From Lingula anatina (lineage: Eukaryota > Animalia > Brachiopoda), in the NCBI GenBank assembly GCA_051362555.1, contig CM120645.1, positions 4,464,001 to 4,528,000 of the forward strand: a stretch of DNA of 64,000 nucleotides, read 5' to 3'. This document shows positions 1 through 64,000 of the stretch, in pieces. The notes beneath the pieces were generated by a model that was not told where the DNA came from, did no database searches, and saw nothing but the letters and a program-made list of their open reading frames with translations. The position numbers were made by a program, and so were the translations under genes. Numbering within the stretch: position 1 is the first letter of the stretch; the number at the start of each line of letters is the position of its first letter.

Positions 1-973
1 ATTAAAAATGCATGTACATGTATCATGATAAGTTCATAGGTGAGAAAGAGGTTAATTAGAAAGTGAATAGATTTTGGTGGTGATCCATTAACCATTAGTT
101 AATGTCTGTTTGTCTGTTAACAACATTGTGCACAAAGTAATGGAGGGTTTTGAGCTGCCTTGGCAGAGGTCTGTGTTCTCTGAGTGTTTTTAGTAAGTCC
201 TGTTTAATTGGTCTACAGTATGGACGACAGGTTAGCAGAATTCCATTCCTAATACACACTTCTATAGTAAGTTGGGAAGCAGCATCTTTTCATGACCGCC
301 ATGGTGTCTTATTATACAACATGATGTGATCTTGACTTGTGCTATCGTATGGCAGTAATTACACAATAAATTACCTTGCAGGTTTGTCCAATTTGCAAGA
401 TTGAGCTTAATAAACTAAAACAAAACTTTTTTTTTGAAGGCTCTTCAACAATACTGAGGCAAATACGCTATCGTTTAAATGCTATGTTGGCATCTTTCAT
501 GTCTTGTAGAACCTCCACATGCCTCCAAAAGAGATTCAAGAGATAGTATTTACATATATGTATCTGAGGGTGATGCCTTTGTTCTTTTGTATAATTTCTT
601 CTGGTGCTTTGCCATTGCCGTGAGATGTTCCACTGGCAAATCCATAAAGAGCTTATGTTCTTGACATATTTATCACAGGGTACTCTAAGGCTATGAAGGT
701 TATTTCTCCAGCAGGTAAAACACCGGCTATGATGTGTTTTCCACAGAACAACTAAAAACTGACTGATGTCTAAGTTTATTTCTCTGGCTGAGAGATCTGG
801 AGTGTCCTAAAGACAACACGGACAATCCATCTTTGGTTTGACTGACCAAACTTAGTCTGTGATGTATTCTTTATACAGGGGTATATACTGATACAAAGGA
901 AGAAGCTCAGAAATGCATTTAAGTTATTTCAATAGCAAGGGAAATTGAAGCCAATTAAAGAATTAAGACATTA

Positions 974-979
974 CTAGAG
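974..979 (+). repeat. Left target-site duplication CTAGAG (partner at 10333-10338)
   Basis: The same hexamer flanks both TIR ends; 6-bp TSDs are characteristic of Polinton integrases. Confidence 0.92.
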
Positions 980-1299
980 AGTAGTTACATCCGTACTATA
1001 CGGGAGAAAAGAATTCCACTTTTTTCTTTTGTTATGTTACATCATTTGAACAATGGAAAACCTATACCGGACAATGGGGATGTTTACAAAATAAACAAAC
1101 AATTTTTTTAATGTAAACAAACGAGACTCCCTATTTTTGTTTACGTTTCACTATGGTAACGGATGACGTCACAGAACGGGCCTGGGCATGTCGGGGTAAT
1201 GTTTACGTTTTGTCATAGCGACGGATGACGTCAAGCGCAATTCTTTTGTTAGGCGTGTTGCATGTTCAGGCGTGCAATTTGAAGGCTATATATGTTGGA
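980..1299 (+). repeat. Left terminal inverted repeat (320 bp)
   Basis: Reverse complement of 10013-10332 with no mismatch seen by eye; identity ends after ...GAAGGCTATATATGTTGGA. Confidence 0.96.
1138..1293 (+). promoter_or_regulatory. Putative inward-facing promoter inside the TIR (Forkhead-like, X-box-like and CRE sites, TATA)
   Basis: Two modules TGTTTACGTTT..[X-box-like]..ACGGATGACGTCA, with CRE palindromes at 1164-1171 and 1226-1233. TATATA at ~1287-1292 lies ~65 bp upstream of the ATG at 1354. Confidence 0.55.
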
Positions 1300-1353
1300 A
1301 TGGTCAAATCAAACTCCAATTCACTGACCTAAGTTGTACGTTCGAACATCAAA

Positions 1354-2229
1354 ATGTCGCAGTTCTTCAAACTTGGTGAAGATAGTCTGTTGTCGATATG
1401 CAGAAGCAAACAGGGGGTCCAGTTGGTCGTCTTCAGCGATTTGAAAACGTTGAACAAGATCCGGATGCCTCGAGAAGCATGGGAAGATTTTAAAAACACC
1501 CTGCCTTCCGTCCAAACTGCTATGTCTACCGATACTGAAATAGATGATCAGCTGGGAGAAAACTATAATGTCCGTGTGCTGTACGACATTGGTAAGGAGG
1601 AATCTGTGATGAAGCTAGCCTACGCGCCGGTAAGTGCGTCGTATGAAGCGATGTACGATGTACAATTTGACAAACGCACATTGGAGACGTTGCTGACCAA
1701 AATGCCTGAAATCAATGCAGCGCTGGGTGAAATCCCACCGACAACAGTCAGCGAGGAGCCGGAAGAAAGTGATGAAAGAATGTTTGGAGCCGAAAACGAT
1801 GTAGAAGCAGACGTAGTATTAATTCATCTCATTTACGTGAAGTTGATCGTGCAGGAAATAGAGGCCATGCGTTACAGGTACTGTACTGGGTGTATAGCCG
1901 CGCACGGTTCCCAAAAGCATCACATGGATGGGTGTATGGCCGACTGGTCAGTTTCGGTACATGTGTACTTCACCAGGGCAAAAGCTGATGTAAGTCATGA
2001 GGTAATACTGAAGGCCTACAAGTTAATGAAGAAAAAACTGAGACAACAAGAAAACCCATACATACTTTCCGTCATCATGACTGCATCGCTGCTGGAAGAT
2101 TTTCGGAAAGACGTGGAGGAACCGAGCCATGCGTTATCCCCTGATACCGTCCTCGCTAGTATGGTCTACGATGTGTGCAAGATTGTATATGGCGAACATT
2201 TGTATAAGGCGATAAAAAAATCAGAATAA
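1354..2229 (+). CDS. Polinton accessory protein: possible PC4-like N-terminus plus C-terminal Cys/His motif
   Basis: Intact 291-aa ORF with AATAAA overlapping the stop. N-terminus FFKLGEDSLLSI...IRMPREAWEDF is reminiscent of PC4 ssDNA-binding domains; CTGC-x5-SQKHH-x2-GC is a putative metal-binding motif. The ORF is solid, the function tentative. Confidence 0.6.
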   Translation: MSQFFKLGEDSLLSICRSKQGVQLVVFSDLKTLNKIRMPREAWEDFKNTLPSVQTAMSTDTEIDDQLGENYNVRVLYDIGKEESVMKLAYAPVSASYEAMYDVQFDKRTLETLLTKMPEINAALGEIPPTTVSEEPEESDERMFGAENDVEADVVLIHLIYVKLIVQEIEAMRYRYCTGCIAAHGSQKHHMDGCMADWSVSVHVYFTRAKADVSHEVILKAYKLMKKKLRQQENPYILSVIMTASLLEDFRKDVEEPSHALSPDTVLASMVYDVCKIVYGEHLYKAIKKSE

Positions 2230-2326
2230 ACTTTGAATTGAACAGAAAAAGACGCCGTATAATCTGTGTAGAATTAACAAAGTTTGCATGTACATTAGCT
2301 AGAAGTGTGCGATGAAAGAAGACATT

Positions 2327-2530
2327 TGATTGGTTGATTATGACATCATATCTAAAAATAGATTTATATATGGAACGTTAATTTGATGTGATGAAGACAA
2401 TTTGATAGTAAAGAGTTGTTTACAAACATTTCATTGATTAAAATAATATGCGATTTGATTGGTTGAAAAAATGTTATTTGTTGTTAGCTGTAACGTGATT
2501 GGTTAGAAAAAATGTAATACATGATTGGTT
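2327..2530 (+). promoter_or_regulatory. Cluster of four inverted CCAAT boxes (TGATTGGTT) upstream of the BIR/integrase ORFs
   Basis: ATTGG cores at 2329, 2458, 2498 and 2524 in the 377-bp intergenic gap. Confidence 0.55.
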
Positions 2531-2606
2531 GAAATAAACACACAGCTTACCCGAAAAATTACAAAAATGTGTTTGCGATCATTTTTCTTTATACCGAGTA
2601 GACAGA

Positions 2607-3074
2607 ATGGATGATGATCATCCGGAAACCGATTCCGAGTTGGAGGGTGTGCTATATGGACCGGTCATGCCATACGCAAAAGAAGAAGACCGAATTATGA
2701 GTTTTCTTAATTGGCCGGGCAAACTACTTATCAACCCAATCCCTTTAGCCATTAGTGGATTTTACCGAGACCCACGAGCGTCTAGACACGATGATGTGGT
2801 TCGTTGTTTTTACTGCGATTTGTATCTAAAGAATTGGGACCCGCTGAGAGATGCCCCAGATGTCGAACACGAACGACACTCTCCTCAATGCACGATGAGT
2901 ACGGTTGGAAAAAGAATAAATCAACGATTTAATGTACCACTTACACCTAAAAAGCGACTTCAAATGGTTAGGCTTTTTGTGGTAGATGACACACTGCCCG
3001 TTGTACATCCCGCCAGTACAGTGATGTCGCTACTAAATACCCATTACGATGAAACTGGTGGGAACTATAAATAG
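2607..3074 (+). CDS. Single-BIR-domain inhibitor-of-apoptosis-like protein
   Basis: EEDRIMSFLNWP...LAISGFY...DVVRCFYC...NWDP..DAPDVEHERHSPQC contains the canonical BIR motifs (RxxSF, GFY, CxxC, H, C zinc ligands); no RING domain. Confidence 0.9.
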   Translation: MDDDHPETDSELEGVLYGPVMPYAKEEDRIMSFLNWPGKLLINPIPLAISGFYRDPRASRHDDVVRCFYCDLYLKNWDPLRDAPDVEHERHSPQCTMSTVGKRINQRFNVPLTPKKRLQMVRLFVVDDTLPVVHPASTVMSLLNTHYDETGGNYK

Positions 3075-3135
3075 AGATAGGATAAAGAAAGAAAACATTT
3101 AGCTTGTTGGAATTGATCCATAACTGTATGAGAAA

Positions 3136-4242
3136 ATGCCGCGTAAGAAAAAAACCAAGAAAGGGCAGAACAAAACAGATGCATATCTGCATAGTTTGTA
3201 TACCAACCCGTCAAACCCTGTAAGCTTTGGTGGTATGTTAAAACTGTATAATGCCGCACGAAAAGATGGTATGAAAATCAGTCGTCAGCAAATCAAAGAT
3301 TTTCTAGCCGCCCAAGATGTGTATACATTACATGCACCGGTTAGGAAACAATTCAGTACAAATCGCGTCATGGTGAATTATATTGATGATCAATGGCAGG
3401 GTGATCTGGCAGACCTCAGTAAGATAGCAAAATACAATAAAGGAATGAAATTCTTGTTAACCGTGATTGATATATTTTCAAAATACGCATGGGCAGTTCC
3501 AATCAAATCAAAATCAGCGGACAATGTATTAGATGCGTTTAAAGGCATTGTTTCCGAAGGCAGAAAGCCACTGGTACTTCAAACTGATGCAGGGACAGAA
3601 TTTACAAATAGAAAATTTCAAGCGTACCTCAAGAGTCAAGGCATAGCTTTTTTCACAACAAAATCGGAAAGAAAAAGCTCTGTGGTTGAGCGTTTTAACA
3701 GAAGCATAAAGACCCGTTTGTACAGATATTTCACAGCAAACAGTACGTTAACGTATGTGACAGTCCTAAACGACTTGATGACAGGATACAACCATGCAAA
3801 ACATCGAAGCATAAAGATGGCCCCAATCGATGTGAATCCACGAAATGCAAACATTGTGTGGAAAAACTTGTATGGAAAAGTAAAAATAGGGAAGTCGGGG
3901 TTTAAATTTCAAGTAGGAGATACTGTAAGATTAAGCAAAACACGCACCCCTTTTGCAAAAGGATACGAACAGGGATGGACACAGGAAATATTTACAATAT
4001 CAGAAAGATTAAACAGAACACCTCCTGTGTATAAGGTGAAAGATTACAATGGAGAGCAAATCGAAGGTGTCTTGTACGAACCAGAAATGATTAAAGTTAT
4101 TAAAACTGACGACGTGTATCGTATCGAGAAAATTTTAAAGACCCGTGGAAAGGGGAAAACTAGGCAGCTTTTTGTAAAATGGGTAGGTTATGATGATCGT
4201 TTCAATACTTGGGTAGATTCGAAGGATGTACAAAAAACATAA
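3136..4242 (+). CDS. Retroviral-like (rve) c-integrase with C-terminal chromodomain
   Basis: DDE triad in QWQGDLAD / LQTDAGTEF / SVVERFNRS. The C-terminus YRIEKIL...LFVKWVGYDDRFNTWV is chromodomain-like. Confidence 0.95.
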   Translation: MPRKKKTKKGQNKTDAYLHSLYTNPSNPVSFGGMLKLYNAARKDGMKISRQQIKDFLAAQDVYTLHAPVRKQFSTNRVMVNYIDDQWQGDLADLSKIAKYNKGMKFLLTVIDIFSKYAWAVPIKSKSADNVLDAFKGIVSEGRKPLVLQTDAGTEFTNRKFQAYLKSQGIAFFTTKSERKSSVVERFNRSIKTRLYRYFTANSTLTYVTVLNDLMTGYNHAKHRSIKMAPIDVNPRNANIVWKNLYGKVKIGKSGFKFQVGDTVRLSKTRTPFAKGYEQGWTQEIFTISERLNRTPPVYKVKDYNGEQIEGVLYEPEMIKVIKTDDVYRIEKILKTRGKGKTRQLFVKWVGYDDRFNTWVDSKDVQKT

Positions 4243-4280
4243 ATGTAACCGGTACCAGACAAAACACCTCATTTGAAAGG

Positions 4281-5012
4281 ATGGCGTCGTCTTTTCATGT
4301 TATCTTACCGTCAAACAGCAGCTTTAAGTATTTCCCTAACAACAGACCCGAGACATTCCAAACAAAACTGTCATCGTCACTTAATCTAGAAGGGGATTTT
4401 GAAGTCGCATTGGTGGAACTACAGTACCCATATTCGTGGAATAATATTCAGAACGGTGTATTGACATATTACGACGGGGTAAAAACAAATACGTTAAACA
4501 TTACTGCAGGGTATTATCCGACAGTTGGCGATCTAATAACTGCAATTCACGATCAGTTAACAGCTATTGGAAAAACAAACATAACGTTGGGTTATAACAT
4601 TATCAGCAGACGAGTTACAGTTCACTTGAAATCGGGGGCCTACATCGATGTTGCGGGAGACATGGCGACAATGCTGGGGTTTAAACCGAATGTCAGAGTT
4701 AATGCAGATACAATAGCCCCTTACCCTCCAAACATGACGTTAGGGTTCAATTCCCTCTACGTGTATACAGATATTATACAAAATCAGATGGTAGGGGACG
4801 CTTCGGCAAATTTACTGAGGATTGTTGATATTAATGGCGTTTACGGACAAGTGGTCACAAAAACATTTGACAATCCCATTTACATCCCTCTAAATCGTCG
4901 TCATATTGACACAATTCGAATAGATATAAGTCGTGACACGGGTGAACTTGTGCAGTTTGATAGCGGGAAGGCTATAGCGACACTTCATTTTCGCAGAAAG
5001 AGTTTATTATAA
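4281..5012 (+). CDS. Minor capsid protein (penton, single jelly-roll)
   Basis: First ATG is at 4281 (the track start at 4209 is TTG). FHVILPSNSS..YFPNN...F.TKL..SLNLEGDFEVAL, LYVYTDII..QMVGD...LLRIV and terminal TLHFRR are typical of Polinton pentons. Confidence 0.85.
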   Translation: MASSFHVILPSNSSFKYFPNNRPETFQTKLSSSLNLEGDFEVALVELQYPYSWNNIQNGVLTYYDGVKTNTLNITAGYYPTVGDLITAIHDQLTAIGKTNITLGYNIISRRVTVHLKSGAYIDVAGDMATMLGFKPNVRVNADTIAPYPPNMTLGFNSLYVYTDIIQNQMVGDASANLLRIVDINGVYGQVVTKTFDNPIYIPLNRRHIDTIRIDISRDTGELVQFDSGKAIATLHFRRKSLL

Positions 5013-5014
5013 AA

Positions 5015-5392
5015 ATGGATCCTGTATACGTAGCATTAGTAAAAAGATACGAAGCACAGGTGGGCGGAGGGTCCATTCATAAATTTAGAGGTACAAGGGT
5101 ACAATCACGAATGCAAAGAGGCAATGGTAGGCTATTTCAACCTAGACACGCTGAAATATTGCATGTAGATAGACAGAATAACCCGAAACGCACAGAACAA
5201 CCCGCAGTAAAGAAGAAACGTAAAAGAAGTCGTACTCCGAAGTCAAAACTTTATGTTAATGGTGACGTCATAAGGAAAACGTTAAACGCCATGACTATAA
5301 AAAAGAACAACACACCTAAAGCAACCAGAAGAGTAAAAGGTAGACGACCAAAACAGTCACGTTCATTCAAGGCACGAGAAACGAATTTTTAG
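5015..5392 (+). CDS. Small basic (K/R-rich) putative virion core protein
   Basis: 125 aa between penton and MCP. Contains QVGGG..FRG.RVQ..MQRGNG (QxGxG, possible protease sites) and the basic tract KKKRKRSR. Confidence 0.65.
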   Translation: MDPVYVALVKRYEAQVGGGSIHKFRGTRVQSRMQRGNGRLFQPRHAEILHVDRQNNPKRTEQPAVKKKRKRSRTPKSKLYVNGDVIRKTLNAMTIKKNNTPKATRRVKGRRPKQSRSFKARETNF

Positions 5393-5394
5393 AC

Positions 5395-6714
5395 ATGAAT
5401 AACACTGAAAATGATCCCATCGTCAGAACTGAACTGGATATATTTTCGAATATACGCGATCATATGCAGACCGATCTGTTATCGAGCTATTTTGAAGAAG
5501 TGAGACCTCTCACTGCGGTTGCAGATGTGAGCCCCGTAATAGAATTTGTCATTAAAGGAACACCCGACGAATATATCGATACGACGCAAATCAACCTATA
5601 CGTTGAAGGTCAAATTGTTAAAGCAGATGGAACTGACATCGATGCAGGACAAAACACGTCAGTTGTGAATAACACGCTACACTCCCTATTTACAGCGGTC
5701 GACGTAGAGTTGAATGACCATTTAATAACGGTGGGACAGAATACATATGCCTACCGCGCATACTTGGAAAATTTATTGTATTATGGGAAAAATGCTAAAG
5801 AATCGCTTTTAACTTCGGAAATGTATTACCAAGATACCGATGGACTGATGGATGACGTTGATGTAGACGGAGACCCAGGGAATGAAGGATTTAAGGCCCG
5901 TAATTCTTGGTTTCAAAGGAGCAGGAGGGTTGAAATGTATGGACCGTTAAAAATTGACTTAGCCACTCAAAACAAGCTTCTTCTGAATCAAGTGGACGTA
6001 CGAATCAAGTTGCGAAGGACGTCGCATGCATTTTGCCTTATGTCGGACACGGATGCACAAGAACAATTTCTGATCAAAAACATATCCCTTTTTGTAAGGA
6101 GAGTCAAAGTATCTGATCGGTTGAAACTGGCTCATGAGAACATATTAGCCAAACACGTAGCATGTTATCCCATGACTAGAAGGGAAGTCAAAGTTATCAA
6201 TTTACCCAATGGAGTAAGAACGGCTCATATTGACAATGCGTATTTTGGACGCATGCCTAAACGTATTCTTTTGGCTTTGTTGGAAGATGATGCTTTTTCG
6301 GGAGATTATACTAAGAATCCGTTTAATTTCAAACACAACGATTTAAGGCAACTTCGATTAATGGTGGCGGGGGAACAAATACCATTCAAACCTTACAATT
6401 TTGATTTTAGTGTTCAAGGGGGGTTAAACTACTTAAGGGCGTATTATGATCTTTTGTCAGCAGTTGGAGCGGCAGACGGAGAGCACAGCATCGATATTGA
6501 TAGAACTCAATACCTGAATGGATATGTTTTATTCGCTCACGATCTAACCCCTGATCAAACCTTTGACAATTATATAACTCCAACAAAGCAGGGTTCGCTT
6601 AACATCGATCTGGAGTTTGGACAACAGATTAACAATATCGTGTTGCTTGTCATGGCAGAATTTGATTCAGTTATCAAAATTGACCAACGTAGGAGCGTTT
6701 TTGTAGAATATTAA
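5395..6714 (+). CDS. Major capsid protein (double jelly-roll, hexon-like/PY)
   Basis: 439 aa with ELDIF...IEFVI...YID...LYV, VNNTLHSLF..VDVELND, YAYRAYLENLLYY, NPFNFKH and AEFDSVIKID, matching Polinton MCP motifs. Confidence 0.92.
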   Translation: MNNTENDPIVRTELDIFSNIRDHMQTDLLSSYFEEVRPLTAVADVSPVIEFVIKGTPDEYIDTTQINLYVEGQIVKADGTDIDAGQNTSVVNNTLHSLFTAVDVELNDHLITVGQNTYAYRAYLENLLYYGKNAKESLLTSEMYYQDTDGLMDDVDVDGDPGNEGFKARNSWFQRSRRVEMYGPLKIDLATQNKLLLNQVDVRIKLRRTSHAFCLMSDTDAQEQFLIKNISLFVRRVKVSDRLKLAHENILAKHVACYPMTRREVKVINLPNGVRTAHIDNAYFGRMPKRILLALLEDDAFSGDYTKNPFNFKHNDLRQLRLMVAGEQIPFKPYNFDFSVQGGLNYLRAYYDLLSAVGAADGEHSIDIDRTQYLNGYVLFAHDLTPDQTFDNYITPTKQGSLNIDLEFGQQINNIVLLVMAEFDSVIKIDQRRSVFVEY

Positions 6715-6716
6715 AT

Positions 6717-7244
6717 ATGAATACGAAGCAAATAGAATGCATTCTTCAGACTGATCCGGTTACGAGTACATGTTTTCAAGGGGTGTTTGCATCAGACGCG
6801 TTGCCCAAAAAGATATGGACTTATCCAGCATGCCTCGTGGCTAATACGGATCCTCACGATAAACCGGGCGTGCACTGGGTTGCTTTTTACTTTGATGAAC
6901 AGGGACACGGAGAGTTCTTTGACTCTTATGCGAAATCACCTTATTATTACAACGCAGCTTTTAAACGTTTTTTAGATGAAAACTCTTTATCTGGGTGGAA
7001 TTGTAACACTAGGACATTACAGAGCCTGTATACCAAAGTGTGTGGACAATACTGTATATATTACTTGATGAATAGATCTCGTGGAAAAAAATTAGAACAG
7101 ATACTTAGTAAATTCACCAGCGACAAACAATTTAATGATATATTAGTGTATGATTATGTTAATGCACATTGCAACATACCCTACTGTGTAAACGCGTGTT
7201 TTCAAGTTTGTAGATCAAAGAAGTCACTAGGAATATTGTATTAA
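6717..7244 (+). CDS. Adenain/Ulp1-like cysteine maturation protease
   Basis: Catalytic H-D-Q-C residues in NTD...PGVHWVAF, EFFDSY and LQS...VCGQYC. Confidence 0.92.
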   Translation: MNTKQIECILQTDPVTSTCFQGVFASDALPKKIWTYPACLVANTDPHDKPGVHWVAFYFDEQGHGEFFDSYAKSPYYYNAAFKRFLDENSLSGWNCNTRTLQSLYTKVCGQYCIYYLMNRSRGKKLEQILSKFTSDKQFNDILVYDYVNAHCNIPYCVNACFQVCRSKKSLGILY

Positions 7245-7309
7245 ACACATTTATTCGAGTAATAATAAAAATACAGCTGTGCAAATATGTTTTATGTTAT
7301 TATTTTATT
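7245..7309. terminator. Putative bidirectional polyadenylation region between convergent gene blocks
   Basis: AATAAA on plus at 7264-7269 and TTTATT (minus-strand AATAAA) at ~7250 and ~7304, within a 65-bp gap between convergent stops. Confidence 0.55.
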
Positions 7310-8071
7310 TCAATATATGTTGAATAAAGATAGTTTAGATTTTACTACATTTCCCGAATCTTTCTGACTTGGCCTGGGAGCTGGTTTAGTTTTTGCTACA
7401 TGTCCCGAGCCCATCTGAGTTGAACTGGAAGAAGTGTCCAACGACATAATCTGGTTGCGCCGCTTTACGTTTGAGATGTTATTTAGTGGTACATTAAGAC
7501 GTTTCAAACCCTTTAAAAATACAGTAAGCCCTGGCGGTTCGTAATTCCTACGGGGTACATACAGATCGTTAAACAAATCTACTACATTGCTTCCTTCGTA
7601 CACTCTACCATTGTATTTCAACTCCCCTTGATCATTATACGACAGCACATTAGGTTGGTTAGACATGTATCTCAAAATTACGTTAGCTTTGCGACGCACA
7701 CGCTGTGGTATTGCATCTAATATCTCGGCTTTAAGATGTAATACAGATCCAGCCTCTGACTTGACGATGGGGGTTGCGGTTGCGTCAGCGGTGTCAACTC
7801 CAGGTTGTGCTTCTAACGGTTGTGACGAATTGTGCACAACAACTGCAACCGGTTCGCGTTTTCTCGCTTTACTCAGATATTGACTTTGAAGATCGTTGTA
7901 GATACTCATTTTTTCATCGAATGGTACATCGGTCCTTTGCAAAGTTTTCTTCATTTCATTTTCTAAACGTAGTGTTTCTTCGACAAAGGGGGAATAATTA
8001 GCGCTTACTCTCTGTTTCAAAGCATTCAGTTCGTTCTCGTTGATTAAGACCATTTTATTGAAGCCTGCCAT
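7310..8071 (-). CDS. Conserved Polinton hypothetical protein (PZ-type)
   Basis: 253 aa with KMVLI, LENEMKKTL...EKMSIY and YNDQGELKYNG..YEGSNVVDL...PPGLTVFLKGL..LNVP, resembling a recurrent Polinton core ORF; family label tentative. Confidence 0.7.
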   Translation of the reverse strand: MAGFNKMVLINENELNALKQRVSANYSPFVEETLRLENEMKKTLQRTDVPFDEKMSIYNDLQSQYLSKARKREPVAVVVHNSSQPLEAQPGVDTADATATPIVKSEAGSVLHLKAEILDAIPQRVRRKANVILRYMSNQPNVLSYNDQGELKYNGRVYEGSNVVDLFNDLYVPRRNYEPPGLTVFLKGLKRLNVPLNNISNVKRRNQIMSLDTSSSSTQMGSGHVAKTKPAPRPSQKDSGNVVKSKLSLFNIY

Positions 8072-8378
8072 TTCTTGTTATCGGTTTAAGAATTGCCTTA
8101 ACTGCACCCGGATTCCGTATCAAAATTATTTTTTTCCGATGAATGGACACTTGTTTGGAAGCCAGCTGAACGATGACGCGTTTAACCCTCCGTAATGCCG
8201 ATTTTTCTGTCGCAGTCAGGGTAATATTTGTATTATATAATAGATTAGATGCGTAGTTACAGATAATTCTAACGAGATCGTAGGGTGAATTCTTAACAAC
8301 GGCAGTTATCAATTTCTTGTCGGCTATGGAAAGCAAACTGACATGAGCATTGAATAACTTTTCTGTCTCAACTTTCAT
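8055..8378 (-). CDS. Small basic conserved Polinton protein (PW-type)
   Basis: 107 aa with IICNYASNLL..NITLT..EK..LRR.K..IVQLASK.VS...KK.IL, resembling the small ORF usually found next to the Polinton ATPase. Confidence 0.7.
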   Translation of the reverse strand: MKVETEKLFNAHVSLLSIADKKLITAVVKNSPYDLVRIICNYASNLLYNTNITLTATEKSALRRVKRVIVQLASKQVSIHRKKIILIRNPGAVKAILKPITRNGRLQ

Positions 8379-8408
8379 GATACACCGCAGCGATGAAAAT
8401 ATGTTCAG

Positions 8409-9080
8409 TCATTTACATGTGTATGCGTAATGCGTTTCTCCGGGAAAGATATTGGTGCGCAGACGAATGCAATCCGCAGTGTTCTGTCTGAGGTCTATGA
8501 GTAAATAGCTATGGGCACTGGATGTGGCGTCTTTATAAACATTTATAAACGATTTTAGATCGTTGGGATACATTTGCATTCCTAGCGTTTTGACTTGCAG
8601 GGAGTCACGGGGGTTTTTAAAAAGAACCAAATAATGACAGTTCAACGATATGGTTCGCGCGTGCTTTTCTTTGGGAAATAAATTTTGTACAATCAATACT
8701 ACACTGATGTTACGATGGTGAGAGCCTTTTGTGAATAGGTCACGGATCCGGGCATCGTCGCTACATTCGGCAAAAAGATCATCGAGTACTATTAGATTAT
8801 TTAATTGAGAATCAAAAAAGGTGGCGTCGGTTAAGTCGGTAGGAATACCTTTAAAGAATGTTACTGTGTCAGGGTGTTCCCTCTGAATATCATCGAACAA
8901 CTGCTGCCAAATATCGTAACAATATATTATCTTTTGTGGCGACGGTGAAATCATTTTATCGGCATTTGATAATAGCCTTTTAATCCATACTGTTTTTCCT
9001 GAACCAGTGGGCCCTGCTAAAAGAGCAGTGAAAGGGTGTTTTAGATGTGTATCGTACATGTCCAAAAATGTAATTGACAT
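8409..9080 (-). CDS. A32/FtsK-HerA-family genome-packaging ATPase
   Basis: Walker A GPTGSGKT, Walker B LIVLDD, plus LFTKGSHHRNISVVLIVQN and RTISLN motifs. Confidence 0.95.
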   Translation of the reverse strand: MSITFLDMYDTHLKHPFTALLAGPTGSGKTVWIKRLLSNADKMISPSPQKIIYCYDIWQQLFDDIQREHPDTVTFFKGIPTDLTDATFFDSQLNNLIVLDDLFAECSDDARIRDLFTKGSHHRNISVVLIVQNLFPKEKHARTISLNCHYLVLFKNPRDSLQVKTLGMQMYPNDLKSFINVYKDATSSAHSYLLIDLRQNTADCIRLRTNIFPGETHYAYTCK

Positions 9081-9659
9081 TTATCGGCTTGAAGAGTTTA
9101 CTTTATACCTTTTATCACGTGTTATACACAAACGACATATTATTTCCTGAGTCTTTCCATGATGAAGTTCTACGTGTTTCTAAGTTTTCGCTTACTATTA
9201 TCCTTACAACATCTGGTTTTCAACGGTCAATGTTCAAGTTTTATAATTAGCCTGGCTATGCTAGCGCTTTGATCTATGTAGTAATGTGATTTATTAGGAG
9301 GGGCCTGGACATTTTAATTGAGACAGTGGTTAGGGAACACTGTTTCTATCTATCCATACATGTGAAGTGATAAAAATTGCAGTAAAATTGATAACCGCTT
9401 TTCATTTTCAAGCTAAAGTTCGTAGGTTCGGGGGAGGGTACTTAGTGACACGGTACATTCAGTTCTCATGCATCGTACACAAAGAGGCAATCGCCATTAA
9501 TTAATGTGTGCTGTTTCGTCTCTATGGGCCTTTCAATAGCGTGTGATTGTGCTTGTGCACATTCTTTTGTGAAGAGATTACGTTGAGAGCGACACTGAAA
9601 GTACTAAAGAGACTGGTGTTGTTTCTGTACACGGGGGGTACAATAGAAGACCACAGCAC

Positions 9660-9773
9660 GTACATTATTAACAACATTTTCCCCCGAAGACGATATTATT
9701 GATAGTATCCGATTTGTACGGCAGGTACATTATTAACAACATTTTCCCCCGAAGACGATATTATTGATAGTAT
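9660..9773 (+). repeat. 49-bp direct repeat (9660-9708 and 9725-9773) in the non-coding right arm of the Polinton
   Basis: GTACATTATTAACAACATTTTCCCCCGAAGACGATATTATTGATAGTAT occurs twice; a diverged copy of 9607-9681 lies at 9929-10003. Confidence 0.9.
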
Positions 9774-10012
9774 TTGCTTTGTGTTATGTTCTACTACATT
9801 TTATTGAGTGCAACGCTGACTATGTAATGAAATTTAAACGCGTATCAATCGATACAATAGAACAACTGTAGTCACACCCATGCGTGTTGTTGTAAGGGAT
9901 TACATCAAGAGAGTGGCATTGAAATTATAAGAGGCTGGTGTTGATTCTGTGAACAGGGAGGACAATATAAGGCCAGGGCATATGAATAATCAACAGCATT
10001 TTCTCACGGTTG

Positions 10013-10332
10013 TCCAACATATATAGCCTTCAAATTGCACGCCTGAACATGCAACACGCCTAACAAAAGAATTGCGCTTGACGTCATCCGTCGCTATGAC
10101 AAAACGTAAACATTACCCCGACATGCCCAGGCCCGTTCTGTGACGTCATCCGTTACCATAGTGAAACGTAAACAAAAATAGGGAGTCTCGTTTGTTTACA
10201 TTAAAAAAATTGTTTGTTTATTTTGTAAACATCCCCATTGTCCGGTATAGGTTTTCCATTGTTCAAATGATGTAACATAACAAAAGAAAAAAGTGGAATT
10301 CTTTTCTCCCGTATAGTACGGATGTAACTACT
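10013..10332 (-). repeat. Right terminal inverted repeat (320 bp)
   Basis: Runs TCCAACATATATAGCCTTC...GGATGTAACTACT, the reverse complement of 980-1299. Confidence 0.96.
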
Positions 10333-11786
10333 CTAGAGACCTTTGCCATAATTAAACTGAGACTGATTTCAACTTTAACTAGATGAAGCCGTAAATAAAA
10401 TTATTCAACCCTTTTAAAACTGAGCACATCCTTTAAAACTTGGGTACAGTTCTTTCCTGTTAATAAAATACGTTAACAGATTCATGATATATAATTATAA
10501 CTGAGACAATTGAACAATCTTTTCCAAACATTGATATTCTTTGATTTAAATGAGGAAGTTTCTAAATAATTTGGTAATGAAATCACCACTATGACATATC
10601 ATTTTTTTTAATTTAAACCAAAGATTCTTCAAATTCGTAGCCATTCTTCAAAAATAATATTTGTTCCATAATAAGGGCAAAAAGACAAATGTGCATTACA
10701 GAAAAAAATCTACTAGTATTTGAGCTCCCACCACGATTTGAAATCCACAGTGATGGCAAAAGGTTAGATCTACCATTATGACAAACAACGCGATTATTGA
10801 TCGATTTAGGCAATACAAGAGATCAAATTACAAGATCACATTCTAGAATTAGAACACGCAAATGACAAAGTTGCATTCTACAAACACTTATAAGCATCAT
10901 CTGCCTACATACTACAACTTCAGATACATTTCGTGTATGACCATCTTGCATTAATTACATATTAGTCCAGAATAATGACTTTACAATATAAAACGTGTAA
11001 GCTAACTAGTGTAGCAAGCGGAGATGAAGGTTCATCTGAACTGAAGAAATAAATTTGTATAATTTGATATATACAAATCATGAAGTTAGTGTTTTCCTAC
11101 AACCTCCTACAACTAGAAAGCTTTTCATCAAAGAACCAGACATTACCTTAGGTTATTTTGCAGGACGGTAGTCTTAAAATGGCATCATGAAATCCATCCT
11201 GCTTAATGACCAGGGCAACAAAATCTATAAAGTATTTTTTGATGATGTACTTTAAAGCAACCATGAAGTGATGAATGTTTTCATTTCGGTACTTGTATTT
11301 TCATCAAAAAAATAAGGAGAGGACGCCACCTTGGATTTGGTTGACAAATTGAAAAATGTAAAATGGCTGAAAATCGAAGAAAACCTACTTTCTTGGAGCC
11401 AGCACAAATATTTATAATATTTATTGTTAACAAGATTTAAAATCAATTTTTTTATTTATATATGACAAATGAATAACGTGGCGGCCATCTTGGATTTTAC
11501 TTGTTTCCCGAACAAACGGACACTATTACAAGCCGGAAACAAGCAGCTATAAAACCATGTTCTGAACTGTAGGGCCATTTATAAAACCGCTGTGTGACGG
11601 GGGTTCATCCAAATCCTTAAATAAGGTCTATTTTCCTTTAGGCTCACAGTTAACATAAATGATTATTTTCTGAAACTTCCAAACAAAATTATAATACAAA
11701 GAGTACCGGTAGTAAAAATAAAAGTATTTTACACAAGTGTTATATTCGGAGAGGTAGCGCTTCTGGCGATCATGAGTACTACCTGA

Positions 11787-11842
11787 AATATAATATAATA
11801 TAATATAATATAATATAATATAATATAATATAATATAATATA
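11787..11842 (+). repeat. (AATAT)n microsatellite
   Basis: Directly visible. Confidence 0.9.
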
Positions 11843-12158
11843 CATCAAGTAAAAAATAAGTCTACTGCAGTGGCATCGCTGTATGCTTCAAAACGGATAT
11901 AATAGTATGATTAATGTTTCAGAGATATATTTTGTGCTTGTACCTGCTGGGTGTTGCGTGTTGGCGCCATCTACAGTATTGCCGTCCATCTGAGTGAGCC
12001 AGTATGCATGCAGATTCCTGCAGAATTCCTGTATTCTGGGTCTTAGGGATGTTTTGTTCTTTATCGGGGAGGGGTTGGCAACAAAGTTCTTTTGGTCATT
12101 ATCATCTTCTTCGTCTATCGTATTTCCTACGCTGTTCTAAAAGAAAAAAATGGTAGTC

Positions 12159-12202
12159 TTATGTTGTTATGTTATGTTATGTTATGTTATGTTATGTTAT
12201 GT
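12159..12202 (+). repeat. (TTATG)n microsatellite
   Basis: Directly visible. Confidence 0.9.
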
Positions 12203-12814
12203 CACGATATTCCATGTTATTATAAGAGTGACAGGCTAAAAGCCAGACCAATTTCCAGGTCAATTTCCATCCCCATCTCCTTTTTTCATAGGCTGTTTCT
12301 TTCAGTATCTTTCTTTCTTCTCATGTGATACTGGGGTACTTTGGCTGTGGCTAGCACTGACCCCCTGATTGGCTATTTCTTTTACGTGATAAGAGATGAG
12401 TTTGTCCCGCCTTTTCTCAGACTACCTGTCAGCCAGACGGACACATTTATTGTGATTCTGTTTCTTTCAAGAATAAACTTCATGTACTTTAAGTGCGATA
12501 TTATAGTTTAAATCTGTGACATAAGCTAATTGCATCGTGTGTGAGTTTATCAGATTTAAAAATCTTATTCTATATTTAAGACACCACTTAACTGAACATT
12601 TTTGTAAGGATTTAAAGTGTTCTAAAAATGAATAAAAATTAAGTTAATCATACCGATTTTTCCAAAGCGCTGGCCACGTCCTTGCTTAAAGCCTCCTCGG
12701 ATGTGTTCATTGGAGTCACGAAACAAGCATACGTGTTGTTTATTTCCATCTTGTAAATTACCAAACTTTGAAATTTATCCAATAAAGTATTACAGGGTAG
12801 GTAGTACATGTATT

Positions 12815-12874
<60 letters not shown>

Positions 12875-13556
12875 CCTATATATATATATTGCAACATGAG
12901 TCCATATATTCTGTTAGTTCATTGATCGGGGGTACTTAAAGAAGATTGTTAGTAATACTTGCACACCACTTTTGGCGCTCACCGATTGGTCGAGAGGCAT
13001 GCAGTCACGTGCGGTCAAATATTTTAGTGACTGGACCTCTTAGTAAACCAAATTCGCCATCTTAGATCTCCGTGTACATTCTATATGAACCATATACCTC
13101 ATTGATATGTTCTTGGCGTGTCTTATTTATTTTCAATTATCTTATGAGTTCTCCATATTGCAACAAATATAAGGCAGTCATATAGGCTTTGTTTTTAGGA
13201 CTCCTCTAAGCTAGGTTCAACCGTCAGATAGGCCTCGGTCATTTATACAGGGTTGCTACTTTAAAATATGGAATATTTTTTATCATTGTTATTTTTTAGT
13301 GCTGATTAAATTTTTTTTGGCTTGATTCATCAAAAAAGCATGTCACTGAGTGATAAAAACATCCAGTCTTCTGTTGTGAGATATTTTGGTCAATGATATC
13401 AAGTCTGACCTAAGATGCCATTCAAAAGAAAGGAACACCCCCAGAAAATCATATCAACAGTTTGACGTCTGTATTAACTTTAAGCTAAGATATTAAAGAA
13501 AATGATAGCCTCCGGACAGTAATATGTTACACAGTCAAAGAACTCACTACAGTAAA

Positions 13557-14200
13557 TCATGAAAAATCAGTAATTGTATGACCTCCAGCAGCCGCTTGCA
13601 GCGCCCTCATCCTACATGGCATGCCCTGCGACACGTTTTTTAGAGTTTGGATGGGGATATCATTCCACGCAGTGATATTTGCCTGTCGCAGTCCATCACT
13701 ATTTACCGGCCGATGACCATAGCTATTAATTCTGTGAGTTACTTTTGCCCAAATTTTTTCAATTGGGTTCATATCTGGAGAGTTTGCAGGCCAGGGCAGT
13801 TGCTGAACCCATTGATTTTGAAGAAAAACAGTGATTCTGTGGGCTCGATGTGGGGTTGCACAGTCGTCTTGGTACACAAATTTGTTCCTGAAGATGACTC
13901 TTACCAATCGAAGCATTGTTTGCTGTAGAATGTCTCTGTAAGAATCCTGGATGAAGTTGCCTCCTAGAAAAACCAACTGGTTCTGGGCACCGACATGAAA
14001 TGCTCCCCAAACAGAGACGTTACCATCCCCTGCTTGCACCCTAGGCAGTACACAATCATCGTTTTATGCCCCTTGTACACGTCGGTGGACACGGATTCGA
14101 CCATCAACCCTAAAAAACCATATCTGGCCTCGTCACTGAAAATGACGTGATTCCAGTGTTGTGGCTGCAAACGCACGTGGTCCCCAGCCCATTGCAGACG
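13557..14200 (-). pseudogene. Decayed Tc1-family (DD34E) transposase
   Basis: WNHVIFSDEAR is in one frame; VWGAF...YQDDCATPH...WPANSPDMNPIEKIW is in another, with 34 residues between D and E. Frameshifted; TIRs not resolved. Confidence 0.88.
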
Positions 14201-14974
14201 TCGCTGTATGTGACCTTGGTATCAATTCTGTGCACTTATGGCAACTAGACAATCATTTAACAATCTGTTTACAAAGGTTTTCTGTTTACTTGTGTGTACT
14301 TAGCGGATTGGCTCTCTTGCTTGTCCACAGAGGAAGAAACCTTATTCCTGATCCTGAGACAATCTACGATATGAAGTCCAATTGGCGTGTTGTGTTGAAA
14401 AAAATGACTGTACTTATGGCAAAATGAACCCACAATTTCTGACTTCTGATTGAGCAATAAATAACGGTTAAAATGCACCAGAATGCAGTATTATACATAC
14501 AGTTTTTTAAAAATTTCCACACCGTGGGAGGGGGACACCCCCTCCCACCCCCTCCCTCCTCAGGGGCTTCGCCCCCTCGTGTCCGCTTACTGCCCCCCCT
14601 GGCATTTTGCTCAGGCTACGGCCCTGAAAATATAGTTTTAATTTATGTCTGGTTGACAGACAAAAAAAAAACGGAAATCTGAAAATGGGATCTTGCCCGA
14701 ATTTCCACGCAAGTAGTAAGAAAGTCACTCCCGATTTTAACTCTGGTTATGCGTTACTTATAATGCACCTTTTTCAAGAGTATTGCAAAAAACATAGCTG
14801 TAATATTAATAGATAAATGCATGGTGCCTCCTGCACTAAATGCACTTAAATGATTGGCATACCACACGATCTGCTCAACTCCTCCCTGCAATTGGATTTG
14901 ATGTTTTGTACGATTGCTTCTTAATTAACTTAGTTCCAAACAAATCATAATTCATTGAGATCATAGTGTCTTCT

Positions 14975-14975
<1 letters not shown>

Positions 14976-15054
<79 letters not shown>
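14976..15054 (+). repeat. (TA)n microsatellite (others at ~12818, 33878, 37982, 41312)
   Basis: Directly visible. Confidence 0.9.
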
Positions 15055-15060
<6 letters not shown>

Positions 15061-15397
15061 TGGGTTTTGTCTTTTTTTAAAGGTCTGGACAGGAGATGAT
15101 AAACAGCAGTGCAGGATATTTAGACATAAAACGGGTCAATTTCAAATAAATAGTATAATATACCTAAAGGACACGTCCAGGCAATTGTCTGACATGCATA
15201 TATTAACACTGTAATATTTTTTGTAGATAAAGCAACTATCTAGAGTCAGAAAGACCCCGTTGTAATAACCAGTCGGTTGGTTATTCAGCTCCAGGTTCTG
15301 CTTGTGTTAATTTTCATCAATAAGCGAACTGAGAGAGGCTTTTATAATTTTCTACTACATGATTTATTTCAGCAGAACTCGATCTCTATAACTGTAA

Positions 15398-15611
15398 GAC
15401 CCCATTCCCACAGATTTTTGATCGATCTGTCCCTGTGGGGAGTCTCACTAGATTACTGTCAGCTTAGCCGGCTTAAACGTCTGTCCCGCCTACTAAAAGC
15501 TGTAAGGGGGTAATTAACTACCATGCGCGCTCGGCTGACATCAATTTAGCGAGAACCCCCGGGGAGTTGGTCGATCTAGATGGATCGATCTAAATCTATG
15601 GGAATGCACTC
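15398..15611. mobile_element. MITE, probably PIF/Harbinger (Tourist)-type; second copy inverted at 54026-54251
   Basis: Imperfect TIRs ..CATTCCCACAGATTTTTGATCGATCT / GATCGATCTAAATCTATGGGAATG.., flanked by TAA on both sides; close homologue at 54 kb. Confidence 0.75.
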
Positions 15612-17082
15612 TAAGACTCTGTGTATATGTGTCTGTCCATCTTGCTGTCTTGTTATGTATCTCTCTGTCTCCTTTTTCATACATCAAATTTACTTTCATA
15701 GGTGACAGGCAACTTGCCACATCACATCTGAAGAAATTAAAACTTAACTGTTTCCATCAATTGCAGATTGCATTTTAAATTAACTTTTATAGGTTGCATA
15801 CATCCTGTCACATATACATAGATCTGAGCATATTAAGACTTTATGGTATATACAGTTTAAACCAACACACTACTTCCCATTACTTTAATTATGTATATAT
15901 GAATATATCTACAAATCGTATTCAAGTCTCAATACACCGTGAAAAAGCTGAGACTCGCTTATAGCAGTCATAGCAAAGACACTATAATATCATTAGAGTT
16001 GATTGAAGCCATGTGTTACCCGCTTTTCAAAAAAGGAAATAAACGATTATAGATAGAAGAGCTATATGTTTTATTTTACAGTCGGTGTCAAGCTTAAAAT
16101 ACTGGTGATCTTTCAGGTGATATTTTCAGTCAGACCATATCTATAATGACAACTGTTTTTAAACCTACCACAAATCAAATTTCATTTTTCCGTTTAAACT
16201 CAGACTCTCCATGTTTAGCGGCAGTATGGAACCCCAGATTTCAGTTGAATATAATCTGAATTTTGCAGAAAAGATGCACGTGCAATATATAATCAGTACT
16301 TTCTTATCCATTGCAAAACTGTTGCAAATTAAAAGAAAACATTCTAACGAGGTCAAAAACAGTTATACCTTGTTATCGTTTATTTTGTCGTGATAAATGC
16401 TGCATAGATTTATCATTCTTACAAATTGCTGTCCTTTGAATACTCAGAACTAAGGAAAACACATTATAACCTACCTGTATATCTTATTCAACCGTTTATG
16501 TTGAAGGAAAAGCGTCTGATAATGCTGCTTAAAACCTGCCGAGTGCGCTGTAAAGGTTGGTAATGCAGTATCCCCTAAAACTCTCCCTTTTTTCTTTCCT
16601 TCAATGATGACATAATTATAGGTTTATAGGTAGGCAGCCGTTATAGGGGTACTTTTATCTGCATTGGTGTCGACTTATTAAAAAGCACCTGTATAAACTC
16701 ATTGCAGACAGATTAACGCTCAACGCAGTGCCATAGTGGGGGGGGGGGGGGGGGGGAGAGAGGTGCGCTATATTTACAAGTCATCAAGATTCTTAACCCA
16801 TAACAGAGGCCCTACGTGGTGATTTTTCATGCTATTACGCTGCAACAGCAACTCTTCCTCAAGGTACCGCACTTATTTTCGATCAACCATGAATTATTGT
16901 TCCCGTGATGTGTCTGCTGAGATTGATTCGCTTTTCTTTTTGGATCAGACACATATCGTTAGAAAAAAATTTTCTTTGTTGTGAATTTGAGTATGCAATA
17001 ACAGTGCGTTTAACAACTCTCCGTTCAATTCACCAAATATCTGCAGTGTACAGTATGTGCCCTGCCAAAATCCTACCAGAGC

Positions 17083-17240
17083 CGGTGTAACAGGAATGCA
17101 AGTCCGCTAGGAACCGTAGCCCCCTTCTCATTACTTTATACAGGTGACATTCGTCCCATGTACCGGTACTAACCACAACACTCCAACTAACCCCAACTTG
17201 TGCTGAACATATGGGAACCCGGACTTCCATTTCTAGGACT
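17083..17240 (+). repeat. Unclassified dispersed repeat; homologue at ~43022-43172
   Basis: Both sites share GGTGT.ACAGGAATG...CCGCTAGGA.CCGTAG...ACAGG.GACATTC and CTTCCATTTCTAG. Confidence 0.7.
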
Positions 17241-18647
17241 TGCATTCCTGTTACCTGTACACCTGTCGCATTCTCTCCAGTTTAGCAGTCTCTGCGTGGT
17301 TAGCTTTCTAGTCATCACTACAACCGTCTCAACGTCGACAGAGTAGGAAAGAGAGAGAGCACCTCCCGCCTGGTACAACTTCAATGACCAGTTAAATCGG
17401 TGATTTTGTTTAAAAAACAATTTACCTACCGTTGGCGTGGAAAAATTAGATATCATTAAAATAAACTGCCAAAGTAATTTTCTTTTACTTCTATATTTTT
17501 ACTCTATACTTCATTTTTAGTTATCACTGTGAAACGTACCTTGAAGTAACAAAAATTTGATTTATTATTCAGTGTCAGTCTTGGAAATATCCACAAATTA
17601 CAGGTCTATTGTAATCATTAACAAGAAAGCAAATTTAAGCCTTTTTAGTTAAAGCTATAATTATTCTTTTATCCATCCAATTTGATTCTGCAAATATAGT
17701 GCAAACTAGCCAATATTTGGCATTCATCACTAAAATTTTGCTGAATAATATATTCTAGTGTAATGGTAGAAATTAAGCAACAGCCTGAGATATTAAATTC
17801 ACTATTTCTTCAATCGTGTTCTCTGTCATTAGCCTTGACCTTTATCAAAGAAAAATCTGTATGCAAGTTACACAGACACCTGCTGTTATCTTAGACCTAA
17901 GAGGTTCTAAAACAAGAGAAACTGCATGGAGTTAGTCCACAGTTTGGGACATTGTCGTAATGTTAATTCTTTGATAGGATTATTTATACCATTCATCGCA
18001 ACTTAAGTATTTAAGTCCACTCTTGTTCTTTCTCAACAAAAAGCTAATGATGATATTCAACAAATACACTCTTCCTTTAAATGAAAATATTACATCTTTT
18101 TATCTACAGCTGGTAATAGTTAAAATGTCTTCTGTTATAATTAATTCATAAAGGGTAATTACAGTAAATGCATTCTTCTGCTAATTATGTGCCAACAATT
18201 ATAGTTCTCCAGTTATTAATTTATTATTAAATTCTATTATTTGTAAAAAAAAAATCAGAAATATGATTTACTGACCAGAGTTGAAATATTTTCTAATAAA
18301 ACATAACCTATTTAGAATAGTGGCAGTGCACATATTATTATTTTTACATAGTTCATACAGTAGAAAAACTACATGAGCTGGTTTCACAAAATTGGTTTCA
18401 CAAAATTGGTTTTGGTTTTCATAATTTGCAAATAAATCTATGACGGAAGTCCACTCAAATATAGCAAGAATTGCTCTGAAACATTAGTCTTTTTTGCTAA
18501 AAACCAGGCCCACCATTTTACTTAATTGAACTACCATTGATCTATAATGAGTCAAAGTCCTCAAAAACACCGGTCTAAAAGTTTCCATCAATTATCTTTT
18601 GCGAAAGGGGAGCCCCCAGAAGAAAAAACACTACAAGCACTTCCAAA

Positions 18648-21600
18648 TCACTTGGTGAGGATTTCTTTGACAGCTTTGACGATACAGTCTGGACCAATAC
18701 CAAACATCTCCATTAACTGGTCTGAAGGACCACTGCGCGGAACGCCTGTCACTGCCAGTTTCTTCACCACCACATTGCGCTCTCCCTCCAATGCAGATAA
18801 AACTGCCTCCCCAAGTCCCCCTGAAAAGAACAAATTGATTTGAAATCATAAAAATAAATAATATTTATAATGTATATTATAACAGTGTTTATCTTGTATT
18901 TGTGCATAACAATGTTTTGCGTTGTACTTTATCACCATTTCTGTGATGCATTTGCTTTGAGCTTAGTTTTCATACAAATGAATACGAAAAATTAAAATAT
19001 GATCACTCAAGTAAATTTTCTGTCAGGTTAATTTCATCCTTCACATATGTCACAAATGAACCATCTGCTGGAAATTAAAAAAAAAAAACCTCTCACATTT
19101 GTTAGCATTTATCAGTTTTCAATTCTGGCAAAAAAAATTCTGTCATTTTTTCAAATGGGCTACTAAGCTGAAATTTTCCCAATTTAAAGTACACAAGATC
19201 CAATATCTTATTGGTCTTGTCTACTTTCACCTACTTTCCATTTTTTTTTTTTTTTTGTGAAACCTGAGAGATCTTTAAGTGATAGGCCTAGTACTAGCAT
19301 GAAGGCAATTTTGCATGGTCATCAGCACCCCCTACCTTCAGGATAGTGGTCCTCTACAGTAATCACTCTGCCATCTGTTTCCTTGGCACACTGGATGATG
19401 GTGGCGGCATCTATAGGTTTGACAGTGAAGGGATCCACAACACGGATATTGATGTTGCTATCTGCCAATTTGTCAGCGGCTTTAAGGGCATTGTGGAGAG
19501 TAATACCAGCGCCTATGATTGTCACATGGTCTTTGTCCGATTTTCTTACAACCTGCAATAAAAGGAACCAATTATCAGATAAAAAAATTAATGAAATATA
19601 ATGAGACAGAGAGCACTGTGATAGTGCATACCCAGTACATCCTGACACTTCCGCCCCTTTTGCTGGGAAAAATCGCTCTGGTTAAAATTTTATCTAGGTA
19701 CATGAAGTTTTTTTGGGAAAAGGTCCACTTTTTCAAAAGAAGAACCCCCCTTTTGAAACTGCTGGCTACAGGCCTGAAGATCCAATATCGACTGAGCTTA
19801 AAACCACCAGGAAGGACTGGCAGAGCAGAAGAACAAAAGGCCAAAGCAGAAAAGCACTGACATCCACATCTTATACAAACCATCGAAACCACCGACACCA
19901 TCCCCACCAACAATGAAATAATGGAATAGATGACAATCTCCATCCTAAAGATGAACGATAAGAAGAGGAACCACACTAGTGCCAGCAAAGCCAGACAAAA
20001 AATTACAGCAGGAAGAAAAGCTGCAGAATAAAAAACAGAGACTCCTGCTCCATTTCCAAACATCCCCACTCAACTGACCCAAGAAAAGCTAAAACCTTTA
20101 ACATGCTAAAAAGTAAAGGATATATTATTCAAACTGCAAGAGAGAGTATGGAAGGGAGCGATGTTAAAAAGCCCAAGTTAAGGGTCTATAGATAACTTAA
20201 TAGTGGAAAATTATGTAAAGTATAATTTAAAACCGACAGAAAGATCAATCATGGCCAAGTTCAGATCAGGAGTTCTTTCATTATATGTGGAAACAGGCCG
20301 ATTTGTTAACAAAAAAATTAGAAGATAGACTCTGTATTCTCTGTAACGATAAAAAAGTAGAAGATGAGTAGAATTTTTATTTGAATGCCCAATCTCAGAA
20401 AAAAATGGTGTGAAAAAGTGAAATTGGGCAATCGTTTCTATCATGACCCTGAGGAGGTTAAAGAGAGACCTCAAGTGCTTTTTACAGAATTTCATAGAAG
20501 CACAGCGAGGTTTCTCTTTAACGGCTTTCAGGTCAGAAAGAAGTTGCTATATAATTAATGTTAAAACGGGCAACTTTGTAAGCCCATAGGGCTGGGCCGA
20601 TACATTTATATTCATATAATTGTATTATATTTGTATAAATTAGGTATTGTCAGGAAAATAAACCTATTTGACTATATAGCAAAAACACAGTGATCTACAA
20701 TCTCACTCAGTAAGTAGCTCCAGTGAATATACTGGTACCTTATTGGTGAAAAGGACAAGATAGGATGGAAAGGACCCTCCATCACTGAAAAGATATTATC
20801 TTTCTGTATTGAGTGAAGCTAAAATATTCAATATTTGTCACAGACGATGACAGGCTTATGCCCTGAAGGGACAGAAACATCTCCTTGTGGATTAAGGCAC
20901 ATTAAGCTGCTACTAAACAACCTCAGCACTCAAGTTACACAGGGAAGAAGAATTGACACCAAATTGTATTTGCAGGGAGCCTCCCAGGTGCACATTCATG
21001 ACCCAGGCAGAGAGTTGGCACAGCTTCATTGTCTATTACAGAGGTCACCTCATAGGGATATCTTACTAGACAGCTCACCAAGCAAAAGTCAATATAGAAA
21101 TGACAACAACACAGTGATCTGCAATCTCACTCAGTAAGAAGAATCAGCACATACTTTGATAGCATAGCATACTTTAATACTTGGAATTATATATTTTCTC
21201 ATTTTATCACAAAAAAAATTCATTGTTTAGGTTGTTTCTTTTATAACCAGCATTAATTATTTTAATTGTTTTACTCACCTCAGCTTTTAGTATTTTCTAC
21301 AATTACTTGTAAATCCGATAATTTTATTTGTAAACAGCTCTGTGACGGAAGTGTAGTGCGGTTTAAAAAAAAAAAATAATAATAATAATTATTATTATTA
21401 TTAAAGTAATGTGAAAATAAAATACAGCTACCTTAATCACTTATGACATAGTGAGATGATATGGTGGATACCTTAATACATCTCACACACCCACCTTTGC
21501 CTGACCAACACGGAACTCCTCGTTGTTATCGTACAGGGTTGCCGTGCCTGGGCGACTTGTGCGGATAAAACAGATCCCCTTGGTGTTGGCCGCCAGTTCC

Positions 21601-24600
21601 ACCGCACGCTCACAAGACACCGCGTCACTTGGGTAGAACACGGTGGCTGTTGGGATAGCTCTGAACATGGCTATGTCTTCTAGAGCCATCTGAGAGGGGC
21701 CGTCCTCACCTGAAAGACTTTGTATCATAATATTTCCAGTCTATACACAATAATATATTTTAATGGGGCGATTCTTGACAATGACAAGTCTCTTTTTTAT
21801 CACCAGAAGCTTCAGAGGCCTAAAGAACACCTTCCTTCAAAACTTTGTATCATACAATTCCGCCAGCACGCTTACCAATTGAGACACCACAGTGAGACCC
21901 GCAGAGATTTACGTTACTCTGAGATATGGCTGCCATTCGGATTTGATCGTAAGCACGGCTCAGGAAACATGCAAAGGAGCTGGCAAAAGCCACTGTGCGA
22001 TCACGAGTTGCACATCCAATGGCCACGCCCACCAGGTTCTGTTCTGCTATGAAACATTCCACGAAGCGATCTGGACAGGCTTTCTGCAACATGAAGCAAT
22101 AACATATATAACAACGATGCACTAACAAATACAGCATACATGTAATAATTTTTCGATGAATTTGCAGCATGTTTCAAATAAGGCCCATGAACATGCATGC
22201 GTGTGTGCCTCCCTCTATCAAAGTACTTTCTATACCTGTTCAAATTGTGATATGCCTTAAAACCTAAACCACCAGTTGCAGAGGAGATAGGGCAGATATT
22301 TAGGGCAAAGTTATGCTCATTTTCCCACCAGAGGCCCTTACGGAGTAATTTCATTCACAGCATACTTAAAAAAAGTATTGTATACAAAATTTACAAATGA
22401 AAGACTATACCTGAAAGGTCAAAGCAAATGTGGAGTTTTTCACATCCCCATCCATTGCTACTACTGCTGTATTGGCTTTTCCTAGCTTGGCCAGGCCTGT
22501 GCCATAAGCCTGACGTGTAGCTACCTAAAACATGGTAAAATATAAAACGTGTACAAATACCATTATATAAATGCATGTTATCCAATTATTGACCTTTAGT
22601 CTGCAAAACTACATACTGACTGAAAGAAAAATACAAACTGACAAACTTATTTCAATTGCAGACATGTAATACTTTAATGTGGTAAGACTAAAGTAGGAAT
22701 AGAAGAAATGGTTTGGTGGTCTTATTACCAAGGTCTGGGTCAGATAAACGCAAATTTCTGATTGAAAATGGACCGCGGACCAAAAAAAAAGCATGTCTGA
22801 GAATGGTGATAGCATAAAAAGAATCTGAAGGTATTTTTCTTAACACATTTGTTAGTAAGTAAACATTTTCATTTCTTCTTAAAATTCATTCCACTGTTTT
22901 AGTCCAAGTGCGCTACATATCACTGGCTTTCTTTCATTGGCCTGTTTACGTAACCTTGCATCATTTGTCCTTCACAACAGCTGTTCTTTTATACAACATG
23001 TACAAGATAAATATGTCCTCTTATTTTTTACCTTTTGTCCCTTGTTCTTTTCTACAACAAGTACAGGATAACATCAAATACTTCCCATTATTTTTGTACC
23101 TTTTGTCCCTTGCTATAAGCTGGAGGCTCTGACATCTTCAACCCAGTGGTGTTCACATTTGGCGCCTTTTTGACTGGGGAATCTGGCCTGATATTATGAA
23201 GAGAATTATTCACGATCACTTTCTCCACAGCGGCCAGGACTGCGTCTCCCTTCCCTCCCAATGGCTTTCCATGCCAGTTCTCTTCATCCTCAATACCTGG
23301 AAGTCAATTGTGTCAATAAAATTGAGAAAAAAAGACCAGTATTATGGTGTCCAAAACAAAATTCAGTTCATGTTAGCTAGCTGACAGACCTACTTGGATA
23401 TTGCTGAGGGGATCAGGCCACAAGGATAATTTTTTGATTTCAAATGTTAAATTATGCTCAGCAGTATTACACAATATTCTCATGCATTTGTAGAGATGAA
23501 ATAGTACGGTTTGGTTATCAATTTTTCTCTTTTCATTGATAACAATGATTTTTGGGGAGAGGTAGACTGGGGAACCTCAGAAACCAAGAGGAAGGCATAG
23601 ACACTCACCAGCTGTGCCCTCCCCTGCACCCACCACAGAGTTCAGGGTGATATCCCTCACTCCATTTCACTTCTAATACTCATCGATTCTGGTCATCACT
23701 CTGTTTAAAACACCTGAGAACCCCTTACTGTTATACACATGTGAACCCCTAAAGACTTAAATGTTACATACCGGGAAACCTCTTATTACACACAAGGGCA
23801 CCCCTTGTTGCAAACATGGGAACCCCTTGTTACATACCTGGGAACCCCTTGTTAACATACCTGGGAACCCCTTGTTAACATACCTGGGAACCCCTTGTTA
23901 CATACCTGGGAACCCCTTGTTAACATACCTGGGAACCCCTTGCCCTTGTAAGTTTTTGCAATGACACAAGTTGGTATGCCCTTCACAGTGGTGGCAGTGT
24001 GGAAAACCTTGGTAAGAGCCTCCACATCATGACCATCTATAACTACAGTGTTCCAGCTGAAAAGGCATTCAATAAAAGTGTAAAAAAACTCAGTAAATCA
24101 GCTGTAAAGAAATCATGAAATATCTTGTTAAATCTCGCAACAAAAATGCATCAACCAATATAAATATTTTATTTATTTGGCACTGCATTTTTTTCTTATT
24201 TTTACTGTGAAAAACCGTGACTTGAAAGTAAAAAATATTAATTTTCAACTTATTTCACTTGATCATAGGTATTAATTTAATATCATTGCAGGAAAACTAT
24301 GATTGTTTCAAAGTTATGCCCCTCCCTTAATTTCCATCTTGAAAAAAAAAAAACAACTTTAGTTTGCTTTTAAATTACTATCCTTCTATTACTTAAAAGC
24401 CCAGGCAACATACGAGACAGATTATTGATATAAAATGAAATTACCCATAAGCCTCTGCTCTTCTCTTGTAGACATCAATGTCATGCTGGAATGCTGTAGG
24501 CTCACTCTGACCCAGGCGGTTGACGTCAAAGATGGCGACCAAGTTGTCTAGTTTATAATACGATCCAAATGACATGGCCTCCCAAATAGAACCTTCTGCA

Positions 24601-27600
24601 CTCTCACCGTCTCCAATGAGGCAGTAGACACGATAGCTGCAAAAGAATTATCACCAACAACCTAAAACACTAAAACTGGTCCTACTGGTACACCAATGAG
24701 TACTTTTCTACAAGTTTTCCTACTTCATATTTCCAACTGACAAGTCATATCTTTGTGTTTTGTTTGTAAGATTTATTCAAGTTTAGAACCTACGTGTATA
24801 TATTATTTTCATGGAAAACATTCATCATATATTTTTACACAGTTATATCATTTATCATTATTACCATTTTTTACAGCATAAAAGCCAGTTCATAACTTAC
24901 TCAGTCTTGTCAAAATATTTCCCAGTGTAGGCCATGCCAGCAGCACAACTCAGACCCTGCCCCAGGGAACCTGTGGCCACGTCTACAAAGTTCAGGCGCT
25001 GAAGGGGGTCAAAGAGCATTCTTTATAACTTAAAGGTATTATTCTGCCTTAAATGTACAGAAAATTAACTGAATTTTCTTTTTCTAAATTAAGATCATTT
25101 TTAGTAAATGGTAAAGATTTCAGGTCGCAAATATTCTTTTCTCCCAAACTAATAAGTCTCAATGCAGATACTTTTATAAATCAATATGACATCTTCAGTC
25201 TGCATTGACTTCACTAGAAAAATGTGCACACTGCCCTTTTTATTAAGAGCACACAATAATTTTATATATATATATAGGTAAAAGTATACTTCAACTTAAA
25301 ACTGTGTGTGTGTGAGTGTGTGCATGTGTGTGTGCATGCGTGCGTCTTAACATTCTACTCACGGGGGTAGGATGTCCCTCCAAGTCACAGTCTATTTTTC
25401 TCAGGTTCATGAGATCTTCTACAGGGAACAGTCCGGTCTCTGCCCAGGCGGCATACAGAGCAGGGGCAGCATGACCCTTATGAAATAAAATTAATAATAA
25501 TAGTAATAATAATACATACATAATGGTAGTCCCTGCATCCAGGGAAAAGTTTCTGTGAGCTACTGCTTCATATATATGGCTATTGTACAGAGTCCAATTC
25601 TGGATTTGCAATGCAATGACTTAGCTGGCACATGGCACACACACAGAAAACAAGTCCTCCCGTGCTCTGGGGCACTTATGAAACTATTAACTAAACTATT
25701 TAACATGACTTCTAAGGCAAATTAAACCAATATTTAAAATTCAGAATGATAGGTTTACTACATGTACACATTTTATGTTTCTAGTTCCATGTATAATTAG
25801 CTTGTTAGTAAGTTAGTTAGGTTGGTTTGTCTGTTTGTTAACAACGTTTTGCAAAAAGCTTATGGAATTTTTTTTAATTCAATTTATTTATGAAATTCAA
25901 AAACATGAGATGAACTGGGAACTGTTGGCATCATTTGAAAATGTCACGACATCACCAATTCAAGTCGACCACTGAACTGCACATTTGTAGTGCAAATGCC
26001 ACATAATAACTTTGTTGTAATTCTGAGACAACATGTACGTTTCATTTTACTAAACAATCACCAAATGCTATAAATGAATGGCCATGCTGAAAGCTCTCTT
26101 TGTGCGTGCTTGCGTGCTATGTCATACGCCATATTAAGGTTTGCAATTCATTAAATTCCTGATCACAAAACTCATCACCCAAGATATTGCTTTCACAGGC
26201 ATAAGTTAGGCTGTCCAGAAAGAAAGGTATTGGTTTCATTTTCTATACAATGGAATATAGGTGTGACAATGTAAAAGGATGATACTGACAGGTACTGGTG
26301 TTACCACATTCAACATTCAAAATTTTAAGCTATATTACTTGTGTTTCATCGTGTGTATACGTGAGCACACACACACACACACACTCAGGAAAAACGTCCA
26401 GAAAGAATTACAAAATGTAGTTCATTCAATCCTTTTTGGCTGGGAAAGATCCAACACCAATTAAACTTCAAATTTGATCTTCGTTCTATGCCATTACAGA
26501 CAAAAAAAATCTGTCCATTTTTTCCACCTTCAAATTGCTACCTCCAGCAGGGGCAGATTTAGGCCGTCTTCTGGGTCTTCCGGAAGACGGTCAGATTTTT
26601 AACATTACATTGACAGGCATCTATTTTTTCTGTCGGAAGACGGTCAAAAATGGAGGATGGATCAACAAAGAAAATTTGGAAGACTCTCAGAAAATATCTC
26701 TGGATCCGCCCCTGTCCAGGCCTGCTGCAGGACTTACTGGCAACAGACATGAAATAATAGCTCAACATTCAATTTGCATTAACTCATTAATTCAGCATTA
26801 TTTAATAATCCAAGTGCCAGCTTGCAACTATGAAGGTGCCTTGAATTAATAAACAAATTGCATATCTCATCTGGAAGTAATATTCCATATTACTTACTAA
26901 GTTTATTGGCAACAGAAGGGGAATTGAGGTATAACAAAGTTATCTGTTCATCATCATAGGGTCATTATATAATGGAGAGTTTGAAAGATATTAAAGATAT
27001 CAAGAACAATTTCAGTTACATGTATCCGAGCATGTAATTACAAAGCAATGCACTGTAAATATATCCTGTGTTTGCATGTGGTTTTAAATTTTGGGGAGGT
27101 TAATTCATAAAAAATTGAGCAAAATTCCACATTTTAAATGCCGAAAATTTATCTGCTTTATTAATTTAATGAAATTTTACTTGATAGTACTATATTGGCA
27201 GTAAGTTTAGAGTTTTAAATAAAAATTAAGCTTTTGAAACATACTTGAAACTCTAAATGCAAATTTATTAACAGTGAACAAAGGTATTAAAAACAATTTT
27301 AAAAATGACTGTATTACAGGTTTAACCTTAATAAACTCTTAGAAAAGATGATTTACTGGTCTTAATTATGCATTTCTGTACTACTGAAGTCTTAGTATCA
27401 ATTATTAAGACAATTACCTTATGTGATATATGCCCTGATAAACAGGTACATGTACTAGTACTGTACATATATACTATTATGTGAAATTTAACTGAATCTT
27501 ACAAAATTTAGCAGACAATCTGAGTTCAAAGTTCAGGCATTATTTAAAAATGACCCATATATCACCAATATAGTTTAAAATTAAATCAAGCAACAACACT

Positions 27601-27646
27601 GTAACTGGCATGCACTCATCTTAGTGCGTGCATGCGTGCGTGCATA

Positions 27647-27695
<49 letters not shown>

Positions 27696-29642
27696 AAGAA
27701 AGAGAGTATTTATATTAGACAAATACACTAATGCCGTGGATCAAACAACAACTTATTCATCAATAAAGTAATCGGAAGATCACGCCCCAAAGCTGAAAGT
27801 GGTTTATGCTGCATATCAGCATTGAAAGCTAGGGTCACGTAGGCAGGCTTTTCAAGCACCCAGGTTTTCTTTCATTTTAACCAATCCACTCAGTAAACAA
27901 GTGACCCAGCACTAAGTCAAGTGTCACGACTCTGGCAGTCTTCTTATAATACCTTAGTCAATATGCTCTCTGCATAACCCAACCTTCTCAATCATCCAGA
28001 AATGTATGAAAAGCTAGTCCAGTGATTATCATCTGCAATCAGTCATGGGTTGGATTTCATACAGATTTACTTATGCAGGTGACCGAGCGTATGAATGAGA
28101 TTTTAACCCTGAGGATCATTTTGGACACAAAATGAAACAAGCAGTACGGCTGCATGCCAAACATGAACATCACAAATTTTTCGCATTAAGGGCACACCAT
28201 GAAAGCAAGCTCCAGGTGGCTATACTGATATGGAATGTTGAGACTCAATAGTGAACCATGCTTACTAATTATATGTTTTTTGTAATGTATAAAAATGCCA
28301 CTTCTATGAAATAAGTTTTCTTAATTTTAAATTATCAGAATTGTTGTAGTCTTTACAAATACCCCTCAAAGACCACTTAATTCTGCTCTTTCTAGACTGA
28401 ATCTGTATATTCTTTCACTTAACATTTCAGCATACAAGGCATCTAATTTATTCCCCAAAATGATATCTTTGCATTATGTATCTCTGAAACCCTTACCTTT
28501 GAGAGCACAAATCTATCACTGCTGGGGTCCCTTGGCTCTTCCACCTTGTATTTCATAGTATGGAAGAACAGCACGGACATTATCTCGGCAATGGAAGCAC
28601 ATGATGTAGGATGTCTGAAATCACAGATAATATAATTTCATCATTTTAATAAATAGTACACTGCAAAATGTACCCCCCCCCCAAAAAAAAAAAAAAATAA
28701 TAATAATAATTAAATAAATAAATAAAAAAAGCATTGTGATTGGTCAGAGTTGTTTCTTTTTTTTTCTTACCTAATCATTTGTCTGTTTGCAAATATTAAC
28801 AGATAACAAAGTTTTAATTTTATCTTTAAATCCAAGACACGCTGCTAAAAAAATTATCTGCCAATGATATCTTTGGATACTCCTCTGCAACAATTGCATA
28901 GCCAGGACAGACAACTACTGTATACACTGTACATGTTTTGTCTCTGGACACTAGATCAAAAAGGCTGATTGTCAAACAAGAAAAAGATACGTGGACAATT
29001 TTGTCTTTTTTAAGCAACAGCAACCCTGATTACATGTACCTCCTCCATGTTTGTACAAAGGAAAATAAAACTGCATATCATAATTTGGAAACAATTTATT
29101 TCAGTTGTGATCGGATTTACAGCAATATCAATTCTACAGGCCTTAAAGAGCAGTCTGAGGACATACACATATCTGGACACAGATTGTTCACACCGACACT
29201 ACCCATACATACTATACATGTGTAACATATATAATGATGCACATTCCAAGGCATGACCTTGCACATTTTCATTTCAAGTCACGTTGCATCGTGAAAAGCT
29301 CCCACAGTCCCACTGCTTATAAATAACGCAACTACCGCTTTGACGTATTTAGGAACACCTTACTATTAACGACCGAAACGCTCAAGCTTCCATCGAGCTG
29401 AGCCATATATGCATCGTTTAACCACGTGTGTTTACATTTCTTCCTCTGCACCTAACCTCACCCCCATGTTCGCCGGCGAGACGAATCACGTTAAATACAC
29501 AGTGTCAGCGTTAAAAACAACCATCCAACACCTACCCAGAATTACTGGCGTTCGTTGAACGGATACTGTGCAACCTAATCCGGTTTGCAATGTCCTTAAG
29601 GGCCTGCGTCTTTTTGCTGTCTGGTCTGTGGTAGTCCGCCAT
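18648..29642 (-). CDS. TKT: Transketolase, 12 coding exons, 626 aa
   Basis: Exons 29642-29536, 28614-28497, 25476-25363, 24998-24901, 24636-24445, 24056-23929, 23296-23100, 22524-22411, 22083-21876, 21709-21495, 19552-19336, 18820-18648. All are GT-AG and phase-compatible (1,881 nt). Motifs [43 protein letters not shown]. Confidence 0.97.
20085..20670 (+). mobile_element. Degenerate 3' fragment of a non-LTR retrotransposon in a TKT intron
   Basis: From 20251 it reads [18 protein letters not shown]../.[23 protein letters not shown], the C-terminal zinc-finger region of LINE ORF2, with a frameshift and stop; AATAAA at ~20657. Confidence 0.75.
23763..23942 (-). repeat. 22-23-bp minisatellite made of the TKT exon-6 splice-donor junction
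   Basis: Five perfect ACATACCTGGGAACCCCTTG cores start at 23832, 23855, 23878, 23900 and 23923, plus about three degenerate ones. The minus strand reads CAAGGGGTTCCCAG|GTATGT. Confidence 0.93.
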
Positions 29643-31765
29643 GTTCACGAGGTGCTTGCAGAAAGGAAGAGAGTCTGAACTGTGAAGGGCCAGGGTCACC
29701 GCTAGAGGGCTTAAAATGAATTCAAGATAGCCCCAATCTGAGTCCTGGACTGTTGTGCACGGACTGAATGCGATAGCTGAGATATGCCACATGGAAAAAA
29801 TCCTATCCTTTTTGTAATAATTTCGCAATATTGTGTTTTGACTCTTGCTAATAAATATAACTCAATAAAATCAAAAAATAAATAAAATCAAATTAGTTTG
29901 TGTTGAACATTGTTAAATATTGTTGAATACTGGTTATAATCAAGAAAAAATAGCTACAATTTTGTTGCATTAAATACTGGGCATCACTTTATCTTTAAAA
30001 ACGCATCTTTACTTCCGTTTGTATAAAAATATACTTGTATCAACATACATGTAGAAGTCGTCTAAACTCCAATGCTTGATATCCACGTTTTAAAGAAATA
30101 CTGTATTATCCAACTCTCAAGGGGTTAGGGGTAATAAAAGTGGGCAGGGCCCATTCACTTGAAGGTTGCATTGAAAACTTGAAATATTTCTTTAATGTCA
30201 AATGGTGGATTTACATTTTTTTCACCAATGTTAAAATACAAAGCAACCTCGGGACTTCAGTATTTAAGGGGACAGTGTATATGCATTGTTACCAGTTTTA
30301 CTTCGCATTTATCTATCAGCTTCAGACGTATAGCTATGTAACTGTTACTACATTTTAAAGCTTTTTAACATACAACGCCCATTTTACCGGTATATGTTTA
30401 ATGTACTGTATGTGCTATTCAGTGGCTGATTGTAAATATCGACAAATCTTTACTTTAAATCTCTTAATTTCTTGATTATAATAATTATCATTTTCTGCAA
30501 ACCATCAGTATTAGCACGCTTAAACATGAATTGTGCCAAGATGAAAATAAGCACACAAATTCCCAATTATATATCAAACACCATATCATTCGTATTTCTT
30601 CTTGGATTGCTGCCCTATTAGTGTTAATATAGCTTCTCGGTTAGGATCACTATAATGAACTTGGTCTAGATCTGTTAATCCCTACTTTGACACTCTGATT
30701 GGTACAGTGATCACGTTTTATGGCCGCACACGTTAAGAGGCAAATTTTTTTTTTACTTCATAGACACAATTTTATTAATCTCTTTCATTTCTGTATGCAT
30801 GTATCTTTAGTTTTTTTTATATTTTAAAGTATTAATTTGAAATTGCCGAAAATATTTTTACATAAATAAGCCGTGTGGCTCATAACATCTGTTAATGAAC
30901 GGTATATTAGTACAGGTGCTCTGACATGCATGTAATCAAAAATCTGAAATAGGAAATGGTTTGCTTCATCAACTACAATTACAATAAACGCAAATAAGTC
31001 TACCCGTCCTTGCATTTGGATTCGACATTTTATACCTTTTCTTATAAAACAATTCAGTTCTAAAGAACTGTCCAGTGACTTAGAAAAACGTATTTTCTTG
31101 TACTTTTCAAAAGGAAAAATCAACACCAAGTACATGATTTTTTATTGTTATAAGTGTTTGAATTGGGAAAGATGATCGGGTGGCTCTGCAGGATATTCAT
31201 ACACAGAAAATATTAATCTTAACTGGCAAAGCAGGTTTCCAGTTAATTGCAGTCCCTCTTATATCGTTCACGAAGGTATGATCATAATCCAAACCACGTA
31301 TTCTGGTATCAATTGCATACTAAAGGGCGGGGCTGCAATGTACATGTATTCTGTTTGAGGAATAAATGACACCACCTCTGCCATACCATGAATATGTTTC
31401 CAGGAACCTATTTCATAACACCATATCGATGTCAAGTGGATTTGCTCGAGTATCAAATCATTGGTGTTGTTGGCGAGGCAATGGCAAACACGTTGTCTCT
31501 CGACTTTTTACTTTCTTGAGTACAGACTCATTTAACATGCTGTCTTGCGTCACGTCTGAGATGGGGCGGTGGGACATTAAAGACACTGGCTCTGAAGGCA
31601 ACGGATATATGCAAATATTTTTGCATTTTTGGTGTACAGTGTATTCTGAATATTAGGGAAAAAGTGCCGTGATGACAGGAGGACGGTTGTATTCGTCTTG
31701 ACGAGGAAGGGATTGGTGGTATAAACATTCTGCCATGAATTGAACTTGGTTCATATTTTAACACG

Positions 31766-32821
31766 ATGGAAACTTCGTTGCGTTTATGCAGTGGTTTACT
31801 AGTGGACTGTAACCAGACCTTAAATGCGGATAGTTTTAATGAAACTACAGAAAAAATCCCAACGCACGGAAAAACGGATTTCAACTTATACACTTTTTGT
31901 GTCTCAGGAGTATTCAACGGTTTGATTTGCACGCTGGGATTCATTTTCAACATTTTGTCGTTTTTAGTATTTAAAAAAGGGAAAACACAAACACCAAATG
32001 CATATTTGTTGTCATGGGTTGCAGTCACGGACAATATTGTTCTCCTTACCTCGACCATCATTTCAGTTCTGCCAGCTTTCCATGTATATTACGGATGGTT
32101 GGAATGGTACTTTACTTACAGTCAGAAATATACCAAGTTCGTTTTTCCAATATATCGCAGTGCAAGGCAGATGTCCCTTTATTTTCTTATCATGGTGGCT
32201 TATGACAGATATTTAGCTTTAGCCAAGCCTATTAAAAGCATGAAGACCCGTTCTGTGTCAAAGTGGAGGTGCCGATCACACGTAATGATAGTAGGGGTTT
32301 TATTATACAGCATTCCAAAGTTCTTTGATCATGAATTTGTAGGTTATGCGCCTTGTCCAACTCATTCGGATGGTATTTGTCAAAAGACTGAAATCAAGAA
32401 CTGGGGAAATGTTTATAAAGTGATGTGCCGAATAATACCCACGGTAGTTCTGGAACTTTTTGGACCAGCTGTGATCAACACAACGCTGTACGTTAAAATT
32501 CGGGCAGCTGTGAGGAAAAACGAGGAATCTCGCTCCAAAATGATTCTGCGGTCGCGAAACAATCAATCGAATAAACTTACAAAGGTCATCACCACTCTTC
32601 TGGTATTTTACTTGCTGTCTGTAATACCTCTGTCTATTTATTTCCCATTATATTTTTTGCGAGACCAGATTGCAGATTTCGGGTTCCATTATGCCCTGGA
32701 TGCCATGACGGCACCAATGCTGTGTTTAAGTGCTATGAACGCAGCAGTCAACTTTTTTGTCTACGGAATCATAGGTTCAGCCTTTAGACGCGACATGAGG
32801 GATCTTCTATGTCTTAAATAA
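31766..32821 (+). CDS. Intronless rhodopsin-class GPCR, FMRFamide/peptide-receptor-like (copy 1, intact)
   Basis: 351 aa with seven hydrophobic segments, YL..VAVTD in TM2, YDRY at the end of TM3, YSIPKFF and NAAVNFFVY in TM7. Confidence 0.88.
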   Translation: METSLRLCSGLLVDCNQTLNADSFNETTEKIPTHGKTDFNLYTFCVSGVFNGLICTLGFIFNILSFLVFKKGKTQTPNAYLLSWVAVTDNIVLLTSTIISVLPAFHVYYGWLEWYFTYSQKYTKFVFPIYRSARQMSLYFLIMVAYDRYLALAKPIKSMKTRSVSKWRCRSHVMIVGVLLYSIPKFFDHEFVGYAPCPTHSDGICQKTEIKNWGNVYKVMCRIIPTVVLELFGPAVINTTLYVKIRAAVRKNEESRSKMILRSRNNQSNKLTKVITTLLVFYLLSVIPLSIYFPLYFLRDQIADFGFHYALDAMTAPMLCLSAMNAAVNFFVYGIIGSAFRRDMRDLLCLK

Positions 32822-32975
32822 GGTCATGGGTTTTTGCAGTATTATATCAGCATACAATTTCTGAGAGACATTAAGCTTTTATATAATTGCAGGCTAAGAT
32901 TTCCTTTGAAATAACAAGCTTAAGGAGAGTAAGCAGAAATGTGAGTAGTTTGCAAATTTATGCTTAATCAAGGTT

Positions 32976-33018
<43 letters not shown>

Positions 33019-33874
33019 ATGTTTGTATCACGATTTAATCTCCGAAAAAAATTCTGATACCGATAAATAACATTGATGCCATAGAAATTTTAATTTTTAA
33101 GTTTCATTCACGGCAAAATTTAGATCATACTCTCAAGAATTACGAAGACAGAAAAAGGGTGACGAAGGGTAAACCCACTATATGACAAATACTGTATAGC
33201 CAGTTTTTTTTTTTTTTTTTTCTGAAACAATACGCACTGGTGCATGTCATCTAAGTACTTGTATCACATATTTTTTATAGTCATTCAGTGGGTGTGGGTG
33301 TTTTTGAACTATGCCAATTTTGTATAAGGAGGGGTACCTAACCTGGAGCATCTACTTACGTTAGGTTCCTTTTATTTTTCATTAGCAAGGCAACATATTC
33401 TAAGAATGACTACAGATTTCGAGAAATATATGATTCTACAATTCAGTTAGATATGCATTCTATCTATTTTATCCACTGACACTGTTCGGTCGAAAGGTCA
33501 AATATATAAATTATTGCTGTTTACGTAAACGTTAACCAGGAAAATGTCATTTATTATATAAGTCGTAAGTCCTTCAAGTACCACAATGTTTAGCTCATAG
33601 CTAAGAGAGGCTGTCACTTTTGCTATTACTGGCTACCTGTTTTTTAGCCACTCTCATATGGCTTTTTATAAACCACGACGTGTAGTAGGTAAATATAAAC
33701 TGAGGTACGGTGTCTAAAACTTAGAGAGACTGTTTTTGCAATTAACCTAGTAGTGTATACACGTTAGCACATATATTTCTGGAAAATTATAATTCTCGTT
33801 TTGTAATGGCATGCCCGTCGTCAGTCATGTTAAAATTGTCCATATTTTAAGATTATATACCTATATATATATTC

Positions 33875-33915
<41 letters not shown>

Positions 33916-35134
33916 CCATATATATATATCCCAGATCTATCGAGCAACTATTTTTTTTTTAATTCTTAGTAGCAAATGCCAATTACAAAGACAAAATTAA
34001 CACATACTGTAATATACATATACAATAAATGTAATAAAATGGATATTGTATTAATGTAACTTTCATTTTTCTATGAATAGAATACAAGGGAAATAGCAAT
34101 ATTTATTGCCATTGAGGTATATTATGTGCAGATTACTGCATGAGAATGAAGGAGAAGCGGTGAACTTAACCCAACCAAATCAGGGCTTCATGAGAGCCAG
34201 TGCTCTAAAGTTTTTTTTCCCATAGGCAACTAACCAGAATAAGTCCAACATTTTTCTTTAAAGTTTTTACAAACATCATTGTAGCGTTTTGGCATTCTAA
34301 TCATCTCCTGATAATCGAAATCTGCAATGCAATGAATGACATGCTAACTCGACTATGCCTAGTACTTCTCAGTTACCGTTGTAAGTTCGTTTTTCGTTTT
34401 TTTAATTCACCTATCAATCATTAAAACAAACGCATTTGACACTACCACTCGTTTTTCTTCTTTTTATCATTTAAAGATGAAATCTATACCCAGAAGTACC
34501 CAACAAGCATTTTGTGATACTTGATGAAAGATCCATGATAACCAATCTCAAAAACAAAAAGTAGTGTAACTACTTGTTAGATAGGACAGCGTGTCTCTGT
34601 GTGCGACAAAAGATTCAATTTATTAAAATATATATATATTTTGAAATATGAATCCCATATGAACAGTTGTTATCCCTTTAAAGGTTCCTTTTCAACAATT
34701 CTATATAAGGCTATTCTCAGACGCCTATGCTGAGGTGACCCTCATTACCCGATAGACAAGGGTAAGATCACGTCAACAATGCAGCGCAATGATGCGTTTA
34801 TTTACCTATAGCAGATGTGCTTTGAAGGTATGCTTAAGATTGACTTTTCCACCATCATATCGCCGGCTAATTGACCAGGCCGGACAGAAAGCGGACTGTA
34901 GACGAAGACGCTAATGTGAAGATACCAGATTTCACAAAACTGTTACATGCCGTTGCTAGAAAAACCCGACAACAACATGTTAGTCCGCGGTTCAAATTGC
35001 TCTAAATGCGCCCATAGACAGCATGAAACTGAAAAAACTGTTCCAACTCAATCAGTGTAAAATCATGTATTTAGCAACGTTCTTCTGTAATAATAAAGGA
35101 ATGCTTTCATGCGCCTATACATGTAGGTCAGAAA

Positions 35135-35421
35135 AGGTTAACTTAGAAGTGATTAGTTTTTGGTGGTGATCCAGATCAATAATCAATCAAAAATAAAAAA
35201 AACTAAGTTATGGACCGATTTTGATGAAATTTTCAGGAAATGTCAGAAGTGGGCTAAGGAAGAGATGATTAATTTTTGGTGGTGATCCAGATCAATAATC
35301 AATCAATAATCAAAAATCAAAAAAATAAATCATTATAGAATGAAACTTTAGGGGTGAATCGGCATTGGGTGAAAACTTTGCTGCCTTGGCGGAGGTCTGC
35401 GCTCTCGGAGTGCTTTTCTAG
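35135..35421 (+). mobile_element. Non-autonomous Helitron/Helentron-like fragment; related copies at ~50-195 and ~39293-39592
   Basis: Repeated TTTTTGGTGGTGATCCAGATC units and a 3' end CCTTGGCGGAGGTCTGCGCTCTCGGAGTGCTTTTCTAG (short hairpin then CTAG). Confidence 0.6.
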
Positions 35422-35923
35422 TTTCAGTCTTGAATCAGTCACGAAGATATGGTCATAATCCAAGCCACGTATTCTGGTATCATTGGATACTAATGTATCT
35501 GTATTCTATTTGAAGAATAAATGACACCACCTCTGCCATACCATGAATTTGCTTCCAAGAAAGTATTTCATGAAAATAGCGATGCCAATGGACTTGCTTG
35601 AATATCAAATCATTGGTGATGCTTGCCAGGCAATGACAAACACGTTGTCTCTCGACTTTTTACTTTCTTAATAAGTATAGATTCATTTAACGTGCAGTCT
35701 GGCGTCACATCTGAGATGGGCGGTGGGACATTAAAGACACTGGCTCTGAAGGTAACGGATATATGCAACTATTTTTGTATTTTTGATGCAGTGTATTCTG
35801 AATATTAGGGAAAAAGCAAAAGTACCGTGCTGACCGGAGGAGGGTTGTATTCGTCTTGACGAGGAAGGGATTGGTGGTATAAGCATTCCGCCATGAAGTG
35901 AACTTGGTCCATATTCTAACACG

Positions 35924-36973
35924 ATGGAAACTTCGTTGCGTTTATGCAGTGGTTTACTAGTGGAGTGTAATCAGACCTTAAATGCGGACAGTTTTAATGG
36001 AACAACAGAAAAAATCCCAACGCACGGAAAAACGGGTTTCAACTTATACACTTTTTGTGTCTCAGGAGTACTCAACGCTTTGATTTGCACGCTGGGTTTC
36101 ATTTTCAACATTTTGTCGTTTTTAGTATTCAAAAAAGGAAAAACACAAACATCAAATGCATATTTGTTGTCATGGGTTGCAGTCACGGACAATATTGTTC
36201 TCCTTACCTCGACCATCATTACTGTTCTGCCAGCTTTCCATGTATATTACGGATGGTTGGAATGGTACTTTACTTACAGTCAGAAATATACCAAGTTCGT
36301 TTTTCCAATATATCGCAGTGCAAGGCAGATGTCCCTGTATTTTCTTATCATGGTGGCTTATGACAGATATTTAGCCAAGCCTATTAAAAGCTTGAAGACC
36401 CGTTCTATGTCAAAGTGGAAGTGCCGATCACACGTAATGATAGTAGGGGTTTTATTGTACAGCATTCCAAAGTTCTTTGATCATGAATTTGTAGGTTATG
36501 CGCCTTGTCCAACTCACTCGGATGGTATTTGTCAAAAGATTGAAATCAAGGACTGGGGAAAGCATTATAAAGTGATGTGCCAAATAATACCCACGGTAGT
36601 TCTGGAACTTTTTGGACCAGCTGTGATCAACACAATGCTGTATGTTAAAATTCGAGCAGTTGTGAGGAAAAACGAGGAATCTCGCTCCAAAATGATTCTG
36701 CCGGCGCGAAACAATCGATCGAATAAACTTATAAAGGTCATCACCACTCTTTTGGTATTTTACTTGCTGTCTGTAATACCTCTGTCTGTTTATTTCCCAT
36801 TATATTTTTTGCGAGACCAGATTGCAGATTTCGGGTTCCATTATGCCCTGGATGCCATGACGGCACCAATGCTGTGTTTAAGTGCTATGAACGCAGCAGT
36901 CAACTTTTTTGTCTACGGAATCATAGGTTCAGCCTTTAGACGCGACATGAGGGATCTCCTATGTCTTAAATAA
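35924..36973 (+). CDS. GPCR copy 2 (349 aa; 2-aa in-frame deletion after DRY)
   Basis: Close paralogue of copy 1; YDRYLAKP versus YDRYLALAKP. Confidence 0.86.
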   Translation: METSLRLCSGLLVECNQTLNADSFNGTTEKIPTHGKTGFNLYTFCVSGVLNALICTLGFIFNILSFLVFKKGKTQTSNAYLLSWVAVTDNIVLLTSTIITVLPAFHVYYGWLEWYFTYSQKYTKFVFPIYRSARQMSLYFLIMVAYDRYLAKPIKSLKTRSMSKWKCRSHVMIVGVLLYSIPKFFDHEFVGYAPCPTHSDGICQKIEIKDWGKHYKVMCQIIPTVVLELFGPAVINTMLYVKIRAVVRKNEESRSKMILPARNNRSNKLIKVITTLLVFYLLSVIPLSVYFPLYFLRDQIADFGFHYALDAMTAPMLCLSAMNAAVNFFVYGIIGSAFRRDMRDLLCLK

Positions 36974-37127
36974 GGTCATGGGTTTTTGCAGTATTATATC
37001 AGCATACAATTTCTGAGAGACATTAAACTTTTATATAATTGCAGGCTAAGATTTCCTTTGAAATAACAAGCTTAAGGAGAGTAAGCAGAAATGTGAGTAG
37101 TTTGCAAATTTATGCTTAATCAAGGTT

Positions 37128-37160
<33 letters not shown>

Positions 37161-37977
37161 ATGTTTGTATCATGATTTAATGTCCGAATAAAATTCTGAT
37201 GCCGATAAATAACATTGATGCCATAGAAATTTTAATTTTTAAGTTTCATTCACGGCAAAATTTGAATCATACTCTCAAGAATTACGAAGACAGAAAAAGG
37301 GTGACGAAGGGAAAACCCACTATATGACAAATACTGTTTAGCCAGTTTTTTTTTTTTTTTTTTTTTTTTTCTGAAACAATACGCACTGGTGCATGTCATC
37401 TAAGTACTTGTATCACATATTTCTTATAGTCATTCAGTGGGTGTGGGTGTTTTTGAACTATGCCAATATTGTATAAGGAGGGGTACCTGACCTGGAGCAT
37501 CTACTTGTGTTAGGTTCCTTTTATTTTACATTAGCAAGGCAACATATCCTAAGAATGGCTACTGATTTCGTGAAATGTATGATTCTTCAATTCAGTTAGA
37601 TATGCACTATCGGTCGAAAGGTCAAATATATAAATTATTGCTGTTTACGTCAACGTTAACCAGGAATATGTCATTGATTATATATATATATATATATATA
37701 TAAGTCGTAAGTCCTTTGTACCACAGTGCTTAGCTCATAGCTAACAGAGGCTGACGCTCTTGCTATTACTGGCTACCTGTATTTTAGCCACTCTCATATG
37801 GCTATTTATAAGCCATGACGTGTAGTAGGTAAATATAAAGTACGGTGTCGAGAACTTAGAAAGGCTGTTTTTGCAATTAACCTAGTAGTGTATACACGTT
37901 AGCACATATATTTTCAAGAAAATTATAATTCTCGTTTTGTAATGACATGCCCGTCATCAGTCATGTTAAAATTGTCC

Positions 37978-38057
<80 letters not shown>

Positions 38058-40102
38058 AGATCTATCGATATATATATATCCCAGATCTATCGAGCAACGG
38101 TTTTTTTTTTAATTCTTAGTAGCAAATGCCAATTACGAAGACAAAATTAACACATACTGTAATATACATATACAGTAAATGTAATAAAATGGATATTGTA
38201 TTAATGTAACTTTCATTTTTCGGTGAATAGAATACAAGGGAAATAGCAATATTTATTACCACTGAGGTATATTAAGTGCAGATTACTGCATGAGAATGAA
38301 GGAGAAGCGGTAAACTTAACCCAACCAAATCAGGGCTTCATGAGAGCACGTGCTCTAAAGTTTTTTTTTCCATAGGCAACTAACCAGAATAAGTCCAACA
38401 TTTTTCTTTAAAAATTTTACAAACATCATTGTAGTGTTTTGGCATTCTAATCATCTCCTGATAATCGAAATCTGCAATGCAATGTATGACATGCTAACTC
38501 GACTATACCTAGTACATCTCAGTTACCGTTGTAAGTTCGTTTTTCGTTTTTAATTCTCCTATCGATCATTAAAACAAACTCATTTGACACTGCAACTCGT
38601 ATTTCTTCTTTTTTTACTAATTTTATCATTTAAAGATGAAATCTATATCCAGAAGAACCCAACAAGCATTTTGTGATACTTGATGAAAGATCCATGATAA
38701 CCAATCTCAAAAACAGAAAGTAGTGTAACTACTTTTTAGATAGGACAGCGTGTCCCTGTGTGCGACAAAAGATTCAATTTATTACAATATATTTATTGTG
38801 AAATATGAATCCCATATGAACAGTTGTTATCCCTTTAAAGGTTCCTTTTCAACAATTCTACATAAGGCTATTCTCAGACGCCTATGCTGAGGTGACCCTC
38901 ATTACCCGATAGACAAGGGTGAGATCCACGTCAACAATGCAGCGCAATTATGAGTTCATTTACCTATAGCAGATGTGCTTTGAAGGTACGCTTAAGATTG
39001 GCTTTTCCACCATCTAATCGCCGGCTAATTAATCAGGCCAGACAGAAAACGGGCTGTAGACGAAGACACTAATTTGAAGATACCAGATTTCACAAAACTG
39101 TTACATGCCGTTGCTAGAAAAAACCGAGAACAACCTGTTAGTCCGCGGTTCAAATTGTTCAAAATGCGCCCATAGACTGCATGAAACTGAAAAAACTGTT
39201 CCAACTCAATCAGTGTAAAATTATGTATTTAGCAACGTTCTTCTGTAATAATAAAGGGATGCTTTTATGCGCCTATACATGTAGGTCAGAAATAGGTTAA
39301 CTTAGAAGTGATTAGTTTTTGGTGGTGATCCGAATCAATAATCAATCAATAATAAAAAAAACTAAGTTATGGACCGATTTTGATGAAATTTTCAGGAACT
39401 GTCAGAAGTGGGCCAAGGAACAGATGATTAATTTTTGATGGTGATCCAGATCAATAATCAATCAATAATCAATAATCAAAAATTAAAAAAAAAAACTAAA
39501 TCATTATAGAATGAAAATTTAGGGGTGAAACGGCATTGGGTGGAGACTTTGCTGCCTTGGGGGAGGTCTGCACTCTCGGAGTGCTTTTCTAGTTTCAGTC
39601 TTGAATCAGTCACGAAGATATGGCCATAATCCAAGCCACGTATTCTGGTATCATTGGATACTAAAGGGCAGTGCTGCAATGTATCTGTTTTCTGTTTGAA
39701 GAATAAATGACACCACCTCTGCCATACCATGAATTTGCTTCCAAGAAAGTATTTCATAAAAAAATAGCGATGTCAATGGACTTGCTTGAATATCAAATCA
39801 TTGGTGATGCTTGCCAGGCAATGACAAACACGCTGTCTCTCGACTTATTACTTTCTTAATAAGTACAGATTCATTTAACGTGCAGTCTGGCGTCACATCT
39901 GAGATGGGCGGTGGGACATTAAAGACACTGGCTCCGAAGGTAACGAATATATGCAACTATTTTCGCATTTGCTGTACAGTGTATTCTGAATATTAGGTAA
40001 AAAGTGCCGTGCTGACAGGAGGACGGTTGTAATCGTCTTGACGAGGAAGGGATTGGTGGTATACGCATTTCGTCATGAATTGAACTTGGTCCATATTCTA
40101 AC

Positions 40103-41157
40103 ATGATGGAAACTTCGTTGCGTTTATGCAGTGGTTTACTAGTGGAGTGTAATCAGACCTTAAATGCGGACAGTTTTAATGGAACAACAGAAAAAATCCC
40201 AACGCACGGAAAAACGGGTTTCAACTTATACACTTTTTGTGTCTCAGGTGTACTCAACGGTTTGATTTGCACCGTTTCATTTTCAACATTTTGTCGTTTT
40301 TAGTATTCAAAAAAGGAAAAACACAAACATCAAATGCATATTTGTTGTCATGGGTTGCAGTCACGGACAATATTCTTCTCCTTACCTCGGCCATCATGAC
40401 TGTTCTGCCAGCTTTCCATGTATATTACGGATGGTTGGAATGGTACTTTACTTACAGTCAGAAATATACCAAGTTCGTTTTCCCAATATATCGCAGTGCA
40501 AGGCAAATGTCCCTGTATTTTCTTATCATGGTGGCTTATGACAGATATTTTGCTTTAGCCAAGCCTATTAAAAGCATGAAGACCCGTTCTGTGTCAAAGT
40601 GGAGGTGCCGATCACACGTAATGATAGTAGGGGTTTTATTATACAGCATTCCAAAGTTCTTTGATCATGAATTTGTAGGTTATGCGCCTTGTCCAACTCA
40701 TTCGGATGGTATTTGTCAAAAGACTGAAATCAAGAACTGGGGAAATGTTTATAAAGTGATGTGCCGAATAATACCCACGGTAGTTCTGGAACTTTTTGGA
40801 CCAGCTGTGATCAACACAACGCTGTACGTTAAAATTCGGGCAGCTGTGAGGAAAAACGAGGAATCTCGCTCCAAAATGATTCTGCGGTCGCGAAACAATC
40901 AATCGAATAAACTTACAAAGGTCATCACCACTCTTCTGGTATTTTACTTGCTGTCTGTAATACCTCTGTCTATTTATTTCCCATTATATTTTTTGCGAGA
41001 CCAGATTGCAGATTTCGGGTTCCATTATGCCCTGGATGCCATGACGGCACCAATGCTGTGTTTAAGTGCTATGAACGCAGCAGTCAACTTTTTTGTCTAC
41101 GGAATCGTAGGTTCAGCCTTTAGACGCGACATGAGGGATCTTTTATGTCTTAAATAA
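40103..41157 (+). pseudogene. GPCR copy 3, frameshifted in TM1
   Basis: TGCACCGTTTCATT at ~40268-40281 versus TGCACGCTGGGTTTCATT in copy 2, a net 4-bp loss; the ORF track splits into 66-aa and 306-aa frames. Confidence 0.85.
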
Positions 41158-41306
41158 GGCCATGGGTTTTTGCAGTATTATATCAGCATACAATTTCTGA
41201 GAGAAACGAAACATTTTTTGATAATTGCAGGCTAAGATTTCCTTTGAAATAAGAAGTTTAAGGAGAGTAAGCAGAAATGTGAGTAGCTTGCAGATTTATG
41301 CTTAAT

Positions 41307-41360
<54 letters not shown>

Positions 41361-42053
41361 TGATTTAATGTCCTAATAAAATGCTGATACCGAAAAGTAG
41401 CGTTGATGCAATAGAAACTCTACCTTTAAGTTTTATTCACGGAAAAATTCAGATCATACTCTTAAGATTTACGAAGACAGAAAAAGGGTGACGAAGGGTA
41501 AACCCACTATATGACAAATACTGTATAGCTAGTTTTTCTTGTTCTGAAACAATACGCACTGGCGCATGTGATGTAAGTGCTTGTATCACCCCTTTTTATT
41601 GTCATTTTGTGAGTGTGGGTGTTTTTGAAATATTAGTCTTTATAAAGTGACAACTATGCCAATTTTGCATAAAGAGGGGTACCTGACCTGAGGCATCTAC
41701 TTGCGTAAGGTATCTTTTATTTTACATTAGCAAAGCAAAATACAGGGTATTCTAAGAATGACTACTGATTTCGAGAAACATATGATACTACAATTCAGTT
41801 AGATATGCATTCTATCTATTTTATCCATTGACACTGTTCGGTCGAAAGGTCAAATATATAAATAAGTGGTGTATACGTCAACGTAAACCAGGAAAATGTT
41901 ATTGATTATATAAGTTATAACTCCTTCAAGCACCACAATGAGAGACTGTCGTATTCCAATAAATGTCTATTTGCTTTTTAGCCACTTTCATATGGCTATT
42001 TATAAGCCACGAAGTGTAAATGTTAATTTAGGCACGGTGTTTAGAACTCAGAA

Positions 42054-42086
<33 letters not shown>

Positions 42087-44800
42087 AATTTACTTAATAG
42101 TGTACACGTTAGCACATATATTTTCAAGAAAATTATAATTCTCGTTTTGTAATGGCGTGGCCGTCAAAAGTAATGTTTAAATTGTTTATCTTAGGAATTT
42201 TTTCAGCGTTAAGTTCACTGCTTCTCCATTTTCATGCAGTAATCTGCACTTAATATACCTTAATGGTTGCGTAATAAATATTTCCCTTGTATTTCATTCA
42301 TAGAAAAATGAAAGTTACATTAATACAATATCCATTATATTACATTTACTGCATAATCTCTCAAGAGATTATTACGAAGATAAACCCATCTATAAAGGTC
42401 CACTTGGTCTTATGGCAAGCACAGATTCCAGATTTTTTTTTTTTCGTCCTGTGAGTTGGCATGGGATGTAGTATTCCTTGCAATGAAATAAGCGTTTCTC
42501 TTTCGCCTTCTGACATACATGAAGATGTAATTTTGGTAACGATTAAATGTTTGGATTATAATACATTATATTATGGCGTCGATTAAAATTAAGACAAATG
42601 ATGCTTGGTGTCATCTATGTGAATAAGTAAATGGCATGAGCGAAGGTAGGGTATATATAGTGTTGTAACGATGTCAATAGTGTGTCCTCCACAAGAATAA
42701 ATATATAAACTTGTGATTTCTTCTGGAAGATACAAGTTTGAGGATCAACAGTTGTTTACATTTTTGTTTCCAGCAATGTGAAAGTTTAATGACAGCAAAT
42801 CAAAATCTATAAGGTCAAAGGCCCCATCTTATTACATGTAGGCCTATCTGCCTGGGTAGATCTTTTTTTCAGAAAATCTACTCTCAAAAGACAAACAAGT
42901 TTAAGGGTCAATGTGACGTCGCATCGCTGAATATTGTCAAAACAAAAATAACTTCTTTCATACTAAGCACATATTTAAAATACTGCTGTGTTAGAATCAG
43001 ATTTTGTCGAATGCCAAGGCAGGTGTGACAGGAATGGTAGGCCGCTAGGAGCCGTAGTCCGCTCCCCATTACTATGAACAGGCGACATTCCTCCCACATA
43101 CTAACCCCAATATTGTGACTAACCCTAGCCTGTACAAATCACATGCATGGGACCCTGGGCTTCCATTTCTAGCACGAGTCAAGGGCAAACGATACTTCGT
43201 CATTTTTCTTATCAAATGGCTTGATATCGCTACGCATGGAGCACCAACGACGTCAAACCTGGCAGTAGGCGATATATTATGTAATTTTCCTGTCAGTCAG
43301 CTAGGGGACATGTTTTCAAATCTGTCAGTCAGCTAGGGGATCTGTTTTCAAATCTGTCAGTAAGCTAGGGGATATGTTTTCAGGCAAATTAACTGGCGAG
43401 AGCGTGGGTTTAAGCTGATCACAGGAGAGTAACATGCTGGTAACAATCTGCTAAGCTTCTTATCAGCCGGAAATCTATGATGACAGCAGAGATAAAAACC
43501 ATTACTTAACGCGACTCCTGGAGTCTTGTTGGTTTATTATATATTACCATCGTCAAGTGGTAATATCGTGATCAGCGTGCGGTTTTATAAACTTGGAACG
43601 CAGAATACATTTTCCATTTAAAGTTAAGGTATACAAATTAAAACTCACGTATATTATTCAACAGAATTGAAACGTGTCTTCAATGCACTTCTATATATTT
43701 TAAAAACGAATATTAAATTAGGCCTATATATTAAAATAATCAAGTATGTATCCCATCCTTTTAAAACAAATATATTTTGCAGAGCTTAGCCTTGATGAAT
43801 TTTATAAGAACATACTCGGTGGTCATGATAAGGCGCGCATCTAGTCGAAATCATTAAAAGTCAAAGTAATATTTGTATAACATATGAGTCAAATATTCAC
43901 TTTTTTGAGGAATTGCCCAAAATAATTCTGATACCAATAAGTCAAACCTTTTTTGTACGTAAATCTTGTAGTAGGTCTGTAATCAAAGTCATTAAAAAAT
44001 CTGACTCAAACTAGAACCCAAATTTTACATGTCATCAACATTATCCTCTATCAGGGTCACAGGTTGATTTTTCACTAGATACACACAGACATACAAAATG
44101 TGCCTATCGTTTTACAGTTAACAATGTCATGTCAAGATAAACATATTCTTAGAATATTATGACAGGTTTTCCGAAATGAATGCTGAAAGCTATTCGATGA
44201 GCATTTGTATATTTGAAAATACCTAAAGATGCTAGTTTTACCGTTGTGACTACACAGGGAGTCTTTACCTACAATAGCCATGATTTTTACTATGCCAACA
44301 AATCAATGATTTGTCAGCAAGAAGCCGTTTTTCCAAAACAAAATGCATGCACTAGTATATCGACAAAAATGTTCCTCAGAAATGTGAAAATAATCCATTA
44401 TCCCTTAGGCATTGAAACAATTTGTTACGTTTGCTACATCCACATTAACTATGAACTCTACAAAGATATCAGAGAAGACCTTTTGAAGACCATTTTAATG
44501 CATTTAATGACACTGGTCATTAGGTTAATATTTCTCATGCAAAATGAACAGATACAATTTAAGACAGAAAAAAAGTACACGCAATGATGTGGAGAAGATG
44601 TAAATTTAATACAAAACGAGAGGGATTGAAAAGGTTTTACACCAAGTTTTATTCTTTATATGTTTAAATGATCAGTAAATAACTTAAAAAAAACTTTTAT
44701 GAATTTTGATTTGTCTCTCACAGGTCATAGTCTCCCATAACACTTAGTAAAGTGGGTTTTATTTTTCAACGTGAGATGATAATAAAATCATTATTATTAT

Positions 44801-45057
44801 CAGGCCTTATAAACGGATGAGGCGTTTACTTGCACCACCCGCAGATCTTTTAGCACTAACACCCATATTTACCACCTTACTCACAACTTAACCAGCACTA
44901 CCAGAGTGGATGAGTGTTAGAGCTAAGTATCGTTACGTTGGTGCTAAATAATTGTACGGTGTGCTGGTTAATTCGTGGGTTTGGTTGTTAATATGGGCGT
45001 TTGTGCTAAAAGATCTGCAGGTAGAGCTAGTAAACGCCTATCCCGTTTATAAGCCTG
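44801..45057. mobile_element. Palindromic MITE (~257 bp)
   Basis: CAGGCCTTATAAACGG..GGCGTTTACT..GCAGATCTTTTAGCAC is mirrored by GTGCTAAAAGATCTGC..AGTAAACGCC..CCGTTTATAAGCCTG. Confidence 0.75.
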
Positions 45058-45655
45058 ATTATATATCTACACCTTGTGAACAGAGACTGGCAAGCGAGGT
45101 GAAACCTGAATGGAATCACTGTAGGGTATCTTCTGTCCCTCTGTCAAATTTCATTTCAGTACAATTAAACCATGTTTTGCGTGTCGCCTTGGTAACACTG
45201 CTTAAACGAAGTGACTGGTCCATGAGATTCCACCCATAGCGCCTAAAATATTACCATTAGCCACTTCGCGCGATTTCCCGCACTTTCTAAGAGCCGCTTT
45301 TCCTAAATTTCAGTAGCTCTCAATGAAGTTTGCACTTTTTTCCATTATTCAAGTACATTTTCTTCTTTAAATTCACAATTTAAAAGTTACAACCGAAACA
45401 AGATCAGATCCGGAATTTTCATAACCAAAAAATGAGACTTGGCCTAAAGCAGAATACAGCATGACCTCCGATTTATGAAAATGATGTAGGTCAGTCATTA
45501 ACTTGTATTGCATCATCACTATTATTACGTTACAAGTAATAACGTCATCATTACGTCACGTCAAACAACAATTGCCAAGCTATAGCTTTGAGGAAAAGGC
45601 AGACTACAATTAAGTTCAAAGTTAATACACGCAAAGTCCGAATGTGACATCTAAT

Positions 45656-50591
<4,936 letters not shown>

Positions 50592-53500
50592 TTCCCGGAA
50601 TCTGAAAGAAGAAGTAAATTAAACAAAATGAATAGCAAGAGCCAAGAATAGCAAAAGAGTCACCCCTTTTTCGAATGCAGCACCCAACAACTGAATAACT
50701 TACGAGATTTGATTGCGCTGGATAAATAGTTGGCAATATAGTGATAACACACTTTGAAATCACAACTACTGCATTTTATCGTAGACCACAACAGCGTATC
50801 CAAGATCACATTACACGGCAATCCTCTACAATCATACCATAGTGATATCAGACTACATGAACTAGCCCACCCTGTTACAAAATTACCATATCGCCTACTT
50901 AAAATTTGAATTTTTGTATGCTATTTTGGAAGCCCCTGATATCACAGAGCACGTTGACAATGGCCTTTTGTTGTTTTGGCTGAATGATAAACCAAACAAT
51001 GCGGCCTCAGACGGTGCACAGGCCTACACGTCGCTATGGTAAAGTATCACTGAGATAGTAAAATTACTTCGTAGGCCTATCTGATTTTCACAAATATGAG
51101 ACGCTCCTTTTTAACTTATCATGTAACATTCCAACACAATGATGCGGCGCACAGAATCTCTGGCTTTTCCACGTTCCATTCTAATCTATCCGTCCATTTA
51201 TCAACATTCCCTTATATGGGTATGGTGTGATTTTTTTGCACTCTTACATAATATCTATTAATATTCATTTTCTATAACTCTCCATTTTGGCTATCAAACA
51301 AAGTGTTGTAATAATAGAAGTTGTGAACTAAGGTGAATTATCACACCATTACCTAATTAGACAAATTTCCACCACCTCATCATTATAGAATAATAACAGA
51401 ATTTTCTAGTTCCTATCTGTTCCTTTATATTAGTTGTACTGACAAAATCTTTTGCCTGCACTCTTTGATTCATTGACTCATTGACATGTTTAACAAATCA
51501 TTTATTCTAAAACAAATTTCACTAAATAAACAAAATAATGTTTGTATCAACAACATATTTCTATTACGATATTGCGGTTGCCGTGTAGGCTTATTGGTAT
51601 ATTTATTTTATTGAACAAAGCAAATTAACTTATATCTAAAAGTGACCGAATGTATTTGCCTTTTTAATAGATATGCAGTGATAATTAAGCCGTATATCAA
51701 AAGACAGCTTAAATAAGCTAAGCCCAAAACTAACAGACTTTGTACGGCTACGTACGACGAAGTCCCCAAACGTGGGCATGTATGTGATATGCAATTCCAA
51801 AACAAGGCTATAAGGATGAAACCATGCATAGCTGTAAAAGTGCTAACTTTATTGCTGTTTAGGCTTCGAACTAAACGTTGACAGAAAATTGGCCGACCCT
51901 CAAGTACTGTATTGACTTATCTGTTTATTCCCGGTGGGGAAAATGCGGCTGGAGAGTTAGTTTCGGTTTCGCCCTATGCATTGCATCATACAATTGTTTA
52001 TTCAGTAGTGTTCGGGACAAACTGTTGTGCTAATACTAATACAAATACTAATGAACATGTTTGTGAGCGTGATTATTAATAGAGCAGAAATGAGTGAGTT
52101 GGACCTTATATGCATGATCCAGTGCCTCGAGTTCGGATTATAAAACAAATCTTTACTTTCGTATTCCTCGGAAAGTCCCATACTATATTTACTTACCCTT
52201 ACAAATGTACCGCGGCCAATTACGTATCCATTGATATACATATGTCTAACAAATGCTGCAGAAATGGATAAATCCCGTGTTTTGCTTACGCATTTGGGAC
52301 TGAAGACCGGTTAAGGTTTATGTCTGCTTCTGAGGAAATTGCACACTGACAGATTCAAGCGTGCATTTGTGTGTATGGGTGGGTGGGTGGGTGGGGGGGG
52401 GGGGGTAGGGGGGTAGGGGTATAAAACAGATAAAGGTAAACTATGTAGAGCACATGGATAGGAAATAGTTTGGTTTTGTCTCGTTTCTCTCATTCATTAT
52501 ATATTCATTTTCAGGGAAATAGGGCCAGAAACTATGGTACGAACAAAAGATGACGAGTCCTCTCCTCAAAACCAATTACACTGAAAGACCCTTTCTCTGC
52601 GTAAATAGTGAACAAATAAATCCTATAACGCCCTCTTTATTACAAATACTGCTTTTTGAATCCATCAACTACCGATGCCTTATATTACCTCAGCTTTTCA
52701 ATTCATAAAAATGATTATATGACACTACATGACATAATACACACATACCTTATAGAAAGTGAAAGTGAACTCCGTTTCACCGTGTACTGCACCTTGCCAA
52801 ACAAACCTGTTGTTACATCAGACACAAACCCTACGTAACTTATTTATAATCACAATTCAGCCTCGGTTTGATTTGATTTGTACGGAGGCCTCGAAGGGCC
52901 ACTCAATAATGTCACATGACTGTTAAGCTGGCTGCAGTGACTTGAAAATAACTACATGGAGCTTGTTTTTAAAAGTGGCTGTTGATCCAAAATTGGTCCA
53001 AAATTAAAAACCCAAAATAAGTCTAGTTCATTTCATTATAAACCCATAGCAGTCAACGTAAATTAAGTATTGGTCTAAAACATTCCCCATGCCTCATTTG
53101 TTATAAAACAGGCAAAGTGTTTCTTTAACTTAGTTTAATACCAATTTGTCTTTTGACAAAGTGGACAAAAAGTATGGTCTTAAAGTTTAGACCAGTTTTT
53201 GGGCTTAAGTTCTTTTGTGAAAAAGGCCCCTGGTGACATCAAATGTATGACCTTGAGAAAAAAGAGTTTAGGTGACACCTATGCAAGTTCCTAATAAGTT
53301 CATGGCACATAAACCCCGACCGTTAAAGCCTTTAAAGTTTTGTAGACTTTCATAGCATTTTATTTCCTTTGCTTTGTAAACTAAATTTCAATCCAAAATT
53401 TGGTGATCCTTAATTGTGCTACATAAATGTACACCCGGTGACATTTATGGGCCTTCGTACCTGTAGCTGTTAACATCAGCTGATCTCGATCCTTCGAAGT

Positions 53501-54025
53501 CTGCGATACTTTAATCTCAAGGCTGAAGAAGTGTTAAAGGGTTGATTTTGACTTTCGTTTTTGCATTACTTAGAACATAATTATCAGAGGTAAGTTCCGT
53601 TCTAGTTGTTGGTATCACTCCAATGGCAGAACGGCAGCGAGGCATTTAAACACTTGCTTAAAGGTACTGATCAAAAGCACAAGAATAAAACATTTTTGAA
53701 TTTTATATTTCTGATGAACATGGGTTTCAAGGCAAAGGGCAAACACTTACTTAAAGCCTGTTTGGGTTTTTTGTGGAATATTTTCATCATTTACTGATCT
53801 GGCTGCAATATTTTCTCAAAGATATAAAGCGGAACATATCCGAGGCGCAGAAAGTCAACTATCTTCATTGAACAAAAAGGATACGATTGGTTAAAAAACG
53901 TCATTTCTACACAAATATCCCAGTCACACTAAACACCTGTAGACTTGAAAATTCAAGCGGCAGTGTTACTGGACAATTTTGACTCAGTTTATAGAAATTC
54001 GGAGAAAAACATTACAGCAACCTTA

Positions 54026-54251
54026 GGGTGCTTTCCCAGAGATTTAGATCGATCTAGAGATTAAGATTTAGATCGACCTAACTCCCCGGGGATTCACGCT
54101 AAATTGCAGTCAGCCGAGCGGGCACCATAGTTAATTACCCCCTTACAGCTTTTAGTAGGCGGGACAGACGCTTAAGCCGGCCAAGCTGACAGTAATCTAG
54201 TGAGACTCCCCACAGGGATAGATCGATCTAAAAATCTACGGAAATGGGGTG
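54026..54251. mobile_element. Harbinger-type MITE, inverted copy of 15398-15611
   Basis: Contains TTAATTACCCCCTTACAGCTTTTAGTAGGCGGGACAGACG and GCTGACAGTAATCTAGTGAGACTCCCCACAGGGA, the reverse complement of the 15.4-kb copy; flanks are TTA/TCA. Confidence 0.75.
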
Positions 54252-55855
54252 TCAGAGCTGATTCCGAACATGCCTCAATTCTATCAATTTCATTTATGTG
54301 CTCAATCCCTCACATATTGAAAATTCAATAGACCATTTGTTTTTTGAATATCTCATATCGAATACGGATATTTAACCGGACAGAGATAGAGGAAAAAGGC
54401 GTGTACAGAAAGGAACAATTAATACACTGTCGGAGTTACTTATAAACGGCATCTTGTTGCGTTGTGGAAATGTGTATGTGACGCCTACTACATAACTCAC
54501 GACTCAGAATCTGAAAATCTGACTAAAACCTGTTTTTAATGAAGGCACGCTCTCCGTGCAATCGAAGAACCTATAAATTGTTCTAGTCCTACACTATAGT
54601 AATTGAATATAAGTTGAAGAGTTCCCTGGCTCTAACAAAGTTTACAATTTGTGTGCGTGCCTTTTCCCCAGTTTTTTTTTTTTTTTTTTTTCGAATTGCT
54701 GAATTGGGGAACTGCCAATAGTTGTTCTAACGACAAACCCTAATTCTACTAGATCTCCGGCTCAAACCATTGATGATAATATTTTATTATTATTATTATT
54801 ATTTTTTTTTTTTTGTTAAAGAGATTTCCTTGCTAGATCTATACTTATGATTCTACATACATTCTCCAGTGGTTTGCAACATTGTCAACAACTGCTTTTA
54901 GTGTGTTGTTTCATTTCGTTCCATTTTAATGATTTGACATTTTGTTCACATTCTGCTTGTAGATGTACATAGCTACTTAATGTTATCCCGCTGATTTTTC
55001 AGTCTGCGTATATATATATCCCTAAGTTATATATATATATATATCCCTAAGTTAATGCTTCAATAGTTCTATAGGACACATTGGGAAACTGATAAAAATG
55101 TATAGGAAATGTTTTATCGAGTTACCAATATCCTATAAAATAATGGGACTTTTTCCCTATAATACCCTAGTCCGATTTTATATGAGACATTAGCTTAAAG
55201 AAAGACAGTGGCTCTTGATTAGTTTGGTTCATTCAAAGTATAAGTTAGTTAACATTTAAATATTAAGGAAAAGGGATAAATAACGCGTCACATATAAGTT
55301 TTAATGATATATTTTGCGCCCATGGTTTGCCAAGATGTCGCGTAAATTGACCACGTACTAGCTACCTGCTGGAATGCAGTTACATTATCGTCGTGTGAAG
55401 ATATGTGAAATAGACACCTTTTTGTGTAAATACTTCTCGGAAGGCCTATTTATGGGAAACAGGGTTAACCTATCTCATTATTCAAGCAAAGAAAGTGTGA
55501 ATGTTTATTAAAAGTTAAACGAATTTGCAATTGTGTTTTAATACTGCATTGCTCAACAGTGCGTTGCTTTTTGTATGTGTTCGGTTCCGCTTTTATCTCG
55601 TTGCCTTGGGGATTGTGTTTAGCACACAACTGTTACTATGTGTTTTACATCCCTGATTACACCTGTTCTGAACTCACAATCAAGGCGCATAAATTACTCG
55701 ATGGTACATGAATGCAGTCATCATCAGGAAAAAGTGTAATGATGCATTGTGGAATTTTATAACCGCCATTTTCACAGCATATTTTGTCGATTTTTCGCAC
55801 ATCATAAAAATATACTTGTATTTTGAGCCCATATGATATATTTAACCCTAAACAG

Positions 55856-55856
<1 letters not shown>

Positions 55857-55911
<55 letters not shown>
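55857..55911 (+). repeat. (AAT)n microsatellite
   Basis: Directly visible. Confidence 0.9.
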
Positions 55912-55912
<1 letters not shown>

Positions 55913-56594
55913 TTCCTAATAATAAAAGAAATATTGATTTCCCTTCTGCATGCGAATCAATGGCAAAATTCGTGATAAGAGAAGGAGGCATAAATAAGGT
56001 GGAGTTGTGTTGAGTTTTAAAATCAAAAAGGGTAGAATATGTTTAAGACTTCATGTTAAAATGCTGAAGAATAAAACATGCACAAAGTTGTTTATTATCC
56101 GGAAATAATTTAAGTCTAATTTTGCTTGGTAAAAATATCAAAAGGGCATGAGCTGGGTGGAAACCGTCGCTTTTGACAGACACCGTTTTATATGCTACAG
56201 TCATGAGATATTTACACCCACCCGAAGTAAGGTATGTCCCAGTTAAGTCATCCGCCGTCTTGACTACTATCTTTTCCCATTAGTTTTTATCTTCTACAGT
56301 TGCATCCTCATGCTATATGATTAACGCAAGGATTAACGCTTTTTATAACACAATTGTAAAAGTTCGTTAAATGCACACACACACACGATTAAAACTTTCA
56401 ATTTTCTTTAAACGAACACTCTCTGTCATGCCTTTTTCAATACTTTTTAGTGTTATCAGTCCGGTTAAGTCCACTTATCAACTGAACAACCAATAGCTAA
56501 AAACTTCAAACGTGTTTATCTGATCACAACCGCTAAGTTGGCATATTGAAATTTTTTCAGGTTTATTTAGGCGAAAGGTGGCTACATTTTTCAG

Positions 56595-57505
56595 ATGACA
56601 GGCGTTGAAATAGAGCTAGAACCTCTGAGCGACCAACTCCGAGAAACTGGAAATGAAACTGTTCCTTCATTGGGTTCGGTTGCCGCAGCGGAAGATGTCG
56701 CCAACACCGAACCGGTTCCTCGACCCGATGGGGGCTGGGGTTGGCTCGTCGTGCTTGGTTCTTTCATGAATCACGTTGTAATAGACGGTACGGCTTTCTC
56801 AATTGGCGTCATCTATGTGGAGCTTATTGATTACTTTGGTGCCTCCACGGCCGATACGGCATGGATTGGGGCCATTCAGTATGCCGTATTAAGCTTGGCA
56901 GGTTAGTGCACAAGTTAAGGGAGAATAAACAGCGCAAATGCGATTTCGAATTTTAGAGACACGTATACACTAGAGATAAATTAAAATCGATTACCACCAT
57001 ATAAATACTATAAAACACCCTGCTTTAACATACAAAAAAATGAAGCAACAGAACTAGGTCACCTGGTACCCTGACTCAAGAGGAAAAGATGGGCTGTAGG
57101 TCATCAAATTAACGACAAAGTGCAGTAACGAAAGGTCTGCTGAACGTGTTGGGCTATTTAACAGACTTCCGTCGTTATGCTTCGGTGAGAACCGTAGGAT
57201 GCATTAAAACGAGCAGCAAATGGTCTGGGATACATATGTTTAACCTTTCGTAGAAAAACGTCTGTTAAGATACTTCATGGTATGTTACCACTTCATAGGA
57301 TAAGAATTACTACTTCATGATAGAAGGCGACTTCATTGGTTAAAAAATAAGGACCCTTAGGAGACTTCGTAGTATATTACCACTTCATGGTACATTGTTT
57401 CCAAACATGTTTCAGTTCTGGTTGGATGTGGAAATTAGGCGTAAAGGTCAATATGAAGTTTTATTCTAGACCATGATTTCCAGAGTGACGCGTGTATTTG
57501 AAACG

Positions 57506-57555
<50 letters not shown>

Positions 57556-59494
57556 GAGTAACATTACTCAAGATAGTGCGTATTTTATCTCGTTGGAGAA
57601 GCTGTTATTTTCAGATGTTCTCGTAGATACCCGTGAGATTAACTTCTATAAATAATGTACTTAATTTCAAGAGCTCCGGTCCAGTGACGGAAAGCATAAA
57701 GCTAGTTTTTTGTTTTACCCATTTAGTTTTGAGATATTTCAGATTTCAGGACGAGTGAAAACTGACAATATTTGGACGTTGAATCATGGCAGGTCTAAGG
57801 CACTAGATGTATGAGACAAACGAAGTGTATAAGTAAACACATTGCCTGCCTTTTAACTAGGGCATAAAACTGACCATGTGTGGTTTGATTGACGTACGGC
57901 GCAGGTTTATAGATATGGCTAGTACACAGCAGCAAGAATGTACGTCTTTCCACCGTAGGTAGAGAACTCTACTAGGCAGAGAGGTTTTAATTTTGCTCCA
58001 CACTAGGTGTACATTAATATCTTTAACAAACCGTCTATTCCATTATTCGTGTTATAGAAGTGTCTCTTTTGTAACTATGACATAAATGTACGCTTACATT
58101 GGTCAAGCTTTCCCTGTGTTGGACAATTCATTATATACATACATAATCTATTTCACATTGTTACTTCCTAAACCATCATAGTTAGGAACTTGATACGTCG
58201 GGGATTAATAAACCTATCATTAAAGGAATTTGCAAAGGCTCTTCGGAATTCAATTGTGACTTGGGGTGTGGTCGACCCTGGGGGTGGTCTATTCTAATTT
58301 TTACATCGTATTTTATGCTAGGAACATGAAACATGGCTACATACTATTTTGAATGTGGAATGTCACTTCGGATTTTTTTTTTGAGGGGGGGGGGGGGGGC
58401 TGGGGGCGGTTGAGTCTAATTGACATTGTTATTCCTGCTATATTTATCCTTAAGACCAATAAAGCTGGGAACGTAAGGCTATGGGGATTGAAAAATCTGC
58501 CTTAGGGGGTGTGTATGGGTCCCTCTGGGTTTTTGTGACATTGGGTGTGGCCGTCCCTGGGGAGGTTGATTTTAAATTTTACATCGTTATTCGTGCTTCT
58601 ACCCTTACGCCATTACAGTTGGGAACATGAAACCTTCCGGGCTGATAACCTTACCATTGAGGATATGCATATAGGTTTCCGGGAATGTTAGTATGATATT
58701 TCAGGTGTGGCTATCCCGGGGGGTGGTTAATTCTATTTTTCACAACTTTATTTCTGCCATCTATACCCTTAAATTTTAAGGAACATGAAACGGAGATTGA
58801 TGAACCAGTCATTTTAATGAATGTGCATGGGTCCTTGAGAAATGTAGAGAACAGCAGAAGCACATACAGAACTAAATGGACTTCCAGCCATATGCATTAA
58901 TATAGGTCAGGGAATCCAATTAAAAACTAATTCAAGGCCCCACACACTCGATCAGGAATCCTAGCGTTTAACTGCTGTTGTGTCTTAACACAAAACAAAA
59001 ATGTTTATTTCCCAAGAGCAGTAATTAACATGTGTGTTTTATGTTAAAGAACAATGGGACTTGGACCCTACTAGGCTAGGATTCCTGAGAGTATGGGGTC
59101 TTGAATGGGTTTTAATTAACTTGACCTATATTCAAGAATACGACTGAAGGTCTGTCATTTAGTACTGTCTGCTGCTTTCTCTACATTTCCCCTTCCTTCC
59201 TTACTCGAAGACCGCCATCAGATTCACACATACGATGTAGTACTAGCTGGGTCGGTCCATCTCTGCAAGGAATCTTAAGTGCAATCTATGGAATCAGCTT
59301 CATTGCCTGACAAACCACTAATCACTCCACACCCTAGGGACGGCCACACCCCAAGTCACACTAATGTAGCCCACCCATGCACCAAAGACTCATGTTCTTA
59401 ATTCGAATGGTCTAGGGGGAGATGAAATAAATTACGGTAATATATATGTGTACCATCCCCAGGGACAGCCACACCCCAGGTCACAAAAAAAAAA

Positions 59495-59535
<41 letters not shown>

Positions 59536-62500
59536 ACCTGCCTATGCACACCCCGACATTTTAGTTTCCTCAACCTAAAGACCTATGGGTATATAGCAGA
59601 AAATACAATTGAAAGATAATAATCAACCACCCCTAGGTCACCAAAGTCACCAAAAATCCGAAGGACACGTGCACATCCCTAATGGCAAGTTTAAATATCC
59701 CCAACGTCTCATGTTCCTCACTTTAATGGATAGAGGATACCAGTAACAACGATATAAAAAATATATACCCCCCCCCCCCCAAAGGACTGCAAAGTCCCCC
59801 TACTAAAGGTCTACGGGTAGATAGAAGAAATTACGATGTAAAAATTACAATCAACCACAATAACAATTAACCACAATTCTGAATAAATATCAATCTACAA
59901 GCCTGTTGATCTCGCAGACCAACTACGTTAGTTAGGCTGCTAAACAACGAGTAGACCTACCCCCCCCCCCCCCCTCCGAACGCCTTATTAACAGTTTCAA
60001 AATGCAGACTGTGTCGCAGATAATACTTTCGGGTCAAATGAGAGCCAGCCAAGGGCACATTTCGGGGGACACCATTGATCACATCATGATGGACATTCAC
60101 AGGTGTAAGACCAGAACAGAGCATCTCGGAAACCAAGGGACAGACGTAAATCATTACACTTGCGCGTGTCTTTCCTCATGGAAAAATTAGTCTTATAATC
60201 CAGTAACCTACGCGTAAATTATGTTTTCATAGCCTGGTTTACCTGATCTATTAGTTTTATGCATCAAGCGGATCTGGGAAGGGAGGGCCCAGGGGGTCTG
60301 GACCCCCTTTTCTTCAACGCTGACCATAATGTCCCATAATGTACTGATTTTTAGAAATACTGAATCCTCACCTACATACGCCTGTGTATTATAAAATTAC
60401 TCAAAACATGCATTCAATACCACTAAAGAAACCCTATTCAGTCATACAAGTGAATTAAAACGTACAGTTTACCTATTTTGGATAATATTTACAGTACAAA
60501 AACAATATATTTCAAAAACGTTCTCTCTCATAGCGTTGGGCCAACAACAGGTACTATTTCACCATTATCCCATGAAGTCGCAGGCAATATCTTATGTGGA
60601 GATGAAGTCGCAAAATATCCTATGAAGTCGATTTGACAGTAAAATCAGAGCATTTATCCTATGAAGTGGTAATATACCACGAAGTATCTTAACAAACGTC
60701 GACAATTAAATTGAAAATGAAAAACTTCACCAGTGTTTAGGCCTACTTTGCTTGATGTACAGATGTTTCTGTATCTACCTGTAAGCTTAGCTAAGCGGTC
60801 CATGATAACTGCAACGCTGATGGTCCCTGATAAAATCAATGATGTGACAAATATTTCACCTGAACAGGCCTTGTATTGCTGTATTCCACCATGTAATTAA
60901 GGCTTAAAAGACTTCACGTCTTTTACCTTTTAAATATTATTTACTTGTGTATCAAAATAAGTTTTTTCGATTACCTAGAAAATGTAAGCGAATATTAACA
61001 TCTTCGACCTCTGATGAATATTTCAATGTTTGGGAAGCAAGCAATTTAAACATCTGCCTTGTGTGGTTTATCAATGTTATGCAATTGCCAACTAAACGAA
61101 CTATTTAGTGGTCGCTTTTATTTTCTCTGTCACTAAGTGAATAAAGTATTTGATTGTAGCCAACTATTAATACATTTCAGAAAAAACTAAATCAAAGAGA
61201 TTCTTTTTAAGCACAAATTCAGCAAAAAACGCAAACAGTTCCACGTAAGGTCCATTGAATTTTTTACCCTCGAGACAGAGGTAAATTTATAGCAATTTCA
61301 AATACATTGATTTATTTCAGGTCCCGTGGCCGAGGCACTGTGCAAGACCTTTACACCCCGTACTATAGGAATGATAGGCACCGTCATCGCCTCTTTTGGG
61401 TTCATGCTCAGTATGTTTGCCACACAGATTTGGCAGCTGTATATAACCTTTGGCTTTCTGACGGGTAAGTTACAGTGCGTGTGCTCTAATCTAATGTTCC
61501 AAATCCAGACATATATATTACTGGTTTAGAAAAGGAACATTGTGACCTCCCATCTTGGCAGGTGGTTTTCCTGTGTGTCAACGTAATTTTAAGCGTCTCA
61601 GATACCCTGCAGGATCCTAAATTTAAGGAGGGGGGCACAAGATTTGTCCGCTCCCTCACCAACAAATATTTTGAATAATTCAACAGCTGCACCTCTCTCC
61701 CCCCCCCCTCCCCACCCACAAGCATTTTCTCTGCTAATGGCCCATGTGTGTGTGTGTGTGAGTGTGCGCGCGCGCGCGTGCGCGCACAACAAGGTCAAGT
61801 TCCCCTTCCTCTATAATAATTATTATTATTTTATAATTTTTTGCCATCCTATGTACGATTTTAAAACACCCTCAGCAGCTGCACAATTGGCATTTCAGGG
61901 TTTGGGTTCGGCTTGAAATTTCTACCAAGCATTGTTTGCGTCCACGAGTACTTTGAAAAAAGACAATCTCTTGCGATGGGGATTGCCGTCTGTGGAACCG
62001 GGGTGGGCACTTTCGCTTTCGCACCCCTCTCCGAATACCTTATCGAGATATACGGCTGGCAAGGTGCCCTACTCATTGAATCCGCCATCATACTGCACGG
62101 CGTCGCTTTTAGCGCCCTCTTCGTACCTCTGGAGAAAAAATCACGGGAGAAACAAGAGGACGAGACAACTCTCATATCCAAATTAAAGGCAGCTTGGAAA
62201 ACAACAAAAGAAGTGATAGCTGAAATGATGGATTTTAGACTTTTCAAGGACCCAAAATTTGACGTCTACTGTGTCTGTATGTTCTTATTCGCTGTTGGCT
62301 ACGTTGTTCCGATGACGTATCTTCCAGAACGCGCTGTGAAACAAGGCTACTCTCCGCGAGAGGGCGCTTGGCTCGTTTCTGTTCTGGGAATTTTAAACAT
62401 GCTGGGGCGCATCTTCGTAGCCGGAGTTGGAGACCGAAAATGCGTGAATCGTTTCTGGATGTTCACTATATGTATCCTCATCAGTGGGGTTATAACCGGT

Positions 62501-63740
62501 GGAAGCTTTTTGGCAAATGACATCTACTGGCTGCAGATGACGTATTCTGGGTGTTACGGTTTCATGATAGGTAAAATGTACAGAAATACTAAAGCTCTCA
62601 AGGTTAATAGTACGGTAATTTTAAATTATGTTCAATTATCACATTTAATAATTTGTTCCGTTTTCTGACAATAGTAGATGTGATCACTTATTATTCTACA
62701 TTTTAGGTCAAATAAAGTTTTATTCTGAGACATCTACCAATTTTGCAGAATACTTTTAAACTAATGTTTTTTATTTTTACCTATTTATTTATTTATTTAT
62801 TTATTTATTTTGCCAGTTCCAATTTTAAACTGAATCTGTTCATTACAACAACATTTTGTATATCGATGCATATAGCTTCAAAGTAAAATTTAACATCGAA
62901 GCATATTTTTTTTGGTCTATACCTTAACAAGTTTTTAATTTTCTTATCGATTCAGCTAAATAAATTAAATATATATGTAAAAATAATTCAGCTGTAATCA
63001 CTTTCAGGTATCTTCATTTCTTTGGAGTCCGTCGTGTTAAGAGATTTAATCAGCCTTGAGAACCTGACCAAGGGCTATGGTTTGGCCATATTTGTTGGTT
63101 ATGGGATAGGGTCATTGGTCGCTACGTCATTCACTGGTAGGTTATTTATTTTTAGGCACTTCAAGTACGTTTACAGGTCTTTTGCTTGTATTAACTTAGC
63201 ATTCACTTCAGCATTGTGCCAAGGAGGTGTATCCTTGCAAATGTATGGCAAATTGGTTCTGTTGTTTTACCATAAATAAATCTTACACAATTTTAATTTT
63301 ATGTGTATTTTGAAATAATTTCAGCATTATGTGTCAAGCTTTAATCTTCAGATATGTGCTATGACATATATAAAGTATGCCAATAGGTTTTGAGTCAAGG
63401 TTTTTTTAATGTGGTAGAACCAAGAAATCTCACGACAATTAACGTCGACTAGAGACTGCCACAAATTATACAATGTCATCGCTGGAGAGCTTCCCAATTT
63501 GCAAGCAGCCGATGTTGAAGATAAAATCAAAAATATTATTTGAGGGTTAGATTTCTTTTAAAAAAACTCTTATTTCCCTGTTCATTTTATTCCTTTACAG
63601 GCTGGATCTTTGACGTGACCCAAAATTACGACAACTCGTTCTTGGTTTCTGGAGGAATTCTCGTGGCAAGTGCTCTCTCCATGGTACTTATACCTTGTTT
63701 GAAGCGATATGACGCCAAGAGCGAAACCCCAGCCAATTGA
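56595..63740 (+). CDS. Monocarboxylate transporter family (SLC16/MCT, MFS), 5 coding exons, 463 aa
   Basis: Exons 56595-56901, 61321-61464, 61899-62570, 63008-63136, 63601-63740 (1,392 nt, all phase-1 GT-AG junctions). Signatures PDGGWGW, YFEKRQSLAMGIAVCGTGVG, YGWQG and GWIFDVTQNY. Confidence 0.93.
58838..59190. mobile_element. Fold-back MITE in SLC16 intron 1
   Basis: GAAATGTAGAGAA..AATATAGGTCA..TTCAAG.CCCCA..CAGGAATCCTAGC is mirrored by GCTAGGATTCCTGA..TGGGGTCTTGAA..TGACCTATATT..TTCTCTACATTTC. Confidence 0.7.
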
Positions 63741-64000
63741 CATCTGACATATTAATGCTGTAAAATGCTCCCACAATTCAAATAGAAAAGAAAATAGAAA
63801 TTAATGCCGACCAGAGACCTTTTTTACTTACTTGGTCACGCAATTTATTATGATACCTAATGAACTAAATTGCGCAGTTTGCTCATAAATGTACGGAATT
63901 CTTTCTGTATATTGCAGGTGGTTTTTTGGTTGTGTTCTTAGCTTTTGATAACAGAAGGTCAAAGGCCAAAATCAGGTTTCATCAGGATTACCAGTATATA

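What the first reader, a model, noticed from the sequence alone, without database searches (positions are those of the whole stretch)
980..10332. Complete, young Polinton/Maverick provirus with full virion and integrase modules but no DNA polymerase
Seen: both 320-bp TIRs, an exact 6-bp TSD and ten uninterrupted ORFs. The largest ORF-free internal gaps are 377 bp and 932 bp, so a roughly 1,000-aa or longer pPolB cannot be encoded. Established: protein-primed PolB is the defining replication gene of Polintons, which are typically 15-25 kb, and non-autonomous derivatives usually decay. Inference: this 9.35-kb element keeps the AGTAGT protein-priming termini and every morphogenesis gene (MCP, penton, protease, ATPase, core proteins). 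It may be a satellite or defective-interfering-like element that borrows pPolB/terminal protein from a helper while packaging and integrating itself. Identical TIRs and a clean TSD suggest a recent insertion, possibly already in polymerase-less form.
Basis: partly seen in the sequence, partly recalled or inferred. Interest (0 to 1): 0.9.

Follow-up and report, generated by a model that had tools for sequence, protein, structure and literature searches.

The report
Polymerase-less Polinton copy from internal deletion
This 9.35-kb virus-like jumping element in an animal genome keeps intact integrase, capsid, protease and packaging genes but has no DNA polymerase gene; near-identical relatives in other individuals carry extra DNA at two places, so it is a shortened, rearranged copy that likely relied on a longer relative's polymerase to move.

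Summary
In detail: 9,353 bp, exact 320-bp TIRs, CTAGAG target-site duplication, ten open genes, no pPolB or pPolB remnant. Other individuals of the species carry the same family (one contig 99.5% identical, different flank), but their contigs leave the window's sequence at two points. At 9147/9148, just upstream of the ATPase where pPolB usually sits, a block of roughly 1 kb or more is missing. At 10014, the family's right subterminal block is replaced by an inverted copy of the left end, lengthening the TIR from about 208-212 to 320 bp. So this is a rearranged derivative, not a shown satellite lineage. That the missing DNA holds pPolB is inferred, not seen. A second deletion starting within 9 nt of the same point and also sparing the ATPase occurs in two other samples, and two samples show left-end pieces at 7-10 times the body's depth. 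Most likely such derivatives arise during replication and integrate with helper polymerase (0.55); in-place rearrangement after insertion is the main rival. Mobile polB-less Polintons were already reported in insects. Interest moderate.

The parts
974..979 (.). left copy of 6-bp target-site duplication (CTAGAG)
980..1299 (+). left TIR (320 bp; outer 208-212 bp is the family's TIR); starts AGTAGT; TATA-like TATATAT at 1287-1293 upstream of ORF1
   Evidence: family TIR length
1354..2229 (+). ORF1, 291 aa accessory protein: predicted PC4/Pur-alpha-like (single-stranded DNA-binding type) N-terminal half plus conserved CxxC...H...C helical domain; not a polymerase
   Evidence: weak: profile of 23 PC4-like locus ORFs E 2e-5 among 13 sequences; 15 relatives, invariant C177 C180 H190 C194; 1 of 10 aligned members hits Pfam PC4; model pLDDT 67, best fold match Pur-alpha Z 6.5, rmsd 4.8, 124 aligned
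2607..3074 (+). BIR (inhibitor-of-apoptosis) domain protein, 155 aa
   Evidence: PF00653 E 3e-14, above cut-off; zinc ligands present
3136..4242 (+). retroviral-like integrase with chromodomain, 368 aa
   Evidence: PF00665 E 2.5e-13, PF00385 E 4e-7; D-D-E motifs present
4281..5012 (+). minor capsid protein (penton, PX), 243 aa, by position and similarity
   Evidence: tblastn 24-36% identity to the gene between integrase and MCP in related loci; no Pfam hit
5015..5392 (+). basic 125-aa protein at the PW position (labelled 'core' in my scripts)
   Evidence: position as in PMC8097293 section 7; no homolog found among locus ORFs
5395..6714 (+). double jelly-roll major capsid protein, 439 aa
   Evidence: 118 homologs, best 71% to Lingula anatina XP_013382753.1; model pLDDT 86 matches PBCV-1, Sputnik and mavirus capsids, E 1e-16 to 1e-13
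6717..7244 (+). adenain-like maturation protease, 175 aa
   Evidence: PF00770 E 4e-4, 20.6 bits against cut-off 21.3; His and Cys motifs present; 34-47% to protease genes of related loci
7310..8071 (-). PZ protein, 253 aa
   Evidence: homologs in related loci, best E 4e-27; position
8055..8378 (-). PM protein, 107 aa (labelled 'PW' in my scripts)
   Evidence: homologs in related loci, best E 4e-9; lies between ATPase and PZ as
8409..9080 (-). A32-like packaging ATPase, 223 aa
   Evidence: PF04665 E 9e-8, PF02456 E 5e-6; Walker A present
9147..9148 (.). deletion junction: a block of about 1 kb or more present in relatives is absent here, at the usual pPolB position
   Evidence: tables 7-8; synteny census
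9148..10012 (.). non-coding remnant of the right accessory region, with a 65-bp tandem duplication at 9653-9782 (92% alike)
   Evidence: contigs of other samples match 9148-10014
10013..10124 (-). inverted copy of left-end sequence (about 1188-1299) in place of the family's right subterminal block; lengthens the TIR
   Evidence: 5 of 5 near-identical runs leave the window at 10014; 3 of 5 leave the TIR at 10121/10125
10125..10332 (-). outer right TIR (family TIR, about 208-212 bp), ends ACTACT
10333..10338 (.). right copy of target-site duplication (CTAGAG)

Best explanation
This is a recently inserted, shortened and rearranged copy of a multi-copy Polinton/Maverick family that lacks two blocks of DNA carried by its relatives, likely including the polymerase gene, and it likely formed during replication and was likely copied by a longer relative's polymerase before it integrated. 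Shown: the anatomy, the absence of pPolB, the two junctions, other insertion sites of the family, and mostly synonymous differences. Inferred: (1) full-length family members hold pPolB in the missing DNA; (2) during protein-primed strand-displacement replication a template switch or end-to-end (panhandle) repair removed the pPolB block and copied about 110 bp of the left end onto the right end; (3) the product kept both AGTAGT origins and the integrase ends, so pPolB and its terminal-protein domain supplied in trans could copy it and integrase could insert it with a 6-bp duplication; (4) with all virion genes intact it would be able to supply or share capsids, like a defective-interfering genome.
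For: Extra DNA: X5 and X6 contigs leave the window at 9147 (241 and 280 unlike letters) and re-enter at 9148 (715 unlike letters each) with no overlap, so no target-site duplication of an inserted element; unlike letters before 9148 in 5 of 6 runs laid, 3 studies, including the 93%-identical X10 family, so the longer state is the older one. 5 of 5 near-identical runs leave at 10014; TIR exit at 208-212 bp in 3 of 5; in X3 outer-TIR depth 147 equals left 84.3 plus right 64.6. Position: pPolB lies within 1.4 kb upstream of the ATPase in 11 of 18 related loci with 400 nt or more upstream, elsewhere in 2, contig too short in 5; same module in vertebrate Mavericks. Family mobility: other flanks in X1 and X3. 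Little time since insertion: 0 mismatches in 320 bp (95% upper bound 0.9%); of 26 listed coding differences 20 are synonymous, and 5 of 7 private to the window copy (p 0.007-0.02), so no neutral decay yet, which makes two in-place structural events less likely. A second deletion joint, 8-9 nt from the same point to 9365, is in X2 and X3, in two sub-variants in X3 (depth 24.5 and 18 of about 63). Precedent: polB-less polintons in Pieris mannii and another insect group appear to have stayed mobile (preprint section 13).
Against: The missing blocks could not be read: only lower bounds are known (about 0.93-1.0 kb at 9147/9148; at least 232 + 255 nt at the right end), so pPolB in them is not shown and no helper was seen. 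No second insertion site of this exact form is shown. The synonymous count rests on 28 sites from the 40 best-supported of 831 rows. Contig depth is not a copy number, so the multi-copy reading of the second deletion is soft and could be alleles or segmental copies. No host genome or long reads were available, so the two junctions in the window were not confirmed on reads. The replication mechanism is recalled from adenovirus biology; my paper search for it found only a general review listing.
Confidence: 0.55

Rival explanations
1. A full-length copy inserted first; the pPolB block was then deleted in place and the right end was rewritten from the left end by repair between the paired TIRs. 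The copy is a dead end that only looks intact because it is young.
For: Only one site is known for this exact form. Both junctions differ from what 5 of 5 near-identical runs show at 10014 and 5 of 6 runs at 9148. The family shows many other internal deletions (joints 1415-1966, 7071-7632, 9553-9898). [quoted passage not shown] Internal deletion by abortive gap repair is the usual source of non-autonomous DNA transposons (recalled).
Against: Needs two structural events before a single TIR mismatch or any excess of amino-acid changes arose. Two independent deletions stop within 9 nt of each other just upstream of the ATPase and spare every virion gene.
Confidence: 0.25
2. The 9.35-kb form is a stable satellite lineage that has spread as many copies and is kept under selection without a polymerase.
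For: Private differences of the window copy are mostly synonymous (5 of 7). An X2 contig begins exactly at 9148 (table 8), which suggests a second way into that point and may be the window's junction. The second deletion form has two sub-variants.
Against: In 5 of 5 near-identical runs from 3 studies the contigs continue past 10014 into sequence the window lacks. The copy is only about 0.5% from a longer relative (37 differences in 8,073 nt), so it has no long separate history.
Confidence: 0.08
3. One or both junctions are assembly errors made by collapsing near-identical copies or by mirroring the left end.
For: The family is multi-copy and near-identical, which is hard to assemble; no reads of the source individual could be laid.
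Against: The window has no N, unique flanks join with an exact TSD, the copy has its own consistent private variants, and a biologically similar deletion joint exists in independent samples.
Confidence: 0.07
4. The family has no pPolB in cis at all (split, bipartite Polinton, or accessory genes only in the missing blocks), and a separate polymerase element with the same ends supplies replication.
For: Missing blocks are known only as lower bounds compatible with about 1 kb of accessory DNA.
Against: In X3 the outer-TIR depth (147) is fully used by left end (84.3) plus right body (64.6), leaving no room for an abundant partner with the same ends (depth is a rough guide). Synteny puts pPolB at the deleted position in 11 of 13 related loci where a pPolB was seen.
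Confidence: 0.05

Closest known systems
Animal Polintons/Mavericks (adintoviruses) with two head-to-head modules, as in vertebrates (PMC8097293, section 7 and passages read; PMC8502044, passages read)
   Same: int-mcp-pw-MCP-pro module facing atp-pm-pz module; (AGT)2//(ACT)2 ends; 6-bp TSD; TIR length in the reported 46-1,447 bp range; accessory genes inside the TIR; IAP homologs are reported in adintoviruses.
   Different: No pPolB; 9.35 kb against 12.7-24.6 kb for intact vertebrate elements; TIR lengthened by a copied left end.
polB-less polintons of Pieris mannii and a second insect group (bioRxiv 10.1101/2025.02.07.637071, section 13 read, passages elsewhere)
   Same: TIR-flanked, capsid-encoding, polB lost next to the packaging ATPase, near-identical longer relatives in the same species, apparent mobility after loss.
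   Different: Those carry LINE or LTR cargo; this copy carries none and is a clean deletion with a rewritten right end; host is not an insect (nearest capsid protein is from Lingula).
Polinton-like viruses and Tlr1 elements without active pPolB (PMC5499653, abstract and passages read)
   Same: Virion module without an active pPolB.
   Different: They replace pPolB with a helicase or other replicase; this copy has no replication enzyme, and its capsid and layout are those of animal Polintons.
Defective-interfering genomes of linear DNA viruses and non-autonomous DNA transposons (recalled; PMC13506859 seen only as a search listing)
   Same: Keeps the cis ends, loses the replicase, would depend on a helper.
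   Different: Keeps a whole virion module and an integrase; interference with a helper is untested.

Membership tests
Polinton/Maverick (autonomous) | [quoted passage not shown] | tested here: not met
   no ORF large enough; pPolB1 and pPolB2 profiles and tblastn negative
Polinton/Maverick (autonomous) | retroviral-like (rve) integrase | tested here: met
Polinton/Maverick (autonomous) | TIRs with (AGT)2 or (AG)3 ends and 6-bp TSD | tested here: met
Polinton/Maverick (autonomous) | double jelly-roll major capsid protein | tested here: met
Polinton/Maverick (autonomous) | A32-like ATPase and adenain-like protease | tested here: met
   (protease just under the Pfam cut-off, motifs and homologs present)
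Polinton/Maverick (autonomous) | single jelly-roll minor capsid protein | tested here: inconclusive
   position and 24-36% identity to the same gene in related loci; fold not tested
Non-autonomous Polinton derivative | derived by deletion from a longer near-identical family member | tested here: met
Non-autonomous Polinton derivative | the longer member encodes pPolB | not testable with these tools
   no genome held; laid contigs show only where they leave the window
Non-autonomous Polinton derivative | same junctions at two or more insertion sites (mobile without pPolB) | tested here: inconclusive
   not shown for this form; a second deletion form has two sub-variants and high contig depth in X3
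Satellite or defective-interfering virus | replicated and packaged with a helper; free linear DNA or virions | not testable with these tools
   only indirect hints: left-end contigs at 7-10 times body depth in X5 and X6
Polinton-like virus / Tlr1 | alternative replicase (SF1 or SF3 helicase, primase-polymerase) in place of pPolB | tested here: not met
   all ten ORFs accounted for, none a replicase

The most novel reading that the evidence does not exclude
This animal carries an actively replicating Polinton that keeps throwing off defective-interfering genomes: polymerase-less but virion-complete forms arise repeatedly at one breakpoint beside the ATPase, ends are rewritten by copy-back, some derivatives re-integrate and multiply with helper polymerase, and individual animals hold large excesses of left-end molecules, which would be a direct footprint of extrachromosomal Polinton replication in an animal.
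Probability: 0.2. Interest if true: 0.75.

Novelty: new member of a known kind. Interest (0 to 1): 0.38.

Why it matters
Polinton surveys usually require pPolB plus integrase (methods passages of PMC8097293, and of the nematode preprint), so polymerase-less but virion-complete copies are filtered out and their share is unknown. How they move is an open question raised in the insect preprint. A young family with many sequenced individuals, recurrent deletions at one point and a rewritten end is a good system to test trans-complementation and the strand-displacement replication model for animal Polintons, whose free replicating form is poorly documented. The single copy on its own is an ordinary non-autonomous derivative.

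Tried and rejected
No host genome was held, so no copy census or helper search was possible. No contig bridging the window's right junction was seen: depth in bin 9990-10034 is fully explained by listed non-bridging contigs in X2, X3, X5, X6 (853.4/852.6, 77.1/77.1, 308.8/308.8, 233.3/233.3), and by hand in X1 (11.9); contigs drop rare variants, so this is not proof of absence. Whether X2 holds the 9147/9148 junction could not be decided: the depth sums fit with or without it, and 121 rows of table 8 were hidden. No exact empty-site joint was among the 15 joints shown (22 hidden), and the window's left flank had little cover in the runs. The 32-aa frame ending at 9081 has a DKR motif like pPolB C-termini but scores below zero bits (E about 80-100): rejected as a remnant. 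An inserted transposon as the source of the extra DNA in relatives was rejected (no overlap at 9147/9148; present also in the 93%-identical family). The pPolB homolog search listed no Lingula protein among the best 120 of 2,480: uninformative. The top of the small pPolB1 profile output was cut; one search replaced it. None of 9 window proteins looked up is in the protein collection by exact match. ORF1: no hit; fold match weak (Z 6.5). MCP: no close viral-contig relative, no PDB sequence hit. Terminal 23-mer: no match in viral contigs. Atlas look-up of the minor capsid did not complete. Kapitonov and Jurka 2006 is not held; Repbase-type names of non-autonomous Polintons turned up only in search listings. 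Paper searches for polB-less Polintons gave one direct report, the insect preprint; its extended data were not seen; one search listed no paper on brachiopod Polintons among 20 of 503.
Full report
Observation. The element spans 980-10332 (9,353 bp) with exact 320-bp TIRs, AGTAGT/ACTACT ends and a CTAGAG target-site duplication. Ten uninterrupted ORFs fill 7,167 bp. On the + strand: ORF1, a BIR protein, integrase with chromodomain, minor capsid, a basic PW-position protein, major capsid and protease; on the - strand: ATPase, PM and PZ. The major capsid model (pLDDT 86) matches PBCV-1, Sputnik and mavirus double jelly-rolls; its closest named relative is a Lingula anatina protein at 71%, which points to an invertebrate host without fixing it. 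This is the two-module layout of vertebrate Mavericks without its first gene. pPolB is absent even as a remnant: profiles of both polymerase classes and tblastn of 131 pPolBs find nothing in six frames of the 64-kb window. ORF1 is not a substitute replicase; it weakly resembles PC4/Pur-alpha single-stranded DNA-binding proteins and has a conserved Cys/His domain.

The family. No genome was held, so I used public runs. Nine DNA runs from six samples and three studies hold 0.81-0.83 of the element's sampled words. I laid six runs (six samples, four studies); all are contigs, which show presence, not absence, and whose depth is only a rough guide. X1 has one contig over 979-9050 with 37 differences in 8,073 nt and a different left flank; X3 shows another flank at the terminus. 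So the family sits at several sites and is young. Of the 40 difference rows shown (831 in all), 28 fell between the TIRs upstream of 9081; 26 are coding and 20 of these are synonymous, against 22-28% expected; 5 of the 7 private to the window copy are synonymous (p 0.007-0.02). The copy shows purifying selection on its lineage and no neutral decay.

Two junctions make this copy a derivative. First, X5 and X6 contigs follow the window to 9147 and then run on for 241 and 280 unlike letters; other contigs join at 9148 after 715 unlike letters. Unlike letters before 9148 are seen in 5 of 6 runs, including the 93%-identical X10 family, so the longer state is older and about 1 kb or more is missing here, 67 bp upstream of the ATPase start. 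That is where pPolB usually lies: within 1.4 kb upstream of the ATPase in 11 of 18 related metagenomic loci with at least 400 nt upstream, elsewhere in 2, not reached in 5. The content and full size of the block were not read, so pPolB in it is an inference. Second, 5 of 5 near-identical runs leave the window at 10014, and 3 of 5 leave the TIR at 10121/10125, 208-212 bp from the end; in X3 the outer TIR depth (147) equals left end (84.3) plus right body (64.6). The family TIR is therefore about 210 bp, and in the window the right subterminal block has been replaced by an inverted copy of about 110 bp of the left end.

Signs that this is a recurring process. X2 and X3 hold a different deletion that starts 8-9 nt from the same point and runs to 9365, again sparing the ATPase; in X3 two sub-variants have depth 24.5 and 18 of about 63. 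X5 and X6 have left-end contigs at 9.7 and 7.5 times the body depth, with different extents, while X1 is flat. Unchecked earlier notes of this scan describe a similar 8-kb polymerase-less Maverick, fold-back derivatives and a possible split Polinton in other genomes; I treat these as leads only.

Mechanism. Most likely (0.55) the copy arose while a full-length member was being replicated by protein-primed strand displacement: loss of the internal block and copying of one end from the other are expected products of template switching and panhandle repair (recalled from adenovirus replication, not tested). Both origins and the integrase ends survive, so polymerase and terminal protein from a longer relative could copy it and integrase could insert it. 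The lack of decay argues that both rearrangements came before insertion. The main rival (0.25) is rearrangement in place after insertion; nothing seen excludes it, because no second site with these junctions is shown. A stable satellite lineage (0.08), assembly error (0.07) and a family with no cis pPolB (0.05) fit less well.

Comparison and novelty. It fails the defining pPolB test for an autonomous Polinton (definition in PMC5499653) and meets the integrase, capsid, ATPase, protease, TIR and TSD tests; it works like a non-autonomous Polinton derivative. It is not a Polinton-like virus, since it has no alternative replicase. polB-less polintons that seem to have stayed mobile, with longer relatives in the same species, are already described in insects (preprint section 13); that was the one direct report in five searches, and the 2006 founding paper was not available. 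What this case adds is a clean, cargo-free deletion, a lengthened TIR whose origin can be traced, and hints of repeated deletion at one point and of amplified left-end DNA.

Verdict. Observation confirmed; interpretation partly supported; new member of a known kind; interest 0.38. The bolder reading, an actively replicating animal Polinton producing defective-interfering genomes, has probability about 0.2 and would deserve 0.75.

Noticed in passing
runs X5 and X6 laid on window 10013-10332 (= left end 980-4940): Left-end contigs have depth 576 (X5, 845 nt, window about 1158-2002) and 399 (X6, 3,961 nt, from the terminus to about 4940, ending exactly at the terminus) against 59 and 53 for the element body; X1 of the same study is flat at 33.5. 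Individual-specific excess of left-end DNA: copy-back molecules, a short high-copy derivative, or library bias.
   Followed up: partly
runs X2 and X3, joint 9147/9148 to 9365: A second deletion that keeps 8-9 nt more than the window's and also spares the ATPase; two sub-variants in X3 make up about two thirds of local contig depth.
   Followed up: partly
window 10019-10025: The copied left-end segment includes the TATA-like TATATAT that precedes ORF1, so a copy of that putative promoter now faces the ATPase module from the right end; function untested.
   Followed up: no
run X10 on window 1138-9700: Another sample labelled as the same organism holds a sister family about 93% identical (358 differences in 5,445 nt).
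   Followed up: partly
window about 740-860 and 10340-10570: Both flanks draw very high contig depth in all four runs, so the element seems to have landed in or beside a host repeat.
   Followed up: no
window about 31300-43600: Three tandem 4.15-kb copies (92-100% alike), each with an intron-free GPCR-like ORF of 325-360 aa; family name not tested.
   Followed up: no
window 13557-14063: 168-aa frame resembling a Tc1-type transposase fragment (label recalled).
   Followed up: no
window 61865-62668: 267-aa frame resembling a monocarboxylate-transporter exon (label recalled).
   Followed up: no
L002 474-3281 and L006 3529-5279: Related Polintons with three (L002) and two (L006) tandem minor-capsid-like genes; L002 also has an 1,868-aa pPolB.
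   Followed up: no
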